Virus record (IMG/VR): IMGVR_UViG_3300037466_002336
Span: 20,013 to 84,012 of that record
Strand: one strand, 5' to 3'
Source of the DNA: a virus
Taxonomy: Duplodnaviria; Caudoviricetes
Length of the DNA: 64,000 bases
The notes under the pieces are model-generated. The model had not been told where the DNA came from, did no database searches, and was given only the letters and a program-made list of their open reading frames with translations. A program made the translations under genes and the position numbers. Shown here piece after piece: positions 1-64,000 of the stretch. Numbering within the stretch: the first letter of the stretch is position 1; each line of letters begins with the position of its first letter.

Positions 1-60
1 GAGTCCGACGAGCTGACCGGCTTCTCGATCCAGGGTGTCGCGGTCGTGGAGAACGACTGA
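1..60 (+). CDS. C-terminal end of XkdF-like prohead protease (partial)
   Basis: Frame 1 reads ESDELTGFSIQGVAVVEND*; the ELTGFSIxG ending is typical of XkdF-family phage proteases; lies upstream of scaffold and capsid. Confidence 0.6.
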   Translation, partial: ESDELTGFSIQGVAVVEND

Positions 61-218
61 TGGCCGACACGCCGCTCATCGAGTTCCGTTGCCCGACGAC
101 GGGCTGCGGCAAGCTGCTGCTGAAGGTGTCGAGCGTCGACGGCATCGAAGTCGAGGTGCGGTGCCCGCGCTGTAAGAGCAACGTGACAGCGACGCTTCAG
201 GCGTCCGACGAGAGTTGA
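60..218 (+). CDS. Mu Com-like zinc-ribbon protein, 52 aa (not in ORF track)
   Basis: MADTPLIEFRCPTTGCGKLLLKV...IEVEVRCPRCKS matches the Com pattern (RC..C.KLL...EI.CPRCK); ATG overlaps the upstream TGA. Confidence 0.7.
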   Translation: MADTPLIEFRCPTTGCGKLLLKVSSVDGIEVEVRCPRCKSNVTATLQASDES

Positions 219-229
219 GGTAAAGAACG

Positions 230-643
230 ATGGCGAACCTCGTCTACGACAAGGCCCGCACCGAGATCCTGACGAACGGGCTGACCGGCAAGACCCTGAA
301 GGTCGCGCTGATCGACACCGGTGCGTACACCGTCGACCAGGCGGCGCACCAGTTCGTGTCGGACATTCCGGGTGCGGCGATCATCGCCCGCTCCGGCGCG
401 CTCGCGAACATCACGCTCGGCGTGCTCGCGACGGGAACCCTCGACGCGGACGACCCGACCATCGCCGCCGTGACCGGCAACACGGTCGAGGCGTATGTGG
501 TGTACGAGGACACCGGCGTCGACGGCACCAGCAAGCTGCTGTGCTACGTCGACGAGAGCGACGGGGCGGTGCCGATCTCGTTCACGCCGAACGGCTCGGA
601 CGTCGTCGTGACGTTCTCGGCCTCCGGCATCCTCGACATCTAG
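230..643 (+). CDS. Conserved phage hypothetical, probably virion structural protein
   Basis: 137 aa, GC3-rich codons, beta-rich, RBS GAGG upstream, in structural operon. Confidence 0.6.
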   Translation: MANLVYDKARTEILTNGLTGKTLKVALIDTGAYTVDQAAHQFVSDIPGAAIIARSGALANITLGVLATGTLDADDPTIAAVTGNTVEAYVVYEDTGVDGTSKLLCYVDESDGAVPISFTPNGSDVVVTFSASGILDI

Positions 644-657
644 CCGAGGGTGCAGGC

Positions 658-1260
658 GTGAGCCTGCTGGCGACCGCAGCGGACTTCGAGCAGGAGGGCG
701 GCCTCTATTGGCCGCCCTACTCTCGTTTCCCGTTCTTCCAGACCCGCGTTGACGAGCTGAAGCAGCGGTATGCCCCGGCCGGGCAACGGCTGCTCGTGGT
801 CGGCTGCGGGTACGGGTACCTCGTCGACGACTGCGTGGCGGCCGGATATGACGCGTACGGCATCGACGCGTCGGCGTACGCGATCGGGAAGGGACAGACG
901 TTGCTTCCCGGTATCGCGTCACGGCTGACGGTCGCGGACGCGTTGGACGCGGCAGCGTTGGACCAGGCAGCGAAGGGGTGGGGGTTGAAGGGCGGCACCC
1001 CGAAATGGACGCTGCTCATCACCGAGGACTGTTTGCCGTGCATGACGGACACGGAGGTGCAGACCGCGCTCACGAACCTGCGTGCCCGCTGCACAACGAA
1101 CCTTGCGCATGTGGTGACGTGCGGTGACCCGGCCGTGGACAAGGTCGACCCGCGCATCAACTGGAAGTCGGTAGACGGGTGGCGGACGGTGCTGTGCCCG
1201 CCGGACGTGGTCGCGGACTCCGAAACGGGACTGTGGTGGAACGCCACAGGGCAGGTGTAG
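658..1260 (+). CDS. Class I SAM-dependent methyltransferase
   Basis: LLVVGCGYG motif I, then AYGIDAS and VADALD; GTG start at 658 after GAGG. Confidence 0.75.
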   Translation: MSLLATAADFEQEGGLYWPPYSRFPFFQTRVDELKQRYAPAGQRLLVVGCGYGYLVDDCVAAGYDAYGIDASAYAIGKGQTLLPGIASRLTVADALDAAALDQAAKGWGLKGGTPKWTLLITEDCLPCMTDTEVQTALTNLRARCTTNLAHVVTCGDPAVDKVDPRINWKSVDGWRTVLCPPDVVADSETGLWWNATGQV

Positions 1261-1264
1261 AGCG

Positions 1265-4200
1265 ATGGCGACGGCGACGGCGGCGACGGCGATCGGCACG
1301 GGTACGTCGTGGGGCGGTGACGGCGCGTTCGGGCGTCGCGGCCCGTGGAAGGACTCGAGCGGCACCCTGTGGACGGCGATGTTCGTCGGCGCCACCGTGC
1401 AGGCGTTCAAGAGCACCGACAACGGGGCGACATGGACAGGTGACGGTGTCGGCACCCCTGCGGCCTCGTCCGCTGTCCTTGACGTCGTGTTCGACGGCGC
1501 CGGGCTGTGGGTTCTCACCGCGGACGCCAGCTTCGCTCTGAGCGTCGCGCATTTCGCTGGCGGGGCGTGGACGACGTATACGGGCGGCCCGACCGTGTCC
1601 CCGGACGGGAACAACGACTACCCGGCGATGATGGTGCGACGGCCGAACGGCGACCTTGTTGTGTTCTACCAGACGACGGCGAACGTGATGGGAAAGGCGT
1701 ACCGGCGCGCCTACTACGTCATCTTCTCGGGGGCGGCGTGGGGAACACCGGCCGAGGTCGACCCCGGCCCCGGCAACCAGACCAACTACGACGTGAGGAC
1801 GATGGTCCTCGGTGCCGCCGACCGCGTGCATTTCTTCTACCAAGCCTTCTCCGGTGCAAACAGCCGGTCGATGAGCGGCACGACGCTCGACACCGAGGTG
1901 ACGGCGGACATTTACGGCATCGCCTCAAGCAAGTACACCTCGTTCTACGACGCCACCCTCGGCGTGGTCGTCGTGGGACCCGTCGGAGGTCACCTCTCGC
2001 GCGCGCCGTCACAAGCGAGCCCTACGTTCGTCGCGGACGGAAACACCTACTCCGCCGGTAACAACGTCGGCGCACGGTTCGGGTTGGCGTACATGTCCGG
2101 TCTGCTGTACGCCTTCTACAGCACAACAGGCGACGTCGAGTCGACTAACAGCCCGAGCCCGAACGACTGGACGACGTATGCGCCGGACGTCCTCTTCAAC
2201 GGATATCCGCTCGGCGGTGTTGACGCGACCACATTCGACGCGTCAACCATCGGTGTTGTGTTCGAGGACACCGGCGCGCCCTACTACCTGGAGTTCTCGA
2301 CCGGGCCGCAGACCATCACGATCCAAGGCGGCATGTGCGCGGCGGCGGTGGTCGCGCACGGCGGCGCCGTCGACGGATCGGGTGTGGTGTATGTGACCGG
2401 CGGTGTGTCGTCGACCCCGGTGGTCGCTGACGGCGGGTCGGTGTTGCCGACGGGTGCGGCGATCATCTCCGGTGGTGCGGCGCACGCGCCTCCGGTTGCG
2501 TTCGGCGGGCAGCTTGCGGGCGGCCCGACCGACGTTTTCGGTGGCTGCGCGTTCGCGTCGGTTGCGCCGCGCGGCGGTTCGCTTGCGCCCGCGGGTGCTG
2601 TCGTGTTGGTCGGCGGCGTCGCGGGCGTAGCCGTGTCCGCGTTCGGCGGCACCGTGCGGCCGGGGGTCGCGACCATCGTCGGGGGGGCGGCGATCGCACC
2701 GGCGGCCGCGCACGGCGGGACTGTCGCGGCGTTCGGGGTGGTGCCGGTCGACGGTGGGGTGACGGACGCCCCGGCTGTGGCGCACGGCGCGACGGTCGCG
2801 CCTTCAGGGACGGCACCGGTTGCTGGCGGGGTCGCGTCCGCGCCGACGGCAGGGCACGGCGGGACGCTCACGCCCGCCGGTTCCGCCGTGTTGACGGGCG
2901 GGGTCGCGTCCGCCCCCGCCAACGCGGACGGGGGCACGCTGGCACCGGCCGGGCACACAGCCGTGCAGGGCGGCATGTGCGGTGCTGTCGCCGCCGTATA
3001 CGGCGGCTCCCTCACCGCGGCCGGGGTCGCGTCTTTCCAGGGCGGTGTGGCGCTCGCAGCGGTGCGCGCGAACGGTGGACAGCTCGGCGCCACCGGCGCC
3101 AACGAGATCCTCGGCGGGCAAGCTTCCGCGCCCGCCGCAGCGCACGGCGGCACGATGGCCGCGGCCGGAGCCGCCACGGTCACCGGAGGCGTCGCTTCCG
3201 CACCGGCCGCAGCGCACGGCGGAACCGTCGCTGCGACCGGCGCCGAGCAGATCGCAGGAGGTGTCGCGAACGCCCCCGCGACGACCCACGGCGGCACGCT
3301 CACAGCGTCAGGGGGCGCGGAGCTCGCAGGCGGCGAAACGTCCGTGCCGGTCGTTGCGCACGGCGGCACCGTCAGTTCCGCCGGTGCGGCGACGGTCGCC
3401 GGTGGTGTTGCCGCAGCAGCGGTCACAGGCCGGGGTGGGCAGCTCGCCGCGGCAGGCCACGCGACAGTGACGGGTGGCGCCGCCGCGGCGCCGACGGTCG
3501 CGCACGGCGGCGACATCTCGAGCGCGGGCGGCAGCGACATCGTCGGAGGGGTCGTCGGCGCGCCGGCAGCGGCGCACGGCGGGAAGCTGACCGCGGCGGG
3601 CGCAGCGACGGTCGCGGGCGGCAGCGTCGCCGCGCCGGTCACCGTCAACGGCGGCCAGCTCGTCCCCGGCCCCGTCACCGTCACCGGCGGAGCGGCACAC
3701 GGCCCGCAGCCGGTCGCGCACGGCGGCACCGTCGCTGTCGCGGGTGCAGCACCCGTCCACGGCGGCGAAACACTCGCGCCGGCCGTCGCGCACGGCGGCA
3801 CGCTCACCGGCGCCGGGATCGCGCACCTCGACGGGAGCGTTGTCGTCGTGTCGGTCGCAGCGTACGGCGGCGGCATGGCCGGTGTGGGGGCTGTCGACGT
3901 CGCCGGCGGCGGGACGGATGCGCCCGTCTCGGCGCATGGCGGCGTGCTGGCCCCGGCAGGTTCGACGGCGGTTACGGGCGGGACGGTCGACGCGCCGACG
4001 GTCGCGCGCGGCGGCGGGCTCACCGCGACAGGCACGGCACACGTCGACGGCGGACTGACGGACGCCGCGGTCGTCGGGCACGGCGGCACGCTCGACGGTG
4101 CAGGCCAGGTGCCGCTCCCCGCCGGGTCCGTGACAGCGCCGGTCGTCGCGGGCGGCGGCATGGTGCTCGAGCTGGTCCCGGTCGGGGAAGCGTCCGTCGT

Positions 4201-4336
4201 CACAGAGGCAGACACCGCCGCCGTGCGGGTGTTCGCCGCGACGGTGACGGCGGACACGCTCGCGGACACGGCGACCGTGCGGACGGTCGCGGATGCCACG
4301 GCGATCGTCAGCTACGCCGACGACGTCGTGGTCTAG
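1265..4336 (+). CDS. 1023-aa putative virion fibre: N-terminal Asp-box/beta-propeller-like domain plus Gly/Ala/Val/Thr repeat shaft
   Basis: FKSTDNGATW Asp-box; about 26 repeats of about 24 aa, GGxAxAPxxAHGGxLxxxG. Confidence 0.65.
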   Translation: MATATAATAIGTGTSWGGDGAFGRRGPWKDSSGTLWTAMFVGATVQAFKSTDNGATWTGDGVGTPAASSAVLDVVFDGAGLWVLTADASFALSVAHFAGGAWTTYTGGPTVSPDGNNDYPAMMVRRPNGDLVVFYQTTANVMGKAYRRAYYVIFSGAAWGTPAEVDPGPGNQTNYDVRTMVLGAADRVHFFYQAFSGANSRSMSGTTLDTEVTADIYGIASSKYTSFYDATLGVVVVGPVGGHLSRAPSQASPTFVADGNTYSAGNNVGARFGLAYMSGLLYAFYSTTGDVESTNSPSPNDWTTYAPDVLFNGYPLGGVDATTFDASTIGVVFEDTGAPYYLEFSTGPQTITIQGGMCAAAVVAHGGAVDGSGVVYVTGGVSSTPVVADGGSVLPTGAAIISGGAAHAPPVAFGGQLAGGPTDVFGGCAFASVAPRGGSLAPAGAVVLVGGVAGVAVSAFGGTVRPGVATIVGGAAIAPAAAHGGTVAAFGVVPVDGGVTDAPAVAHGATVAPSGTAPVAGGVASAPTAGHGGTLTPAGSAVLTGGVASAPANADGGTLAPAGHTAVQGGMCGAVAAVYGGSLTAAGVASFQGGVALAAVRANGGQLGATGANEILGGQASAPAAAHGGTMAAAGAATVTGGVASAPAAAHGGTVAATGAEQIAGGVANAPATTHGGTLTASGGAELAGGETSVPVVAHGGTVSSAGAATVAGGVAAAAVTGRGGQLAAAGHATVTGGAAAAPTVAHGGDISSAGGSDIVGGVVGAPAAAHGGKLTAAGAATVAGGSVAAPVTVNGGQLVPGPVTVTGGAAHGPQPVAHGGTVAVAGAAPVHGGETLAPAVAHGGTLTGAGIAHLDGSVVVVSVAAYGGGMAGVGAVDVAGGGTDAPVSAHGGVLAPAGSTAVTGGTVDAPTVARGGGLTATGTAHVDGGLTDAAVVGHGGTLDGAGQVPLPAGSVTAPVVAGGGMVLELVPVGEASVVTEADTAAVRVFAATVTADTLADTATVRTVADATAIVSYADDVVV
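2327..4166 (+). repeat. Degenerate ~72-bp (24-aa) coding tandem repeat, about 26 units
   Basis: Repeated GG...AHGG...G units such as GGVASAPAAAHGGTVAATGAEQIA. Confidence 0.85.
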
Positions 4337-4384
4337 GCTGGAAGCAGGCGCGCGAGGCACGCGCCACAAGACGAGGTAGTGGAG

Positions 4385-4699
4385 ATGGCTGAGCAATACA
4401 CCCTCGGCACCGCGGTGTGGTTCGAGGCCACGTTCAAGTCGAAGGACACCGGTGCGGTCGCCGACCCGTCGGAGGTGACGGTGCGGGTATGGCAGGACGG
4501 TGACGCCGCCGCCGACGTGCAGACGTCCACCTACGACGGCGGACTCGGCCAGGTTGTGCGGGAAGCGACCGGGGTGTACCGGCTGCGCACGATGCCGACG
4601 AAGCCGGGGCGTGTGTACGCCGAGTTCGTCGGTGACGGCGCCGTCGAAGCAGCCGCCGTCGAGTACGCGATCATCATCGACACCGGGGTGCCGTCGTGA
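4385..4699 (+). CDS. Hypothetical beta-rich structural protein
   Basis: 104 aa, strong RBS GAGGTAGTGGAG, good codon bias. Confidence 0.6.
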   Translation: MAEQYTLGTAVWFEATFKSKDTGAVADPSEVTVRVWQDGDAAADVQTSTYDGGLGQVVREATGVYRLRTMPTKPGRVYAEFVGDGAVEAAAVEYAIIIDTGVPS

Positions 4700-5010
4700 G
4701 CCGCTGGTTCGTCGACACGTTCGGTAACGGCGACGCGAAGCAGGCGTTGTCGAACCTGTATTGGGGGCTGTGGGTCGGCGTGATGTTCCTGGTGCCGGAG
4801 CTGCTTGCGGCAACCCACACGGTCCCGATGTACACGCTGTCGCGCACAAGCTGGAACGACGAGGTCACGTACTCGTGGCTGCGCACGCTGATCGCCGGGT
4901 TCCTGTTGGGGCTGATCGTGCACATCAGGTTCGCGACGCCGCTCGGGAAGGCGGAGCTTGGCGGCGTCGGGATCGCGCTGCTCGCGCATCTGACGTGGGC
5001 GGCGTTGTAA
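4696..5010 (+). CDS. Small membrane protein
   Basis: Three hydrophobic segments; GTGA overlap with upstream gene. Confidence 0.55.
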   Translation: MSRWFVDTFGNGDAKQALSNLYWGLWVGVMFLVPELLAATHTVPMYTLSRTSWNDEVTYSWLRTLIAGFLLGLIVHIRFATPLGKAELGGVGIALLAHLTWAAL

Positions 5011-5062
5011 CACTTCCGACAGTCGTGGTGTAATAGGCAAGTAGCACGTTGTAGTGAGTGCC

Positions 5063-5097
5063 TGAACGCCGGAGCGTCCTTGAACGCCGGAGCGTCC
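5063..5097 (+). repeat. Tandem 17-bp direct repeat TGAACGCCGGAGCGTCC x2
   Basis: Copies at 5063-5079 and 5081-5097, upstream of scaffold gene. Confidence 0.9.
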
Positions 5098-5131
5098 GAG
5101 TACCGGATGCAACCGAGCAGAGGTGTGACAG

Positions 5132-5767
5132 ATGGGACGCATGAGGCAGATGAGCATCGAGCGGGTCGACGCCGTGGACGAACCGGCCACGGGTCACCGT
5201 TGGGTCATCGCCAAGCGGTCGAAGCAGACCACGAAGGCGCAGAGCGAGGCGGCCGACAAGGACGCGCTTGCGAAGGCGGCCATCGAGGAGCTGCTCAAGG
5301 ACACGGACCTCGACGTCAGCGAGGACGCGGCTGCTGCGCTGTCCGCGCTCGCCGACGCGCACGGTCTGACGTTCACGCTCGCGAAGGACGACGAGGACGA
5401 GCCGGAAGCCGACAACGGCGACGGCGACGAGTCCGACGAGTCCGACGAGAGCGACGCGGACGACGCCGACGCCGACGAGCAGGACGGCGAAGGCGACGAC
5501 GAGCAGAACGACGCCGACGAGGGCGACAGCGACGACGAGGACAACGACCTCGCGAAGCGCATCGGCACTCTCGAGAAGGCCGTCGAGCTGCTCATCGAGA
5601 GGTTCGACGACAAGCCGGGCGACCGGCCGAAGGTCGAGCCGACGCTGAAGGCGCGCCGCCGGCGCACCTCCAAGCAGGTGACCGGCCAGGACAACCTCGA
5701 CGGCGGCGAGCCGCTCGCGAAGTCAGACGGCCGCGTCTCCTACGAGAACGTCGTGTTCGGCCAGTAG
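5132..5767 (+). CDS. Capsid scaffolding protein with acidic linker
   Basis: Directly precedes the major capsid gene; long D/E tract; N-terminal IERVDAVDEPA segment resembles the XkdF-type N-terminus. Confidence 0.6.
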   Translation: MGRMRQMSIERVDAVDEPATGHRWVIAKRSKQTTKAQSEAADKDALAKAAIEELLKDTDLDVSEDAAAALSALADAHGLTFTLAKDDEDEPEADNGDGDESDESDESDADDADADEQDGEGDDEQNDADEGDSDDEDNDLAKRIGTLEKAVELLIERFDDKPGDRPKVEPTLKARRRRTSKQVTGQDNLDGGEPLAKSDGRVSYENVVFGQ

Positions 5768-5786
5768 GCCGCACACACCACCGCAA

Positions 5787-5797
5787 GCACTAGAGGC
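5787..5797 (+). promoter_or_regulatory. Start-associated motif GCACTAGAGGC (copy 1, before capsid)
   Basis: Exact 11-mer, intergenic, 14 nt before ATG. Confidence 0.75.
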
Positions 5798-5811
5798 ACG
5801 AGGTACTCACA

Positions 5812-6786
5812 ATGGCAACGAGGCTCACGGACTTCATCGCGAAGGCCGCCGGCGATCCGATGACCGCCGACGCCCTCGCGACGAACGGTGGTCTGCTCTC
5901 GAACGAGCAGGCCCGGCAGTTCCTCCGCGACGCGATCGAGGCGTCGGTCATCCTGAAGGCGGCCGACAGCTTCGACTCGAAGTCGCCGAAGTTCGACGTT
6001 CCGGCCCTGGCGTTCGGCAACCGCATCATGCGGGCGACCGCCGCGGGCATGCGCGTCGACGCGGCGAACCGCGTCGCCCCGACGACCGGCGAGGTCACGC
6101 TGTCGACCGAGCTGTTCAAGGGCGAGGTCCCGATCGCGCAGGACGTGTTCGAGGACAACATCGAGGGCGCAGAGCTCGCCAACACGATCATGCAGATGAT
6201 CGCGGAGGCGGTCGGGCGCGACCTCGAGGAGATCGCGATCAAGTCGGACACGACGTCGACCGATCCGGACTTCGCGAAGCTCGCGGGCGGCGGGATCATC
6301 TCGCAGCTCATCACGGCGAACGAGAACCTGTACGACGCGACGGGCAAGACGTCGTACAAGGCGATGTTCAAGGGCATGGTCGGGGCGCTGCCGACGCGCT
6401 ACCGCCGCGACTGGTCCTCGTTCGTGCTGTACGTCACCCCGCACGTCGCGGACGGGTATGCCGACGAGCTCGGCGACCGCGCGACGCAGCTCGGCGACGC
6501 GAACACGGACGGCAAGCCGGTGCAGCGGTACCGCGGCATCCCGGTGATCGAGGTTCCGCTTCTGAGCGGCACCGACACCTGGGGCGCCACGTCGCACGAC
6601 TTCTCGACGTACGCGGTGCTGTGCAACCCGAAGAACCTGAAGATCGGGTTCCACCGCCGGGTCGAGGTCGAGAGGTACCGCGAGCCGCTGTCCAACGCGA
6701 CGTCGTTCCTGCCGCGCGTGCGGTACGACGCCCGGTGGGCTCAGGTCTCGTCGGTCGTCCTCGGCGAGAACGTCCCGGCGCTCTAG
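5812..6786 (+). CDS. Major capsid protein (HK97 fold, XkdG/P2-like type)
   Basis: 324 aa; GGLLSNEQARQFL, FEDNIEG...MIAEAVGRDLEE, YRGIPV motifs; position in head module. Confidence 0.85.
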   Translation: MATRLTDFIAKAAGDPMTADALATNGGLLSNEQARQFLRDAIEASVILKAADSFDSKSPKFDVPALAFGNRIMRATAAGMRVDAANRVAPTTGEVTLSTELFKGEVPIAQDVFEDNIEGAELANTIMQMIAEAVGRDLEEIAIKSDTTSTDPDFAKLAGGGIISQLITANENLYDATGKTSYKAMFKGMVGALPTRYRRDWSSFVLYVTPHVADGYADELGDRATQLGDANTDGKPVQRYRGIPVIEVPLLSGTDTWGATSHDFSTYAVLCNPKNLKIGFHRRVEVERYREPLSNATSFLPRVRYDARWAQVSSVVLGENVPAL

Positions 6787-6820
6787 CCCTGGGTCGGACC
6801 CTTAGACCGGAGGTAGAGCA

Positions 6821-7087
6821 ATGGGCTTCGAGAAGCTGAGCGCGTTCGTCGGTACGGGCGTCGAGATCAAGCGGGCGTTCGTGGCGGGTGCCGCCGCGAA
6901 CACCGAGCTCGCCGTCGCCGGGCTGTCGCTGCGCGCGGAGCTGCTGTCGGTCGTCGAGTGGGCTGCGGGTGCCCCCACCGACCGCACGGGCGTCGCGTCC
7001 GTGTCGTCGGCCGGGCACGTGAAGGTCAACGACGACACGACCGGCAACACGGTCGAGGTTCTCTACGCGCAGCCGTTCGGCGCGTAG
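6821..7087 (+). CDS. Small virion protein, possible head decoration
   Basis: 88 aa immediately after the capsid gene, strong RBS. Confidence 0.5.
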   Translation: MGFEKLSAFVGTGVEIKRAFVAGAAANTELAVAGLSLRAELLSVVEWAAGAPTDRTGVASVSSAGHVKVNDDTTGNTVEVLYAQPFGA

Positions 7088-7101
7088 GAACACCTGATCA
7101 A

Positions 7102-7146
7102 ACGAAGGGGCGGCCCGGCTCGTTGAGGGCCGCGCCGCCCCTTCGT
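7102..7146 (+). terminator. Hairpin terminator candidate
   Basis: 13-bp perfect stem ACGAAGGGGCGGC/GCCGCCCCTTCGT. Confidence 0.65.
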
Positions 7147-7165
7147 CGTCTTAGAGAGGGGTGCC

Positions 7166-7792
7166 GTGCTCGTTGAACTTGAGGACGTGAAGCGCAAGAT
7201 CGGGGTGCCGGTCGGTGACGAGTCGAACGACCTGCTGATCGGTTCGGCGTTGGCGAGCGCGAACCAGCGGGTGCTTGACCGTTGCGGCTACTCGGAGGCG
7301 GCGCTGACAGCCCACGTCGAGGTGAAGTCGAACCAGCGGAACGACCGCACCTACCTCACCGACTTGCGGCCGGTGGCGAACCTGGTGGTGGAAGGCCGCC
7401 CGGAGTACGTCACCGACTTCTACGAGCTGTGGGTCAGCCTTGACGACCCGGCGAACGGTGTCGTGACGTTGATCGGAGCGACCGATTTCGCGTGGCTTGC
7501 GTTGCGGGAGGCGCACGGGTACGGGGAGCGGCTGTACACGTGGCCGGTCGTCCGGTACACGTACGACGTCGCGGCGGTAGCGGACGCGGTGACCGCCGAC
7601 GAGTACAAGGCGTTGCAGGACGCCGTGTCGAGCTTGACGGCGTGGCTGTTGACGCAGCAGCTCGCGCGCGGCACAACCGAGCAGCAGATCAACCGGATTC
7701 GCCAGGTGTTGTCGCAGAAGTCGGAGCCGTCGTGGCTGTGGACGCCGCTCGCAAGGCACTTCCGTGACGGCGAGCGCGCCGAATGGGTCTGA
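7166..7792 (+). CDS. Head-tail adaptor
   Basis: Starts LVELEDVKRKIG..DDLLI..AL; first gene of neck module. Confidence 0.7.
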   Translation: MLVELEDVKRKIGVPVGDESNDLLIGSALASANQRVLDRCGYSEAALTAHVEVKSNQRNDRTYLTDLRPVANLVVEGRPEYVTDFYELWVSLDDPANGVVTLIGATDFAWLALREAHGYGERLYTWPVVRYTYDVAAVADAVTADEYKALQDAVSSLTAWLLTQQLARGTTEQQINRIRQVLSQKSEPSWLWTPLARHFRDGERAEWV

Positions 7793-8124
7793 ACATCTCT
7801 ACGTCGCCGCTCGGGTTCCCGGGCAGCCAGCAGCTCACGGTGTTGGCGGTTACGCGCACGCAGACGGAGACGGGCGGCTGGACCGAAGTGTGGGATGAGG
7901 TCGGCACCGTCTACGGGTGGGTGACACAGCCCGCGAGGACTTCGATGATGGAGCGGGTGATGGGCGAGCAGCCCCTCGACGCTGAGATCGTCGAGATCAC
8001 CGCGAACGACACCGTCGGGATCGTCGGCAGCAACCGTGTCCGTGACGCCGCCGGCGTCACCTACGAGGTGGTCGGGGTGCAGCGGCAGATGGACGTTGTG
8101 GTGTTGGCGGGACGGAGGGTGTAG
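7783..8124 (+). CDS. Head-tail stopper / head closure protein
   Basis: RTQTETGGWTEVW and TYEVVGV patterns; synteny. Confidence 0.65.
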   Translation: MGLNISTSPLGFPGSQQLTVLAVTRTQTETGGWTEVWDEVGTVYGWVTQPARTSMMERVMGEQPLDAEIVEITANDTVGIVGSNRVRDAAGVTYEVVGVQRQMDVVVLAGRRV

Positions 8125-8126
8125 CC

Positions 8127-8510
8127 GTGTCGATGGCTGTCCGTGTCGAGCTGAAGAAGAACCTGATTCCCGGCTACCGGCGTCGCACGGCGGTGAGGTT
8201 GGCCGAGGCGGTCGAGTTGACGTTGCATGCGATCGAGCAGGACGTGAAGGGCGGCCCGCACTCGCTGTACCAGGCGTACCCTCCGGTGCCGTCGTATGAC
8301 CGCACCGGCACGCTCGGCCGCTCCTACCACGTCGAGTACCACGGCGGGTTCTCCGGGACGGTCGGCAGCGATCCTGGGTTGGCGCCGTACGCGGTGTACG
8401 TGGAGTACGGCACGTCGAAGATGGACGCGAAGCCGCATCTGAAGCCGTCGGCGGAAGCGCAACGGCTGCCGTTCCTAGCGCGCGTCCGTGCGGCGCTGCG
8501 GGGCCGGTGA
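8127..8510 (+). CDS. HK97 gp10-like neck protein
   Basis: APYAVYVEYGTSKMDAKPHLKPS motif. Confidence 0.85.
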   Translation: MSMAVRVELKKNLIPGYRRRTAVRLAEAVELTLHAIEQDVKGGPHSLYQAYPPVPSYDRTGTLGRSYHVEYHGGFSGTVGSDPGLAPYAVYVEYGTSKMDAKPHLKPSAEAQRLPFLARVRAALRGR

Positions 8511-8926
8511 TGCGCGAGCTGCGCGCACAGATCCTTGCGGCGTTGAAGGCCGACGCGAACGTGACCGGGCAGGCGACCGGCGGTGTGTGGGCGCGCCGGG
8601 CGCCGGAGGACAGCGTGTTCCCGTACGTCGTGTTCTTCCAGACGTCCGGGACGCTGATGTACACGTTCGCTCAACGGTCGACGCAGACGTTCACGTTCGT
8701 GGTGAAGGGTGTGACGGACGGCACCGACGACGGCCCGGCGTGCGACCTGGACGCAGCGATCGACGAGTGCCTGACCGACCGGCTGGACGGGGTCGAGCTC
8801 GCGAACGGCAAAGGCACGATCATCGAGTGCCGCCGCGAAGCCGACGTCGAGTACCCGGAGACGGCGCAGCCGGGCGTGTACCTGACGCACAAGGGCGGCT
8901 CGTACCGGGTGCGGGTCGCGTTCTAA
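8507..8926 (+). CDS. Tail terminator (DUF3168-like)
   Basis: APEDSVFPYVVF motif; synteny. Confidence 0.7.
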   Translation: MMRELRAQILAALKADANVTGQATGGVWARRAPEDSVFPYVVFFQTSGTLMYTFAQRSTQTFTFVVKGVTDGTDDGPACDLDAAIDECLTDRLDGVELANGKGTIIECRREADVEYPETAQPGVYLTHKGGSYRVRVAF

Positions 8927-8959
8927 GACGTCCGCGTTGCAAAGTACACTGATCTTGCA

Positions 8960-8970
8960 GCACTAGAGGC
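8960..8970 (+). promoter_or_regulatory. Start-associated motif GCACTAGAGGC (copy 2)
   Basis: Exact 11-mer, preceded by CGTTGCAAA-N11-TTGCA. Confidence 0.75.
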
Positions 8971-8982
8971 GAGGTACGAGGC

Positions 8983-9165
8983 ATGGCAACGACAAGCGCC
9001 GAGAGCGCGGCCTACGAGGTGCTCGTGGGTATCGACTATCGCTCCGCGAAGGGCGGTAAGCCGACACGTGCCGAGAAGGGCGACGTGCGCGACGACCTGC
9101 CCGAGAAGTCGATTCCGTGGCTTGTCAAGGACGGCCACATTCGGCCTGTCAAGGCGAAGGGGTAG
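8983..9165 (+). CDS. Small hypothetical protein in tail module
   Basis: 60 aa, good RBS and codon bias. Confidence 0.6.
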   Translation: MATTSAESAAYEVLVGIDYRSAKGGKPTRAEKGDVRDDLPEKSIPWLVKDGHIRPVKAKG

Positions 9166-9168
9166 ACC

Positions 9169-9906
9169 ATGGCCGCGACCGCAGGCAAGCTCGCCCGTGT
9201 CCTCGCAAGCGGGTTCGACCTCACCGGCTACTTGAACAAGGCGACGTCGCAGGGGTCGGTCGACAAGAGCGACGACACCCGGTTCGGCATGAACTCGAAG
9301 CACTACCACGCCGACCTGTCCGACGGCACGTTCTCCGGTGAAGGGTTCTTCGAGTACGACGAGTCCGGTGACGGGACCGCGCCGGCGTCGCACGAGGAGC
9401 TGAAGGCGCTTCTTGGTAGCACCACCGACGTCACCTACATGCCGTACGGGGACGCGTTCGGGAACTGGTGCATCTGCCTCGGTGGTGTCGGCACCAGCTA
9501 CGACGTCGAGTCGGCGCTCGGCGGCCTTGCCACCGTGAAGTTCGACGCGCAGAGCTCGAGCGGGCAGGAGCACTCGCGTGTGCTGCACACGCTATCCGCG
9601 GTCGTTGCAACCGGCAACGGCACCGACCTCGACAACGGGGCGGTGGCGGGCGCGACAGCGTTCGGTGGCGCCGCAACGGTGCACTGCTCCGACATCAACG
9701 CCGGGACCGGCACGGTGAAGGTGCAGCACTCGACCGACGGAGTCACATGGGTCGACCTGATCACCTTCGCAGCGTTCAACGCGAAGGGTTCGCAGCGCAA
9801 GACCGTCTCCGGGACGGTGTACCGGCACGTTCGCGCGCAGCACACGCTCGCCAACGGCGCCACCACGTTCACGTATCACCTCGCCTTCGCACGGTTCGCG
9901 GCGTAG
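9169..9906 (+). CDS. Tail tube-like protein with extra C-terminal beta domain
   Basis: N-terminal ~135 aa align by eye with the next gene (AGK.A.V...G.D.T.Y...A......DK.D...FG..SK.Y...L.DGT.S.EG.F). Confidence 0.65.
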   Translation: MAATAGKLARVLASGFDLTGYLNKATSQGSVDKSDDTRFGMNSKHYHADLSDGTFSGEGFFEYDESGDGTAPASHEELKALLGSTTDVTYMPYGDAFGNWCICLGGVGTSYDVESALGGLATVKFDAQSSSGQEHSRVLHTLSAVVATGNGTDLDNGAVAGATAFGGAATVHCSDINAGTGTVKVQHSTDGVTWVDLITFAAFNAKGSQRKTVSGTVYRHVRAQHTLANGATTFTYHLAFARFAA

Positions 9907-9913
9907 CAGGCGA

Positions 9914-9924
9914 GCACTAGAGGC
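9914..9924 (+). promoter_or_regulatory. Start-associated motif GCACTAGAGGC (copy 3, before tail tube)
   Basis: Exact 11-mer followed by a second AGAGGCAC. Confidence 0.75.
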
Positions 9925-9945
9925 ACACAGCCAGAGGCACAAACG

Positions 9946-10338
9946 ATGAGCGCAGTCGCAGGCAAGGACGCGAAGGTGTCGCTTGGCGGCACGGACATCA
10001 CCGTGTACGTCGACAAGGCCGGGTCGAACCAGACGGCCGACAAGAACGACGTCTCGACCTTCGGCGTCGGGTCGAAGAAGTACGCGCCGGGGCTGAAGGA
10101 CGGCACCGGGTCGCTCGAGGGGCCGTTCGACGCGACGGTGCATGCGTCCATCGCGCCGATGCTCGGCACGCAGGTCGCGTACGTGTACCAGCCCGCCGGT
10201 GCCGCGTCGGGGCTTCCCCGCGCGACCGTGCAGGTGATCGTCACCGGCTACGACGTCGAGAGCGACGTGTCCGGCAACGCGACGATCAAGGGCACGTTGC
10301 AGTACACCGGCGACCTGGTGTGGGACGTCAACCCGTAA
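9946..10338 (+). CDS. Major tail (tube) protein
   Basis: 130 aa, DVSTFG..SKKYAPGLKDGTGSLEG; precedes the chaperone. Confidence 0.75.
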   Translation: MSAVAGKDAKVSLGGTDITVYVDKAGSNQTADKNDVSTFGVGSKKYAPGLKDGTGSLEGPFDATVHASIAPMLGTQVAYVYQPAGAASGLPRATVQVIVTGYDVESDVSGNATIKGTLQYTGDLVWDVNP

Positions 10339-10353
10339 CGGGGTTGACGTCCC
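10322..10353 (+). terminator. Hairpin over tail tube stop codon
   Basis: 13-bp perfect stem GGGACGTCAACCC/GGGTTGACGTCCC, 6-nt loop. Confidence 0.65.
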
Positions 10354-10412
10354 GTCACGGCTAGAGACACACACGAGGCAATGCCCGCAAGGGCAAGGGA
10401 GGTAGCACCCCG

Positions 10413-10808
10413 ATGATCGAACCGAACGAGCAGCAGAGCGACGCGGTGGAGGCGCCGCGCATCCTGTCCGTCGACGAGCTTCTCGGCGTCCATGACCGTC
10501 CTTCGAAGGTCGTGGAGATGCCCGAGTGGGGCGGTGCCGTGAAGGTGCAGGCGTTGTCGCTCGGCGCGTTCCAGGACGCGCAGGAGGCCGCGACCGTCGC
10601 CGGTGACGTCGACGAAATGAAGCTGGCGGTCGAGCTGATCGTCCGCGGCGTCGTCGACCCGCAGCTCAGCTCGGAGCACGCCGCCGAACTGAGGGACAAG
10701 AGCATCGCCGCCGTCATGCGTCTCATGAACGAGATCGCAAATCTGTCCGGAGTGACGGAGGAGGCGCTCAAGCAGGCGGAGCGCCAGTTTCTTGCTGCGA
10801 CCGGGTAG
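10413..10808 (+). CDS. Tail assembly chaperone (gpG-like)
   Basis: 131 aa, VEMPEWGGAVKVQALS motif; between tail tube and tape measure. Confidence 0.8.
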   Translation: MIEPNEQQSDAVEAPRILSVDELLGVHDRPSKVVEMPEWGGAVKVQALSLGAFQDAQEAATVAGDVDEMKLAVELIVRGVVDPQLSSEHAAELRDKSIAAVMRLMNEIANLSGVTEEALKQAERQFLAATG

Positions 10809-10956
10809 CCGGTTCGAGTTCGAGTTGTGCCGGGACTTGAAGTGGCCCGGAGGGTTGAAAGCCATGCGACGGGAGATGGACGCCGCCGAGTTCGTCAGGT
10901 GGTCGGCCCTGTATCGCGTCGAGGGCGAAGAACGTAAGCGCGCCGAGCGCGACTAG
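10413..10956 (+). CDS. Frameshifted chaperone extension (gpGT-like), +1 shift near 10788
   Basis: +1 frame reads FLLRPGSRFEFELCRDLKW...EMDAAEFVRWSALYRVE to TAG 10956; TTT C at 10788-10791. Confidence 0.65.
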
Positions 10957-10974
10957 TAGCGCGAGGGACACGTC

Positions 10975-13900
10975 GTGGCCGAAGGGATGGAGGCCGCATC
11001 GCTGTTCGTGACTGTGCGGGCGATCACCGCGCAGTTCGAAGAGGCGATGACGAGGGTGAACGGGCGGCTCGCTGGTGCGGCCGCAACGATGAGCAGGACG
11101 GGCAAGGCGTTCACGGACGCCGGCGCCAAGATGACCCGTCACCTCACGCTCCCGATCTTGGGGGTGGCGGCTGCGAGCGCGAAGATGTCGCTCGACTTTC
11201 ACCAGCAGATGCAGCTCATTCAGACCCAGGCGGGCGGGTCTGCGCGGGACGTCAAGGAGCTGTCGAAGCAGGTGCTTGGCCTCGCGAAGTCGACGACGCA
11301 GGGGCCGGTCGAGCTCGCGAAGGGCTTGTACCACTTCAAGTCGCTGCTCTACGACAACGCGGACGCGATGAAGCTGCTGAAGGTGTCGTCGCACGCGGCG
11401 ACGATGGGCCTCGCGCCGCTGGAAGAGACGACCACCGGCCTCGGTGCTGTGCTGCGCACGTTCCATCTGAACGCGAAGCAGGGCGCGTCGACGATGGGCG
11501 CTCTCAACGCGATCGTCGGCGCCGGCAACATGCGCTTCGAGGACCTGGTGTCGGCGCTCGGCACGGGCGTGATGCCGTCCGCGAAGATCGCCGGTCTGTC
11601 GTTGAAGGACGTCGGCGCTGCGATGGCGGTGATGACCGACGAGGGTCTGCATTCGAACCAGGCGATGACCCGGTTCAAGACGTCGCTGTCGATGCTGGCG
11701 GCGCCGTCGTCGCAGGCGTCGAAGTGGCTCGACAAGATCCATCTGTCGGGCGCGCAGCTCGGCATGGACATGCGGCAGGGGATCGTGCCGACGGTCGCCG
11801 ACCTGAAGGCCCATCTCTCCACGCTCAACGGGTCAGGGGTCATCGCGAAGCTCAGCGACTCGTTCCACCGCGGGAAGCTGACGCTTGCGCAGTTCCAGAG
11901 CCAGGCGAAGCAGACCGAGCAGTTTCAGGTGTTGTCGAAGATCCTCGGTGGTGGTCGCACCGCGACGACGTTCGAGTTGCTCCTCAACAACTTCGACCTG
12001 CTCAAGAACAAGATGAACCAGATCAACCGGACGACCGGCAACTTCGGCGCGAACGTCAAGGCGGCGATGGAGAACCCCGCCAACCAGGCGAAGGTTGCGA
12101 TGTCGAACATCCAGGTCGCGATGATCGCGTTCGGGGACAACGTCGTGCCCCTGCTCATCCCGCTGCTCGACGACGTTGCGAAGCTCACCGGTCTGTTCAC
12201 GAAGCTCTCGTCGCCCATGCAGCACCTCGTCGTCGTGGCCGCGCTGCTGGTGGCGGGGATCGGCCCGTTGCTGACCGTGGTCGGCAACGTCATCAAGATG
12301 GCCGGGTATCTCACGAAGGCGATCAAGGGGATCGGGGTCGCGCTCGAGTTCGCTGCGGCGAACCCGATCATCCTCATCATCGCGGCGCTCGTCGCGGTCG
12401 GCGTCGGGCTGTACGAGCTGTACGAGCACTGCGCGACCTTCCGCAACCTCGTCAACGAGGTGTTCTCGGCGGTCGCGTCCGCGACGTCGGCGGCGATGCG
12501 TGTTCTCCGCGAGGTCGTGTCGGCGGCCGTGACGTACGTGGAGGGGCTGTGGCAGCGGTGGGGCGGACAGTTCATGGCGACCGCGCATTCGATCCAGGAG
12601 ACGGCGACGGTGGCGTGGCACGCGATCGAGGCGGTGACCCGCGCGGTGTGGCCGGTGATCGAGGCGCTCATCAGAACCGCAGTCGACGCGGTGCGGGTGT
12701 ACATCAGCGTCGGGTTCAAGACGGTCGAGAAGATCGCCAAGGACGTGTGGCCGGTCATCACGACGGTCGTGCGTGCCGCCTGGAACGTCATTAAGGCTGT
12801 GGTGTCCACCGACATCAAGGTCGTGCTCGACATCGTGAACACGGTGATGGCGCTGCTCCGAGGCGATTGGGGCAAGGCGTGGGCGTCGCTGAAGAAGCTG
12901 GTGTCCGACTACCTGCACGGCATCGCCAGCGTCGTCAAGGCGGTGCTGTTCGGCGCGATCGCGGTCGCGAAGGCGGCGGCGATCGGGATCGGACGGGCGA
13001 TCCTCGACGGCATCGTGACCGGTGTCGGCGGGCTCGCCGGCGCGCTCGCACGGAAGGTCAAGTCGGAGATCGGTGGTGCGTGGGGGGCGATCAAGGGGCA
13101 CCTGGGCATCCACTCGCCGTCGAGCAAGGCGCGCGACGAGATCGGGAAGCCGATCGCTCAGGGGATCATCATTGGCGCCACGAAGCTCGACGAGCTGCCG
13201 GTCGCGATCACACGGCGGCTGCGTGCGGCGCTCGACGCGGCCAAAAACACGGTGACGTCGTACCGTGGCGAGCTATCGACGGCGTTCCGGAAGCTCGTCT
13301 CGGACGCCGACCAGGCGTTCAACGCGCAGACACAGACGATGATGAACAACCTGCGCGACCAGCTCAACTCGCAGCTCGGTCAGATCGACTCGCAGCTCCG
13401 GTCGAAGCTGGCGTCGATTCAGGCGGCCGGTGCCGCGCTGACACCGGAGGAGCAGGCCGCGAACGGGTTGCAGGCGACGATCAAGCAGCAGCAGGACGCG
13501 AAGGCGCTCGCGGACGCACAGAGCCAGCTTGCGGACGCTCAGAAGTCCGGTGACGCCGGCCAGATCGCCGACGCGCAGTACAACCTTCAGCAAGTCCAGG
13601 AGCAGCAGCAGCTTGAGTCGTTGCAGGCGGCGGCTCAGCTTGAGCGCAAGGGGCGTAACGCGCAGACGAAGGAGCGGGAGGCCGCTGCGAAAGCGGAGGC
13701 GGCGAAGGCCAAGCAGCGTGCCCGTGAGAAGTACGAGCACCATCGCGCGAACCTTGAGGCGCTGCGGAAGCTCGAGAAGAAGTCGCTGGACGAGCGGCTC
13801 GCGAACTTGGAGAAGGCGCTCGCGAAGGACCCGTTGGTGTTCGCGAAGGCGCACAAGGCCGTCATGAAGCTGCTGAACAAGACCATCGGCCCGGACCTGT

Positions 13901-14331
13901 TCAAGTCGGGGACGAAGCTCGGCAACGAGTTCGCGGCGGGGATCAGGTCGGCGATGGGCGAGGTGGAGAGGGCGTCGGCGCAGATGGCGGCGGTCGTCGC
14001 GAAGTACCTGCGGTTGCACTCCCCGGCGAAGGCGGGGCCGCTGTCGACGCTCGACCACTGGTGGGATGCGTTCACACCGACCTTGTTGAAGGGGTTGAAC
14101 GGCGACATGCTGCGCGGCGCGGTGACGGCGGCGGCGTTGCCGATGCCTGCGATCGCTGGTGCGGGCGGTGTGATCGCGCGCGGTGGCGGACGGTCGGGCA
14201 CGCCGGTGTTCCGTGCGGAGCTGCATTCGCACACGTACCTTGACGGCCGCGAGATCGCGCACGGGGTGCGTGACGTGATCGTGCGTGAGGGCAAGTACAA
14301 CGGCGGCGGCATGTTCGGCGGCCAGGCGTAG
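10975..14331 (+). CDS. Tape measure protein (TP901-type)
   Basis: 1118 aa, Ala-rich helical, TP901-like N-terminal core, W/F periodic repeats. Confidence 0.9.
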   Translation: MAEGMEAASLFVTVRAITAQFEEAMTRVNGRLAGAAATMSRTGKAFTDAGAKMTRHLTLPILGVAAASAKMSLDFHQQMQLIQTQAGGSARDVKELSKQVLGLAKSTTQGPVELAKGLYHFKSLLYDNADAMKLLKVSSHAATMGLAPLEETTTGLGAVLRTFHLNAKQGASTMGALNAIVGAGNMRFEDLVSALGTGVMPSAKIAGLSLKDVGAAMAVMTDEGLHSNQAMTRFKTSLSMLAAPSSQASKWLDKIHLSGAQLGMDMRQGIVPTVADLKAHLSTLNGSGVIAKLSDSFHRGKLTLAQFQSQAKQTEQFQVLSKILGGGRTATTFELLLNNFDLLKNKMNQINRTTGNFGANVKAAMENPANQAKVAMSNIQVAMIAFGDNVVPLLIPLLDDVAKLTGLFTKLSSPMQHLVVVAALLVAGIGPLLTVVGNVIKMAGYLTKAIKGIGVALEFAAANPIILIIAALVAVGVGLYELYEHCATFRNLVNEVFSAVASATSAAMRVLREVVSAAVTYVEGLWQRWGGQFMATAHSIQETATVAWHAIEAVTRAVWPVIEALIRTAVDAVRVYISVGFKTVEKIAKDVWPVITTVVRAAWNVIKAVVSTDIKVVLDIVNTVMALLRGDWGKAWASLKKLVSDYLHGIASVVKAVLFGAIAVAKAAAIGIGRAILDGIVTGVGGLAGALARKVKSEIGGAWGAIKGHLGIHSPSSKARDEIGKPIAQGIIIGATKLDELPVAITRRLRAALDAAKNTVTSYRGELSTAFRKLVSDADQAFNAQTQTMMNNLRDQLNSQLGQIDSQLRSKLASIQAAGAALTPEEQAANGLQATIKQQQDAKALADAQSQLADAQKSGDAGQIADAQYNLQQVQEQQQLESLQAAAQLERKGRNAQTKEREAAAKAEAAKAKQRAREKYEHHRANLEALRKLEKKSLDERLANLEKALAKDPLVFAKAHKAVMKLLNKTIGPDLFKSGTKLGNEFAAGIRSAMGEVERASAQMAAVVAKYLRLHSPAKAGPLSTLDHWWDAFTPTLLKGLNGDMLRGAVTAAALPMPAIAGAGGVIARGGGRSGTPVFRAELHSHTYLDGREIAHGVRDVIVREGKYNGGGMFGGQA

Positions 14332-14335
14332 CCCG

Positions 14336-17053
14336 ATGGACGCCGACGGGTTCGTGACGGTTGGCCCGGACGGGTACTTCCCGGACATTCGTGTGCGCGT
14401 CGGGTTCGACTCGAAGCCTCGCGACTACCCGCAGGTGTTGACGACGATCAGCGACTACGTTCGAAGCGTCACGACTGGACCGCGTGGACGGCGGCCGCTG
14501 GTCGACCGTACGGAGGCCGCGCGGCTCGCGGTGGTCCTCGACAACCTCGAGCGCCGGTTCGATCAGACGTTCGAAGGTGTCCTCGCCAACTACTCGACGA
14601 ACCCGTCGTTTGAGGCCGACTACGAGCTCGAGGTGCGCAACAGCGTGCCGCTCGGTTACTACCGGCTGCACGCCGACGGCACAGACTCCTCCGGGAACGG
14701 CCTGACGATGGCAAAGACCGGCACCGTGACGTACGGAGGCGCCGGCGCGCTCGGAGCCGGACAAGACGACCTGTCCGCGTTGTTCGACGGTGCGACCGGC
14801 TACCTCAGTTCCGCCGACGCAGCGTTTGACGTGATGGCCGACGCGTGGACGGTGGAGGCATGGGTCTACCCGAACGCCGCCCGCGACACGAACGCGTGCG
14901 CGATCGCCACGAAAGAGTACGGAGCTGCGGGCAGCAACCTGCCGTTCATTCTCTGCTACGGCAACCCGAGCAGCATCGACAGCACGCTCCCCAACGTTGA
15001 CTCGTGCGTATTCGCCGGAATCTACGAGTACGCCGGGGTCGGCTGGCAGGCAGTCACCGACGGGGTGGCGTTGCCGCTCAACACGTGGACGCACATCGCC
15101 GCGACTTTCGACGGGGTGAAGCTACGGCTGTATCGGAACGGCGTGAAGGTCGCCGAACGCTCTGCAAAGCCCGTGTCGGTTCCGGTGGGCATGCACACGT
15201 ACCTCGGTCGTCGTTGGGACCTGGCGGGCACCACCCCGTACTTCCCCGGTCGTCTCGACGAGGTGGCGTTGTACGACCGCGCGCTCACAGGCTACGAGGT
15301 GCTGCGGCACTACAACATGAGCGCGTCGCCGTTGTTCGCGTTCAACGGGTTCGGTGGGGCTGGAGTCACCGGCTACTCGCATTCGTGGGTGACAACCGAC
15401 AGTCGGGACGGACACGCGTGCGTTCAGCAGACCGCGGTCGGTGGGGCGACGAACAGCTATACGGCGGCGATCGGCGCGAACTTCTCAGGCGGAGCCGCGC
15501 AGATGGCGCCGGTCGTTGCGGGAGAGACAGCGTACGTGCGCGCGTCCGGCAAGGTGGTTCAGAACTGCCAGCAGATCATCCTCATGGTGTACTGGTGGAA
15601 GGCGGACGGTACTGCGCTCGCCGCGTCGACGGTGCAGACCATCACCAACCCGGCCGTCGACGAGTGGTACGACCTCGCCGGGTCTGCGGTCGCCCCTGCC
15701 GGCGCCGCATGGTTCGCAGCGCGCATCCAGTTCAACAACATACCGAACGGCGCAACGTTCATCGGTCGCGTCGACGGGTACTACCAAGGACTCGTCGACT
15801 ACGGCTCCTACATCGACGGCGACTCCGACAACTGCCGGTGGGCGGGTTCGCCCTCTCTCTCACAGACCTACTACGGCGGCCCGTACTTCGGCAACCTGAA
15901 GCCGAACAAGCGCATCTACGTCGACGCGCGATGGAACGGCGTCATCTACCCGGTGCTCGAGGTGCTCGCGGACGAGTGGCCGCAGGGGTGGCCGTCGAAC
16001 GGCCGAGACGCGATCGTGACCCTCAACGGCACCGACAAGTTCAAGACGTTGGGTCGGTTCAACCTGCCCGCGTTGTTCTCAAGGTCGGTTGAATTGCCCG
16101 GCGCGCGCATCGGGGCGGTGTTGGACGAGGCCGGGCAGCCGTCACAGGAGCGCCGCCTCGACGTCGGCAACTCCGAGCTTGCCGCGGAGAACCCGCCGTC
16201 GGAGGTCGCATGCACGTTGACGTCCGGGTCGCCGTCGGTGACGACCGCGGATACGTCGAAGCTGCAAGCAGGGCAGGCGGTCACAGGCACCGGGGTTCCC
16301 GACGGCGCGGTGATCCTGACCGTCGACAGCGACACCACGTTCACGTTGTCGGAGAACGCAACCGTTTCGGGGGCGGAGACGTTGTCGGTGTACAACGTCG
16401 ACTCGGTCGGTGCGGGGCTCGACTACGCGCAGAAGGCGTCCGACTCGGAGCGCGGGCTGTTGTTCGTCGGCGCCGACGGCTATTGGGTTTTTCAGAACCG
16501 TCACTACCGGCTGAACACCAACGCGAAGTGGGCGTTCGGGGACAGCGCTACCAACGGTGAGCTGCCGTACATCGACGTCACCCCGTCGTACACGGAGCAG
16601 GACATCGCGAACGACGTCCATGTGCAGCTCCCGAACCAGGCCGAAACCGTGTCGGTTGACAGCACCAGCCAGGACGACAACGGCATCATCTCGTTGACCA
16701 TCAACACGCTGCTGTCGGATCGGAACGAGGCGCAGTCGATCGCCGACTACGAGCTCGGGCAGCGGAAGGACGCCAGGACGCGTATCGACTCGATGGTGCT
16801 GGACGGGTCGTCGGCGCCGGCGGACCTGTGGCCGGTGATCCTGTCGCTGGAGATCAGCGACCACATCCTTGTGGTGCGCCGTCCGCCCGGTGGCGGTGAC
16901 GCGCAGGCGTACGAATGCAACGTGGAGAACATCAGCCACTCGATCCAGCCGGGCAGGTGGCAGACGACGGTGCAGCTTTCCCCGGCGGACACGTCGGTGT
17001 ATTGGGTTTTGGGGACGTCGGTGCTCGGAACAGACACGAGGCTGTCCGTCTAG
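14336..17053 (+). CDS. Tail hub / minor tail protein with inserted LamG-like and CBM-like domains
   Basis: Follows TMP; PLGYYRL, WTVEAWV, WTHIAATFDG..LRLYRNG, GRLDEVALYDRAL indicate LamG; ATG at 14336. Confidence 0.75.
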   Translation: MDADGFVTVGPDGYFPDIRVRVGFDSKPRDYPQVLTTISDYVRSVTTGPRGRRPLVDRTEAARLAVVLDNLERRFDQTFEGVLANYSTNPSFEADYELEVRNSVPLGYYRLHADGTDSSGNGLTMAKTGTVTYGGAGALGAGQDDLSALFDGATGYLSSADAAFDVMADAWTVEAWVYPNAARDTNACAIATKEYGAAGSNLPFILCYGNPSSIDSTLPNVDSCVFAGIYEYAGVGWQAVTDGVALPLNTWTHIAATFDGVKLRLYRNGVKVAERSAKPVSVPVGMHTYLGRRWDLAGTTPYFPGRLDEVALYDRALTGYEVLRHYNMSASPLFAFNGFGGAGVTGYSHSWVTTDSRDGHACVQQTAVGGATNSYTAAIGANFSGGAAQMAPVVAGETAYVRASGKVVQNCQQIILMVYWWKADGTALAASTVQTITNPAVDEWYDLAGSAVAPAGAAWFAARIQFNNIPNGATFIGRVDGYYQGLVDYGSYIDGDSDNCRWAGSPSLSQTYYGGPYFGNLKPNKRIYVDARWNGVIYPVLEVLADEWPQGWPSNGRDAIVTLNGTDKFKTLGRFNLPALFSRSVELPGARIGAVLDEAGQPSQERRLDVGNSELAAENPPSEVACTLTSGSPSVTTADTSKLQAGQAVTGTGVPDGAVILTVDSDTTFTLSENATVSGAETLSVYNVDSVGAGLDYAQKASDSERGLLFVGADGYWVFQNRHYRLNTNAKWAFGDSATNGELPYIDVTPSYTEQDIANDVHVQLPNQAETVSVDSTSQDDNGIISLTINTLLSDRNEAQSIADYELGQRKDARTRIDSMVLDGSSAPADLWPVILSLEISDHILVVRRPPGGGDAQAYECNVENISHSIQPGRWQTTVQLSPADTSVYWVLGTSVLGTDTRLSV

Positions 17054-17128
17054 GCAGCTACGGTACGTGAAGAAGCGAGGCGCCCGAGGCAACCCGTTAC
17101 GGCGGGAGGGCGCGGAGGCAGTGGAGAA

Positions 17129-17560
17129 GTGATCCGCGATCAGCGGCACATGCAAGGTGCAAGGCAGCACGCGTCCGTCGACGACGTGCGCGCTTACTGG
17201 TACCGGTTCGCGCTCGAGGAGGGCTTCGTCGACGCCAATACCGGGCTGCGGAAGCCGGGGAACGTGGTGGTGGACGAGCGCACAGTCCTCGCGTACATCT
17301 CGAGCTCACGGTGGGTCGCTGACTGCCCGAACTGCAACGCCGGCATGGCTGCGTGGCCGGGAGCGCACGAGCACGCGTGCTGTCTCGACTGCGGTCATGT
17401 GTTCACCGTGGAGACGCCGGAGGACGCCGCCGAAGCGGTCGCGGTGTTGACCGCACGACCTGAGCCTTCCACCCGCAACTGGCATCCGCAACGCGGCGAG
17501 ACGGTCACGGACTTGAAGGTCGAGAACATCACGCGGGCGTTGCCGCTCGCGGCGAGGTAA
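17129..17560 (+). CDS. Conserved Cys-containing tail-region hypothetical
   Basis: RWVADCPNC...CLDC...RP..TRNWHP..ETV.DL..EN. Confidence 0.6.
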   Translation: MIRDQRHMQGARQHASVDDVRAYWYRFALEEGFVDANTGLRKPGNVVVDERTVLAYISSSRWVADCPNCNAGMAAWPGAHEHACCLDCGHVFTVETPEDAAEAVAVLTARPEPSTRNWHPQRGETVTDLKVENITRALPLAAR

Positions 17561-17564
17561 CGGG

Positions 17565-18173
17565 ATGGCTTGGTCGACTCCAAGGACATGGGTGACCGGA
17601 GAGGTTGTCACCTCGACGATCATGAACACGGACGTCCGCGACAACTTCAACGCGGTCGCCGACGTCGGCGACTACAAGTTCAAGGCGGCGCTGTCGGCTG
17701 GCGCGGGAGTCGAGAATGTGATCGACGGCGGCTGGCTGGAATGCAACGGCCCGCTGCTGTCGCGCACGACGTACTCGGTGCTGTTCGCGTACCTCAACGG
17801 GTTGGGGTTGCCGTTCGGTGCGGGTGACGGCTCGACGACGTTCGGTGGGCCGGACTTCCGCGGTCGCGCGTTCTGGCACATCGGTTCGCACGCCGACGTG
17901 AACGCGCTTGGCCTCAACGACGGCGGTGCCGACGCGTCACGGTCGGCGATCCACGATCACACCGTCATCGACCCCGGCCACTCCCACACCTTCGACGGCT
18001 GGACGGTTCACACCGTCGGGACCGCGCAGGGGTACGGCGGCGGCGGCGGCGACGGCGTACCCGACGCGACAGGCACACGCACCGCCACAACCGGCATCAC
18101 GGTCGGTGCGTCGGGGCGGTTGCGCGACCGGGTCGGCTTCGAAGTCGGCGGAATCATCTGCATCAAGTTCTAG
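17565..18173 (+). CDS. Tail collar domain protein
   Basis: GWLECNG..LSRTTYSVLF...FGAGDGSTTFGGPDFRGR. Confidence 0.85.
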   Translation: MAWSTPRTWVTGEVVTSTIMNTDVRDNFNAVADVGDYKFKAALSAGAGVENVIDGGWLECNGPLLSRTTYSVLFAYLNGLGLPFGAGDGSTTFGGPDFRGRAFWHIGSHADVNALGLNDGGADASRSAIHDHTVIDPGHSHTFDGWTVHTVGTAQGYGGGGGDGVPDATGTRTATTGITVGASGRLRDRVGFEVGGIICIKF

Positions 18174-18190
18174 GCGCGGAGGGGTCACAC

Positions 18191-18424
18191 ATGCCTGTAA
18201 CGACGACGTACAACTGCGACGGGCCGAACTGTCCGAACGGCCATGACGTGTCCGACGCGAAGATCGAGGCGACGCCGACGCTGTTCCGCATCGTCGGCGG
18301 GACGCTGTGGCACTGGAACGAAACGCTTGGTGCGGTGGCGATGGCTCAGCTCCCGGACCCGCTGTGCTTCTGCTCGTCAGGTTGTGTGCACGACTACCTC
18401 GTCGCTCAGGGGTTGGAGACGTGA
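18191..18424 (+). CDS. Small Cys-rich hypothetical
   Basis: CDGPNC and CFCSSGC; RBS GGAGG. Confidence 0.55.
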   Translation: MPVTTTYNCDGPNCPNGHDVSDAKIEATPTLFRIVGGTLWHWNETLGAVAMAQLPDPLCFCSSGCVHDYLVAQGLET

Positions 18425-18756
18425 TGAGCGACGACACCCGCGACATCGCGATCAGAGGGAAGTCGTCCGCGGACGCCGCGCACCACCGGCTCGACAAGAT
18501 CAACGGGCAGATCAAGAAGCTCGGTGACAGCCATGAGGCTATGCGCCACGACTTCAACGAGGCGTTGAACGACCCGGACCACGGGCTTGTGCCGCGCGTC
18601 GTTGACCTGACCGCGACGGTGCGCACCACTTTGAAGGTCGCCGGCGCGATCGCAGCGGCGGCAATCGCGATCACCACCGGGGTGACGGTGTACGTGCTGA
18701 CGCACGACCTGCACCAGACCCGGCCGCCGCAGCTCGTCCAGACGGCACGGCAGTAA
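18424..18756 (+). CDS. Coiled-coil protein with C-terminal TM helix, lysis-region membrane protein
   Basis: ATG 18424; AHHRLDKIN coil then VAGAIAAAAIAITTGVTVYVL; precedes endolysin. Confidence 0.55.
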   Translation: MSDDTRDIAIRGKSSADAAHHRLDKINGQIKKLGDSHEAMRHDFNEALNDPDHGLVPRVVDLTATVRTTLKVAGAIAAAAIAITTGVTVYVLTHDLHQTRPPQLVQTARQ

Positions 18757-18775
18757 GCACCACCAGCACGACCAC

Positions 18776-18786
18776 GCACTAGAGGC
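18776..18786 (+). promoter_or_regulatory. Start-associated motif GCACTAGAGGC (copy 4, before endolysin)
   Basis: Exact 11-mer, 17 nt before ATG. Confidence 0.75.
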
Positions 18787-18803
18787 AAACGGGAGGTAGC
18801 ACC

Positions 18804-20006
18804 ATGCGGAACCACCTCAGACGGTGGGGACACGTTCACGCGGTCGCGCTTGTCGCGGTCGGGTTCCTCGTCGCGTTCTTCGCCGGGGCGTTCTCGACGA
18901 ACTTCAAGACGGTGTTCGGTCAGAAGCTCAACGGCACCGGGCAGAGCATCTACACGCACGTCGCCGACCGCGGCGTGGAGCAGGGGCAGAAGCGCAGCGA
19001 CGTCAACCTGCCACCACAGGTGGTCGCGCAGCTCAACGCGGCGAACGAGCAGGCGGCGAAGCAGCAGACGACGCATCCGCATCCGCTCGCGACACCCGAG
19101 CCTTCGATGGTCACGTCGCTGGTTCGCAACTACTCGAGCCGCAACGGGACACATCCGGCGCTGCTCGTCGTGCACGACACCGAATCACCGAACGCGCCGG
19201 GTGACCAGGACCTACGGGCGATCGACGCATGGTTCAACAATCCGGCGTCGCGGGCTTCGTCGAACTACACCACCGACGCTGACGGCAACACGCTGCTGCT
19301 GGTGCGCGACACCGACAAGGCGTGGACGCAGGCTTACTTCAACCCGTGGTCGATCTCGGACGAGCTGATCGGGTATGCGTCGCAGACGACGTGGCCGACG
19401 TTGCAGCTTCAGACGGTCGCACGGCTGTTCGCGGCGGAGGCGAAGAAGTGGGGCATCCCGATCCAGCCGGGGGCGGTGTCCGGCTGCCGCATCCTGCGCG
19501 CAGGGATCGTGCAGCACTCCGACCTTGGTGTGTGCGGCGGCGGCCACCACGACGCGGGTCCCGCGTTCCCGATGGGCAAGTTCATCGGGCTGGTGAAGAT
19601 GTACGCGGACGGCGGCAACGTGTCGCCGCAGGTCGCGAAGCTTCGTGCGCGCACCGGCTACTTCGCGTGGCTCGCCTGGTATCTCGGAGAGGCCGCATGG
19701 TCGTCGTACGGGCCGCGGGCAAGGTCGGTGCGTCCGAATGTGCCGGGCAGAACACCGGCGGCGTGGTGGCAGCGGGAGCGCGCGTTCGTTGCGCACCGTG
19801 TCCGAACACAGCAGACCGTGCGCGCCCGGCTGGTCGCCGGCCTGCGCACCCGCACCGGATACTGGTCGTGGCTCGCTTGGTATATCGGGGCGGGCGACTG
19901 GCGGACGCTCGGCCGGAGGTACCTGCCCGCGCGCCCTGACGTGCCCCATGCGATCCCGGCCGCCTGGTGGCGTGTCGAGGTCGCGCACGTGACGGCGGCC
20001 CGGTAA
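18804..20006 (+). CDS. Endolysin: N-terminal TM, Amidase_2 domain, two Trp-rich C-terminal repeats
   Basis: LLVVHDTE, ASSNY, AWTQ, SISDEL, QHSDLG..GHHDAG amidase motifs. Confidence 0.85.
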   Translation: MRNHLRRWGHVHAVALVAVGFLVAFFAGAFSTNFKTVFGQKLNGTGQSIYTHVADRGVEQGQKRSDVNLPPQVVAQLNAANEQAAKQQTTHPHPLATPEPSMVTSLVRNYSSRNGTHPALLVVHDTESPNAPGDQDLRAIDAWFNNPASRASSNYTTDADGNTLLLVRDTDKAWTQAYFNPWSISDELIGYASQTTWPTLQLQTVARLFAAEAKKWGIPIQPGAVSGCRILRAGIVQHSDLGVCGGGHHDAGPAFPMGKFIGLVKMYADGGNVSPQVAKLRARTGYFAWLAWYLGEAAWSSYGPRARSVRPNVPGRTPAAWWQRERAFVAHRVRTQQTVRARLVAGLRTRTGYWSWLAWYIGAGDWRTLGRRYLPARPDVPHAIPAAWWRVEVAHVTAAR

Positions 20007-20065
20007 GCCGAACAGTCCGCACCAGGGACGCGCGCGCGTCCGGTTTCTAGATCGAGGTCACACGG

Positions 20066-21400
20066 ATGACGGAACTCACCTGTCTTGGCGACCAGCTCAC
20101 CGACGAGTGGTGGAAGGACAAGGAGAAGCTCGAGCATGAGTGCGCGGTGCACGGCGGCAACTCGGCGATCGCGGAGGCGCACGGAGGGGGCGAAGCGACG
20201 TATCGGCGGTGGCGCGGCCGTCACGGCATCCCGAAGTCGAAGGCGACTGCGCATCCGCGGCCGGAGCCTCTGAAGTCTCCGGCGCACGGCCAGGAGCCAG
20301 GGTTGCGCGTCGACTTCGTCCGCGGCCGTGCCACCTTGGTGACCGACCCGCAGGACGTGCGTGAGAACCCCGAGCTCGGTGACGCCGATACGTTGATCCG
20401 TGAGCGCGGCCTTGACCCGGCCGAGTGGCTGGTCGAGCGCGTCAAGGTCAACGAGTGGCAGGGCTTCTACAAGAACCCGAAGGGCGACGGGTTTGTGCCG
20501 GAGGTCGTCACGTTGCGGCAGCTTGTCGCGACGCTGCGCCGGAAGCCGCCGCTCGAGCTGATCTTTCCGGCGGCGGAGGTGCGTGAACGGAAGCCGCTGA
20601 AGTCCACAAAGCCGACAACGGCCGCACGGCTGATCGTGTGCCTCGGCGACCAACAGGCCGACTATCACGACGAGCAGCTCCACCAGGCGTTCTTGCGGTG
20701 GGCGACCGAGGTGCAACCCGACGAGGCGGTGTTGCTCGGTGACACCTCCGACTTCCCGACGATCTCACGGCACCCGGACCGGCCGCACTGGAACTCGACG
20801 CCGCAACGGTGCATCGACGAGTCTTACCGGCTGCTGTCGGAGTACCGGGACGTGATGCCTGATGCACGGATGCGGAAGCTGCGCGGCAACCACGACTGGC
20901 GCCTCGAATCCGAGTTGCTCACACGGGCGGAGCGCATGTTCGGCCTTGCGCCGGCGCCGATCGCTGGCGAGGAGCAGGTGCCCGGAAGCTCAATCCGGCG
21001 TCTGTTGCACCTCGACGCGTTGCACATCGAGCTCGTCGGGCGTGAGGGTGACAAGTGGGAGATCGCCGAGCTCGAGTTTGCGCCGGGTGTGTGGGCGCGG
21101 CACCAGCCGCCGAACCTGAAGAAGCATCTGCGGCTCAACCGTGACGTCGTTGCAGGCGACACGCACCGGCAGATCATCCGTCACGTGACGGTGTTCAACG
21201 ACCACGACGAGCCGGTGGTGCGCACGCTCGTCGAGGCGGGCTGCATGTGCCGCACCGACGGCCTCGGCTACACGGAGCACCCGGACTGGCAGCCGGGGTT
21301 CGTGACGGTCGCGGTCGGAGCGGACGGCGAGAAGTCGTATGACCTGGCTGTGTGGCGCAACGGGCGCCTCACGTGGAGAGGAGAGACATGGACGGGGTAG
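20066..21400 (+). CDS. Calcineurin-like metallophosphoesterase with N-terminal extension
   Basis: GDQQ, GDTSD, GNHD, GDTHR, EAGCMC motifs. Confidence 0.8.
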   Translation: MTELTCLGDQLTDEWWKDKEKLEHECAVHGGNSAIAEAHGGGEATYRRWRGRHGIPKSKATAHPRPEPLKSPAHGQEPGLRVDFVRGRATLVTDPQDVRENPELGDADTLIRERGLDPAEWLVERVKVNEWQGFYKNPKGDGFVPEVVTLRQLVATLRRKPPLELIFPAAEVRERKPLKSTKPTTAARLIVCLGDQQADYHDEQLHQAFLRWATEVQPDEAVLLGDTSDFPTISRHPDRPHWNSTPQRCIDESYRLLSEYRDVMPDARMRKLRGNHDWRLESELLTRAERMFGLAPAPIAGEEQVPGSSIRRLLHLDALHIELVGREGDKWEIAELEFAPGVWARHQPPNLKKHLRLNRDVVAGDTHRQIIRHVTVFNDHDEPVVRTLVEAGCMCRTDGLGYTEHPDWQPGFVTVAVGADGEKSYDLAVWRNGRLTWRGETWTG

Positions 21401-21402
21401 CA

Positions 21403-21741
21403 ATGACGGCGACGGAGCGCGCGCAAGCGCTGGTGGACGGTGAGCGGCATAAGGTGTACGGCCATCCTCTCCCGAACCACGAACGCATAGCGGCGTTCTG
21501 GACGGTGCGTCTCGCCGACAAGCTGAAAGACGACGCGGTCATCGAGCCGCACGAGGCGGCGGCGTGCATGCGGCTGGTCAAGGAGTCACGGCTGATCGAG
21601 ACGCCAGGGCACGACGACAGCCTCGTCGACATCTCCGGCTACTCGCAGGTCGAGCACCTGATCCATGAGGGGTATCGCGCCTGGCCGCTGTCGCGGCTCG
21701 CACGCCTGTTCGGGTTCCGCAACGCACGCGAGAGGGGGTGA
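21403..21741 (+). CDS. DUF6378-like protein (start 21388 also possible)
   Basis: ER..VYGHP...HERIAAFW...VKESRL...HDDSLVDISGY. Confidence 0.7.
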   Translation: MTATERAQALVDGERHKVYGHPLPNHERIAAFWTVRLADKLKDDAVIEPHEAAACMRLVKESRLIETPGHDDSLVDISGYSQVEHLIHEGYRAWPLSRLARLFGFRNARERG

Positions 21742-21746
21742 TCTAG

Positions 21747-22067
21747 ATGACGTTCCTCGCGAAGATCAAGTACCTCGTGCACCACGTTCCGGCGCCGGCG
21801 CGCGGGGCGGTGGAGACGACGGCGGTCGCGGGCGGTGTCGCGTTCGTCGCGACGTTCAAGCCGTTGCTTCCGGCGCTCGTCGGTGACCCGTCGCTTCCGA
21901 CGGCGAAGGCGGCGCTGCTGATGGCGGCAACGGCCGCGCTTGCCGCGGCGTACCACGCAGGGAAGGCGTCGCTCAAGTCGCTCGCTGCGAAGTGGGCGGC
22001 GATCCCTGTCAACACGACGGCGGCTCAGCCGCAGCCTGTCGACCCTGCCGCGACGACGAACGGCTAG
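21747..22067 (+). CDS. Holin-like membrane protein
   Basis: Two hydrophobic helices, last gene of the late operon. Confidence 0.55.
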   Translation: MTFLAKIKYLVHHVPAPARGAVETTAVAGGVAFVATFKPLLPALVGDPSLPTAKAALLMAATAALAAAYHAGKASLKSLAAKWAAIPVNTTAAQPQPVDPAATTNG

Positions 22068-22095
22068 AACCAGCTTCCGGCCTTCGGGTCGGAAC

Positions 22096-22138
22096 GGAGG
22101 GCCGCCGGGTGCCCGCTACCCCCGCCCGGCGGCCCTCC
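22096..22138 (+). terminator. Terminator of rightward late operon
   Basis: 14-bp perfect stem GGAGGGCCGCCGGG/CCCGGCGGCCCTCC followed by TCCTT. Confidence 0.7.
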
Positions 22139-22204
22139 TCCTTACGTCACTTTGTACGGAGGCGCGCTACCGTGGCGGGGCGCACCGCATTGCGCGGGCT
22201 GATA

Positions 22205-22252
22205 TAGCGGGCGGGGACCTGGCTCATGGGGTGGGCCCTGCCCCGCCCGCTA
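22205..22252 (-). terminator. Hairpin, probable terminator of leftward unit
   Basis: 12-bp stem TAGCGGGCGGGG/CCCCGCCCGCTA between convergent genes. Confidence 0.55.
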
Positions 22253-22380
22253 AGACCCGCTCTCGCTCGAGCGTCTGTGCGACAACGGGCTGGCGCCCAC
22301 CGTACAGCAGCCGCCGAACGACGGAGCAAGGTCCATACCCCCGTTTCCGTGCCGACGCGGGGGTTCCTTCGCCTGTCGGT

Positions 22381-22605
22381 CTAGGCGCTCGCGGTCAGAC
22401 CGGCACGCTCCGCGTACCGCCGCTCGCCTTCCTCCGACACACACGCCGACACGTGAAGCAGGTAGTCGGTGGTGGTCGCGTCGGCGACGTGCTCGAGGGC
22501 GGTGTGCCCCAACCACCGAGCCACGTTGTGCCAGGCGAACAGGTGCACGCGAGCGATCAGCTCGTCGTCGAGGTGGGCGAACTCTGTGATGTCGATGTCC
22601 TGCAT
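22381..22605 (-). CDS. Hypothetical protein, 74 aa
   Basis: RBS GGGGGTAG upstream on minus strand; plausible composition. Confidence 0.55.
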   Translation of the reverse strand: MQDIDITEFAHLDDELIARVHLFAWHNVARWLGHTALEHVADATTTDYLLHVSACVSEEGERRYAERAGLTASA

Positions 22606-22750
22606 GGCTACCCCCTAGCCCGTTGTCGCCCGAGGAATCTACGCAGGCCACCGGACGGCTTGGTTACGTCATTTCAACAGACGCGACATCCTCCGGTCCT
22701 TCAGAAGCCGCCCTCCGGTTTGACACGCCGGACAGTAGTAGTAGGTGGTT

Positions 22751-22808
22751 CCGCGGGTGACGCTCTGTTTCGAGTACGTGTGATCGCGAAACCGGGCGTC
22801 ACTCGTGG
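22751..22808. other. Candidate attP for the serine integrase
   Basis: Imperfect palindrome, core 22757-22802 with 16/21 arm matches around central GTGT, just downstream of the integrase. Confidence 0.5.
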
Positions 22809-22851
22809 TGCAGCGCAAACCCGCATGGCTGCTTGGTTTGCGCATCTTCGG

Positions 22852-24339
22852 CTACGTGAACCATCCGATCGCGAGCCGGGAGCCGATGGTGCGTTCCGTC
22901 TCTCGACCGCGCTGCGCCGTCGACGGCTTCACCACGATCTCGTGGATCTGGAGCCGCAGCGCCTTGCGCTTCGCTTCGATGGTCGCGGTCGACCACAGGT
23001 CGAGCACGCTGCGCTCGAGCGGGCGCACCGTCTTGACGAGCCGTTCGAACTCCTCGGCTTCCTCACGGCGGTCCTCGCGCTCCGCGCTGTAGCGGGCGAA
23101 CTGGCGGTGGTACTCGTCCTCGGCCAGCGTGCCCTTCATGAACCGCTGGTCGGCGAGCGTGTCGAGGGCACGGTCGAGCTCGGCGATCCGGTTGCGCGCC
23201 TTGTCCGCCTTGCGCTGCCACACCTTCTGCTGCTGCGTCCGCTTCATCCGGCCGTCGTGCGGCATCCGCTTCGGGTCGAACCTGCGAAGGAACCGACCCT
23301 CGACGTGCGGCTCGACGAGGTGAGCTGCGATCTGCACAGGTTGCGCGCACCGGACGGCGGCGTTGTCGACTTGACAGCGGTACCGGCGCTGAGTCGAGTC
23401 GTACCGCATCCGGTAGCCGCACGAGTGGCAAACCAACAGACCGACGAGGAGCGCGTTCGACCGTCCGCGGGCGATGCCGTTCGCGTGCCCGGCCATCGCC
23501 TGTACACGCTCCCACTGTTCGCGCGTGACGATCGCGGGATGGCTCGCGTCGATGAGGTCGCCGTCGGCGAGCCTGACCATTCCGGCGTAGATCGGGTTGC
23601 GCAGCATGGCGAGGATTGTCGGCTTGGCCCACCATTCGTGGCCGCGCGGTGACCGGTGCCCGTGCGCGTGCAGCGCGTTCCTGATGTCGCCGTAGGTGGC
23701 GCCAGAGGCCCGCATATCGAACATGAGCCGGAGCGCCGGCGCCTGGGCGTCCTCAATGCCAACGATGCGTGCGGTTCGGGTGCCGTCGTCCTTCACGATG
23801 CGGTAGCCGTACGCACCGGACGGCACGTGCGCGTGACCCTGTCGCCGCTGGTTCGCGTGGAAGTTGCGCCATTCCTCCCCGATGCGCTCCGACTCGAACT
23901 CGGACAGCGCGAACAGGATGTTGCGGAGGAGGTTCCCGGCGACGGTGCCGGTGTCGATGTCCTCGGTGACTGACACGAGCGTGACGCCGGCGCGCTCGAG
24001 CACGTCGACGGCGGCGGAGGCGTCCTTCACCGACCGGGCGAACCGGGTCAGCCTGTACACCGCGATCGTCTCGAACTTGCCTTCGGCGGCGTCGGCCATC
24101 ATGCGCTCGAACTCCGGCCGCCTGACTCCCTTCCTACCTGAGACGTCGAGGTCGATGTACCAGTGGACGACACGGCAGCCGCGGTAGTTGGCCCACGCTT
24201 CGATCTTCTCGCGCTGGATGACGTCCGAGAGCAGGTCCTCGCCTTGTTCGCGGCCCATCAGCGCGCTGATGCGGATGTACCCGGCGACGCGACGCGGCGG
24301 TGTGGGCAGGTTTGCGGAGGTTCGCCTAATAGCAGTCAT
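22852..24339 (-). CDS. int: Large serine integrase/recombinase
   Basis: GYIRIS catalytic Ser, DLDVSG, YRLTRFARS, recombinase domain LRNPIYAG, Zn ribbon CHSCG, coiled coil; ATG 24339 with TATAAA 6 nt upstream (possibly leaderless). Confidence 0.92.
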   Translation of the reverse strand: MTAIRRTSANLPTPPRRVAGYIRISALMGREQGEDLLSDVIQREKIEAWANYRGCRVVHWYIDLDVSGRKGVRRPEFERMMADAAEGKFETIAVYRLTRFARSVKDASAAVDVLERAGVTLVSVTEDIDTGTVAGNLLRNILFALSEFESERIGEEWRNFHANQRRQGHAHVPSGAYGYRIVKDDGTRTARIVGIEDAQAPALRLMFDMRASGATYGDIRNALHAHGHRSPRGHEWWAKPTILAMLRNPIYAGMVRLADGDLIDASHPAIVTREQWERVQAMAGHANGIARGRSNALLVGLLVCHSCGYRMRYDSTQRRYRCQVDNAAVRCAQPVQIAAHLVEPHVEGRFLRRFDPKRMPHDGRMKRTQQQKVWQRKADKARNRIAELDRALDTLADQRFMKGTLAEDEYHRQFARYSAEREDRREEAEEFERLVKTVRPLERSVLDLWSTATIEAKRKALRLQIHEIVVKPSTAQRGRETERTIGSRLAIGWFT

Positions 24340-24431
24340 GAGGTTTTTATACGGTGTACTCCGAAATGGGGATGGCGATGTCTGGAAAGGGTGGTAGGGT
24401 AGCCCGACTCGCGCTGTCTGATGGCAACGCG

Positions 24432-24932
24432 ATGAAGGTGGCCGCAACAACAATCATGGGGGTAGCAGCTTTGGAGCATGTAATCCGGTCCGCCGCTGAC
24501 GTTCGGACAGGTGGCGACGACGACCGCGACTTGGTGGCGCGCGACTCGGAGCCGCGGATGATGGCGGCGTACGTGCTGGTGCAGGTGGCGCGGCTGAGCA
24601 TGAGAGCGGCGCTCGCGCTTGTCCCGAAAGACCATCCTTGGTACGTCGCGGTCGGCGGCACGGTCAACGCCGTCGACGGACAGATGCGCCGCCATCCTCG
24701 GTGGGGGCTCGTTTCCCGTCGCGGCAGCCGCAACCTGACACGCAATCTGTGGGTCACGGTCGCGCTGCTCGTGGTGGCGCTGCTGGTCAGCGACAGCCTC
24801 GCGATCGGCCCGGTCGACCTCGGGTTGATCCACGACCAACACATCGGCCTTCATCATCTGCTGCACCTTCCGTGGTGGGGCGGCGCCGACCAGAACGCAC
24901 CCGACTTCTTCGGGTTGCGTCTGCCGTGGTGA
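24432..24932 (+). CDS. Putative membrane protein between integrase and repressor (start uncertain)
   Basis: GC3-rich frame from about 24500; TM segment LWVTVALLVVALLVS. Confidence 0.4.
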   Translation: MKVAATTIMGVAALEHVIRSAADVRTGGDDDRDLVARDSEPRMMAAYVLVQVARLSMRAALALVPKDHPWYVAVGGTVNAVDGQMRRHPRWGLVSRRGSRNLTRNLWVTVALLVVALLVSDSLAIGPVDLGLIHDQHIGLHHLLHLPWWGGADQNAPDFFGLRLPW

Positions 24933-24988
24933 TCTGAACGGCGGGCGGTGACGGACCGTGGGGGTGTCCGTTGCCGCCCGCCGTTCGT

Positions 24989-25360
24989 TTACGCTCGGCG
25001 TCGCGCGCGTCGACCGGTGGACGCGACTGACGCCCACCGGTCGAAGTTCTCCAACGCACGCTCGAGGCCGACGTTGCGCGGGTCGAACAGCTCCCGGGCC
25101 TCGTTGAGTCGGTACTCGACGAAGTAGCGCGGGTCGATGTCGAGCACGCGCGCGCATTCCTCCATCACGGCGGGCGTCGGTTCGCGTTCCCCGGCGAGTG
25201 CCTTTCGGAGCGTCTCGTAGTGCACGCCGTCGAGCTCGTTGGCGAACACGTGCCAGTTCGGGTTGCCGGCGCTCGTGAGCCATCCGGTGTTCCCGGCGTC
25301 TCGGACGAGGTTGCTCATTGCGCGGCCGAAGCGCGCGCGGCTCGGTTCGACTCTCCTCAT
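24989..25360 (-). CDS. XRE-like HTH immunity repressor candidate
   Basis: FANELDGVHYETLRKALAGEREPT...ARVLDIDPRYF; leftward gene facing the divergent early operon. Confidence 0.7.
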   Translation of the reverse strand: MRRVEPSRARFGRAMSNLVRDAGNTGWLTSAGNPNWHVFANELDGVHYETLRKALAGEREPTPAVMEECARVLDIDPRYFVEYRLNEARELFDPRNVGLERALENFDRWASVASTGRRARRRA

Positions 25361-25644
25361 TGGTGCTGCTACCCCCTGCGTTGGTGGTTAACCCTTCGGG
25401 TTTTACCGATGGGTTAAGTGGCTGAGTGTAATAAACATTCCGGCTGTACGCAAGACGTACATCCGTGGTTGACGGTGCCCACCTTCACCTAGCCGGTAAA
25501 CGTCGCGGGCGCCCACACCGGCCGTCACGCCGACGCCTTCACAAAGATTTCAGACAATCAGTGGTGGAAAACCCTTGCGCTACGTTGCAAACCCCGGTAC
25601 CGTTGCACCGCACTAGAGGCAACCGAGCGAGGGAGGCAGCAAGC
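25361..25644. promoter_or_regulatory. Divergent lysis/lysogeny control region
   Basis: AT-richer; palindromes TTAACCC/GGGTTAA (25388-25417) and TGTACG-N5-CGTACA (25445-25461). Confidence 0.6.
25610..25620 (+). promoter_or_regulatory. Start-associated motif GCACTAGAGGC (copy 5, first early gene)
   Basis: Exact 11-mer, preceded by CGTTGCAAA-N11-TTGCA as at copy 2. Confidence 0.75.
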
Positions 25645-25830
25645 ATGGCAACACCGCACGCACTGGACACGTTCGACCCGTACTGCCCCATCTGCGCGCC
25701 CGACGAGGACTGCGCAGCACAGCTCTGCGAGAGGCACTTCATCGAGCGGTGGAGCTTCACCCCGACCGAGAAGCTCGCGGCCGTCCGGCTTGCCGTGGAC
25801 ACCTTCGAAGTGTTCGAGGTGGCCGCGTGA
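25645..25830 (+). CDS. Small Cys-containing hypothetical
   Basis: ATG 25645 after GGGAGG; CPIC...C. Confidence 0.55.
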   Translation: MATPHALDTFDPYCPICAPDEDCAAQLCERHFIERWSFTPTEKLAAVRLAVDTFEVFEVAA

Positions 25831-25931
25831 AGATCACATTCCGCAACCGGCACACCGGCGCGACGTTCACCGTCGTCGGTGACGAAGCGGCAGCACGCAT
25901 GGACGCGCTCCCGTCATGGGACCGCGCATGA
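25827..25931 (+). CDS. Small hypothetical
   Basis: GTGA and ATGA overlaps at both ends. Confidence 0.4.
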   Translation: MKITFRNRHTGATFTVVGDEAAARMDALPSWDRA

Positions 25932-26383
25932 ACGGGCTGTGGGACGACGCCGAGGTCATCGCGGTCTACCCGCGGTCACAGGCGATCCTCGACGGTGTGC
26001 TCGTCCCGGTCACCGACCTGGTGCCGGACGAACCGAACTTCGCGCGCGACGCCGGGTTCACCTGTCACGTCGCGCTCACGTCGGCTCTCGCCGACCTGGT
26101 GATCCCAACCGACGCCGAGGCCGACCGGTTCTACCAGGACGTCAAGGGTCGCCTGTGGGACACGTTGAACATGGCGCGTCTGTACAAGCGCAACGTCACC
26201 GACGAGGGTGGCGACTGGCTGTTCCCTTGCATCTTCTGGATCAGCGATCGCAGCGGGTCGCGCTACCTGACGCGCAACGGTCGCCGCCGCACCGCACAGC
26301 TCACGTTCCACCTGTGGTGCTCGCTCGCGCCCGGCGACGACGGAGAACCCGTCGTGACCATCGGCTTCCCGGAGGACCGCTGA
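25928..26383 (+). CDS. DUF6573-like protein
   Basis: IAVYPRSQAILDGVLV...AGF...DVKGRLWDTL. Confidence 0.65.
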   Translation: MNGLWDDAEVIAVYPRSQAILDGVLVPVTDLVPDEPNFARDAGFTCHVALTSALADLVIPTDAEADRFYQDVKGRLWDTLNMARLYKRNVTDEGGDWLFPCIFWISDRSGSRYLTRNGRRRTAQLTFHLWCSLAPGDDGEPVVTIGFPEDR

Positions 26384-26571
26384 TGATGCCGGTGTTCGTC
26401 CGCGACTACAAGATGGTGCGCACCGACACCGGCCGCGAGGTCACCCACGGCTGCGACGAACTGCCGGAGACGGTCCCGGTCGTGTTCCTTTCGCACACAT
26501 CGGACGGCTGGATGGACGACGGCGGCTACGTGTGGTCGAAGGACCACGACGGCACCTGGAGGCGAGTGTGA
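26383..26571 (+). CDS. Small hypothetical
   Basis: Coupled start, GC3 bias. Confidence 0.45.
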   Translation: MMPVFVRDYKMVRTDTGREVTHGCDELPETVPVVFLSHTSDGWMDDGGYVWSKDHDGTWRRV

Positions 26572-26632
26572 TCGCCGTCGTTGCGGTCGTTGCCTGCGTC
26601 GTTGTGGTGTTCACGCTGATCAAGGCAAGCCT

Positions 26633-26785
26633 GTGAGCAAGCCAACCGAGAAGCTCGCCGAACGCGAGCTCGCATCAGACAAGGCGCACGAGGAGCTGTA
26701 CGAGCTGCTCGTCGCAGACGCGGCCGACCGCGTGCTCCCGGCACCGGCCGTCGACGAACAGGAGCGCGGGAAGGAGGCGGCATGA
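26633..26785 (+). CDS. Small hypothetical, 50 aa
   Basis: GTG start, ends with SD for next gene. Confidence 0.4.
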   Translation: MSKPTEKLAERELASDKAHEELYELLVADAADRVLPAPAVDEQERGKEAA

Positions 26786-27450
26786 CGGACACCGTCAGCG
26801 ATCTACTCGAGCGGCTTCGAAGAAGTTGCGCGAGGCCGGGGGAGGTAGTGGATTCCGACCCCGGCCCCGCACGCACTAGAGGCACTACCACCGAGGCAGG
26901 GTGGCAGCACTCCGCGCAGCATAGCGGCACACGACGATGTCCCGCCCCGCTGCCGGCGCCGCGCCGTGCGCTCGTCGGGCGGGCACACGACCACCTGGCC
27001 GGGTATCCGGCGGTGGTGTGGCGCGCCGCCGACGTCCCCGAACGGGTGGAGGCGGCGATCCGGCAGGCCGGAAGCGCGGCGCTGCTCGCCGACGAAGGCG
27101 ACAACGACCCGCCGTGCACCCCCTGCGACGAACGGCCGCCGTTGTGGGTGCTCCGCAAACCGAACGGGATGCCGAACTACGCGAACGCCGCCGAGATGGA
27201 GCGGTACCTCCGTGAGTCCGGCTGGCTGACGTGGAGCAGTAACGGCGGCGGCCGGTACACGCCACCCGACGACGCATGGGAGCGGTGGGTTGCCGAACAG
27301 AACGACCCGCGGCGTGTGCCGCCGGCGGCGAAGGTTCCGCACGCACTGGACGGCACGCCGGAGGACCGGCTGGCCGAGGCAACGGTCGACGAACCGGAAC
27401 GGCTGGACGTCGACCATGAACACGAAGGGGGTGAGCTGGTTGCCGCATAG
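26782..27450 (+). CDS. Hypothetical; true start probably internal
   Basis: 3' two-thirds look coding; 5' part contains both regulatory motifs. Confidence 0.4.
   Translation: MTDTVSDLLERLRRSCARPGEVVDSDPGPARTRGTTTEAGWQHSAQHSGTRRCPAPLPAPRRALVGRAHDHLAGYPAVVWRAADVPERVEAAIRQAGSAALLADEGDNDPPCTPCDERPPLWVLRKPNGMPNYANAAEMERYLRESGWLTWSSNGGGRYTPPDDAWERWVAEQNDPRRVPPAAKVPHALDGTPEDRLAEATVDEPERLDVDHEHEGGELVAA
26873..26883 (+). promoter_or_regulatory. Motif GCACTAGAGGC (copy 6)
   Basis: Exact 11-mer, 22 nt after GGAGGTAGTGG (26841-26851). Confidence 0.7.
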
Positions 27451-27673
27451 CGGGTTGACAGAGCGGCAGAGCGAGGTCGTGTTGCTGGTCGCGGCTGGCT
27501 ACTCGAACAGCGAGGCGGCCGACGAGCTCGGCATCAGCACGCGCACGGTCGAGATGCACGTCACCGCGATCAAGGCGAAGCTTGGCGTTGCGAAACGCCG
27601 GATGATCCCGCGGGCGTACATGCAGGCGACGGGGGAGAACCCGTACCCGACGCTCGAAACGGCGGCGGCGTGA
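27431..27673 (+). CDS. LuxR/GerE-type HTH regulator
   Basis: LTERQSEVVLLVAAGYSNSEAADELGISTRTVEMHVTAIKAKLG. Confidence 0.85.
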   Translation: MSWLPHSGLTERQSEVVLLVAAGYSNSEAADELGISTRTVEMHVTAIKAKLGVAKRRMIPRAYMQATGENPYPTLETAAA

Positions 27674-28089
27674 ACTGCGCGTGTGGATGCGGCCAGGACG
27701 CGGGCGTGTACACGCGCAACCGCGCTGACCTCGGCTACGTCAAGGGCGAGCCGCGCCGGTTCGTCCCAACGCACGGCGGTTCGAAGCGGTGGGTCAACCA
27801 CCCACCGCAGTACGTCGAGCAGCCCGGTCCGCTCAGCACGCCTTGCTGGATCTGGCAGCGAACAGTGCAGAACACCGGCTACGGCGAGCTCGTCCGTGAC
27901 GGGCGCAAGTGGCTAGCGCACGTGTGGTTCTACTTCCGGGCGACCGGGCGGCTGATGCCGAAGAACCACGTTCTGCACCATCGCTGCGGGAACAAGCTGT
28001 GCGTCAACCCAAGGCACGTGAAGCCGCTCACGCGCGGTGACCACCTGACGCGCCACACGATCGCGCGTCTCTTGGGGATACCCGCGTGA
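27670..28089 (+). CDS. HNH endonuclease
   Basis: CACGCG N-terminus; CWIWQ, GYG, AH, LHHRCGNKLCVNPRH. Confidence 0.85.
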   Translation: MNCACGCGQDAGVYTRNRADLGYVKGEPRRFVPTHGGSKRWVNHPPQYVEQPGPLSTPCWIWQRTVQNTGYGELVRDGRKWLAHVWFYFRATGRLMPKNHVLHHRCGNKLCVNPRHVKPLTRGDHLTRHTIARLLGIPA

Positions 28090-28484
28090 ACGCTCTCGCG
28101 AACTACTCGAGCCTGCGGGTGTTCTACGCGGCGAACCCGTCGCGCGAACGGTCGCCCGAGTGGGACTACGGCGTCGGATGGGCCGACACGGATCGTCCGT
28201 GGCCGACGTCGCGGCTCTCGTGGATCGTCGAGACGGGCGAGCTCTATCTGTACCGGTTCGGGGCCGACGGCACCAGCGACGCGGTGATCGTCGTGGCGGT
28301 GATCCCGAAGGTCGGCGAGTACCCGTACCCGACGGACGGCCGCCGTGAGGAGTCGTGGCGGGAGTTCAAGGACGCGCAGACCGTGGAGCGGGTGCTCGAC
28401 GGGTGGGCGGAACAGGGCGGCGACCTGTCGTGGCTGGAGGCCCGGCTCGCCGCGCACATCGAAACGGAGGTGGCAGCAGCATGA
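28086..28484 (+). CDS. Hypothetical protein
   Basis: 132 aa, coupled, GC3 bias. Confidence 0.55.
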   Translation: MNALANYSSLRVFYAANPSRERSPEWDYGVGWADTDRPWPTSRLSWIVETGELYLYRFGADGTSDAVIVVAVIPKVGEYPYPTDGRREESWREFKDAQTVERVLDGWAEQGGDLSWLEARLAAHIETEVAAA

Positions 28485-28729
28485 CGAAGTGGAAGGTGCT
28501 CAAGGTGACGGACTCGGACTCGCCGGTGGTGTTCATGCACGTCGGTGAGATCGAAAGTCGGTTCCACTACAGCCCGCCGGGCGTGCAGGAGATCGGCGAG
28601 GCGTTCGGTGTTGGGTCGTTCGTTCTGCTCGGGATCGGAGAAGGGCTCGACAGCTCGACGTGGCGCGAGATCACGATCGCACAGGACACACCGACGTTCG
28701 TCGAAACAGTCAACGAGGTGGCGGCGTGA
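28481..28729 (+). CDS. Hypothetical protein
   Basis: ATG 28481 after GGAGG. Confidence 0.5.
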   Translation: MTKWKVLKVTDSDSPVVFMHVGEIESRFHYSPPGVQEIGEAFGVGSFVLLGIGEGLDSSTWREITIAQDTPTFVETVNEVAA

Positions 28730-29130
28730 ACAAGGCGCTGATCATCGGCAATCTGACCCGCACACCGGAGCTTCGGCACACGTCGGGTGGCACCGCGGTG
28801 TGCGAGTTCTCGGTTGCGGTGAACGACCGCAAGCCGGACGGCAACGGCGGCTACGAGGAATACGCCCACTACTTCGACGTGGTGGTGTGGGGCAAGCAGG
28901 GCGAGAACTGCGCGCAGTGGCTCGACAAGGGCAAGAAGGTCGGTGTCACCGGCAAGCTCGACCATCAGCGGTGGGAGAAGGACGGGGTCAAGCACAGCCG
29001 CGTGAAGATCATCGCGGAGCCGTTCGGCGTCGACTTCCTCACACCGCGCGACGGCAACGGCGCGTCCCCGTCGGGTGCGAGCACGACCGCGCCGGACTTT
29101 CAGGGCGCCGACGACGACATCCCGTTCTAA
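28726..29130 (+). CDS. ssb: Single-stranded DNA-binding protein
   Basis: NKALIIGNLTRTPELR, FSVAVN, KGKKVGVTGKL, C-terminal DDDIPF. Confidence 0.95.
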   Translation: MNKALIIGNLTRTPELRHTSGGTAVCEFSVAVNDRKPDGNGGYEEYAHYFDVVVWGKQGENCAQWLDKGKKVGVTGKLDHQRWEKDGVKHSRVKIIAEPFGVDFLTPRDGNGASPSGASTTAPDFQGADDDIPF

Positions 29131-29181
29131 GACGGGATGCGTCGTCACGCACAGAGGCAACGAGGCAGAAGGGGGTAGCGC

Positions 29182-30300
29182 ATGAGCAACACAAAGACGA
29201 CGCCGGAGGAGAAGCTCGCCGGCGGCAAGATCGAGGTCGAACCGGGCACGCTCGGGAATCTCGCGCTCGCGCTTGGCGCCGCCGCGACCACGGTGACGCT
29301 CGGCGTGTCCGACTCACAGAAGGTCGAGCTCGACAAGGACCTCGACCCGAAGCGGATCAAGAAGAAGCCGGGCAAGGGGTACGACTACCTGGCCGTCCAC
29401 GACGTCGAGCGCACCGCAAACCGCATCTTCGGGTACGGCCGGTGGGGCACCGAGGTCGTCGACCTCGAGCATCTCGGCACCGTGCAGGTGACGAACACGA
29501 AGAACGAGAAGGGGTGGTACACCGGCTACCGGTGCACCGTGCGGCTCACCGTCGCCGGGTGTGAACCGGTCGACGGTGTCGGTTACGGCGACGCGTTCGA
29601 GAAGCAGTGGTCCGGCCAGATCACGACGCACGAGCTGGCGGCGAAGGAGGCCGAGAGCGACGCCGAGAAGCGGGCGTTCAAGAAGTACGGCGACCAGTTC
29701 GGGTTGATCCTGTACGCAAAGGACGACGAGAAGCGGAACATTGCTGCGGCGAAGGCGGAGGATGAGTACAACGCTGCGGCACCGGACGAGCTGGTGGCGG
29801 AGCTTCGCCGGATCGGGGAGAAGCTCGGGAACGTTGCGATCGGCAACGCGCTCGACGCTGAGATCGTCGAGCACGGCCGTGCCCGCACTGGCTGGCTGAC
29901 GCGTGCGCTCGCGAAGGCGCGCGAGATGGCGGCGAACGGTGCCGATACGGAGCCGTCCCCGGCCGCACAGGGGCCGCGGGAAGGGGTGGATACGGCTTCG
30001 GGCGATAAACCACCCGCTTCGGGGGATTCTGCACCACAGGGCGCCGTACAGGCTTCCGCCGGCGACGTCGCGACCGACGCACAGGTCAAGGAGTTCATTC
30101 GCCTGGCGGGGCTGCTCGGCGAGAAGGGTCACGCGCACGCAAACACGCTGATCGTGGAGCACCTGGCCGCGAACGACAACGTCGTGTCCGCCGGATGGCT
30201 TGCCGAGCAGACCGGCAACGTCGTGAAGGCGCTCGCGAAGGCGGGCATCGACACGAACGTGCAGGAGCAGATCGACGCCGCGTTCGGCGGTGCGGCGTGA
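29182..30300 (+). CDS. Rad52/Rad22-family single-strand annealing protein (Sak-like)
   Basis: YL...ANRIFGYGRW, GVGYG, AAKEAESDAEKRAFKKYGDQFGLILY. Confidence 0.85.
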   Translation: MSNTKTTPEEKLAGGKIEVEPGTLGNLALALGAAATTVTLGVSDSQKVELDKDLDPKRIKKKPGKGYDYLAVHDVERTANRIFGYGRWGTEVVDLEHLGTVQVTNTKNEKGWYTGYRCTVRLTVAGCEPVDGVGYGDAFEKQWSGQITTHELAAKEAESDAEKRAFKKYGDQFGLILYAKDDEKRNIAAAKAEDEYNAAAPDELVAELRRIGEKLGNVAIGNALDAEIVEHGRARTGWLTRALAKAREMAANGADTEPSPAAQGPREGVDTASGDKPPASGDSAPQGAVQASAGDVATDAQVKEFIRLAGLLGEKGHAHANTLIVEHLAANDNVVSAGWLAEQTGNVVKALAKAGIDTNVQEQIDAAFGGAA

Positions 30301-30575
30301 CCGCCACGGCTGACGCCTTGAAGGCGATCCGCGACCAGGCGCGCCGCGACACGCTCACGGCGGCAAGGTCGTGCGGGGAGGCTCTCTCGGTTGCAGGCAA
30401 GTCGTTCATCGCCACCGAAATCGAGGGGACGCTGATCGTCGTCGCGTGCGGCCGGTCGAAGGAGACGCTCGAGCGGTGGTTGCCGGAAGGGCTGTGTGAG
30501 AACGACTACGACTGCCCGGCCGAGATCGAGGTCGCCACACGCGAGCAGATCAAGCGCATCGAGGCTGCGTCGTGA
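30297..30575 (+). CDS. Hypothetical protein
   Basis: GTG 30297, coupled. Confidence 0.45.
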   Translation: MTATADALKAIRDQARRDTLTAARSCGEALSVAGKSFIATEIEGTLIVVACGRSKETLERWLPEGLCENDYDCPAEIEVATREQIKRIEAAS

Positions 30576-31225
30576 CCCGGGAGACGGAACACATCCCGGT
30601 CGGCGAACGCGAGACGCACACCGAGGCGCGCACCGAATGGGACGAGCTCGCCGCAGCGTACGCCGAACAGAAGGACGCACCGACCGAGGCTCTCGCCTCG
30701 GCGGTGCTCGCCGAGCATGAATCGCCGGAGCTGCACGAGCTGGCGATCCGTGACGCGATCGCGCGTATCCGTGTGCTCGACCGTGACCGCACCCGGACGA
30801 AGCGGCTCGCCGCCGTCATCAGCGAGCGGTACCGCGAGCAGGTCAAGCGTGCGGACGCGGAGGAGGCGGCGCTCCGCGACAGCCTGGTCACCTACTTGAA
30901 GGCGAACGGCGGCAAGGCGGTGTCGTTCCCCGACGTCGGCGGTGTGCATCTGACGACGGTGAACAAGGGCGGTAAGGCGAAAGTCGTCGACGCGGTGGCG
31001 TTCCAGGTGTGGGCGGAGGCGAACTTCACGCCGGAGCAGTACGACGCGTGCCTCGGCGAGCGGCCGTTCCTGCCGGAGCGCGCGCTCGAGCGGCTCGACG
31101 CCGACGGGGTGAAGCCGACGGCGACCGGCAACCTCGTGCACACGCCGACCGGTCAGGTGGTCGAGGTCGACGGGGTGGAGGCGCTCGCGGAGGACAAGTC
31201 GCTGGTCGTGAAGGGCGGCAAGTGA
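30572..31225 (+). CDS. Coiled-coil protein, Mu Gam/Gp157-like
   Basis: Long helix then LVTYL...KAVSFPDVGGV; recombination module context. Confidence 0.45.
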   Translation: MTRETEHIPVGERETHTEARTEWDELAAAYAEQKDAPTEALASAVLAEHESPELHELAIRDAIARIRVLDRDRTRTKRLAAVISERYREQVKRADAEEAALRDSLVTYLKANGGKAVSFPDVGGVHLTTVNKGGKAKVVDAVAFQVWAEANFTPEQYDACLGERPFLPERALERLDADGVKPTATGNLVHTPTGQVVEVDGVEALAEDKSLVVKGGK

Positions 31226-31313
31226 GCTGTTCGGAGACGTGCGAGGAGCGGCGCCTGCGGCGACGCCGCGAGCGATTCGAGGCGCGGTACGGGAAGCCGT
31301 GGCCGGTGGCGGC

Positions 31314-32285
31314 ATGAGCCGCATCAGCACGAACGTGAAGTGGTCGATGGTGCCGGAGTGGATCAGCGACCACGAGCAGGCGGGGTTGAGCCATGCTGCG
31401 GTGCGCCTGTACGCGATCCTGTGGCGCTTCGCGAACAGCGAGGGCGAGGGTGCGATCCCGAGCCGCGGCCTGCTCGCGAAGCGCATGGGACTCAAGGCGC
31501 TGGATCAGGTCGACAAGGCGAAGCGCGAGCTGGTCGCAGCGGGTGCGCTCGAGGTCGTCAACCGCCGCTCGAACGGGCGGCAGACGACGAACGAGTACAA
31601 GCTCAGCCAGGCGCCACCGCCGGGCCGGGGAAAGCAGGGTCGGGAAAAGCCGACCCTGGAAAAGCCGACTCGGGAAAACCCGACACATAACGAGAGCCAG
31701 GGTTTGAACGAAAGGTCTGTACCTAGCGGTACAGACGCGCCGACGTTGCCGGGCATGGACGTGCCGGTGGTCGAGAAGCCGAAGCGTGAACGGCCGCCGG
31801 ACCTTCTATGGGAGGCGATGGTCGAGGCGCTCGGCAAGCCGCCGCTCACCGAGAGCGCGAAGGGCGCGTGGCGGAAGGCGATCAAGGAACTGCGCGATGC
31901 CGGTGCGACTCCCGACGAGATCCGCGCCGCCGCGGTGGCGTACCGCCGCGAGTGGCCGGACATCACGATCACGCCGACGGCGCTCGCGAAGCACTGGCAC
32001 GTGTTCGTCGGCGTCGCCGAGAACGACACGCCCATCGGCAAGGCTCAGCGGTGGGTTCGCACAGCCGGACGCGAGCTGCCCGACGCGATCTTCGAGGACC
32101 ACCTTGAAACGCGGAAGGGTCTGACGGACGAGCAGCGCGCCGAGCTGCGCGCGTTGCGCGCGACGTTGATCGCGGAGGACGCGGCGACGGAGAAGCTCGC
32201 CGCCGCGACCGTCGGCGACGGTGATTACGACGCTCACGCGTACTCGAACGGCGCGTTCGACGGCCCGGTCGGGGGGACGGCGTGA
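31314..32285 (+). CDS. Replication initiator with N-terminal wHTH
   Basis: WSMVPEWI...AVRLYAILWRFA...IPSRGLLAKRMG...NEYKL; internal iteron-like repeats. Confidence 0.75.
   Translation: MSRISTNVKWSMVPEWISDHEQAGLSHAAVRLYAILWRFANSEGEGAIPSRGLLAKRMGLKALDQVDKAKRELVAAGALEVVNRRSNGRQTTNEYKLSQAPPPGRGKQGREKPTLEKPTRENPTHNESQGLNERSVPSGTDAPTLPGMDVPVVEKPKRERPPDLLWEAMVEALGKPPLTESAKGAWRKAIKELRDAGATPDEIRAAAVAYRREWPDITITPTALAKHWHVFVGVAENDTPIGKAQRWVRTAGRELPDAIFEDHLETRKGLTDEQRAELRALRATLIAEDAATEKLAAATVGDGDYDAHAYSNGAFDGPVGGTA
31626..31685 (+). repeat. Four 15-bp tandem repeats, consensus CGGGAAAAGCCGACN; candidate ori iterons
   Basis: Units start at 31626, 31641, 31656, 31671. Confidence 0.75.
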
Positions 32286-32719
32286 GCAAGCCGACACGGA
32301 AGCTCGCCGCGAAGAACGCGCCCGCCGGCGCGGTGAAGCTGTGCGGACATTGCCGGTGGATCGAAGGCGGACACATGCCGGAGAAGGTGCTTCAGACGAA
32401 GGTGGAGGAGTACGCCACCCTCAACGGCTGGTTGTTTCTGCACATCAACGACTCGCGCATCCCGGTTCGCAAGGGAGGCCGGACTGTGTGGGTCGGTGAC
32501 GAGGACACGTCCGGGTTCCCGGACCTGCTGCTGCTGCATCCGCGGCGGGGGCTGCTCGTGGTGCGGGAGCTGAAGAAGTGCGACGGCCGGGTGACGGCCA
32601 AGCAGAAGCAATGGCTCGACGCGTTTGTGGCCGCGGGCGTCGACGCAGGTGTGTGGCGGCCTTCCAACCTGCCCGACATCGAGGCGACGCTCGGGCGTTT
32701 GACGACGGAGGTGAGATAG
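32282..32719 (+). CDS. VRR-NUC domain nuclease
   Basis: EKVLQ..V, SGFPDLLLL, RELK...GRVTAKQKQWL. Confidence 0.85.
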   Translation: MSKPTRKLAAKNAPAGAVKLCGHCRWIEGGHMPEKVLQTKVEEYATLNGWLFLHINDSRIPVRKGGRTVWVGDEDTSGFPDLLLLHPRRGLLVVRELKKCDGRVTAKQKQWLDAFVAAGVDAGVWRPSNLPDIEATLGRLTTEVR

Positions 32720-33403
32720 TGGAACAGATCGAGTACGAGCCGTCGGTGCGCATCGAGCACATCGCGGTCAGCGACAAGACCATCGAGGTGATTGCGCGGA
32801 AGGCGCTCGCGTCGCAGGACACCGAGTTCCGTGCGCACGCCGAGCTGCTGCTCGGCCGCTACCAGGTGGCACGCGAGCACACCGAACGCGAGGCCGGCGC
32901 GTCGAGGAAGGTGCTCGCATGAACCTCGGTGACTACGACCGGCGGCTCACCGACACCGCCCGTGCGGTCGCCGACGAGCTCGGTGAGTCGTGGGTGTCGC
33001 TCAGCTACGACGAGCGGCAGCGGTACCGTGACATCGCCGCGTTCGTGATCCGCCGCGAGGACGAAGCTGCGCGTGACGTGCTCCACGCGGCCACCCTCGG
33101 TGATGTGGTGGTGCCGGCGTGACCAAGCTGACGCGCGGTCGCAAGTCGTTCAACGGGGCCGAGATGCACCCGACCGAGGTGTTCTTCTGGTTGCGCGGTC
33201 AGGATGTGCTCGCGCCGCCGGCGTTGCAGGCGTACGCGAACGCGTGCCGGTCCGCTGCTGCGGCGCTCGTCGAGCTCGGTACGCCGGAGGCTGTAGTTCG
33301 GGCGGGCGAGCTGCGCGAGTTCGCCACTGACGTCAGCCACGTCGCCGCCGAGATGATCCAGTGGCAGGCGGAGCATCCTGAGCTTGTGGGGTTGCCGGAC
33401 TAG
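32719..33403 (+). CDS. Three small coupled hypotheticals (32719-32922, 32919-33122, 33119-33403)
   Basis: ATGA/GTGA overlaps and GC3 bias. Confidence 0.5.
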
Positions 33404-33472
33404 CCATCGGTGTTCTGGAGCGGGCCGCCCGACCGGTGTGTGAAGGTTGGCGGCCCGCAACGATTGGGACGC

Positions 33473-33501
33473 GCCGGGCAGGGCGCGAAAGGAGGTAGTG
33501 G
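33473..33501 (+). promoter_or_regulatory. Leader motif GCCGGGCAGGG...AGGAGGTAGTGG (copy 1)
   Basis: Both parts exact; TTG at 33506. Confidence 0.7.
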
Positions 33502-33505
33502 ACAC

Positions 33506-34150
33506 TTGACTTGTAGCTGTAGGCCGTACGCGCAGGACATCTCGTGCGAGGTGCACGAATCAAGGCTGCGGACGCTGACCGGACGGAAAGGGCCGTGCCT
33601 GCTGATGTACACCGGCGCGGTCGTGTGGCCGCTCGACCCGCGACCGGACGACATCAAGATCGCCGACGTCGCGCATCACCTGTCGAACCTGTGCAGGTTC
33701 ACCGGCGGGACACGCAAGTTCTACAGCGTGGCGCAGCATTCCTGTCACGTCGCGGACGCGCTCGGCCCGTGCGATCCGTCGCTTGCGGCGTGGGGGCTGC
33801 TGCATGACGCGTCGGAGGCGTACCTCGGTGACATCGCACGGCCGACGAAGCATGCCGTCGCCGGGTTCGGCGAGGCGTACCGGCAGGCGGAGGACAGGCT
33901 GATGCGGGTGATCGCGGAACGGTTCGGCCTGCACGGCGACGAGCCGGATGCGGTGAAGGACGTCGACGACCGGATGGTCGTCACCGAGGCACGCGACCTG
34001 ATGCCGGGCAAGCCGCCGTTCGTCGAGCTCGAGTTCCCGGACGTGCAGCCGTACGACTGGTCGGTTCGGCCGTGGACACCCGACGAGGCGAAGACCGAGT
34101 TCCTGTTGCGGTTCCGTGTGCTGCTCGCGCAGGGTGCGGTGCGCCCGTGA
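33506..34150 (+). CDS. HD-domain phosphohydrolase (YfbR-like nucleotidase)
   Basis: IADVAHHLSNLCRFTG...YSVAQHS...LLHDASEAYLGDI. Confidence 0.85.
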   Translation: MTCSCRPYAQDISCEVHESRLRTLTGRKGPCLLMYTGAVVWPLDPRPDDIKIADVAHHLSNLCRFTGGTRKFYSVAQHSCHVADALGPCDPSLAAWGLLHDASEAYLGDIARPTKHAVAGFGEAYRQAEDRLMRVIAERFGLHGDEPDAVKDVDDRMVVTEARDLMPGKPPFVELEFPDVQPYDWSVRPWTPDEAKTEFLLRFRVLLAQGAVRP

Positions 34151-34650
34151 AGGCGCTGACGTTGACACAACCGTGGGCGTCCCTGGTCGCGGTCGGTGCG
34201 AAGCGCATCGAGACGAGGTCGTGGAGCACCCGCTACCGCGGCCCGCTGGTGATCCACGCGGCGAAAGGGCTCGGGTCGGTCGGAGGTGCGCGCGGGCTGC
34301 TCGACACGGTGAAGCAGGAGCCGTTCCACGAGGCGCTGCGGCCGTTGTACGAGAACACACCCGGCGAGCTGTCGCTGCCGCTCGGCTGCATCGTCGCGAT
34401 CGCACGACTCGTCGACGTTGTGCGCACAGAGACGCTCACCGCCCTGCCGTTCTGGCAGGGCTTCAGCGACGACGAGCGGGCGTTCGGCGACTACACACCA
34501 GGCCGGTACGGGTGGGTCCTCGAGTCCGTCGAGCCGTTCCCGGAGCCGGTGCCGTGCAAGGGCGCGTTGGGGCTGTGGGAGGTGCCGTACCCGCAAGCGT
34601 CGGCTGTGGTCGACCTCGCGCTCCACACATGGGGAGGTGTCCCATCGTGA
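34147..34650 (+). CDS. ASCH domain protein
   Basis: KALTLTQPWASLV..GAKRIETRSW.TRYRGPLVIHAAK. Confidence 0.9.
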   Translation: MKALTLTQPWASLVAVGAKRIETRSWSTRYRGPLVIHAAKGLGSVGGARGLLDTVKQEPFHEALRPLYENTPGELSLPLGCIVAIARLVDVVRTETLTALPFWQGFSDDERAFGDYTPGRYGWVLESVEPFPEPVPCKGALGLWEVPYPQASAVVDLALHTWGGVPS

Positions 34651-36296
34651 GCACGTTGTTCGACGAGACACAGGAGACGACGCGGGCAATCAGCCTGCGC
34701 CCGTACCAGGAGGAAGCGAAGCTCGCGATCCATACCGCGTTCGAAACGTTCGACCGTGCGCTGATCCAGCTACCGACAGGGTGCGGCAAGACGATCGTGT
34801 TCGCGGCGACCGCACACGAGATGGGCTACCCGGTGCTGGTGATCGCACACCGTGACGAGCTGCTCGACCAGGCGGCGGAGAAGTTCCGCATGTGGGACCC
34901 CGGCGTCACCGTCGGCAAGGTAAAAGCAGAGTCCGACCAGTGGTGGACGGAGGTTGTGGTCGCGTCCATCCAAACGCTGTGGCGGCCGAAGCGGCTGGAG
35001 AAGCTCCGGCGGGTGCTCCGACAGAGGCCGTTCAAGCTCGCGGTCGTCGACGAGGCGCACCACGCGCCCGCCGACAGCTATCAGAAGGTGCTTGCAGTGC
35101 TGCACGAGTTCGACGTGCCGGTGTTGGGCGTCACCGCAACACCGGAGCGCGGCACCGGCGGCGGCCTAGAGGGAGTGTGGCCGACGCTCGCCTACCAGTA
35201 CCCGATCCTTCGCGCGATCCAGGACGGCTACCTGTCCGACGTGCGCGGCCTGCGCGTCGAGTTGAAGGAAGCGAACCTCGACCGGTTGAAGGTCAACCGT
35301 GGCGACTGGCAGGACGGCCAGATGGCCGAGATGCTGCACGACGCCGGCGCGCCCGGCTACGCGGTGAAGGCGTACCTCGAACACGCACCCGACCGGAAAG
35401 GGATCGTGTTCACACCGACGGTTGATCTTGCCTACGAGATGGCCGCCGCGTTCAACGACGCCGGGGTGCCCGCCGCGGCGATCAACGGCAACACGCCACG
35501 GACGGAGCGGCAGAAGGTGTATAGGGCGTTGCGCGAGGGGACGCTACGCATCGTCGCGAACGCGTCGGTGCTCACCGAGGGGTTCGACGAGCCGTCCGTT
35601 GACCTTGTCGTGATCGCCCGGCCGACGCTGTCACGGGTGCTGTACGTGCAGATGGTCGGCAGGGCGATGCGTTTGTTCCCCGGCAAGACCGACTGTCTCG
35701 TGATGGACCTCGTCGGCGTCACGGAGAAGCACAAGCTGCAATCGGTCGCCAACCTGTTCGGCGTTCGGGAGGAGATGATGCAGCGCGGCATGTCCGCTGC
35801 GGAGGCGGTGGCGGTGCAGGAGGCGCAGGACGCGGAGGAGCACGCCGAGCAGAAGCGTCTTGCCGAGATCGAAGCTCAGGTCATCGACCTGTTCACACAG
35901 CAGCGGCTCAACTGGATGAAGCTGCACCCGGAGCTGTGGGTGTTGCGCGGCCAGCAAGGGCAGCTCGAGCTTCGCGCGCAAGGCGACGGGACGTGGTCGG
36001 CGGCGTACAACCCCGACGACAAGCGCAGGCACCAGTACAACGTGCTCGACACCGGTGTGCCGTTGGAGGTCGCGCAAGGGCTGGCGGAGGACTATGTGCG
36101 GCGCGCCGGGGCGGAGCATTTGGTCGACCGGAACGCGCCGTGGCGGTCGAAGCCGGTGATGCGCGGGCAGATGGCCGCGTTGGCGAAGTGGGGCGTCGAC
36201 GGCGACCGGATCGCGACGCTCGCGACCGCCGGTGAGGCGTCCGACCTGCTCAGCGAGATGATCGCTAGGTCGCGGGCGAAAGGGGTGAAGGCGTGA
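34647..36296 (+). CDS. Superfamily II DEAD/DEAH-box helicase
   Basis: LRPYQ, PTGCGKT, VDEAHH, GVTATP, LTEGFDEP, QMVGR. Confidence 0.92.
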   Translation: MSTLFDETQETTRAISLRPYQEEAKLAIHTAFETFDRALIQLPTGCGKTIVFAATAHEMGYPVLVIAHRDELLDQAAEKFRMWDPGVTVGKVKAESDQWWTEVVVASIQTLWRPKRLEKLRRVLRQRPFKLAVVDEAHHAPADSYQKVLAVLHEFDVPVLGVTATPERGTGGGLEGVWPTLAYQYPILRAIQDGYLSDVRGLRVELKEANLDRLKVNRGDWQDGQMAEMLHDAGAPGYAVKAYLEHAPDRKGIVFTPTVDLAYEMAAAFNDAGVPAAAINGNTPRTERQKVYRALREGTLRIVANASVLTEGFDEPSVDLVVIARPTLSRVLYVQMVGRAMRLFPGKTDCLVMDLVGVTEKHKLQSVANLFGVREEMMQRGMSAAEAVAVQEAQDAEEHAEQKRLAEIEAQVIDLFTQQRLNWMKLHPELWVLRGQQGQLELRAQGDGTWSAAYNPDDKRRHQYNVLDTGVPLEVAQGLAEDYVRRAGAEHLVDRNAPWRSKPVMRGQMAALAKWGVDGDRIATLATAGEASDLLSEMIARSRAKGVKA

Positions 36297-37627
36297 CCGC
36301 GCAGCCAAGGCAGCAGACGGCGCCGCTGCCGCCGCAGAACCTTGACTCGGAGGAGTCGGTGTTGGGGGCGATGATGCTCGCGAAGGCCGCGGTCGTTGCC
36401 GTCGCCGAAACAGGTCTACGCGCCGAGCACTTCTATCGTGAGTCGCACGGGGTCATTTACGACGCGATGTTGGCGCTTGACGAACGCGGCGAAGCCGTCG
36501 ACGCGATCACCGTCGCCGACGAGCTCGACCGGACGGGCATGCTCGTCAAGGTGCCCGACGGCGCGGAGCGTGTACACGAGTTGGCCGCGTTGGTGCCGGC
36601 GGCGTCGAACGCTGCGCACTACGCCCGCATCGTCCGTGAGATGGCGACGCTGCGCGGCCTGATCCGTGCCGGGAACGACATCGCACGGCTCGGTTTCGAC
36701 CGTCCCGGCGACACCGCCGAGCTTGTCGACCAGGCGGAACGCATCGTGTTCGACCTGGCCGCCGGCGACGAGCACGGGCAGACGTACAACATGCGCGAGA
36801 TCCTCGAGGAGCGGTACCGGGCGCTCGTTGACGCGCACCGTGAGGGCCGCAAGATCAACGGTCTGCCGACCGGGTTCGCGAAGCTCGACGACCTGTTGTC
36901 GGGTTTGCAGCCGGGGTCGTTGGTGATCGTTGCGGCCCGCCCGTCGATGGGCAAGTCTGCGTTCGTTGTGAACGTCGCGACGAACGTGGTGCAGCACGAC
37001 GTGCCGGTGCTTCTGTTCACGTTGGAGATGTCCAGGGCGGAGGTCGCGCAACGGGTCATCATCAGCGAGGGTCTGATCGACGGCCAGAAGGCGCGCAGCT
37101 CGTCGCTGACCGCAGACGATTGGGACAAGCTGAAGTCGGCGTGTAAGGCGCTTGCTGACAAGCCGTTGCTGATCGACGAGACACCGGCGATCACGGTGAC
37201 GGAGGTGCGCGCGAAGGCGCGCCGGTTGAAGGCGAAGCATCCGAACCTTGGGCTTGTGGTCGTCGACTACTTGCAGATCATGGGGATGCCGGACGGCGAG
37301 AACCGCACGCAGCAGGTCGGCCGTGTCACGGCCGCGTTGAAGGCGCTCGCGCGCGAGCTTGAGGTGCCGGTGGTGGCGCTGTCGCAGCTCTCACGTGAGG
37401 TGGAGAAGCGGCATGACAAGCGGCCGACGTTGGCGGACCTTCGCGACTCGGGGAGCATCGAGCAGGACGCCGACGTGGTGATGTTCTTGTACCGCGACGA
37501 TCACTACCACGAGGACAGCGACCACGCCGGGACCGCCGAGGTGATCGTGGCGAAGCAGCGCAACGGCCCGACGGACACGGTGCGGCTCGCGTTCCGCAGC
37601 AGGTTCACCCGGTTCGACAACCTGTGA
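36293..37627 (+). CDS. dnaB: Replicative DNA helicase
   Basis: PPQNLDSEESVLGA, AARPSMGKS, VDYLQ, LSQLSR, DLRDSGSIEQDAD, KQRNGP. Confidence 0.95.
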   Translation: MTAQPRQQTAPLPPQNLDSEESVLGAMMLAKAAVVAVAETGLRAEHFYRESHGVIYDAMLALDERGEAVDAITVADELDRTGMLVKVPDGAERVHELAALVPAASNAAHYARIVREMATLRGLIRAGNDIARLGFDRPGDTAELVDQAERIVFDLAAGDEHGQTYNMREILEERYRALVDAHREGRKINGLPTGFAKLDDLLSGLQPGSLVIVAARPSMGKSAFVVNVATNVVQHDVPVLLFTLEMSRAEVAQRVIISEGLIDGQKARSSSLTADDWDKLKSACKALADKPLLIDETPAITVTEVRAKARRLKAKHPNLGLVVVDYLQIMGMPDGENRTQQVGRVTAALKALARELEVPVVALSQLSREVEKRHDKRPTLADLRDSGSIEQDADVVMFLYRDDHYHEDSDHAGTAEVIVAKQRNGPTDTVRLAFRSRFTRFDNL

Positions 37628-37933
37628 TGCAACACGTCCGGGTGGATCACCCAACCGAAGTGTTTGAAGATTCTGTGAACTTGTCTTGCGGAACACAGGC
37701 TGGAGAGTGAACATGCGGGAGCAACGCACGAACGGACATTGACAACCGAGCCAGCACCACGGGGAACGCAAACCCTCGAACCCCGTCCGGCCGAACCAAA
37801 TGACAGCGGTGGCACCGCTCACCAACAGCAGGGAGACGATCACTCCCAGGCCGCACGAATAGGGCAACGCCGGAGACGGCGACGCAGCGGCGCAGCGGCC
37901 CCGTGATGCAGGCTCGGAAGTCACCAAACCGTC

Positions 37934-37968
37934 GCCGGGCAGGGCGACACCGACCAAGGAGGTAGTGG
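37934..37968 (+). promoter_or_regulatory. Leader motif GCCGGGCAGGG...AGGAGGTAGTGG (copy 2)
   Basis: Followed by AACATG at the 37972 start. Confidence 0.75.
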
Positions 37969-37971
37969 AAC

Positions 37972-38358
37972 ATGGCGAAGAGCACCGAGTCCAAGGGCAA
38001 GCAGTACACGCCAGCGCAGCAGAAGGTCGTCGCGCGCATCGTCGAGCTGCGCAAGTCGGGGAAGGGGTACCCGGCGATCGCCGCCGAGCTGAACAAGGCC
38101 AAGACCCCGACGTTCGGCAAGGGCGCGCAGTGGTACGGGCCGGTCGTCCGTCACATCTGCATCCGCGAGCTCGGCTCCGCCGAGAAGTCGCTGAAGGCGG
38201 CGGGCACGAAGGCGCCGCAGCGCAACACCGACACCGTCGCCCAGGCCGCGGCACACGTCAAGCCGACCCCCGTCGAGGCGGTGCCCGTGAAGGCGACCGT
38301 GAAGCCCGACCCGAAGGTCAAGGGGTCGACCTCGCGCAAGTCGGCAACGAAGAAGTAG
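37972..38358 (+). CDS. Stand-alone serine-recombinase DNA-binding domain with Lys/Ala/Pro/Thr-rich tail
   Basis: VVARIVELRKSGKGYPAIAAELNKAKTPT...WYGPVVRHI. Confidence 0.75.
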   Translation: MAKSTESKGKQYTPAQQKVVARIVELRKSGKGYPAIAAELNKAKTPTFGKGAQWYGPVVRHICIRELGSAEKSLKAAGTKAPQRNTDTVAQAAAHVKPTPVEAVPVKATVKPDPKVKGSTSRKSATKK

Positions 38359-38370
38359 TCAGGTGGGGGC

Positions 38371-38435
38371 GGTGCCCCTACCGAGCGCGCGCTCCCCCTT
38401 TTGCGGCGGCGGGGCGCGCGCTCGGTAGCGGCACC
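38371..38435. terminator. 22-bp near-perfect inverted repeat
   Basis: GGTGCCCCTACCGAGCGCGCGC vs GCGCGCGCTCGGTAGCGGCACC, one mismatch, 21-nt loop. Confidence 0.7.
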
Positions 38436-38464
38436 AACCACGAACGCACAGGAGGCACGAGGCA

Positions 38465-39318
38465 ATGGACGCATACATCGAGCAGCTCACCAAGATCACC
38501 GCGGCGTTCAACGCCGTCGATGTTCACGCCGAGGTCGCGAACGTCGGCGATGGGTGCCTGAGCGTCGCAGTGTTCCCCCACGACGACGACCGTTGGGAGA
38601 CGGCGCTCGCGGGTGGCATGGGCGGCTACGACGACCCGCTGTCGTTCGACATCTTCGACCCGGACACCGGCGACCAGGTCGACACGCTCGGCGGCTACCT
38701 GGCACACGACGCAACGATCGCGCAGCTCGTCGAGGCGGTCGCGGTCAACGTGGTGTTCGCCGCGCTCCGGCGCGCAGCCGACCTCCGGTTCGTGAACCCG
38801 CCGTGCGCCCCGCACACAGTCGCGAAAGGGCGGGCCGCGTAGATGGTGAGGAAGAAGGGGCCGACCCCGCGTCGCAGGCACGCTGTCGAGGACAAGCTGC
38901 GCGCCGACTACCTCGCGCTCTACGAGGAGCTCGGCCGCGCGCAGACGCGCGCCGCGGACGCTGAGCAGGCGCTTGCGCTGGAGCGCCGCGAGGTCGACCA
39001 CCTGAATGACCTGTACACGGCGCAGACGCAGCGCCGCGCCGACGCAGAGCTGGCGCTTGAGCGGATCGCCGCGCACCCGCACGGAGGCATCCTCGTGAAC
39101 ATCGCGCGGCACGCGCTGTCGGAGGCGGCATGAGGGTACGCGTCGAGTACACCGTCGACGTGCCGGACGCGTACCGTCGCGCGATCAACTTTCACTACGA
39201 ACGGCCGGGGTTGGCGTCACCCGCGGCGGTTCGCGATTGGCTGATGTTGCACGGCAGCGCCCTGGACGACGACCTGACGTACGACCTTCAGCAACACGAG
39301 CCGGAGTGGTTCGCGTGA
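38465..39318 (+). CDS. Three hypotheticals (38465-38842, 38843-39133, 39130-39318)
   Basis: RBS or coupling and GC3 bias. Confidence 0.5.
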
Positions 39319-39360
39319 ACCGCCCGCTGGCGCAGGTGTAAGCGTTCAAACGACGACACG

Positions 39361-39388
39361 CCCGAGGCAGGGGCGAAGGAGGTAGTGG
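39361..39388 (+). promoter_or_regulatory. Leader motif variant CCCGAGGCAGGG...AGGAGGTAGTGG
   Basis: GTG start at 39390. Confidence 0.6.
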
Positions 39389-39389
39389 A

Positions 39390-40704
39390 GTGGACGACCC
39401 GAATGCAGACCTGATCGGCTTCGAGTACACGATGCGGAACAACGGCCGCTGGCGTGTGCGTGGAACCAGCCCGACGAGCGGCTCCGGCTACGTTGTGCTC
39501 GAGAACGTCGACGACCCGAGCGACACAGCGCTTCGACCGGCGGCGGTCGTGCGCATAAGAATGCATCTTGGTGCGCCTGAGGGACGGCCGTGACCGCGGC
39601 GATGATCCGCACCGCGGCCGCGCTTGTGGAGGAATACGACCTCGACAACGACGCGGTTGTGGCGTTCGTCGAGATCGGCAGCGAAGGCGCCGTGCTGCGG
39701 TTCGGTGCGAACGTGCCCGGCGGTGTGCTGGCCGAGTGGTGGATCGCCCGCGACGGCGCCTACCGGGAGCGCACGTGACTCGGCCGCTGACTGCGCTGGA
39801 AGAGAGCTCGTCTCGGACGAAGCGTGCGTGGCGCTATCGCGTCACCGCATCCGGCGGCTGTCTTGCCGAGCAGTGCCCTCCGGGGACGTTCCTGCTCGAA
39901 TGGGAGAACAAGGGCGACGAGTACGACTGGAACGTCTACGACAAGGGCGAGCAAACCGGCTTTGCAAGCGGCGTTCTCGTCGGCACCGGCTGGATCGTGG
40001 ACGACAAGTTCAAGGCCGATCCGCAGAAGTGCATGGCGTGCGGGAAGCGCAGGAAGGTCGCCGGTTGGTGGCACTCCGAGGCCGACGATCCTGTCCTCGA
40101 TCCCGTCTGCTCTGAATGCGGAGGCGCTCATGCGTCGTAACCGAATCCACGCTTCGAGTTCCGACACCTGGGACGCGTTGGCCGCCGAGGTGCGCGCCGA
40201 CCGTGTCGTAGCCGAACGCGACGAGGCGCTCGCCCAAGTGGACGCGCACGCCGCACCGGAGTGGAAGCAGCTCGCGTACGAGGCGGTGCGCAACGTCGCC
40301 CGCCGGCGCGCATCGTTCATCAGCGACGACGTGTGGGCGCTCACCGACCTGCCGCCCGCACGCGAGGATCGCGCGCTCGGTCCGGTGTTCCGCAAAGCGG
40401 CACACGACGGGCTGATCCGCAAGACCGACCGAACCCGGCCGTCGGTGCGTTCGCACCTTTCCGGCAAGCCGGTGTGGGAGTCCTTGATCTACGAAGGGAG
40501 GGCCGCGGCATGAACGGCAAACAGAGGGTGAAGGTCGCGGCGCTGGAGCGGCGCCGTGACCACCTCGTCGAGCGGTTGGCCAAGTGGGAGCGCGGTGACC
40601 CGGCCCGCACGCGCGGCGAGCTCGCGGCGGTGGGGTGGGCGTTGCGGCTGATCCGGGCGGCCGACAGCGCCGACGTGTTGAACGAGCTGGAGAGCGTGGC
40701 CTAA
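39390..40704 (+). CDS. Five small coupled hypotheticals (39390-39593, 39590-39778, 39775-40140, 40130-40513, 40510-40704)
   Basis: Overlapping stop/start pairs and GC3 bias. Confidence 0.5.
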
Positions 40705-40718
40705 GACAACGACAACCG

Positions 40719-40745
40719 GCCGGGCAGGGCCGAAGGAGGTAGTGG
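40719..40745 (+). promoter_or_regulatory. Leader motif GCCGGGCAGGG...AGGAGGTAGTGG (copy 3)
   Basis: Followed by AACATG at 40749. Confidence 0.75.
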
Positions 40746-40748
40746 AAC

Positions 40749-40994
40749 ATGGCGAAGGACAAGCAGACGGCGCACGCGCCGGACGCGTCAACGGTCGGCT
40801 ACGTGGTGGTCGACTTCAACCGGGACACCGGCAAGCCGTCGTTCGCGTGGAACGACGAGATCCACAGCACGGTGACGGAGGCCGCCGACGACGCCGAGCA
40901 GGCACGCGGCCTTGACCGTGACGAGTACGCGGTCGCTGAGCTGCGGCTGATCGAGAAGCCGCGCGCCGGTTCTGTGTCCGAGGTGGCGGCGTGA
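40749..40994 (+). CDS. Hypothetical protein, 81 aa
   Basis: Strong RBS. Confidence 0.6.
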   Translation: MAKDKQTAHAPDASTVGYVVVDFNRDTGKPSFAWNDEIHSTVTEAADDAEQARGLDRDEYAVAELRLIEKPRAGSVSEVAA

Positions 40995-41908
40995 AGTTGG
41001 TGATTGCAAGCGCCAAATCCACCAACTCGAAGATCGGCGACGCGGCAACCACATACGCGGCGCAGCAGTCGTGCCCGACGTCGTGTGTGTTCCGTGACGG
41101 CGGCGGCTGCTACGCGGAAGCGGGCAGCATCGGCAAGTTCATCACCGACCGGTTGAACGCGTCGGCGGACGGTGTGACGGCGCTCGAGGTGGCGTACGCG
41201 GAGGCGGCAGCCATCGACCGGATGACGGTCACACCTGGGAAGCCGATGCGTCTGCATACCGTCGGCGACTGCGCCACCGACGAAGCGGCACGGATCGTTG
41301 CGGCGGCATGCGACCGGTACGTACAGCGCGGCGGCGGCACGGTTTGGACATACACGCACGCGTGGCGTGACGTCGCCCGTGAGTCATGGGGGAACGTGTC
41401 GGTGCTCGCGTCATGCGAGACGGTCGCGGACGTCTTTTGGGCGAGGCAGCGCGGCTACGCGACGAGCATCGTCGTGGACAAGTTCCCGACCGAGAAGAAG
41501 TACGAGCTGGTCGACGACATGTCGTACCCGTGCGGCCCTGGCCCCGACGGGCACGTAGGCGGGTTGGCGCCGCATCCCGGACAGGACGTCGTGCCGTGCC
41601 CGTCACAGACCAGGGGTATCCACTGCACCGACTGCCGTCTGTGCTTCGACGACGGCAAGCTCCGGCGGGGCGGCGTTTCGATCGGCTTCGAGGTGCACGG
41701 CACCCCGCTCACACAGAAGAAGGCGCTGCGCGCGTTGGATGCACCCGACGACCCGGAGCGGCGGCTCACGTCCCGTGACCATGCGGTGCGGTTCCGGGAT
41801 ATGAACGGCCGGTGGCCGCGGCCGGTCGAGCTTGCGACGGTCGCCGGGGTGAACACGTCGAGCGCCTCCGAGATGCTCCGCCGGATGCGCGACGAGGTGG
41901 CGGCATGA
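40991..41908 (+). CDS. Cys-rich Gp88/DUF7227-like protein
   Basis: SCPTSC...GCYA, RLHTVGD, WTYTH, VLASCET, CPSQ...CTDCRLC. Confidence 0.6.
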   Translation: MKLVIASAKSTNSKIGDAATTYAAQQSCPTSCVFRDGGGCYAEAGSIGKFITDRLNASADGVTALEVAYAEAAAIDRMTVTPGKPMRLHTVGDCATDEAARIVAAACDRYVQRGGGTVWTYTHAWRDVARESWGNVSVLASCETVADVFWARQRGYATSIVVDKFPTEKKYELVDDMSYPCGPGPDGHVGGLAPHPGQDVVPCPSQTRGIHCTDCRLCFDDGKLRRGGVSIGFEVHGTPLTQKKALRALDAPDDPERRLTSRDHAVRFRDMNGRWPRPVELATVAGVNTSSASEMLRRMRDEVAA

Positions 41909-43689
41909 CCGCGCTCGCGGAGATGGTCGTGACCGACGACGACATCGACAACTGCGGGTTCCGCATGTTCGAGCTGCACGAGATCGCCGCGACGATGGCG
42001 TTCCACGACGACTACGTGGTGCTCGGGAACAAGCGCGAGCGGATGGCGCAGTACGGCGGCGCCGTCACCCCGCCCGTGGCCGAGCTGCTGTTCAGCCGGG
42101 TGCTGGAGGTCATCGCGGACGTCGTCGACGGCGACCCGACGTTCAAGGACATGTTCTGCGGCGCCGGCGGCACGTCCCAGGGCGCACGCAGGGCGGGCGG
42201 CAAGCTCGTGCTTGGGCTGAACCACTGGCGCCGCGCGATCGAGTCGCACAGCGCGAACTTCCCCGACGCCGACCACGACTGCGCCGACATCAGCGCGCTC
42301 ACCACGACGCAGATCCGTCGGTACCCCGACAGCGACGTGCTGCTCGCGTCGCCGGAATGCACCAATCACAGCATCGCGAAGGGTGGGCTGCGCAGGAAGC
42401 CGCAGGCGGCGTCGTTGTTCGACGACGGCCCGGCCGGGGACGACGAGCAGGACCGGTCGCGCGCGACGATGTGGGACGTCGTCCGGTTCGCCGAGCAGAA
42501 GCAGCTCAAGGGCAAGCCGTACAAGGCGATCATCGTCGAGAACGTCGTCGATGCGTTCAAGTGGGGCGCGAACGACGACGGCGGCCTGTTCGCCGCGTGG
42601 CGGATGGCGCTGACGAACCTCGGCTACGAGTCCGAGATCGTCTATCTCAACTCGATGTTCGTGCCGCCGACACCACAGTCGCGGGACCGCATGTACGTCG
42701 TGTTCTGGCAGAAGGGCATCCGGCGACCAAACCTCGAGGTGGACCCGGTGTCGTGGTGCCCGCACTGCGAGGCGGTCGTCAACGGCAGGCAGGCGTGGAA
42801 GAAGCCGACGGCACCGTGGGGCCGGTACGGGGCGCAGTACCTCTACCACTGCCCCGACTGCAACCGGCCGGTTCTGCCGGGCGCCTACCCGGCCATCAGC
42901 GCGCTCGACCTCTCCATCCCGATGACCCGCATCGGCGACCGGGAGAAGCCGCTCGCGAAGTCGACGCGGGAGCGGATCCGGCGCGGGCTGCCGAAGCTCC
43001 AGGAGCCGTTCGTGATCCGGCTGCTGCACGGCGGCGTGCCGCGTCCGCTGACGCTGCCCATCGTGTCGCTCACCCGGCGGCAGGACATGGCGATCACGGT
43101 GCCGACGTCAGGGCAGACGCACGAGCGGACGCCCGGCAACCGCACCCGCATCGCCGACCTTCAGCCGGGGGCGACGGTGTGCGCAGCGACGCGCTCCGTC
43201 GACCGTGCGCTCGTCACACCACACGACACGTTGGTGATGGCGAACACCGAGAACGGCGTCCCGCGCCCGGCCGCCAAGCTCGCCGCGCAGACGTTGCGCA
43301 CCGAAGGCGGCCTCGGTGTGGTGCGTCTGCGAAACAACGGGCAGGTCACCGACGCCGCGTTGGAGTACGCCGGCGCGGTCACCGCGGGCGGCAAGCACCA
43401 CGGCCTCGTGATGCGAAACAACCGCGGCGGCGGCGAGATGCTGACACCGGACGACACCGAGCCGTTCCGTGTGCTCACGACGCGGTGCCATCAGTCGCTC
43501 GTGGTCCCGTACGGTGCGCTCGCGCGCGACGGCGGACTGGAACCGTCGGCGACGGTCATGACCCACGACCGGCACGCGCTGATCGTTCCGCCGATGGGCG
43601 GTGTCGACCCGCGCGACGCCGCGCTCGAGCCGGGGCCGACACAGACCACTACGACACGGGCAGCGCTCGTCACGAAGGAGGTGGCGTGA
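41905..43689 (+). CDS. C5-cytosine DNA methyltransferase, circularly permuted (motifs IX-X before I)
   Basis: FRMFELHEI...QYGGAVTPP precede FCGAGG (42154), SPEC (42349), ENV (42538), PQSRDR. Confidence 0.85.
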   Translation: MTALAEMVVTDDDIDNCGFRMFELHEIAATMAFHDDYVVLGNKRERMAQYGGAVTPPVAELLFSRVLEVIADVVDGDPTFKDMFCGAGGTSQGARRAGGKLVLGLNHWRRAIESHSANFPDADHDCADISALTTTQIRRYPDSDVLLASPECTNHSIAKGGLRRKPQAASLFDDGPAGDDEQDRSRATMWDVVRFAEQKQLKGKPYKAIIVENVVDAFKWGANDDGGLFAAWRMALTNLGYESEIVYLNSMFVPPTPQSRDRMYVVFWQKGIRRPNLEVDPVSWCPHCEAVVNGRQAWKKPTAPWGRYGAQYLYHCPDCNRPVLPGAYPAISALDLSIPMTRIGDREKPLAKSTRERIRRGLPKLQEPFVIRLLHGGVPRPLTLPIVSLTRRQDMAITVPTSGQTHERTPGNRTRIADLQPGATVCAATRSVDRALVTPHDTLVMANTENGVPRPAAKLAAQTLRTEGGLGVVRLRNNGQVTDAALEYAGAVTAGGKHHGLVMRNNRGGGEMLTPDDTEPFRVLTTRCHQSLVVPYGALARDGGLEPSATVMTHDRHALIVPPMGGVDPRDAALEPGPTQTTTTRAALVTKEVA

Positions 43690-44164
43690 TGTACCTCGTC
43701 ACGGTTCGCGTTCGCATGGCGGGCGACCCCGGTTGGGAGCACAACCTCGAAAGCGACTTCGAAGACGCGGCCAAGCGGTACGGGTACAACGACGGGTCGC
43801 GGGAGACTGTGAAGTTCGACGTGGCGATCCGCACCGTGCACGCGTTCCTCAAGATCGACAACGCGGCGTTCATTGAGGATGCGGTCAGGCGCGCGGTCAG
43901 AGACGTGATCGACATCGTGTCGCCGTGCGCCGGCGCCGGGCTTGCCGTGCTTGCGGTGAACGCGGAGGCGACGTGATCGAAGCGGTCGATGCTGTGCCGA
44001 CGAAGCAGCCGCCTGCGGACGTGAAAGCGGAGCTGCTGTTGCGATGGTCGCGCACCCTCAATGAGCACCGGCTGCCGTTCCGTGAGTGGTTGCGCGCCGT
44101 CACGGCAGGGGCGCTCGAGCCGGGGCCGACGCAGACAACGACCACCAGGGCGGCGTTCGTCACG
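43621..44164 (+). repeat. 54-bp diverged direct repeat (43621-43674 and 44111-44164)
   Basis: About 46/54 identical, first 20 bp exact, same peptide encoded. Confidence 0.85.
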
Positions 44165-44412
44165 TCGCCGGAAGGGAGGAACGCATGATGAGGGGAACGC
44201 TGTACCACCATCCAGGCGAGGGCGGCGACGAGCGGTTCCTGGTCGTGCTCGACTACGAGCCGCCGCGCGAGTCCGGAAAGATCGCCGTCGTCGACGCGCT
44301 GATCCTGACCCCGACCAACATGCTCGCGGCGGTCGGTCGGCGCGTGGCGATCCCTCGCGACGAACTGGAGAGCGGATGGCACGAGCTCGACGTCGACGAG
44401 GCGGCGGAGTGA
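43689..44412 (+). CDS. Three hypotheticals (43689-43976, 43973-44188, 44185-44412)
   Basis: Coupled; the middle one ends with a copy of the MTase C-terminal peptide. Confidence 0.5.
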
Positions 44413-44585
44413 CCGTAACCGTCGACCTCGCCTACCTCCGCGATCGTCTCGCCCGCGCTCGGCTTGCCGGCGACGACGGGCGGAACGTCAACATCTACTG
44501 CAAGGGCGAACCGGCGGAAGCGGTAGTCGTCGGTCCGGGCCGGCGCGGTGTGTCTGTGCTGCGGCACCGCGGTGCGGGTGGTGAC

Positions 44586-45068
44586 GTGAGCGCGGCGGCA
44601 ACGTTCTCGCCGTGTCGCACATGGCGGTACACGCTGCACCGCGACGTCGCACCACTCACCGGAAGCGGACGCGTCGCGTTCATCGGGTTGAACCCGTCGA
44701 CAGCCGACGAGACGCGCGACGACCCAACGATTCGGCGGTGCATCCGCTTTGCACGCGACTGGGGCTACGCCGAGCTCGTGATGCTCAACGCGTACGCGTA
44801 CCGCTCAACCGACCCCGCCGGGCTGTGGGAAGTCGGCGATCCCGTCGGTCCAGACAACGACGAGTGGATCGCCCGCGAGAGCGGAGCCGCGAACCTCGTG
44901 GTGTGTGCGTGGGGCGTCCACTGCGACGAGCAGCGGGAGCGCGAGGTGCTCGCGTTGCTGCCACCGCGCCCGCGCGTGCTCGGGTTCACAAAGGACGGCC
45001 ATCCGAGGCACCCGCTGTATATGCGCGCGGACACGACGCCGGTCAAGTGGTGCCCGGAGGCGGCGTGA
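44586..45068 (+). CDS. DUF1643 protein (frame is open from GTG 44409)
   Basis: FSPCRTWRYTL, FIGLNPSTAD..DDPTIRRC, NAYAYRSTDP, HPRHPLY. Confidence 0.85.
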   Translation: MSAAATFSPCRTWRYTLHRDVAPLTGSGRVAFIGLNPSTADETRDDPTIRRCIRFARDWGYAELVMLNAYAYRSTDPAGLWEVGDPVGPDNDEWIARESGAANLVVCAWGVHCDEQREREVLALLPPRPRVLGFTKDGHPRHPLYMRADTTPVKWCPEAA

Positions 45069-45340
45069 TGGCGGTGTACGTCGACGACGCGTTCATCCCC
45101 TGGCGGCGCGGCGTGTGGTGCCACATGCAGGCCGACAGTCTCGACGAGCTGCACGAGTTCGCCGCGCGCCTTGGGATGAAGCGTGAGTGGTTCCAGCCCG
45201 GCTCGCGGCCCGAGACGGCGCACTACGACGTGACGAAGACCCGGCGCGCGCTCGCGGTGAAGCTCGGCGCGATCGAGGAGACAACCCGGCAGGGTTCCGA
45301 GCGGCGGCGCGCAGCGGCGCGCAGAAGGCTGGCCGCGTGA
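45068..45340 (+). CDS. DUF4031 protein
   Basis: VYVDD...WCHM.ADSLDELHEFA..LG.KR.WFQ...HYDV. Confidence 0.85.
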   Translation: MAVYVDDAFIPWRRGVWCHMQADSLDELHEFAARLGMKREWFQPGSRPETAHYDVTKTRRALAVKLGAIEETTRQGSERRRAAARRRLAA

Positions 45341-45972
45341 GCCTCCTGCTGCACACAACGGCGCACGCAACGATGCTGCGCTGGCGGCATCCGCACAGCG
45401 GCCGCCTCCTTCAGCCGCGCCATTACGGCCAGGCGGCCGAGACGGCGGCGGCGGGCATCCCGTGGGCGGCTGACAACGACTGCTACCAGGGACTCAACGA
45501 GGCGGCGTACACCGCGATGCTCGACGCGATCGCCGGGGTGCCCGGTTGCCTGTTCGTCACAGCCCCCGACGTGGTGGGCGAGCACGGCCTCACCGACCTG
45601 TGCTTCGAGGAGTGGGCGCCGCGGGTGCATATGCGCGGGCTGCCGGCCGCTTACGTGTTGCAGGAGGACGGACCGGAGTACGAGTCCCGTCCGATCCCGT
45701 GGGGTGCCATCGACGCGTTGTTCATCGGGTTCGCGCTCGACGACAACAAGCTCGGGACACGGGCCGCCCAGGTGGCGCGGGAGGCGAAGCGCCGCGGCAA
45801 GTGGGTGCATTGGGGCCGCGTCAACTCGGAGCGCCGCATCACCTACGTGAAGTCGACAGGCGCCTGCGACTCGTTCGACGGCACCGGGTGGGCGAAGTGG
45901 CGCGACGCAAACCTGCCGCGCGGGCTGGCCGCGGCCGCGGCGCCGACACAGCTCGCGTTGGAGTCCGCATGA
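45337..45972 (+). CDS. TGT/DpdA-like TIM-barrel protein (divergent)
   Basis: WAADNDCY, APDVVG, WVHWGRVNS, CDSFDGTGW parallel the DSG, DV, H.FG and S.DS motifs of DpdA. Confidence 0.5.
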   Translation: MSLLLHTTAHATMLRWRHPHSGRLLQPRHYGQAAETAAAGIPWAADNDCYQGLNEAAYTAMLDAIAGVPGCLFVTAPDVVGEHGLTDLCFEEWAPRVHMRGLPAAYVLQEDGPEYESRPIPWGAIDALFIGFALDDNKLGTRAAQVAREAKRRGKWVHWGRVNSERRITYVKSTGACDSFDGTGWAKWRDANLPRGLAAAAAPTQLALESA

Positions 45973-46175
45973 TCGCGACGCGGGAGCAGCTACTCGAACG
46001 GTGCCTCGCGGAGCAGCGCCGAGCCGACCGGCACAAGGCGCACGCGTGGCGGCTTGGCCGGAGGCTGCGTCAAGCGGAGGAGGAGCTGGCGCGCGCGAAC
46101 GCGCGGCTCGAGGAGCTGGAGTGCGAGGTCGCAGCGATGTACGCGACCACCGACGCGACACGGGAGCCGTTCTGA
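45969..46175 (+). CDS. Small coiled-coil hypothetical
   Basis: Coupled. Confidence 0.45.
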   Translation: MIATREQLLERCLAEQRRADRHKAHAWRLGRRLRQAEEELARANARLEELECEVAAMYATTDATREPF

Positions 46176-46654
46176 TGGGCTGGACGGTGTGGACGGACGG
46201 CTCCGGCACCACCGGTGGCCCGGCCGGTGTCGGCTTCTACGCGATCTGCGACGACGACGCTTTCGGGGAAGGCACGTTCACCGGGTCGTTGTCGTTGCCG
46301 AACGCGACGAACCAGCAGGCGGAGCTTCTCGCTGCTGCGTTCGCGCTGCACTCGCTGACGGAGCTGTGCCAGGGGGAGCAGCAGGACGTCACGGTGGTGT
46401 CGGACAGCGAGTACGTGGTGAAGGGCTGGAACGAGCAGCGCCGTAGGAAGGCGAACGTCGCGCACTGGCAGCGGCTCGACCGTGCCGTGGCCGAGCATCG
46501 TTCGGTGACGTTCATGTGGACGCGCGGGCATGCGGGGACGGAGGGAAACGAGGAGGCTGACCGTTTGGCGCGGGTGGCGCGCGAAGAGGCGAAGCAGCAG
46601 GCTGAGCCGCCCGAGGACGTGTGGATGCAGCTTGCGCGCGAGGCGGCGGCGTGA
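46175..46654 (+). CDS. rnhA: Ribonuclease HI
   Basis: TDGS, TNQQAEL, SDSEYV, RGHAG..GNEEADRLA. Confidence 0.9.
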   Translation: MGWTVWTDGSGTTGGPAGVGFYAICDDDAFGEGTFTGSLSLPNATNQQAELLAAAFALHSLTELCQGEQQDVTVVSDSEYVVKGWNEQRRRKANVAHWQRLDRAVAEHRSVTFMWTRGHAGTEGNEEADRLARVAREEAKQQAEPPEDVWMQLAREAAA

Positions 46655-46890
46655 ACGATCAGCTCGCGCTCACGGTCGAGCCTGCTTTGCGTTGGACCGC
46701 CCGCTGCATCTGGTGCGGTGCGGTGCTTGACGACTTCACCGACGAGGAGCTTGCGACGGTGGCCGCGGGGATGCCGGAGAAGGCGTGGCAGGAGGCGACG
46801 ATGTGGGCGCACCTTGCGGTCAAGGTGCACGAGCCGACGTGCCCCGAACGCGCATCTTCACAAAACCCGAACACCACGTCGGGGGCATGA
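46651..46890 (+). CDS. Hypothetical protein
   Basis: CIWC and HEPTC; coupled. Confidence 0.45.
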   Translation: MNDQLALTVEPALRWTARCIWCGAVLDDFTDEELATVAAGMPEKAWQEATMWAHLAVKVHEPTCPERASSQNPNTTSGA

Positions 46891-46920
46891 TGCGAACATG
46901 GCGGTGGAAATACCCACCAC

Positions 46921-46932
46921 GCACTAGGAGGC
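46921..46932 (+). promoter_or_regulatory. Motif variant GCACTAGGAGGC
   Basis: One-base insertion, 9 nt before ATG 46942. Confidence 0.6.
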
Positions 46933-46941
46933 GCTACCGCA

Positions 46942-47238
46942 ATGACCCTCACCACCACCCTCACGATCAAGACAACCCCGGAGCTTCAGACCGGCGACGT
47001 CGTTGTCACCCACGGCATGCGCTGCTTGATCGACGGCGAGATGCGCGTCACCGAGTACGGCGACCGCCCGGTACATCACTACCAGGCGCTCGTGCTCAAC
47101 CGCGACGACGTGCCGAACGAAGTCGTCCCGGTGAGCTGGACGCGCGACTGGCAGCGCAACGGCCGCCCGGCCGAAAACGGAGAGCACCGCTGGACGATCC
47201 AGGGCAACGACCTCGCCCGCTGGTCGGTCGAGAACTAG
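46942..47238 (+). CDS. Hypothetical protein, 98 aa
   Basis: Strong RBS, GC3 bias. Confidence 0.6.
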   Translation: MTLTTTLTIKTTPELQTGDVVVTHGMRCLIDGEMRVTEYGDRPVHHYQALVLNRDDVPNEVVPVSWTRDWQRNGRPAENGEHRWTIQGNDLARWSVEN

Positions 47239-47260
47239 GAACCGTCAACCCGCAGACGTC

Positions 47261-47289
47261 GCCGGGCAGGGCGGCACAGGAGGTAGTGG
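47261..47289 (+). promoter_or_regulatory. Leader motif GCCGGGCAGGG...AGGAGGTAGTGG (copy 4)
   Basis: Followed by AACATG at 47293. Confidence 0.75.
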
Positions 47290-47292
47290 AAC

Positions 47293-47757
47293 ATGACCAT
47301 CGCAGAGGCGAAGCGCAGCAAGGACGACGTCCTGTACACGCGGCTGATGGCTTGGCGTGGCATCAGCGAAGGTGACGGCACGAGCGGCGGCTACGCGCAG
47401 TTCCAGACGTGCGACAAGTGCAAGCGCACCACCGACGACGACGGCAAGCCGGTGTACTGCCGCGGGTTCGTGTCGGAGGCGATGTGGTGCTTCGAGTGCT
47501 TCCTCGCCTACGGCGACCCGCCGCGGCGCGCGCCGGTCGAGCGCAAGCCCGGCGGCAACAACTCGGAGGTAGAGCGCACCGAGGGTCAGCTCACCGTCGT
47601 CGCCCGCATCATGGAGATGCGCGGTGAGGGGATGGGCTACCCGAAGATCGCGGCGCTGCTGAACGAGGCCGGTGTGCCGACGTTCGGCAGGCCCGGCGCG
47701 AAATGGCACGGACCGACCGTCCGCAACATCGTGCTCAAGCAGAACGGCCAGTCGTGA
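47293..47757 (+). CDS. Zn-finger plus stand-alone serine-recombinase DNA-binding domain
   Basis: CDKC...C..CFEC; C-terminal VVARIMEMRGEGMGYPKIAALLNEAGVPT...WHGPTVRNI. Confidence 0.75.
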   Translation: MTIAEAKRSKDDVLYTRLMAWRGISEGDGTSGGYAQFQTCDKCKRTTDDDGKPVYCRGFVSEAMWCFECFLAYGDPPRRAPVERKPGGNNSEVERTEGQLTVVARIMEMRGEGMGYPKIAALLNEAGVPTFGRPGAKWHGPTVRNIVLKQNGQS

Positions 47758-47954
47758 CCGGCGGCACCGTCGTCAACGTCGGCTGCGTCGTGCTGATCGC
47801 GTTCTCCTGCTGGTCGCTCACCCGCGACTGGCTGCGCAACCGGAACGAACGGCTGCGGCTGCACCTGTCGGAGTTCGTCGACGTGCACGGCGTCACCTGG
47901 GTCGGCGAGGACCTCGCCGAAGAAGTGGAGGTGTGGCTGCACGAAGTCGCGTAA
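47754..47954 (+). CDS. Small TM-containing hypothetical
   Basis: Hydrophobic N-terminus; coupled. Confidence 0.45.
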   Translation: MTGGTVVNVGCVVLIAFSCWSLTRDWLRNRNERLRLHLSEFVDVHGVTWVGEDLAEEVEVWLHEVA

Positions 47955-48224
47955 CCCCGACCAACCTGTGCTGGCGCACAGCCGAGCGCGCGCGGCGGGT
48001 CGCGTGGGCTACCTGGCTGTAACGAGCTCTGGGCGTGGCCGCGTCCTCATGTGGGAGGGGACGCGGAGAGTCTGAGCGGAAGCCCCATCGAGGGCAAGCC
48101 GTGCGGGCCGCTCTACCGACAACACGGTACCGGCCTTACTCGTGCGCGAGAGGCAACACCGCGCGCCGCGCGCTCGGCTGTGCGCCAGCACCGAACCGAG
48201 ACAACGACAAGGAGGTGGGAAGGC

Positions 48225-48494
48225 ATGGACCAGAAGGAGAGGCGGCAGATCGAGCACACCGTCGCGATGGTGCGCGAGCTGACCGAGCTCGAGACGGGCG
48301 CACGCGTGGGCGTCGACATTTCGCTTGTGGACCCGGACGTGTTCGACTCGCTCGACGGCGAGGTGAGACGCGAGGACGCGTACACCCCGGTCAAGACTGT
48401 GTTCGCGGACGGCCGCGGCAACTACGTGCACGTCTACCGTGCCGCCCCGTACGACCGTGACGGCGCCCGCAGGATCGAGAAGGGGGTCGCGTGA
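48225..48494 (+). CDS. Hypothetical protein
   Basis: AAGGAGG RBS, ATG 48225. Confidence 0.55.
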   Translation: MDQKERRQIEHTVAMVRELTELETGARVGVDISLVDPDVFDSLDGEVRREDAYTPVKTVFADGRGNYVHVYRAAPYDRDGARRIEKGVA

Positions 48495-48773
48495 TGGTCC
48501 TCGTGTTCGCGGACCGCGGCGAGCGGTGGTGGCATCAGGCGGCTGCGTGGCTGCTTGGGTTCATGGAGGGGCGCGGTGACCTCGGGTTGACGTGGGACGA
48601 CCCGTACACACCGCGCAGCGTCGCCTACGACCACGGCCGCAACGTGCGCCGTCTCGGAAGAACGTGACAGCCGCCGGCGTGTAAAGGGAATGTGCACTCC
48701 GTTCCAGGATTTCCACCACACGGAGTGCATATCCCACCCTCTGACGTCCGACGGTGCCCGTACGGTTCTGATC

Positions 48774-49211
48774 GTGCACCGGATCGGTCTGACGCACAGC
48801 TTCGACGCCGCCCATCGCGTCGTCGGCCACCAGGGGGGCAAAGGCAAATGCGCCCGCCTGCACGGCCACACGTACACGGTCGACCTGTCGATCGAGGCGC
48901 CCGAGCTCGACGTCACCGGGTTCGTCGTCGACTTCGGCGAGCTGAAAGACGAGATCAACCGGTGGGACCACCGCACGCTGCTGTGGGCCGACGACCCGAT
49001 CGCGGACGCGCTCGAGTGCAACGGGTGGGGCGAGTCGCTGGTGCGGCTGTCGTTCAACCCGACGGCCGAGAACATGGCCGCCTGGCTTGCGCGCAAGCTG
49101 TACACGCTCACAGACCAGAAGGAGGCACGCGTCACCGTCACGGTGCGCGAGACGGCAAAGAGCGCCGCGACAGCCTCCTACCCTGCGACCAGCGGGTGCG
49201 CGTGCGCGTGA
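48774..49211 (+). CDS. queD: 6-carboxy-tetrahydropterin synthase (start may be 48690)
   Basis: FDAAHR...CARLHGHTY...VVDFGELK...DHRTL...PTAENMA. Confidence 0.9.
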   Translation: MHRIGLTHSFDAAHRVVGHQGGKGKCARLHGHTYTVDLSIEAPELDVTGFVVDFGELKDEINRWDHRTLLWADDPIADALECNGWGESLVRLSFNPTAENMAAWLARKLYTLTDQKEARVTVTVRETAKSAATASYPATSGCACA

Positions 49212-49591
49212 CGGCCGCGACGATCTTCGTTCTCGTCGGCTGCGCGTTCATCGTCAAGGCCGCACACGCAACCACCACCACGACCATCGTGAAGCGCGTG
49301 TTCCGCTACCACCCGGAGCACGCGAACTGCATCGCCCGGCTCGAGTCGTCTTTGCGTCCGGACGCCGTCCACGTCAACAAGAACGGCAGCGTCGACCGCG
49401 GACTGTTCCAGATCAACTCGTTCTGGCTCGGCAAGCGCGTCCACTACTTCTCGCGGGCGCAGCGCCGCGGCGTGTCCATCGTCGTGACCGCCGCGCGCCT
49501 CTTCGACCCGTACTACAACGCCCGCGTCGCCTGGGCGATCAGCAAGGGCGGCCACAAGTGGGGGCCGTGGACGACAGCGGGGCACTGCTGA
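49208..49591 (+). CDS. Secreted lysozyme-like / lytic transglycosylase protein
   Basis: Signal/TM, CIARLES, DRGLFQINS, LFDPYYNARVA...WGPW. Confidence 0.8.
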   Translation: MTAATIFVLVGCAFIVKAAHATTTTTIVKRVFRYHPEHANCIARLESSLRPDAVHVNKNGSVDRGLFQINSFWLGKRVHYFSRAQRRGVSIVVTAARLFDPYYNARVAWAISKGGHKWGPWTTAGHC

Positions 49592-50391
49592 TGACCGCGT
49601 TCGCGCTCAGCGAGTGGTTCCACAGCGTTCAAGGTGAGGGGCAGCTCGCCGGGATGCCGTCGACGTTCATCCGGCTCGCGCACTGCAACCTCTCCTGCTC
49701 GTGGTGCGACGCCGCGTACACGTGGCGCGGCGACGTGAAGTACGACAATGTGGAGCTCGACGACCTGCTCGACCGTGTCCACCACGACCATGTGGTGTTG
49801 ACCGGCGGCGAGCCGACGTTCTCGGAAGGCTTCGACGAGCTGGTAGCGGCGCTCCACGGCGACGGCCGACACGTCACCGTCGAGACGAACGGGACGATCT
49901 TCCGGCCGGACGCGCTCGAGCACGTGGCGTTGTGGTCGCTGTCACCGAAGCTCGGCTCGTCGATGCAGGCCGGGTCGCTCCGCCTTGACGTCGTCGAGAA
50001 CTATCTGAAGGGCGGACGAGCGTCGCAGCTCAAGTACGTCGTCGACAGCGAGGACGACCTACAGGCTGTCATCGGCCACCTGCACGAAATGCAGGCGCGT
50101 AAGGCGCTCGACGGCGTCCCGGTGTACGTGCAGCCGAACGGCCTCTGCCACATCGCGGCGGTGACCGTCAACGCGGAGCAGCCGGGCAGCGGGGTGGTCC
50201 TCACCGACACGAAGCACGCCGACACGCTGCGCATGTACGACGGCGACGGGGTGGCGCTCGAGACGCCGTACCTCGACCGGGTGCGCTGGCTCTATGAGCG
50301 CATCGTCGAGCTCGACGCCGATCTGCCGGTGCCGGTACGCGCGACGGTGCAGGCGCACAAGCTCGCGTGGGGCAACCGGAGAGGCTTCTGA
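49591..50391 (+). CDS. queE: 7-carboxy-7-deazaguanine synthase (radical SAM)
   Basis: EWFHSVQGEG, FIRLAHCNLSCSWCD, LTGGEP, ETNGT, SPKL. Confidence 0.92.
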   Translation: MTAFALSEWFHSVQGEGQLAGMPSTFIRLAHCNLSCSWCDAAYTWRGDVKYDNVELDDLLDRVHHDHVVLTGGEPTFSEGFDELVAALHGDGRHVTVETNGTIFRPDALEHVALWSLSPKLGSSMQAGSLRLDVVENYLKGGRASQLKYVVDSEDDLQAVIGHLHEMQARKALDGVPVYVQPNGLCHIAAVTVNAEQPGSGVVLTDTKHADTLRMYDGDGVALETPYLDRVRWLYERIVELDADLPVPVRATVQAHKLAWGNRRGF

Positions 50392-51075
50392 TGAGCGGCG
50401 TGCTGGTGATGCGCAACCGCTCCGGCCGTGTGCTCGCCGTTCATGAGGCGGACACCGAAACGGTCGGGCCGCTCGTCGAGAACGCATGCGACGTCGTCGG
50501 CCAATACCCCGGCGTCGACTTCGTGCTCGTGTTCGCGAAGGACGCAGCGTGAAGCTCCACGCGACCTGCGAGCCGGTCGAGGTCGCTTCAGACAACGCGT
50601 GGCGCGCCTACCGTTCGGGTCGTCGCCGCTACTACGTCGAGGTGCGCATCCCGCGCGCGTTGTGGCGGGCGCTCGCGTATCGCTGCCGGTGCCACGGCCG
50701 CCGCTGGTGCCTCCTGGCGATCACGCAGACGCTGTGGTTCTTCCCGGAGCATCTGCTGTGGGACAAGGCACCGTTCCTGTCGACGCTGACGCGGGCGGTT
50801 GGGCTGTGAAGCTGCAACCGGTCGAAGCGACATACGGGCCGTTCACGGCGCGTATACAGGTTCAGTTCACCGGCTCGCGCGTCGCCGACGACGGACGCCC
50901 GTTGATCGGCACGTTCCGGATCAACCGTGAGTTCCGCGTCTACGGACGGCCGGTGCCGCGGCTGCTGTTCAGGGCGGCCGTGTACGCCTACGTCTTGCTG
51001 CGCGCGCGACCCGCGCGCGGCGTCACCACCGAGGCCGATGGAGCGGCGGCCGACACGTCCGAGGTGACGTCATGA
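50391..51075 (+). CDS. Three small hypotheticals (50391-50552, 50549-50809, 50806-51075)
   Basis: Coupled, between queE and queC. Confidence 0.45.
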
Positions 51076-51755
51076 AGGCAGCGGTTCTTCTGTCCGGTGG
51101 GCTGGACTCCACCGTGGCAGCAACGCAAGCGGCGGCCGTTCACGGCGCAAGCGAGGTCGTCGCGGTGCACATGCAGTACGGTCAGAAGCACAAGGTCGAG
51201 CGTGAGTCGGCTGAGCAGGTCGCGGAGTGGCTCGGCCTCGGCGCGTTCGAGGTCGTCGACGCCCGGTTCGTGTTCGCCGGCGGTGCGGCGCACTCGACGC
51301 TGCTCGACGGCGGCGCCGACGTTCCCGAGCTGACGTACGAGCAGCTCGAGGAGTCGGAAGGTCCGTCCGCGACCTACGTGCCGTTGCGCAACCCGGTGTT
51401 CGTGACCATCGCCGCGGCGAAGGCGATGATCGCCGGGGCCGGGGAGCTGTGGCTCGGTGTGCACGCAGAGGACGCGGCACGTGACGCGTACCCGGACTGT
51501 CGCGCCGACTGCATCGGCGCGCTCGGCGCCGCACTGTACATCGGCAGCTACCACGCGATGCGGGTCGTCGCGCCGCTCGCCGAGTTCACGAAGGCGGACG
51601 TGGTGTGCAAGGGCATTGACCTCGGCGCGCCGCTGCATCTGACCCACTCCTGTTACAACGGCGCGCGTCCGGCGTGCGGCAAGTGCCCGACCTGCATGGG
51701 TCGGCTCGCCGCGTTCACGGCGAACGGCGTCACCGATCCGATCGCCTATGCGTAG
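51072..51755 (+). CDS. queC: 7-cyano-7-deazaguanine synthase
   Basis: LSGGLDS, YGQKH, YVPLRN, YPDCR, SCY..CGKCPTC; no glutamine amidotransferase domain. Confidence 0.95.
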   Translation: MKAAVLLSGGLDSTVAATQAAAVHGASEVVAVHMQYGQKHKVERESAEQVAEWLGLGAFEVVDARFVFAGGAAHSTLLDGGADVPELTYEQLEESEGPSATYVPLRNPVFVTIAAAKAMIAGAGELWLGVHAEDAARDAYPDCRADCIGALGAALYIGSYHAMRVVAPLAEFTKADVVCKGIDLGAPLHLTHSCYNGARPACGKCPTCMGRLAAFTANGVTDPIAYA

Positions 51756-51804
51756 GCGGTCGGGGCAGAGCGGCGCGGGGAGAGCGGTGAACGCTCGTCC
51801 GTGC

Positions 51805-51815
51805 GCACTAGAGGC
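51805..51815 (+). promoter_or_regulatory. Motif GCACTAGAGGC (copy 7, upstream of folE)
   Basis: Exact 11-mer in the queC-folE intergenic region. Confidence 0.7.
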
Positions 51816-51899
51816 CCGTCGCGGTTCGGCTACCCCCTGCATCGCGTCGGTTGGCAGCACACATCGCGCCGCTCTGCCCGGACCGCTTACGGAGGCGTC

Positions 51900-52514
51900 G
51901 TGATCGATCGGTCAGGCGCAAGGGTGCGCTTCGACTCTCCGGACGTGCTGCGTCTCCACGACGCTGATGTGCCCGCCCTGGCGGTGGAGGCGCTGCTGCT
52001 TGCGATCGGGGAGAACCCGTCCCGTGACGGGCTGATCGAGACGCCGCAGCGGTACGTGAAGGCGCTCCGCGAGATGACGTCGGGGTACCACGAGGACCCC
52101 GCCGAGCTGTTCAAGACGTTCGAGAACGACGGCGACTACGACGGCATGGTGTCCGTCGGGCCGGTGCCGTTCTTCTCGCTGTGTGAACATCACCTTGTCC
52201 CGTTCTTCGGCGACGCGTGGGTCGCGTACATCCCCGGCGATCGCATCGTCGGCCTGTCAAAGCTCGCACGGCTCGTCGAGCTGTACGCGCGCCGGTTGCA
52301 GGTGCAGGAGCGGATGACAGAGCAGATCACGGCGGCGGTGCACCAACACCTCAAGCCGGAGGGTGTCGGCGTTCAGATCAAGGCGCGGCACCTGTGCATG
52401 GAAGCGCGCGGCATCCGCAAGGCTGGCACGTTCACCGTCACCCGGTCGTTGCGCGGCGTGTTCCGTTCTGACTCGGACGCGCGCGCGGAGTGGCTGCGGG
52501 GGTGCGGTGCGTGA
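51900..52514 (+). CDS. folE: GTP cyclohydrolase I
   Basis: GLIETPQR, SLCEHH..PF.G, GLSKLAR, RLQVQERMT, HLCM..RG. Confidence 0.95.
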   Translation: MIDRSGARVRFDSPDVLRLHDADVPALAVEALLLAIGENPSRDGLIETPQRYVKALREMTSGYHEDPAELFKTFENDGDYDGMVSVGPVPFFSLCEHHLVPFFGDAWVAYIPGDRIVGLSKLARLVELYARRLQVQERMTEQITAAVHQHLKPEGVGVQIKARHLCMEARGIRKAGTFTVTRSLRGVFRSDSDARAEWLRGCGA

Positions 52515-53383
52515 TCCTCTACCACGCCGGACAGTACGGCGGGCGCGGCGGCCAGACGGGCGACGGTAAGGAGTCCGGGCGACTGGCGCTGCTGCGTGCG
52601 GGCATCGCGATCCCGTTCGCGCTCGTCTCATACGCCGACGTCGACAACCTCGCCTCGTACACCCGAAGCGTGGCGCTCCTGCGCAAGCACGGCGTCCGGC
52701 GGTTGTTTCTCGACTCCGGCGCGTTCTCGGCGTGGACCCGCGGGCTGACTGTCGAGTTCGAGGACCTGTACGAGCTCATCGACGCGTTCAAGCCGGAGGT
52801 CTACGTGCAGCTCGACGTGATCGGAGAGCCTGAAGGCACACGGCTGAACCTGGAACGGATGCGCGCCGACGGGTACCGGCCGCTGCCAGTGTTCACGCGC
52901 GGTGCGCCGTGGTCGGATCTCACCCGGCTGCTCGACGAGGACGAGGACTACATCTGTCTCGGCAACATCGCGAAGGCGAAGAAGCCGGTGCGGATGGAGT
53001 GGTGCGGCAAGGTGTTCGCGCTCACCCGCGACTGGTGCGAACGCAACGACCGACCGCTGACCCGATACCACGCGTTCGGCGTCACCGAACAGAACGTCCT
53101 AACGGCGTTCCCGTTCTACTCGTGCGACTCGTCGGCGGCGCTGATGGTGTCGGCGTTCGGCAACACGCTCGCGTTCCGTGACGGCCGCCTACGCACGCTC
53201 GACCTCGGCGGCCGACACGCGCACCAGGCGCCGCACCTCGTCGACCAGCTCGCCGGCGACCTGATGTACACGACACGCCGCGGCGCCAGCATCGAGGCGC
53301 TCAACGCGATGGCCCGGCACATCACGAAGGTGTGGCGGGAGCGCGGCGTCGTCTGGCCTGACCAGCAGGAGCATCCGTGCTGA
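52511..53383 (+). CDS. dpdA: DpdA, DNA 7-deazaguanine transglycosylase
   Basis: LFLDSGAFS, LDVIG, YICLG, YHAFG, PFYSCDSS; adjacent to folE/que genes. Confidence 0.85.
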   Translation: MILYHAGQYGGRGGQTGDGKESGRLALLRAGIAIPFALVSYADVDNLASYTRSVALLRKHGVRRLFLDSGAFSAWTRGLTVEFEDLYELIDAFKPEVYVQLDVIGEPEGTRLNLERMRADGYRPLPVFTRGAPWSDLTRLLDEDEDYICLGNIAKAKKPVRMEWCGKVFALTRDWCERNDRPLTRYHAFGVTEQNVLTAFPFYSCDSSAALMVSAFGNTLAFRDGRLRTLDLGGRHAHQAPHLVDQLAGDLMYTTRRGASIEALNAMARHITKVWRERGVVWPDQQEHPC

Positions 53384-53586
53384 CGCCGCGGCTCGTTGTG
53401 ATGTTGGCGGCGTTGACCGCCGACGAACGCGAGGTGGTGATCGACCACTACTTCCTGAAGGTGCCGGTCGGCGACCTCGCTGGACGCCGCGGCGTGTCGA
53501 AGTCGCTGGTGCATCAGCAGCTCGCGAAAGCGCGCACGAAGATGCGCGACGCGCTGCTCGAGACGGGGTACAGGCATGCCGCCTGA
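53377..53586 (+). CDS. Sigma-70 region 4-like HTH protein
   Basis: LTADEREVV...VGDLAGRRGVSKSLVHQQLAKARTKMR. Confidence 0.7.
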   Translation: MLTPRLVVMLAALTADEREVVIDHYFLKVPVGDLAGRRGVSKSLVHQQLAKARTKMRDALLETGYRHAA

Positions 53587-53983
53587 TCCGAAGCCGCGCA
53601 TGCGGATCGTCAACAAGAACTGTCTGCCGGTTGACGCTTCCCCGGCGACCCGCATCGAAGGCGTCCGTGCCGTCGGTCGCTGCCCAATCTGCAACCAAGG
53701 CGCCGGTCTGAACCGTGCGCACGTGGTGCCGAAGGGTCAGCGCGGCGACGACGTCCCGGAGAACATGGCGTGGATCTGCGGCGACGGGGTGATGGGCTGC
53801 CACGGCTGCCTCACGCACGGCAACCGTGTGATCGGGCATCCGTTGACGCCGGAGCAGGTCGCGGAGCGGTTCGTCGTTTACTGCCGTGAGACGGTGCCCG
53901 AGCTCGGCCGATACGCGGACGAGCAGAAGTACGCCGGGTGGCTCGAGGACTACTACCTCGGCGACCAGGAGGCGGCGGCGTGA
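53576..53983 (+). CDS. HNH-like endonuclease
   Basis: CPIC...AHVVPKGQRGDD..EN...C...CH. Confidence 0.65.
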   Translation: MPPDPKPRMRIVNKNCLPVDASPATRIEGVRAVGRCPICNQGAGLNRAHVVPKGQRGDDVPENMAWICGDGVMGCHGCLTHGNRVIGHPLTPEQVAERFVVYCRETVPELGRYADEQKYAGWLEDYYLGDQEAAA

Positions 53984-54561
53984 GCTACCGGACGATCCTC
54001 GCCGACCCCCCGTGGTCGTACGACGAAGGGTTCGCGTTCAAGAAGAGCGATGGGACGATCGAGCACCAGAGTCTCCCGTACCCGTCGATGACGCTTGAGG
54101 AGATCGCCGCGATGCCGGTTGGCGATCTCGTGTCCAACGACGGCGCCTGGCTTTGGTTGTGGACGACGAACAGGTATCTGCCTGCGTCGCTCGACATCGC
54201 TGCGGGGTGGGGCTTCAAGTACAGCCAGACGCTTGTCTGGTGGAAGCGCGACGCTCAACCGCTTGGCGGGGCTGTGGCTCCGGTGCGCGCTGAGTTCATC
54301 ATTCTCGCGGCGACACCGAAGCATCCGAAGCTAACCGGCCGGATCGAATCATCGGTTCTGCCGCATGTGCGGTCCGGGCTTCGGCATTCGCAGAAGCCGG
54401 AGGCGTTCCAGTACATGATCGAGCAGGTGTCGCCTGGGCCGCGGCTCGAGATTTTCGCGCGTCGCAAGCTGCGCGGATGGGACGTATGGGGCAACGAAGT
54501 CGAATGTTCTGACGCCGCTGTTGCGGTGCTTGGCGCACCGCGACATGAGGTGGCGACGTGA
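53980..54561 (+). CDS. MT-A70-family N6-adenine methyltransferase
   Basis: ILADPPW, YPSMTLEEI, LWLWTT, WGFKY, HSQKPE. Confidence 0.9.
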   Translation: MSYRTILADPPWSYDEGFAFKKSDGTIEHQSLPYPSMTLEEIAAMPVGDLVSNDGAWLWLWTTNRYLPASLDIAAGWGFKYSQTLVWWKRDAQPLGGAVAPVRAEFIILAATPKHPKLTGRIESSVLPHVRSGLRHSQKPEAFQYMIEQVSPGPRLEIFARRKLRGWDVWGNEVECSDAAVAVLGAPRHEVAT

Positions 54562-55012
54562 AGCGCGTCACGGTCAACGGCAAGACGGCGGAGTACACGC
54601 TCGCCGAGGAGGAGTTCATGCGCGGCGTGGTGGCGTCGGGCGGTTACGGCGAGGCGGTGTTTCTGCACGAGCTGCACGCGACGTTCCAAGGCCGCTTCGA
54701 AGGCATGGAACGCGACGTGCCGGTCTACGAACAGGGGGCACTACTGTGAGGCGAACGATCACGTTCACGGACCGTCAGGGACGGTTCGCGGGCAAGGTGA
54801 CGGTGAGAGAAGGCGGGGGGCGAGGGAACCGGCACTTCAACGTACGGCGGCCGGACGGGCCGCCGTGCCCGGAGCCGGGCTGCGGGGCGCCGTTCGCGCC
54901 GGTGTGCCCGAACACGAGCTGCGAGGGCTACCGGGTGCCTCGCAATGTGATGCGGGTGGAGCGCGGGTGGGAGCCGCGCGAGCGGCGCGCACCGAAGGGA
55001 GGCGGACGGTGA
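54558..55012 (+). CDS. Two small hypotheticals (54558-54749, 54746-55012)
   Basis: Coupled. Confidence 0.45.
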
Positions 55013-55737
55013 GCGAGTTGACGGTGGACATGCCCGAGGTCGTCGAGTGGCCCATCGACCGGGTGCATCCGAACACATGGAACCCGAACGTCGTGCCGGA
55101 GCACACGATGCAGGCGCTCAAGGCGAACGTCACGAAGATGGGGTTCAACGCGGTGCTGCTCGTTCGGCCGCATCCCGTCGACGGCGCCGGCGCGCTCGTT
55201 GGGGAGAAGGGCGCCGGCGTCTCGGACACCGACGTGCAGATCGTCGACGGCGAGCACCGGTACCGCACCGCGCTCGCGGAGGGCTACACGCACGTGCCGG
55301 TCATCGTGCGTGCGTTCACCGACGCGGAAGCAAAGACGCAGACGATCGCGATGAACAAGCTGCGCGGCGAGATGGACCCCGCCGACGTTGCCCGGCTGGT
55401 GCGTGAAAACGCCGAGGACGGGTTGGAGCTTGCGGAGATGGCGACGTACACCGGCTACACGGAGGCGGAGCTGGAGGCCGGACAAAGGCTGCTCGAGTTC
55501 GACTGGTCGAGTCTCGGCCCGGCGCCGACCGACGGCGACACCCCGCCGGAACCAGACGACCGGTGGCTCGACCTGAAGTTCCGGGCGCCGCAGGCGGTCG
55601 CCGACATCGTGAACGGCGAGCTCGACCGGCTGATGCAGCACCTCGGCTACGACGAGTCGCAACGGGACACGCATCTGCACTTCGCGTTGGAGCTGATGGC
55701 TGTGACATCAGCGAACACCCCGGAAGGGCAGCTCTGA
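55009..55737 (+). CDS. ParB/Srx-like N-terminal domain protein
   Basis: PNTWNPN, MGF..VLLVR, IVDGEHR. Confidence 0.85.
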   Translation: MSELTVDMPEVVEWPIDRVHPNTWNPNVVPEHTMQALKANVTKMGFNAVLLVRPHPVDGAGALVGEKGAGVSDTDVQIVDGEHRYRTALAEGYTHVPVIVRAFTDAEAKTQTIAMNKLRGEMDPADVARLVRENAEDGLELAEMATYTGYTEAELEAGQRLLEFDWSSLGPAPTDGDTPPEPDDRWLDLKFRAPQAVADIVNGELDRLMQHLGYDESQRDTHLHFALELMAVTSANTPEGQL

Positions 55738-58257
55738 TGCTCGTGTTCCTGCTCGCATATCTGGCGTTCCGTCTGTCGGGCGGGCACGGGTGGCAGCCGG
55801 TCGCGGTCGCGGTCGTCGTCGCGTACCTGGCGAACGCCTGCCGCAAGCTCGGCGTGATCGCGAAGGCGTGCGTGGACGCACGGAAGGAGGAGGGGTAACG
55901 GTGGCAGCACAGATCGACACGGTCACTAAGCAGGTGTTCATGTGGCAGGCGCTCCGCACGATGGCGGACTTCGTCGGCGGCGTGGACCCGGACGACCAGG
56001 ACGCGGTGCTGACGTGGCTTGGCAACGTCGGTTTGATCCGCGCCGATCGCGGCCGGCGCGGACAGGTGGTGCTCACCGCCCGCGGCGTGACGACGGTGTG
56101 GGTTTTCGCGAAGGCCGCCGCCGAGTACGCCGACGAGCGGAAGGGGGCGGCGGCCGCTGCGAAGCGGGCGGGGATCGCTCCTTCACCGGAGACGCATGAT
56201 GCGTGACCTTCGCGACCCGTTGAAGCTCGGCCGGGCGTACATGCGGCTGCGCAAGCATGGGCTGTCCGCCGTGGAGGCGGTGTACGCGCCCGCCGATCCG
56301 GTGCACGACCCGGACCCGGTGGAGCGGTACCCGCGCGACGTCGAGGTGCTGGTGCACACGTCGTATGAGCTGAGACGGAAGCGGGCGCCCGGCCCGAAAC
56401 ATGTTCGGCCGAAGCCCAAGCCGGACGGCGGACGGACGTTCGCGTGACCTGGCCCATACACGTTCGTGGAGGTGAAAGGCTGATGCAGGAGTTCGAGTTC
56501 ACGTTCGTGGTGCGCGCCGACGAGCAGTCGAAGGTGCGCGACCTCGGCAACGACGTGCAGGCTGGTATCCGCAACGCTCAGAGGGCGGGACGGCACACCG
56601 ACGTGGAGGTGGTGCAGGGGCCGACGATCGTGTTCGGCGACAGCCGTTCGGTGGTGCGTGACCTTTTGATCGACGCGGACGCGGAGCTGTCGCACATGCT
56701 TCACCGCGGGTCGTGGGCGCGCGACCGGCAGTATGTGTCCGGGCTGATCGGCCGGTTGCGGAACGCGTACAAGCAGCGGCCGTCGACGTGCACGCGCGGC
56801 GACCATCCGGCGGGCACACCATGCAACGGCTTTCCGGCACCGACGTGTCCTGGCTACGACCGGTGGGCGGGACCGGCGTCGTGACCGTCGTGAACCCGTG
56901 GATGGACGGGCTTGCATGGCAGTGCGGGTGCGTCGTCGAGGACCCGTCCGCGACGTGCATCTGCTACCCCGGCGAGTGCCGCAACCCTGGCGGCTGCGAA
57001 CCGGCGTGTCCGCGTTGCAGGGGCGGTGTCCGCAAGACGAACCCGGCGACGGTGTTGCGCTGCCCGGCGTGCGGGACGGTGCAGCCGTGAACGTCGATCC
57101 CGACAACACGACGGTACCGGCCGACCCGAACGCGGGAGGGAAGCCGCTCGGTGTGCGTCTGGAGGCGGAGCTGTACGAGTTGATCTGCGAAGGCATCCGG
57201 GCGGGCATGGGGACACGGGAGGCGCGCAGGTGGGCGCTCCGCAAGCTCCGCCGGAGGCTGCGGTCATGAGCTGGTGCGACTGCGGCCTACCGCACGTGGA
57301 GGCGGTGCTGTGCGACGACGGGCTGGTGTCGACGGCCGCGTGTGTTCATGACGGCACCGCGTTCGCGACCGGGTACACGTGCACCGGCCACGCCCATCTG
57401 CACGGCCTGCACGTGCGCTGCCTCTCACCGGTTCACAAGGTTGGTGCCGGTGCAGCCGTTCACACCGCGCCCGCCACAGCGGGCGCGTCCGTCATCAGCA
57501 CGCCGGCGCCGCGTCTCCCGTTGTGGGAGAGGCTGGCACGCTGCTTCTTCCCGGAGGTGGTCTAGATGCGTTTGAACAGCCCGTGGTGCACAGGGGGGGA
57601 CGGCGACAGGCACGGACGTCACCTGATGCAAGTCGCCGAGCCGGAGCCGGGCGCCCTGCTCGAGTACCGGTGCGTCGCGTGTAAACGCCGACGGCCGGTA
57701 GCCGACTCCGACTGGACCGACGACCTCCCGTTGTACGGGGACGCGCTCGCACGGGTGTCCCGTCCGGTTCTCGACCGCAACCGTGTGTGGAGCGAACCCG
57801 TCCGCATCAGGTTCGTCGACGTCCCCGACAGCCACCCGTACCAGGTGGAACTCGAAGCGCGAGTCCCCGGTGACACAGCGAACCTCACGGTCGCGCTCGA
57901 GACGCTCCTCGACGTCGCCGAACGCATCCGCGGCGGCGACCCGAACCTTCACCCGGAGGAGTGGTACCTCGCCCGCGACCACGCACGCGTCACCCTCAAC
58001 CAGTGGCGAGGTGGTGGCGACGACGTGTCGCCGGAGGGGTGTAGCGCCACCAGTTCGCCATCTACCGTGAACGCATGAGCGAGCGGTCGTACTGCATCGT
58101 GGTGTGCCGTCATTGCGGCACGGAGCCGTCGATCGGCTGGACGACGGGCGGCTACGACGCGGAGTGCGACTGCGGCTTCCAGCGGGGCGCGATCGTGACC
58201 GTGTGGGTGATGCTCGACGTTGACGAGGTGTTGGCGTTGGCGCGCCGGGAGTCCTGA
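55737..58257 (+). CDS. Run of small coupled hypotheticals (55737-55898, 55901-56206, 56196-56447, 56444-56884, 56881-57090, 57087-57269, 57266-57565, 57566-58078, 58075-58257), several Cys-rich
   Basis: Overlapping starts and stops, GC3 bias, no recognised family. Confidence 0.45.
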
Positions 58258-58949
58258 TGGCGAAGCAGGGCGCGAAGCCGCCGAAGCTTGATCCGGAGGA
58301 GGCGTTCGGGTTTTGGTATGCGGACGGGTCGCGGCGTACGTACGGGCAGGTGGCGGCCCGGTTCGGGGTGCATTACAACACGGTGCGGAACGCCGCCGAC
58401 GAGCATGATTGGGACGGCCGTGCGGACGGGCTGGATGAGAAGGCGCGGGAGATCGCGGATCGGCGGCTGGCGCATTTGAGGGCGCAGGCGACGTTGCGGA
58501 TCGCCGAGGTCGCGATGACGGGGATCGTGAAGTTCACGCAGCGGTTGCCTGAGAAGATCCAGGATCCGTCTGATCCGTCGAAGATGATCGCGAACCCGCA
58601 TGCGTTGGAGCCGGGCGAGTTGACGTCGATGGATCTGTATCGGTTCGTGAAGGTGTTGGAGTCGGTGGGGGTGGTGGGTTCGTCGGATGGGGACGCGCCG
58701 GTGGAGCAGCTTGAGGCGTTGGAGGATCTGCGGGCTCAGGTGGCGGCGATGTACGCGGCGGAGGTGGAGGACGGCGAGTGGGAGGAGGCGCCCGCCGGGG
58801 AGCTTGTGGCTGCCTCTGCCGGGGAGATAACCGCGGGGGCGGGTGGAAACCCGGACGGGCCGGGTTCGGCTGTTGTGGTGTCGCAGGTGCGGCCGCGGAA
58901 GCCGCGGAAGCCGAAGGCCGAGCCTGCACCGGCAGACAGCCCCGACTAA
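58257..58949 (+). CDS. HTH protein resembling a terminase small subunit
   Basis: AFGFWY..G.RRTYGQVAARFGV..NTVRN....DWDGRA..LD. Confidence 0.5.
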   Translation: MAKQGAKPPKLDPEEAFGFWYADGSRRTYGQVAARFGVHYNTVRNAADEHDWDGRADGLDEKAREIADRRLAHLRAQATLRIAEVAMTGIVKFTQRLPEKIQDPSDPSKMIANPHALEPGELTSMDLYRFVKVLESVGVVGSSDGDAPVEQLEALEDLRAQVAAMYAAEVEDGEWEEAPAGELVAASAGEITAGAGGNPDGPGSAVVVSQVRPRKPRKPKAEPAPADSPD

Positions 58950-59030
58950 CCCCCACCTTTACCCCTCACGAAATCCTAACGTTCGGGTGGAGTGTCCACC
59001 GGCACGGTTGGCATCATCACCGGTGACAGC

Positions 59031-59067
59031 GCCAGGCAGGGTGCGCAACCGGAATGGGAGGTAGTGG
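59031..59067 (+). promoter_or_regulatory. Leader motif variant GCCAGGCAGGG...GGGAGGTAGTGG
   Basis: ATG at 59070. Confidence 0.6.
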
Positions 59068-59069
59068 GG

Positions 59070-60733
59070 ATGGTGTTGCCGTGGTTCATCGTGTGGCTCG
59101 CCGAAGGCGCGCCCGCGCTGCACGAGTGGAACGGCTGGCTCGTGTCGCTGATCGTCTGCGCGGTGCTGCTGTAGTGGCCGACGGCATCGACTGGCAGCTC
59201 GCCGCCGAACGGCAGGAGCAGCGGCTTCAAGACCGCGAGCGGTACGACGCGCAACGGAGGGCCGCCGACGCCATCGTCAAGCACGCCGAGAAGCTGACCG
59301 GGCAGACGGTCACCGACGGGCAGCGCGCGCGCCTCGACGACTTCCTCGCCGCCGCCGGGAACGACGCCTGCTGCGGTGACCCCGCCGACTGCCAGGAGCC
59401 GTGCTGATGCTCGGTCGTCTGTGGTGCCTGCTGTGGTCGCACAAGTGGACGCACCTGTACGAGAACGGCGCCGGCCTGCCGGTGTTCGCGTGCCTGCGCT
59501 GCCGCGTCACCGCAACGAGAAGGGGGCTTTGATGCGCCACCTCACCGCGCACGAGGTGCGCGACCTCGGGGTGCTGCTCGAAGTGAACCGGCAGCTACTC
59601 CACCCGCGCGGCCTCGCGCTCGAGGTGACCTACGACCCCGACGACCCGGAACTGGTCGGCAAGCTTCGCGTTCAAGACCACCGCGACGACCCGGAAGGCG
59701 TCTACTTCGCCGAGCTCAACCACGACGACGTCGCGAAGGCGGCACGGTTCGCGGGCAGCGTGCGAACGCACAGACGGTCCGCGCTCGGCTACATCGTTCA
59801 GCCGCTCAACGAAGCGCTCAAGGAGCGCACGTGAGAGCGGTAGCGATGTTCGCCCGCCGACCGTTCGGGGTCACCGTCGGTGTCGCAGGCGCACGCTGGT
59901 TCGCCGGCGTCACCGTCAACACCGCGGCGAACGCGGCCGGGGTCGCCGTCGGATGGTGGCACACATGACCCGTCTCGAGAAACACCATCCCGTCGACCGC
60001 GACGAGGTCGTGTACACGCTCACCCTCAACGGCGGCGACCTGGCACGCGCCAGGCTCACCACCTACGACCGGCTGTTGCTCGCCGACTGCGACGCGTCGA
60101 TCGCAGACCGGCTGCTCGCGCTCGAACTGATCGTCCGACGCATCGAGCAAGCACACACGAACCCGGAGGTACCCGCATGCTGAGCAAGGCGAAGTACAAC
60201 AAGGCGCGCACCCTGCTCGCCGACGCGCTGCTGCTGCTCGACCCGCACGCCGGCAAGGAGCCGAAGGTCACCGAAGCGATCCAGCACATCGAGCAGGGCG
60301 CGATCGCGCTGGTCCGTTCCCGCGGCGCAGCCCCGCAGGCGTCCGCCGACGAGGTGCGCGCTCCCGCGTCGAAGGACGGCAAGTGACCACGGTGCAGCAT
60401 CCAGCGGTGCTGTCCGACGAGGACGGCGAGCAGATGTGGGTTCGCGAAGACCTGGTGCCGGAGATGGTCAACGGGTCCAAGCGTCCACGCATCGCGATCG
60501 AGCACCAGTGCCGCGCCGTGATCGCCAAAGAGTTCGGCCTTGGCGACGAAGCCTCCGGGTACTGGCTTGACCCCGACAAGCCGCTCCGCGAGATGCGCCG
60601 CGCCGTACAGCACGACGTCGACACCGACGAAGAAGGCGAAGGGCTCTCGCAATGGCAGGTCGACGACGGCTGGTATCTGCCGGTGCTGGAAGGCCAGACC
60701 GCCGAGGTGCGCTACTGGAGGCTCACGATCTGA
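59070..60733 (+). CDS. Run of small hypotheticals (59070-59174, 59174-59407, 59532-59834, 59965-60183, 60177-60386, 60383-60733)
   Basis: Coupled, GC3 bias. Confidence 0.45.
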
Positions 60734-61086
60734 TGGCTCTCGTCTGCTCGATCTGCGCCCACCCGCTGCGCGACCACATCAACAGGGACATCCTCGCTCG
60801 CGCTGCAACGAGAGCGGTCGCCCGAAAGTACGACGTCGGGAAGTCGGCGGTTCACCGGCACAAGAGCAAATGCCTACGCGACGCCGTGATCGCTGCGGTT
60901 CACGAGCGCGACAAGGAAGTGGAGCAACTCGCCCGCGATCTTGTCGACGACCTTCGCGACGCGATGTTCGAGCGCATCGTCAGCGCGTACAACAACGACG
61001 CGCCCGATGTCCAACGTGCGCACCTAGCGTCGGTACGCCAGAAGATCGAGACTGTCGCCAAGGCCGCAGGGTGGTGGAGCGAGTGA
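60733..61086 (+). CDS. Zn-finger/HTH protein of a type often found near terminase genes
   Basis: CSICAHP.R..IN......RAVARKYDVGKSAVHRH. Confidence 0.55.
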   Translation: MALVCSICAHPLRDHINRDILARAATRAVARKYDVGKSAVHRHKSKCLRDAVIAAVHERDKEVEQLARDLVDDLRDAMFERIVSAYNNDAPDVQRAHLASVRQKIETVAKAAGWWSE

Positions 61087-61925
61087 CTGCTCTCGAGGTC
61101 GCCCGGTCGCAAGACGCGCAGCTACTCGACCTGGACGATGCCGTCGGTGCGGTCGAAATGCTCGTCGCCGCGCAGCAGGCAGACCAACTCGACGACGCGC
61201 GCAACAAGGCTGAGGCGTACGCGCTGTACGAGAAGCAGCGCGGCAACGCGAAGCGCGAACGGCACTACGCGCGGCTTCGACTGCTCGCCGAGGCTGGACT
61301 TGGCGTCTTGTCCTTCGGCGACCCGACAGTGGTTGGCAATGCGTCGAAGCGCACCGCGTACCGCGCGCTGGCGGCGGCGTTCGAGCGCGGAAAGCTGCTC
61401 GAGGTGGCGGATGCGTGCGCGCAGCGTGAGCGCCCGCTCTCGACAGAAACCGTCGCATCCGAATCGCGCGCTCGGGGCTACACGTACGCACCGGGAAAGG
61501 CGCTCGGACGGCGGGAGCCGTTGCCGTGGGCGAAGGGACGTCAAGAGCTGATCGACAAGGGGGTTGACCTCGCGTCGGTTCCGCCGGCGACCGAGTACGT
61601 CAAGAGGAAGCAGCGCGAGTCCGAGGATGCGAGTCGTCGGATGCGTCGCATGTACCTGGCGGCCGACCGGATGAAGCAGATGCAGGCGCGGCGCGAGACG
61701 ACGCGTCTCGCAAAACAGGCCGGTCCCAAGACGGACGCCGCGTACGGGTTGCTGCGGAAGACGCTCCAGGCGCTCCACGACGCGCAGTCCGATTTCACGC
61801 GTGCCGAGCGCAGCAACGACCTCGAGATGGCTTTTCACTACCTGTACAGGGCGGAGGAGCACATCGGGTCGGCGCTGCGCTCACCTGATCGCGAAGACGA
61901 CGGCAGTCGAAAGGCGGCGCTCTGA
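61083..61925 (+). CDS. Hypothetical helical protein, 280 aa
   Basis: GTG 61083; LDDARNKAEAYALY...RLRLLAEAGLG. Confidence 0.55.
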   Translation: MTALEVARSQDAQLLDLDDAVGAVEMLVAAQQADQLDDARNKAEAYALYEKQRGNAKRERHYARLRLLAEAGLGVLSFGDPTVVGNASKRTAYRALAAAFERGKLLEVADACAQRERPLSTETVASESRARGYTYAPGKALGRREPLPWAKGRQELIDKGVDLASVPPATEYVKRKQRESEDASRRMRRMYLAADRMKQMQARRETTRLAKQAGPKTDAAYGLLRKTLQALHDAQSDFTRAERSNDLEMAFHYLYRAEEHIGSALRSPDREDDGSRKAAL

Positions 61926-63737
61926 TGGCACGGTCGAAGTCGCAGCCCGCCCTTGTCGGCAACCTGTCCGCGTCGAAGAAAGCGATCGTCGGGAAGGACG
62001 GCGTGTACATACTCCACGGCTCCGACTGGCGGTACCTGACGTGGCGGGAAGTCGACGCGCTCCTAGCGATGCGGACGGAGTTCCAGCAGAGCCGGGCGCT
62101 CGACCTTGACATGCCAGCCGGGAGCGCAACGTGACCTCCCGCGACGACACCACGGGAAACTGGCTTGCGCCGACACCGTTCGTGACCGGCGCGCTGCGCC
62201 GCTCGACACGGCCGTCACCGCTCGCCGAACTGCTCATGCGTGAGCATCGCGAACGGTTGGCGTCGCTGACACGGCGCGACCGGCTACGCATGAACATCAC
62301 CCGGAAGGGACGGGAGCTGCGCTGGCGGCTCGCGACCGCATGCCGGGTGCTGGCGCACGGCGACACCGGGGAGAACGACGAATGGTGATCGCCGTGGTGT
62401 TCGTGCTGGCGGCGGTCGCGTGGGTCGGGGTGTGCGTGGCGGTGCGGCAAGGCAACGACGTAGGCCGTCCACCGACGAAGCTTGAGATCGCCGCACGTCA
62501 CATGACGACCGTGATCAGCACGTACACGACGTCGTTCGTGGTCGCGTCGCAGCACTTCAATGCGGCGTTGAAGGCGGCACACAAGCAAGCCGAGGCGTGC
62601 GCCGCCGCCGCGGGTGTCCCGGTGGTGACCGTTGACGGGCTACCCGGCGACACCGTGTACCTGGTCGACCGTTCGAAGCTGACACCGCCGCCGCCGTCGT
62701 TCGTGGAGCACGACGCGCAACGGCGGTTCTACAGGAAGGTGACGCTGTGACCGTCACGGCGAGGCTGATCGGCGGCCCGGCCGACGGCCGGATCATGACG
62801 TTGGGGTCACCGCTGTCGGTGCTGCGGTACCCGAAGCCGAAGCAGGCAAGTGCGTTCCACCCGGAGACGTCGACGCAGCCACCGATGGTGTCTGCGCTGG
62901 ACGTGGTCGAGTATGTGCCCACAGGAGTCCGGCATCACGACGGCGCATACGAGTACCTCGAACGGTCCGTGTTCGCCGCGGCGCGCAAGGCTGCCGTGAC
63001 CGGTGCGCGCCGCGACCTGCTCACCGCCGAAGCCGTCCGCAGATGGGACGCCGCCCCGGACCTGCGCCGGTTACACGACGAGCCGAACGTTATGGGCCGT
63101 GTGTGGACGTGCGGCGACTGCTGCTGCTGCTCGCAGGCCGAGGTGATCGGCTGGACCGGGGCGCACACCATTGACGGCGCCGACGCGGTGTGGCCGACGC
63201 CGGGCGAGCTGACGATCCCGTACGCCCGCAGCGCAAGAGCGATGACGGTGCGGCTGTGGCAGGGCCGGTTCTTCACCGACGGCGGCCACGACCGTGCAGC
63301 CGACGACCTGTTGTTCCTGCGCCGCTACCTGGACGAGTTCGCGCCCGTGCTGGCGCAACGCATGCAATGGGAGACGACGTGAGCAAGATCGAGTTGCGGT
63401 ATGTCGGTCCGGCTGAGCCGTGGTACTGCCGGTGCCAGGACAGGCACGGGCCGCAGCTCCGCGGCTCGTTCGTCGACAGGTGCGTGATGTGCGGTGAGCT
63501 CGCACCGCACGTCCAGCGGGTCGACCGGCCGCTTGAGCAGGAGGCGGCGTGACCGGCTCGCTGCCTAACGTCGTTCCTGGTCAGCGGTGGGAGTCGCTTG
63601 ACCCGCGTGACGAGGGGCTCCGCGTGACGGTGCTCGGCACGTCCGGCCCGGGTGGTTACGTCGAAATTCGGAGGTTCCGCAGGTCGCGCGTCAGGTACGA
63701 GCGATTCGTCAAGGCGTACAGGCTGGTCGAGAGGTGA
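61925..63737 (+). CDS. Run of hypotheticals (61925-62134, 62131-62388, 62382-62750, 62747-63382, 63379-63552, 63549-63737)
   Basis: Coupled, GC3 bias. Confidence 0.45.
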
Positions 63738-63867
63738 GCACCTCGCACCCGTCGTTGTCGCTTGGGGATCGGGTCCGCCGTCGGCTGGTCCGGACTCCGT
63801 GCCCGTGGCTTGTCTGGAAGATCACGCCGCGCCGTCTGCGCGACTGGATCGTGAGAGGAGCGTCGCT

Positions 63868-64000
63868 ATGACATCGCTGTGGGATGCCGCTTTCCGTGGG
63901 CGGTTGCTACGTCAGGCGCTTTCGACGGACGAGATCGCGCAGGCCGTCGAAGCCGCCGAGAAGGCCGAGGAATCCCGGCAGCGCCTCCTGACGTTCGTGG
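63868..64000 (+). CDS. Partial CDS running off the window
   Basis: AGGAG RBS, ATG 63868, open to the end. Confidence 0.5.
   Translation, partial: MTSLWDAAFRGRLLRQALSTDEIAQAVEAAEKAEESRQRLLTFV

Follow-up and report, generated by a model that had tools for sequence, protein, structure and literature searches.

Two stand-alone recombinase-domain helix-turn-helix paralogues in a phage with a large serine integrase

Within the window, by which we mean the whole 64,000-nucleotide stretch of phage DNA analysed here, two small genes, gpA and gpB, lie in replication and modification operons of the early replication/DNA-modification arm (Table 1). Both show a strong coding signal and codon bias (GC3 of 0.97 and 0.93, respectively) and carry strong, consensus ribosome-binding sites. 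The nearer of the two lies 14 kb and the farther 23 kb from the gene of the phage's large serine integrase (Int), which matches Resolvase with 110 bits, Recombinase with 63.5 bits and Zn_ribbon_recom with 25.2 bits. Int is the only protein with a full recombinase domain genome-wide, and a PF07508 search of the whole genome matched only Int, gpA and gpB. The source phage is temperate and has a high GC content.

Table 1 Positions in the window of gpA, gpB, their leaders and parts, and the phage integrase.
Feature	Position	Strand	Description	Evidence
gpA leader	37931..37971	+	Hairpin GTCGCC-GGGCAG-GGCGAC at 37931-37948; AGGAGGTAGTGGAAC at 37957-37971 abuts ATG	Sequence, fold, motif search
gpA	37972..38358	+	128 aa; recombinase-domain HTH alone plus basic disordered tail	ORF, PF07508, phrog_95
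gpA residues 14-77	38011..38202	+	Predicted three-helix HTH (H14-28, H33-42, H56-67) and short fourth helix 70-77	AlphaFold2, Foldseek
gpA residues 78-128	38203..38355	+	Predicted disordered K/A/P/T-rich basic tail, terminal basic patch	pLDDT, charge
KPDPK motif, gpA residues 111-115	38302-38316	+	Conserved, in tail
gpB leader	47258..47292	+	Hairpin GTCGCC-GGGCAG-GGCGGC at 47258-47275; AGGAGGTAGTGGAAC at 47278-47292 abuts ATG	Sequence, fold, motif search
gpB	47293..47757	+	154 aa; N-terminal Cys cluster, C-terminal recombinase-domain HTH	ORF, PF07508, phrog_95
gpB residues 40-69	47410..47499	+	CxxC-N12-C-N9-CxxC, putative zinc ribbon	Cys pattern
gpB residues 97-151	47581..47745	+	Predicted HTH (H97-111, H116-126, H140-151)	AlphaFold2, identity to gpA domain
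Large serine integrase (Int)	22852..24453	-	Open frame; about 495 aa from first in-frame ATG	Resolvase, Recombinase and Zn_ribbon_recom matches

The stems of the two leader hairpins are almost identical. The first-pass annotation had placed both genes behind the same leader, which holds for each of them but does not set the pair apart: AGGAGGTAGTGGAACATG is also found upstream of an 81-aa ORF at 40749, and further copies of a shorter AGGAGGTAGTGGA block with an upstream GGGCAG-loop hairpin lie at 33476-33502 and upstream of an ORF at 39390. At least five genes in the window stand behind the combination of hairpin and AGGAGGTAGTGGA, that is, at least three besides gpA and gpB. The leader is a genome-wide element and no special feature of this pair.

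The two proteins are paralogues that share a domain of about 60 residues. Their 54% identity over 59 aa (BLASTP, E = 3e-20) places the motif originally noticed in both frames far above chance and makes them, as had been proposed, closer to each other than to Int, with which a paralogue shares 26% identity over 47 aa at a non-significant E value of 0.49. At that level, derivation from the phage's own Int is not detectable by sequence comparison, and the recognition-helix residues of gpA and gpB are unlike those of Int.

In the 102-position model of the Pfam family PF07508 ‘Recombinase’, the shared domain matches positions 1-48 in gpA (20.9 bits; 20.3 in the genome search) and 6-49 in gpB (20.1 bits; 19.7 in the genome search), in both cases slightly below the curated gathering cut-off of 21.1 bits and short of the whole 102-position domain, while the relatives P0005 (28.2 bits) and P0009 (23.3 bits) exceed the cut-off over the same positions. 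Downstream of the helix-turn-helix (HTH), gpA has one short helix and its disordered tail, and gpB stops 7 residues past the PF07508 match. Both match phrog_95 ‘integrase’ around positions 260-308 of 651 (E = 1e-6 for gpA and 4.5e-7 for gpB), and tblastn with gpB as query returned only serine recombinases of Streptococcus phages. A 57-sequence family profile found a sole significant match among PDB sequences, residues 189-277 of the SPbeta integrase (E = 6e-5). The long ‘PTxxGxxW’ loop typical of the recombinase domains (RDs) of large serine recombinases (LSRs) is present in both proteins, within the shared RD signature I-A-x-x-L-N-x-x-G-x-P-T-x-x-G-x-x-W-x-x-x-x-V. In the profile alignment, the position of Y237 of SPbeta Int, which is inserted in the major groove and contacts bases (PMC11722253), is a conserved Pro in gpA and gpB; together with the 26% identity to Int, this lends no support to the earlier description of the pair as ‘domesticated’ att-binding modules.

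Predicted structures agree with this assignment. In the AlphaFold2 model of gpA, block-mean pLDDT is 93-97 for residues 11-70, 85 for residues 71-80 and about 60 in the tail, which has no secondary structure; in gpB, it is 92-98 for residues 101-150. A Foldseek local superposition places the gpA model on the SPbeta integrase (9y66_A) with an rmsd of 1.4 A over 57 columns. A wide VIA-align search with gpA gave an LSR, 9dxd_A, as best match with a Z of 6.7, a modest value, and generic HTH proteins score nearly equal to LSRs; the Bxb1, Sin, LI and PhiC31 recombinases are also listed, and all six structural neighbours of gpA in the ESM Atlas belong to recombinase-family clusters. Both models show the three helices of an RD-type HTH, with the long LSR-type loop before the predicted recognition helix, in the same alphaF-alphaG-long loop-alphaH order as the RD/DBD1 of SPbeta Int (9dxd, 9dxh, 9y66), LI Int (4kis) and Bxb1 Int.

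Four independent tests (Pfam, PHROGs, the family profile run against PDB sequences and the comparison of structures) thus support the view, already put forward in the first-pass annotation, that the domain belongs with the RD of serine integrases, and locate it to the alphaF-alphaG-alphaH HTH subdomain in the first half of that domain. The rest of an LSR is missing: compared with a complete RD, gpA and gpB lack the beta-sheet, the fourth core helix and the alphaE linker, and in neither protein is there a catalytic domain or a recombinase zinc ribbon with its coiled coil. Resolvase PF00239 has no match in either protein at E <= 10, as anticipated from the missing catalytic serine domain and in contrast to its match in Int, and neither protein matches Zn_ribbon_recom PF13408, which has an embedded coiled coil.

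Such modules are widespread. A profile search retrieved 564 cluster representatives at E <= 1e-3, and among the best 149 of these, 135 match PF07508, 40 match Resolvase and 24 match PF20552 HTH_62 (‘Recombinase-like helix-turn-helix domain’), a family already curated for such modules outside classical integrases. These 24 are mostly tandem arrays; small proteins with PF07508 and PF20552 are also the ESM Atlas neighbours of gpA, whereas PF20552 itself (threshold 27 bits) matches neither gpA nor gpB, even at E <= 10. By architecture, 65 of the proteins counted are single-domain and lack a catalytic domain, 45 carry a resolvase domain and 40 are tandem arrays; arrays can hold up to seven copies, and elsewhere the module stands behind zinc fingers, HNH-like motifs or resolvase catalytic domains. 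By sequence, gpA and gpB are therefore new members of a widespread, already known but uncharacterised kind, and not a unique pair: our literature search found no paper on a stand-alone recombinase-HTH family, no characterised member and no tested function for HTH_62 proteins. The same three-helix arrangement occurs in the C-terminal HTH of small serine recombinases (resolvase/invertase HTH_7), with VIA-align Z scores of 5.4 for Sin (2r0q) and 4.6 for Tn3 resolvase (5cy1), and the RD HTH has been described as structurally similar to it (Rutherford et al., PMC3783163), but gpA and gpB have no sequence match to HTH_7 and differ from it in the long loop of LSR type that joins helix 2 to helix 3.

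Outside the shared domain the two proteins differ. The 51-residue gpA tail contains 9 K, 8 A, 6 P and 7 T, has a net charge of +8 and is predicted to be disordered; the whole protein has a pI of 10.4. Actinobacterial HU-type nucleoid proteins and histone H1 have Lys/Ala/Pro-rich C-terminal tails, and such tails are highly basic, disordered and usually built of short repeats. The gpA tail resembles them in composition, charge and disorder, and to that extent fits its initial description as histone-like, but it has no tandem or PAKKA-type repeats, carrying instead one KPDPK and a terminal R/K patch, and its folded domain is an HTH, not HU. Besides gpA, five representatives of the family carry a KP[DE]PK motif near the C-terminus; the single conserved copy suggests a specific short motif instead of repeats, and its conservation across these six favours a tail function under selection. 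In gpB, Cys residues at 40, 43, 56, 66 and 69 (CxxC-N22-CxxC) lie N-terminal to the HTH, in a region with no Pfam match, an AlphaFold pLDDT of 45-63 and a weak structural resemblance to zinc-finger folds (IBR, RING, C1; TM 0.32-0.43). Because this part is modelled poorly, the N-terminal zinc finger reported earlier is read from the Cys pattern, which is present, and the finger or ribbon is best called putative.

We consider it probable that gpA and gpB are DNA-binding regulatory or architectural proteins and not part of the integration machinery. With no catalytic domain and neither the recombinase zinc ribbon nor its coiled coil, they cannot recombine DNA, and each exists as a free module whose alphaF-alphaG-alphaH HTH is the only part predicted to fold with confidence. 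In the LI integrase, helices alphaF-H form an HTH subdomain with alphaH in the major groove (PMC3783163), and the fold of gpA and gpB suggests DNA binding in a similar manner, with the third helix (W-Y/H-G-P-V/T-V-R-H/N-I) most likely in the major groove. An integrase RD HTH alone reads only about 3 bp (PMC3783163); added affinity or specificity may come from the accessory part, the basic tail with KPDPK and R/K patch in gpA and the putative Cys4-type zinc ribbon in gpB, a need that relatives seem to meet through tandem arrays. Exposed residues of the recognition helix are not the same in the two proteins (Y/H, V/T and H/N), so the targets of gpA and gpB are probably different. With Pro in place of the SPbeta Int Tyr, their reading head is also unlike that of known integrases, which could mean another mode of binding. 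The analysis turned up no candidate operator for either protein.

The first-pass annotation had offered transcription factors, directionality factors and integration blockers as possible roles; a transcription factor or other DNA-binding protein is plausible, and the other two roles found no support. As integrase accessory factors, gpA and gpB would act as a DNA-binding directionality factor (RDF) or would compete for the RD half-sites of att and block integration by their own phage or by rivals. They do carry the type of module that Int uses for the inner att half-site, and no classical Xis-type RDF was found in the 84-kb genome, in agreement with the earlier remark on the window: no RDF-like PHROG or Pfam match lies near Int, and HTH_17 (PF12728), which matches neither gpA nor gpB, gives one weak 14.8-bit match genome-wide (window positions 27500-27616; cut-off 27), although this absence does not make gpA and gpB RDFs. 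The role appears unlikely to us, given the non-significant identity to the RD of Int and the different recognition-helix residues, the distance from int within operons of other functions and the many architectures of the family, tandem arrays included. Moreover, in LI Int the isolated RD HTH contributes few contacts to bases and can be substituted at some cost-free positions (PMC3783163), and the RDFs with known structures attach to the zinc-ribbon/coiled-coil region of the integrase, not to DNA; the SPbeta RDF binds Int at DBD2 and at the hinge of the coiled coil (PMC11722253).

A further reading, to which we give little credence, is that gpA and gpB recognise the start-associated leader itself (GGGCAG-loop hairpin plus AGGAGGTAGTGGA) and control a regulon at the DNA or mRNA level, including their own genes since both carry the leader. 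The position of two diverged paralogues directly behind nearly identical stems, and the recurrence of the leader before other genes, would fit, but this is co-location, the leader also precedes unrelated genes and so points to nothing specific to the pair, and RD-type HTH modules are known to bind double-stranded DNA, whereas covarying stems suggest an RNA-level element. If it were true, an integrase DNA-binding module would have been re-used for phage-wide, autoregulated control of translation or transcription starts; that the two are such trans-acting readers, or else a new DNA-binding class of serine-integrase directionality/exclusion factor, strikes us as improbable. We regard as very unlikely that they are functionless, decayed recombinase remnants or generic HTH proteins convergent on the RD. 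Coverage of half the PF07508 model with scores barely under the cut-off, and generic HTH proteins near LSRs in the structure search, would be expected on that account, but the frames are intact, with high GC3 and consensus ribosome-binding sites, the two domains are still 54% identical, a catalytic domain is missing from more than 100 cluster representatives, and flanking features of the family (helix 4 and the KPDPK tail) are conserved; the LSR loop is also present, and the one significant PDB sequence match is an LSR.

The finding is correct but modest and explainable, and nothing in it points to an unusual mechanism. Evidently, the serine-integrase RD has an HTH core that spreads as a module in its own right, alone, in tandem or fused, in hundreds of protein clusters, and the DNA targets of gpA and gpB would be cheap to map; doing so would give the family its first function and show the sequence specificity of an isolated RD HTH, which bears on the re-targeting of serine integrases. 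This phage offers a compact case, with one full integrase and two diverged free modules that carry different accessory parts.

The two small proteins gpA (128 residues) and gpB (154 residues), encoded on the forward strand of the window, are, as judged from sequence and predicted structure, free copies of the helix-turn-helix (HTH) of the recombinase domain (RD, also DBD1; PF07508) of large serine recombinases (LSRs). Both reading frames look like real genes, with a third-position GC content of 0.97 (gpA) and 0.93 (gpB). The motif that the first-pass annotation had noticed in both lies in a domain of roughly 60 residues with 54% identity and 73% positives (BLASTP, E = 3e-20; 73% identical over 103 nt at the DNA level), which occupies the N-terminal part of gpA (residues ~14-70) and the C-terminal part of gpB (~97-151). 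A whole-genome search found PF07508-like stretches in this 84-kb genome only in these two proteins and in Int, the phage's own large serine integrase, and neither gpA nor gpB has a Resolvase or Zn_ribbon_recom match in Pfam, in line with the claimed lack of a catalytic serine domain. As also claimed, the two resemble each other more than they resemble Int, which aligns to gpB with just 26% identity over 47 residues (E = 0.49) and gives no alignment with the gpA domain; they thus appear not to be recent derivatives of Int. Their recognition helices (WYGPVVRHI in gpA, WHGPTVRNI in gpB) differ in exposed residues, which suggests different DNA targets.

PF07508 is the best Pfam family for both proteins, with matches (20.9 bits for gpA and 20.1 for gpB) that fall just under the curated cut-off of 21.1 bits and cover only model positions 1-48/49 of 102. 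Over the same positions, their nearest relatives, the cluster representatives P0005 and P0009, exceed it with 28.2 and 23.3 bits. When compared to PHROGs, gpA and gpB match the 'integrase' family phrog_95 at positions ~260-308 of 651 (E = 1e-6 and 4.5e-7, respectively), and the sole tblastn matches of gpB in cultured phages are serine recombinases of Streptococcus phages. A profile built from 57 sequences of the small-protein family had one significant match among all PDB sequences, the SPbeta integrase (YokA; E = 6e-5 over residues 189-277), and a two-sequence profile had none.

AlphaFold2 models the HTH of gpA with block-mean pLDDT values of 93-97 over residues 11-70 and helices at 14-28, 33-42, 56-67 and 70-77, and Foldseek superposes this model locally on the SPbeta integrase at 1.4 Å over 57 columns. 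An independent structure search has the LSR 9dxd_A as its top match (Z = 6.7), followed by Bxb1 (5.6), Sin (5.4), LI (4.9) and PhiC31 (4.8) amid many generic HTH proteins with Z of 4.5-6, modest scores of the kind to be expected for ~60 residues. In the ESM Atlas, all six structural neighbours of gpA are recombinase-family clusters and its feature neighbours are small PF07508/PF20552 proteins. Structure comparison alone is no proof of kinship; the predicted structure establishes it in combination with three sequence tests (Pfam, PHROGs/tblastn and the PDB profile) and bears out the proposed match to the serine-integrase RD. In that domain, helices alphaF, alphaG and alphaH form an HTH subdomain that resembles the resolvase HTH, with alphaH in the major groove contacting only 3 bp (Rutherford et al., PMC3783163). 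This subdomain corresponds to PF07508 positions 1-48, hence the reading of gpA and gpB as free copies of it. Whereas the SPbeta integrase inserts Tyr237 into the major groove (PMC11722253), the profile alignment places a conserved Pro of gpA and gpB at this position, so that their putative mode of DNA binding would use a reading head unlike that of known integrases.

When 1.84 billion cluster representatives were searched with a profile of the shared domain, 564 proteins scored E ≤ 1e-3, and 23 of them reached E ≤ 1e-10. PF07508 is matched by 135 of the best 149 relatives, Resolvase by 40 and PF20552 ('Recombinase-like helix-turn-helix domain') by 24. In a census of the best 150, a catalytic domain is absent from 65 single-copy proteins, many of 50-150 residues, and from 40 that repeat the module two to seven times in tandem; the other 45 have a resolvase catalytic domain ahead of one to seven copies. 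The closest relatives of gpA (P0005-P0012, 44-60% identity) are metagenome singletons named, where a name is given, 'hypothetical protein' or 'Recombinase'. Free RD-HTH modules are therefore a large and already recognised family of small PF07508-only and PF20552 proteins, for whose stand-alone forms a literature search on PF07508 with HTH and on PF20552 found no paper on function; gpA and gpB are new members of this known, uncharacterised family.

Arrays of three to seven HTH copies occur in relatives with a resolvase domain (P0011, P0022, P0025, P0027, P0037, P0071 and P0127) and in relatives without one (P0015, P0021, P0038, P0043, P0057, P0078, P0134 and P0143). To our knowledge, a serine recombinase in which an HTH-repeat array replaces RD, zinc ribbon and coiled coil has no description. 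The 6,907-residue P0023 (E = 4e-11) is probably not a relative: its match consists of nine short stretches at profile positions 25-51 only, the domain HMM finds no copy in it, and repeats or low complexity would account for the score.

By tblastn, gpA and P0009 had no match in cultured phages, and gpB and P0047 matched only full serine recombinases or invertases there, with no stand-alone homologue. A word-based search with gpB returned only gpB itself, pattern-based locus scans of IMG/VR and a first one of metagenomes with the family alignments returned nothing, a second metagenome scan, with P0012, gave mostly short matches (26-30 residues), many on human-gut contigs, and a species-genome scan gave one full LSR, in Mariprofundus.

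Outside the shared domain, the two proteins carry different accessory parts. The K/A/P/T tail noted earlier for gpA follows a short fourth helix, is disordered in the model and basic in composition (net charge +8 over 51 residues; whole-protein pI 10.4), and carries a conserved motif besides: (A/V)KPDPK(P), or KP[DE]PK, ~15-25 residues from the C-terminus and with an R/K-rich patch after it, is found in gpA and in five otherwise diverged cluster representatives (P0019, P0032, P0083, P0109 and P0142), against a chance expectation of ~0.03 in the 34,000 residues searched, a rough estimate from composition. The tail thus appears to be more than low complexity, and the conserved stretch, instead of being mere 'histone-like' sequence, may serve as a short linear motif that contacts DNA or a partner protein. 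Ahead of its HTH, gpB has two CxxC pairs (40-43 and 66-69) and C56, a Cys pattern on which we base a putative zinc ribbon; AlphaFold models this part at pLDDT 45-63, with weak, zinc-finger-like structural neighbours. Some relatives (P0019 and P0032) unite the KPDPK tail with a cluster of Cys and His residues at the N-terminus. gpA and gpB may each represent a sub-functionalised form of a single architecture.

Taken together, we consider it reasonably probable that gpA and gpB would bind double-stranded DNA by the HTH, inserting its third helix into the major groove in the manner of integrases, and have a regulatory or architectural role in the phage's own programme. Because an RD HTH on its own has few base contacts (PMC3783163), binding would need help, and the source of that help would differ by member: gpA would rely on its basic tail, gpB on its putative zinc ribbon and many relatives on repeating the module in tandem. 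The regulatory or architectural role is the most likely one given that both genes belong to the early arm, among replication and modification genes.

The first-pass annotation had favoured a recombination directionality factor (RDF) or a blocker of integration at att sites. RDFs of LSRs are diverse and, as the annotation had stated, no classical Xis-type gene is evident, the only HTH_17 match being a weak one of 14.8 bits; however, kinship to Int is undetectable beyond the family level, both genes lie far from int, and the structurally characterised SPbeta RDF binds DBD2 and the coiled-coil hinges rather than DNA (PMC11722253), leaving these functions unsupported and, in our view, unlikely. 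Just as improbable is that the two proteins specifically read the leader motifs; the idea is attractive as both genes carry the leader, but it rests on co-location only. Slightly less likely still are gene remnants or HTH convergence, against which speak the intact, codon-biased reading frames, the retained identity between the paralogs, the conserved accessory motifs and the LSR-type loop. The earlier observation is confirmed in all but its claim about the leader, and its structural reading is supported.

Features of the phage genome discussed in the text (window positions)
Feature	Position	Strand	Basis or content
Presumed structural genes	long ORFs up to ~21.4 kb	+	orientation and length, unannotated here
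Int, large serine integrase	22852-24453	-	Resolvase, Recombinase and Zn_ribbon_recom domains
HTH_3-type regulator	24989-25360	-	
HTH_17 (MerR/Xis-type) signal	27500-27616	+	within ORF 27290-27673
Early arm, long	after HTH_3 regulator	+	HNH endonuclease, SSB, recombinase/repair-like protein, replication initiator, helicases, DnaB
DnaB	region from 36293, end at 37627	+	
Gap dnaB-gpA	37628-37971		non-coding, 344 bp
gpA	37972-38358	+	
gpA motif site	38302-38355	+	residues 111-128
gpB	47293-47757	+	
DNA-modification set	40991-49211		between and just past gpA and gpB: DUF7227, 625-aa C5 methyltransferase, DUF1643, DUF4031, RNase H, QueD-like (7-deazaguanine pathway)
Leader copy	33476-33502		
Leader copy, gpA	37931-37971		
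Leader copy, ORF at 39390	39366-39389		
Leader copy, 81-aa ORF at 40749	40722-40748		
Leader copy, gpB	47258-47292		
Leader copy, degenerate	~59030-59068		loop AGGCAG

The genes are arranged as in a temperate siphovirus-like actinophage. CheckV rates the genome (an IMG/VR record of 84,012 bp, of which the window is bases 20013-84012) as complete, GC content is ~68% across the whole window and no tRNAs were found within it. A megablast of 37500-48000 gave no close DNA relative among cultured phages, and a DnaB-based synteny search gave a single distant IMG/VR locus and uninformative phage matches. The HTH_17 signal is the only one in the genome (cut-off 27 bits); lying ~3 kb from int and just upstream of an HNH endonuclease gene, it would be a place to look should an excisionase-like candidate be sought. 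The gap ahead of gpA is unusually long, locally less GC-rich and contains TTGACA; a simple scan found no sigma-70-type promoter in it. Promoter and terminator scans around gpA and gpB gave nothing above shuffles, and Rfam at the gathering threshold gave no match in 36000-49000.

Upstream of each of the two genes stands a GGGCAG-loop hairpin (stems GTCGCC/GGCGAC for gpA and GTCGCC/GGCGGC for gpB), and AGGAGGTAGTGGAAC abuts both ATGs. The idea that this shared leader marks them as a special pair did not hold, as copies stand ahead of unrelated genes. Also found ahead of the unrelated 81-aa ORF is the 18-mer AGGAGGTAGTGGAACATG, in a copy that equals that of gpA over 25 nt and extends into the first codons. 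The 13-mer recurs at 33476-33502 and before the ORF at 39390, there behind hairpins with a GGGCAG or GAGGCA loop and other stem sequences. The general pattern is a hairpin with varied stems and a GGGCAG or GAGGCA loop, followed by the fixed block AGGAGGTAGTGGA abutting the start codons. The leader is a phage-wide start-associated element that does not single out gpA and gpB, and is similar to the start-associated sequences known from cluster K mycobacteriophages.
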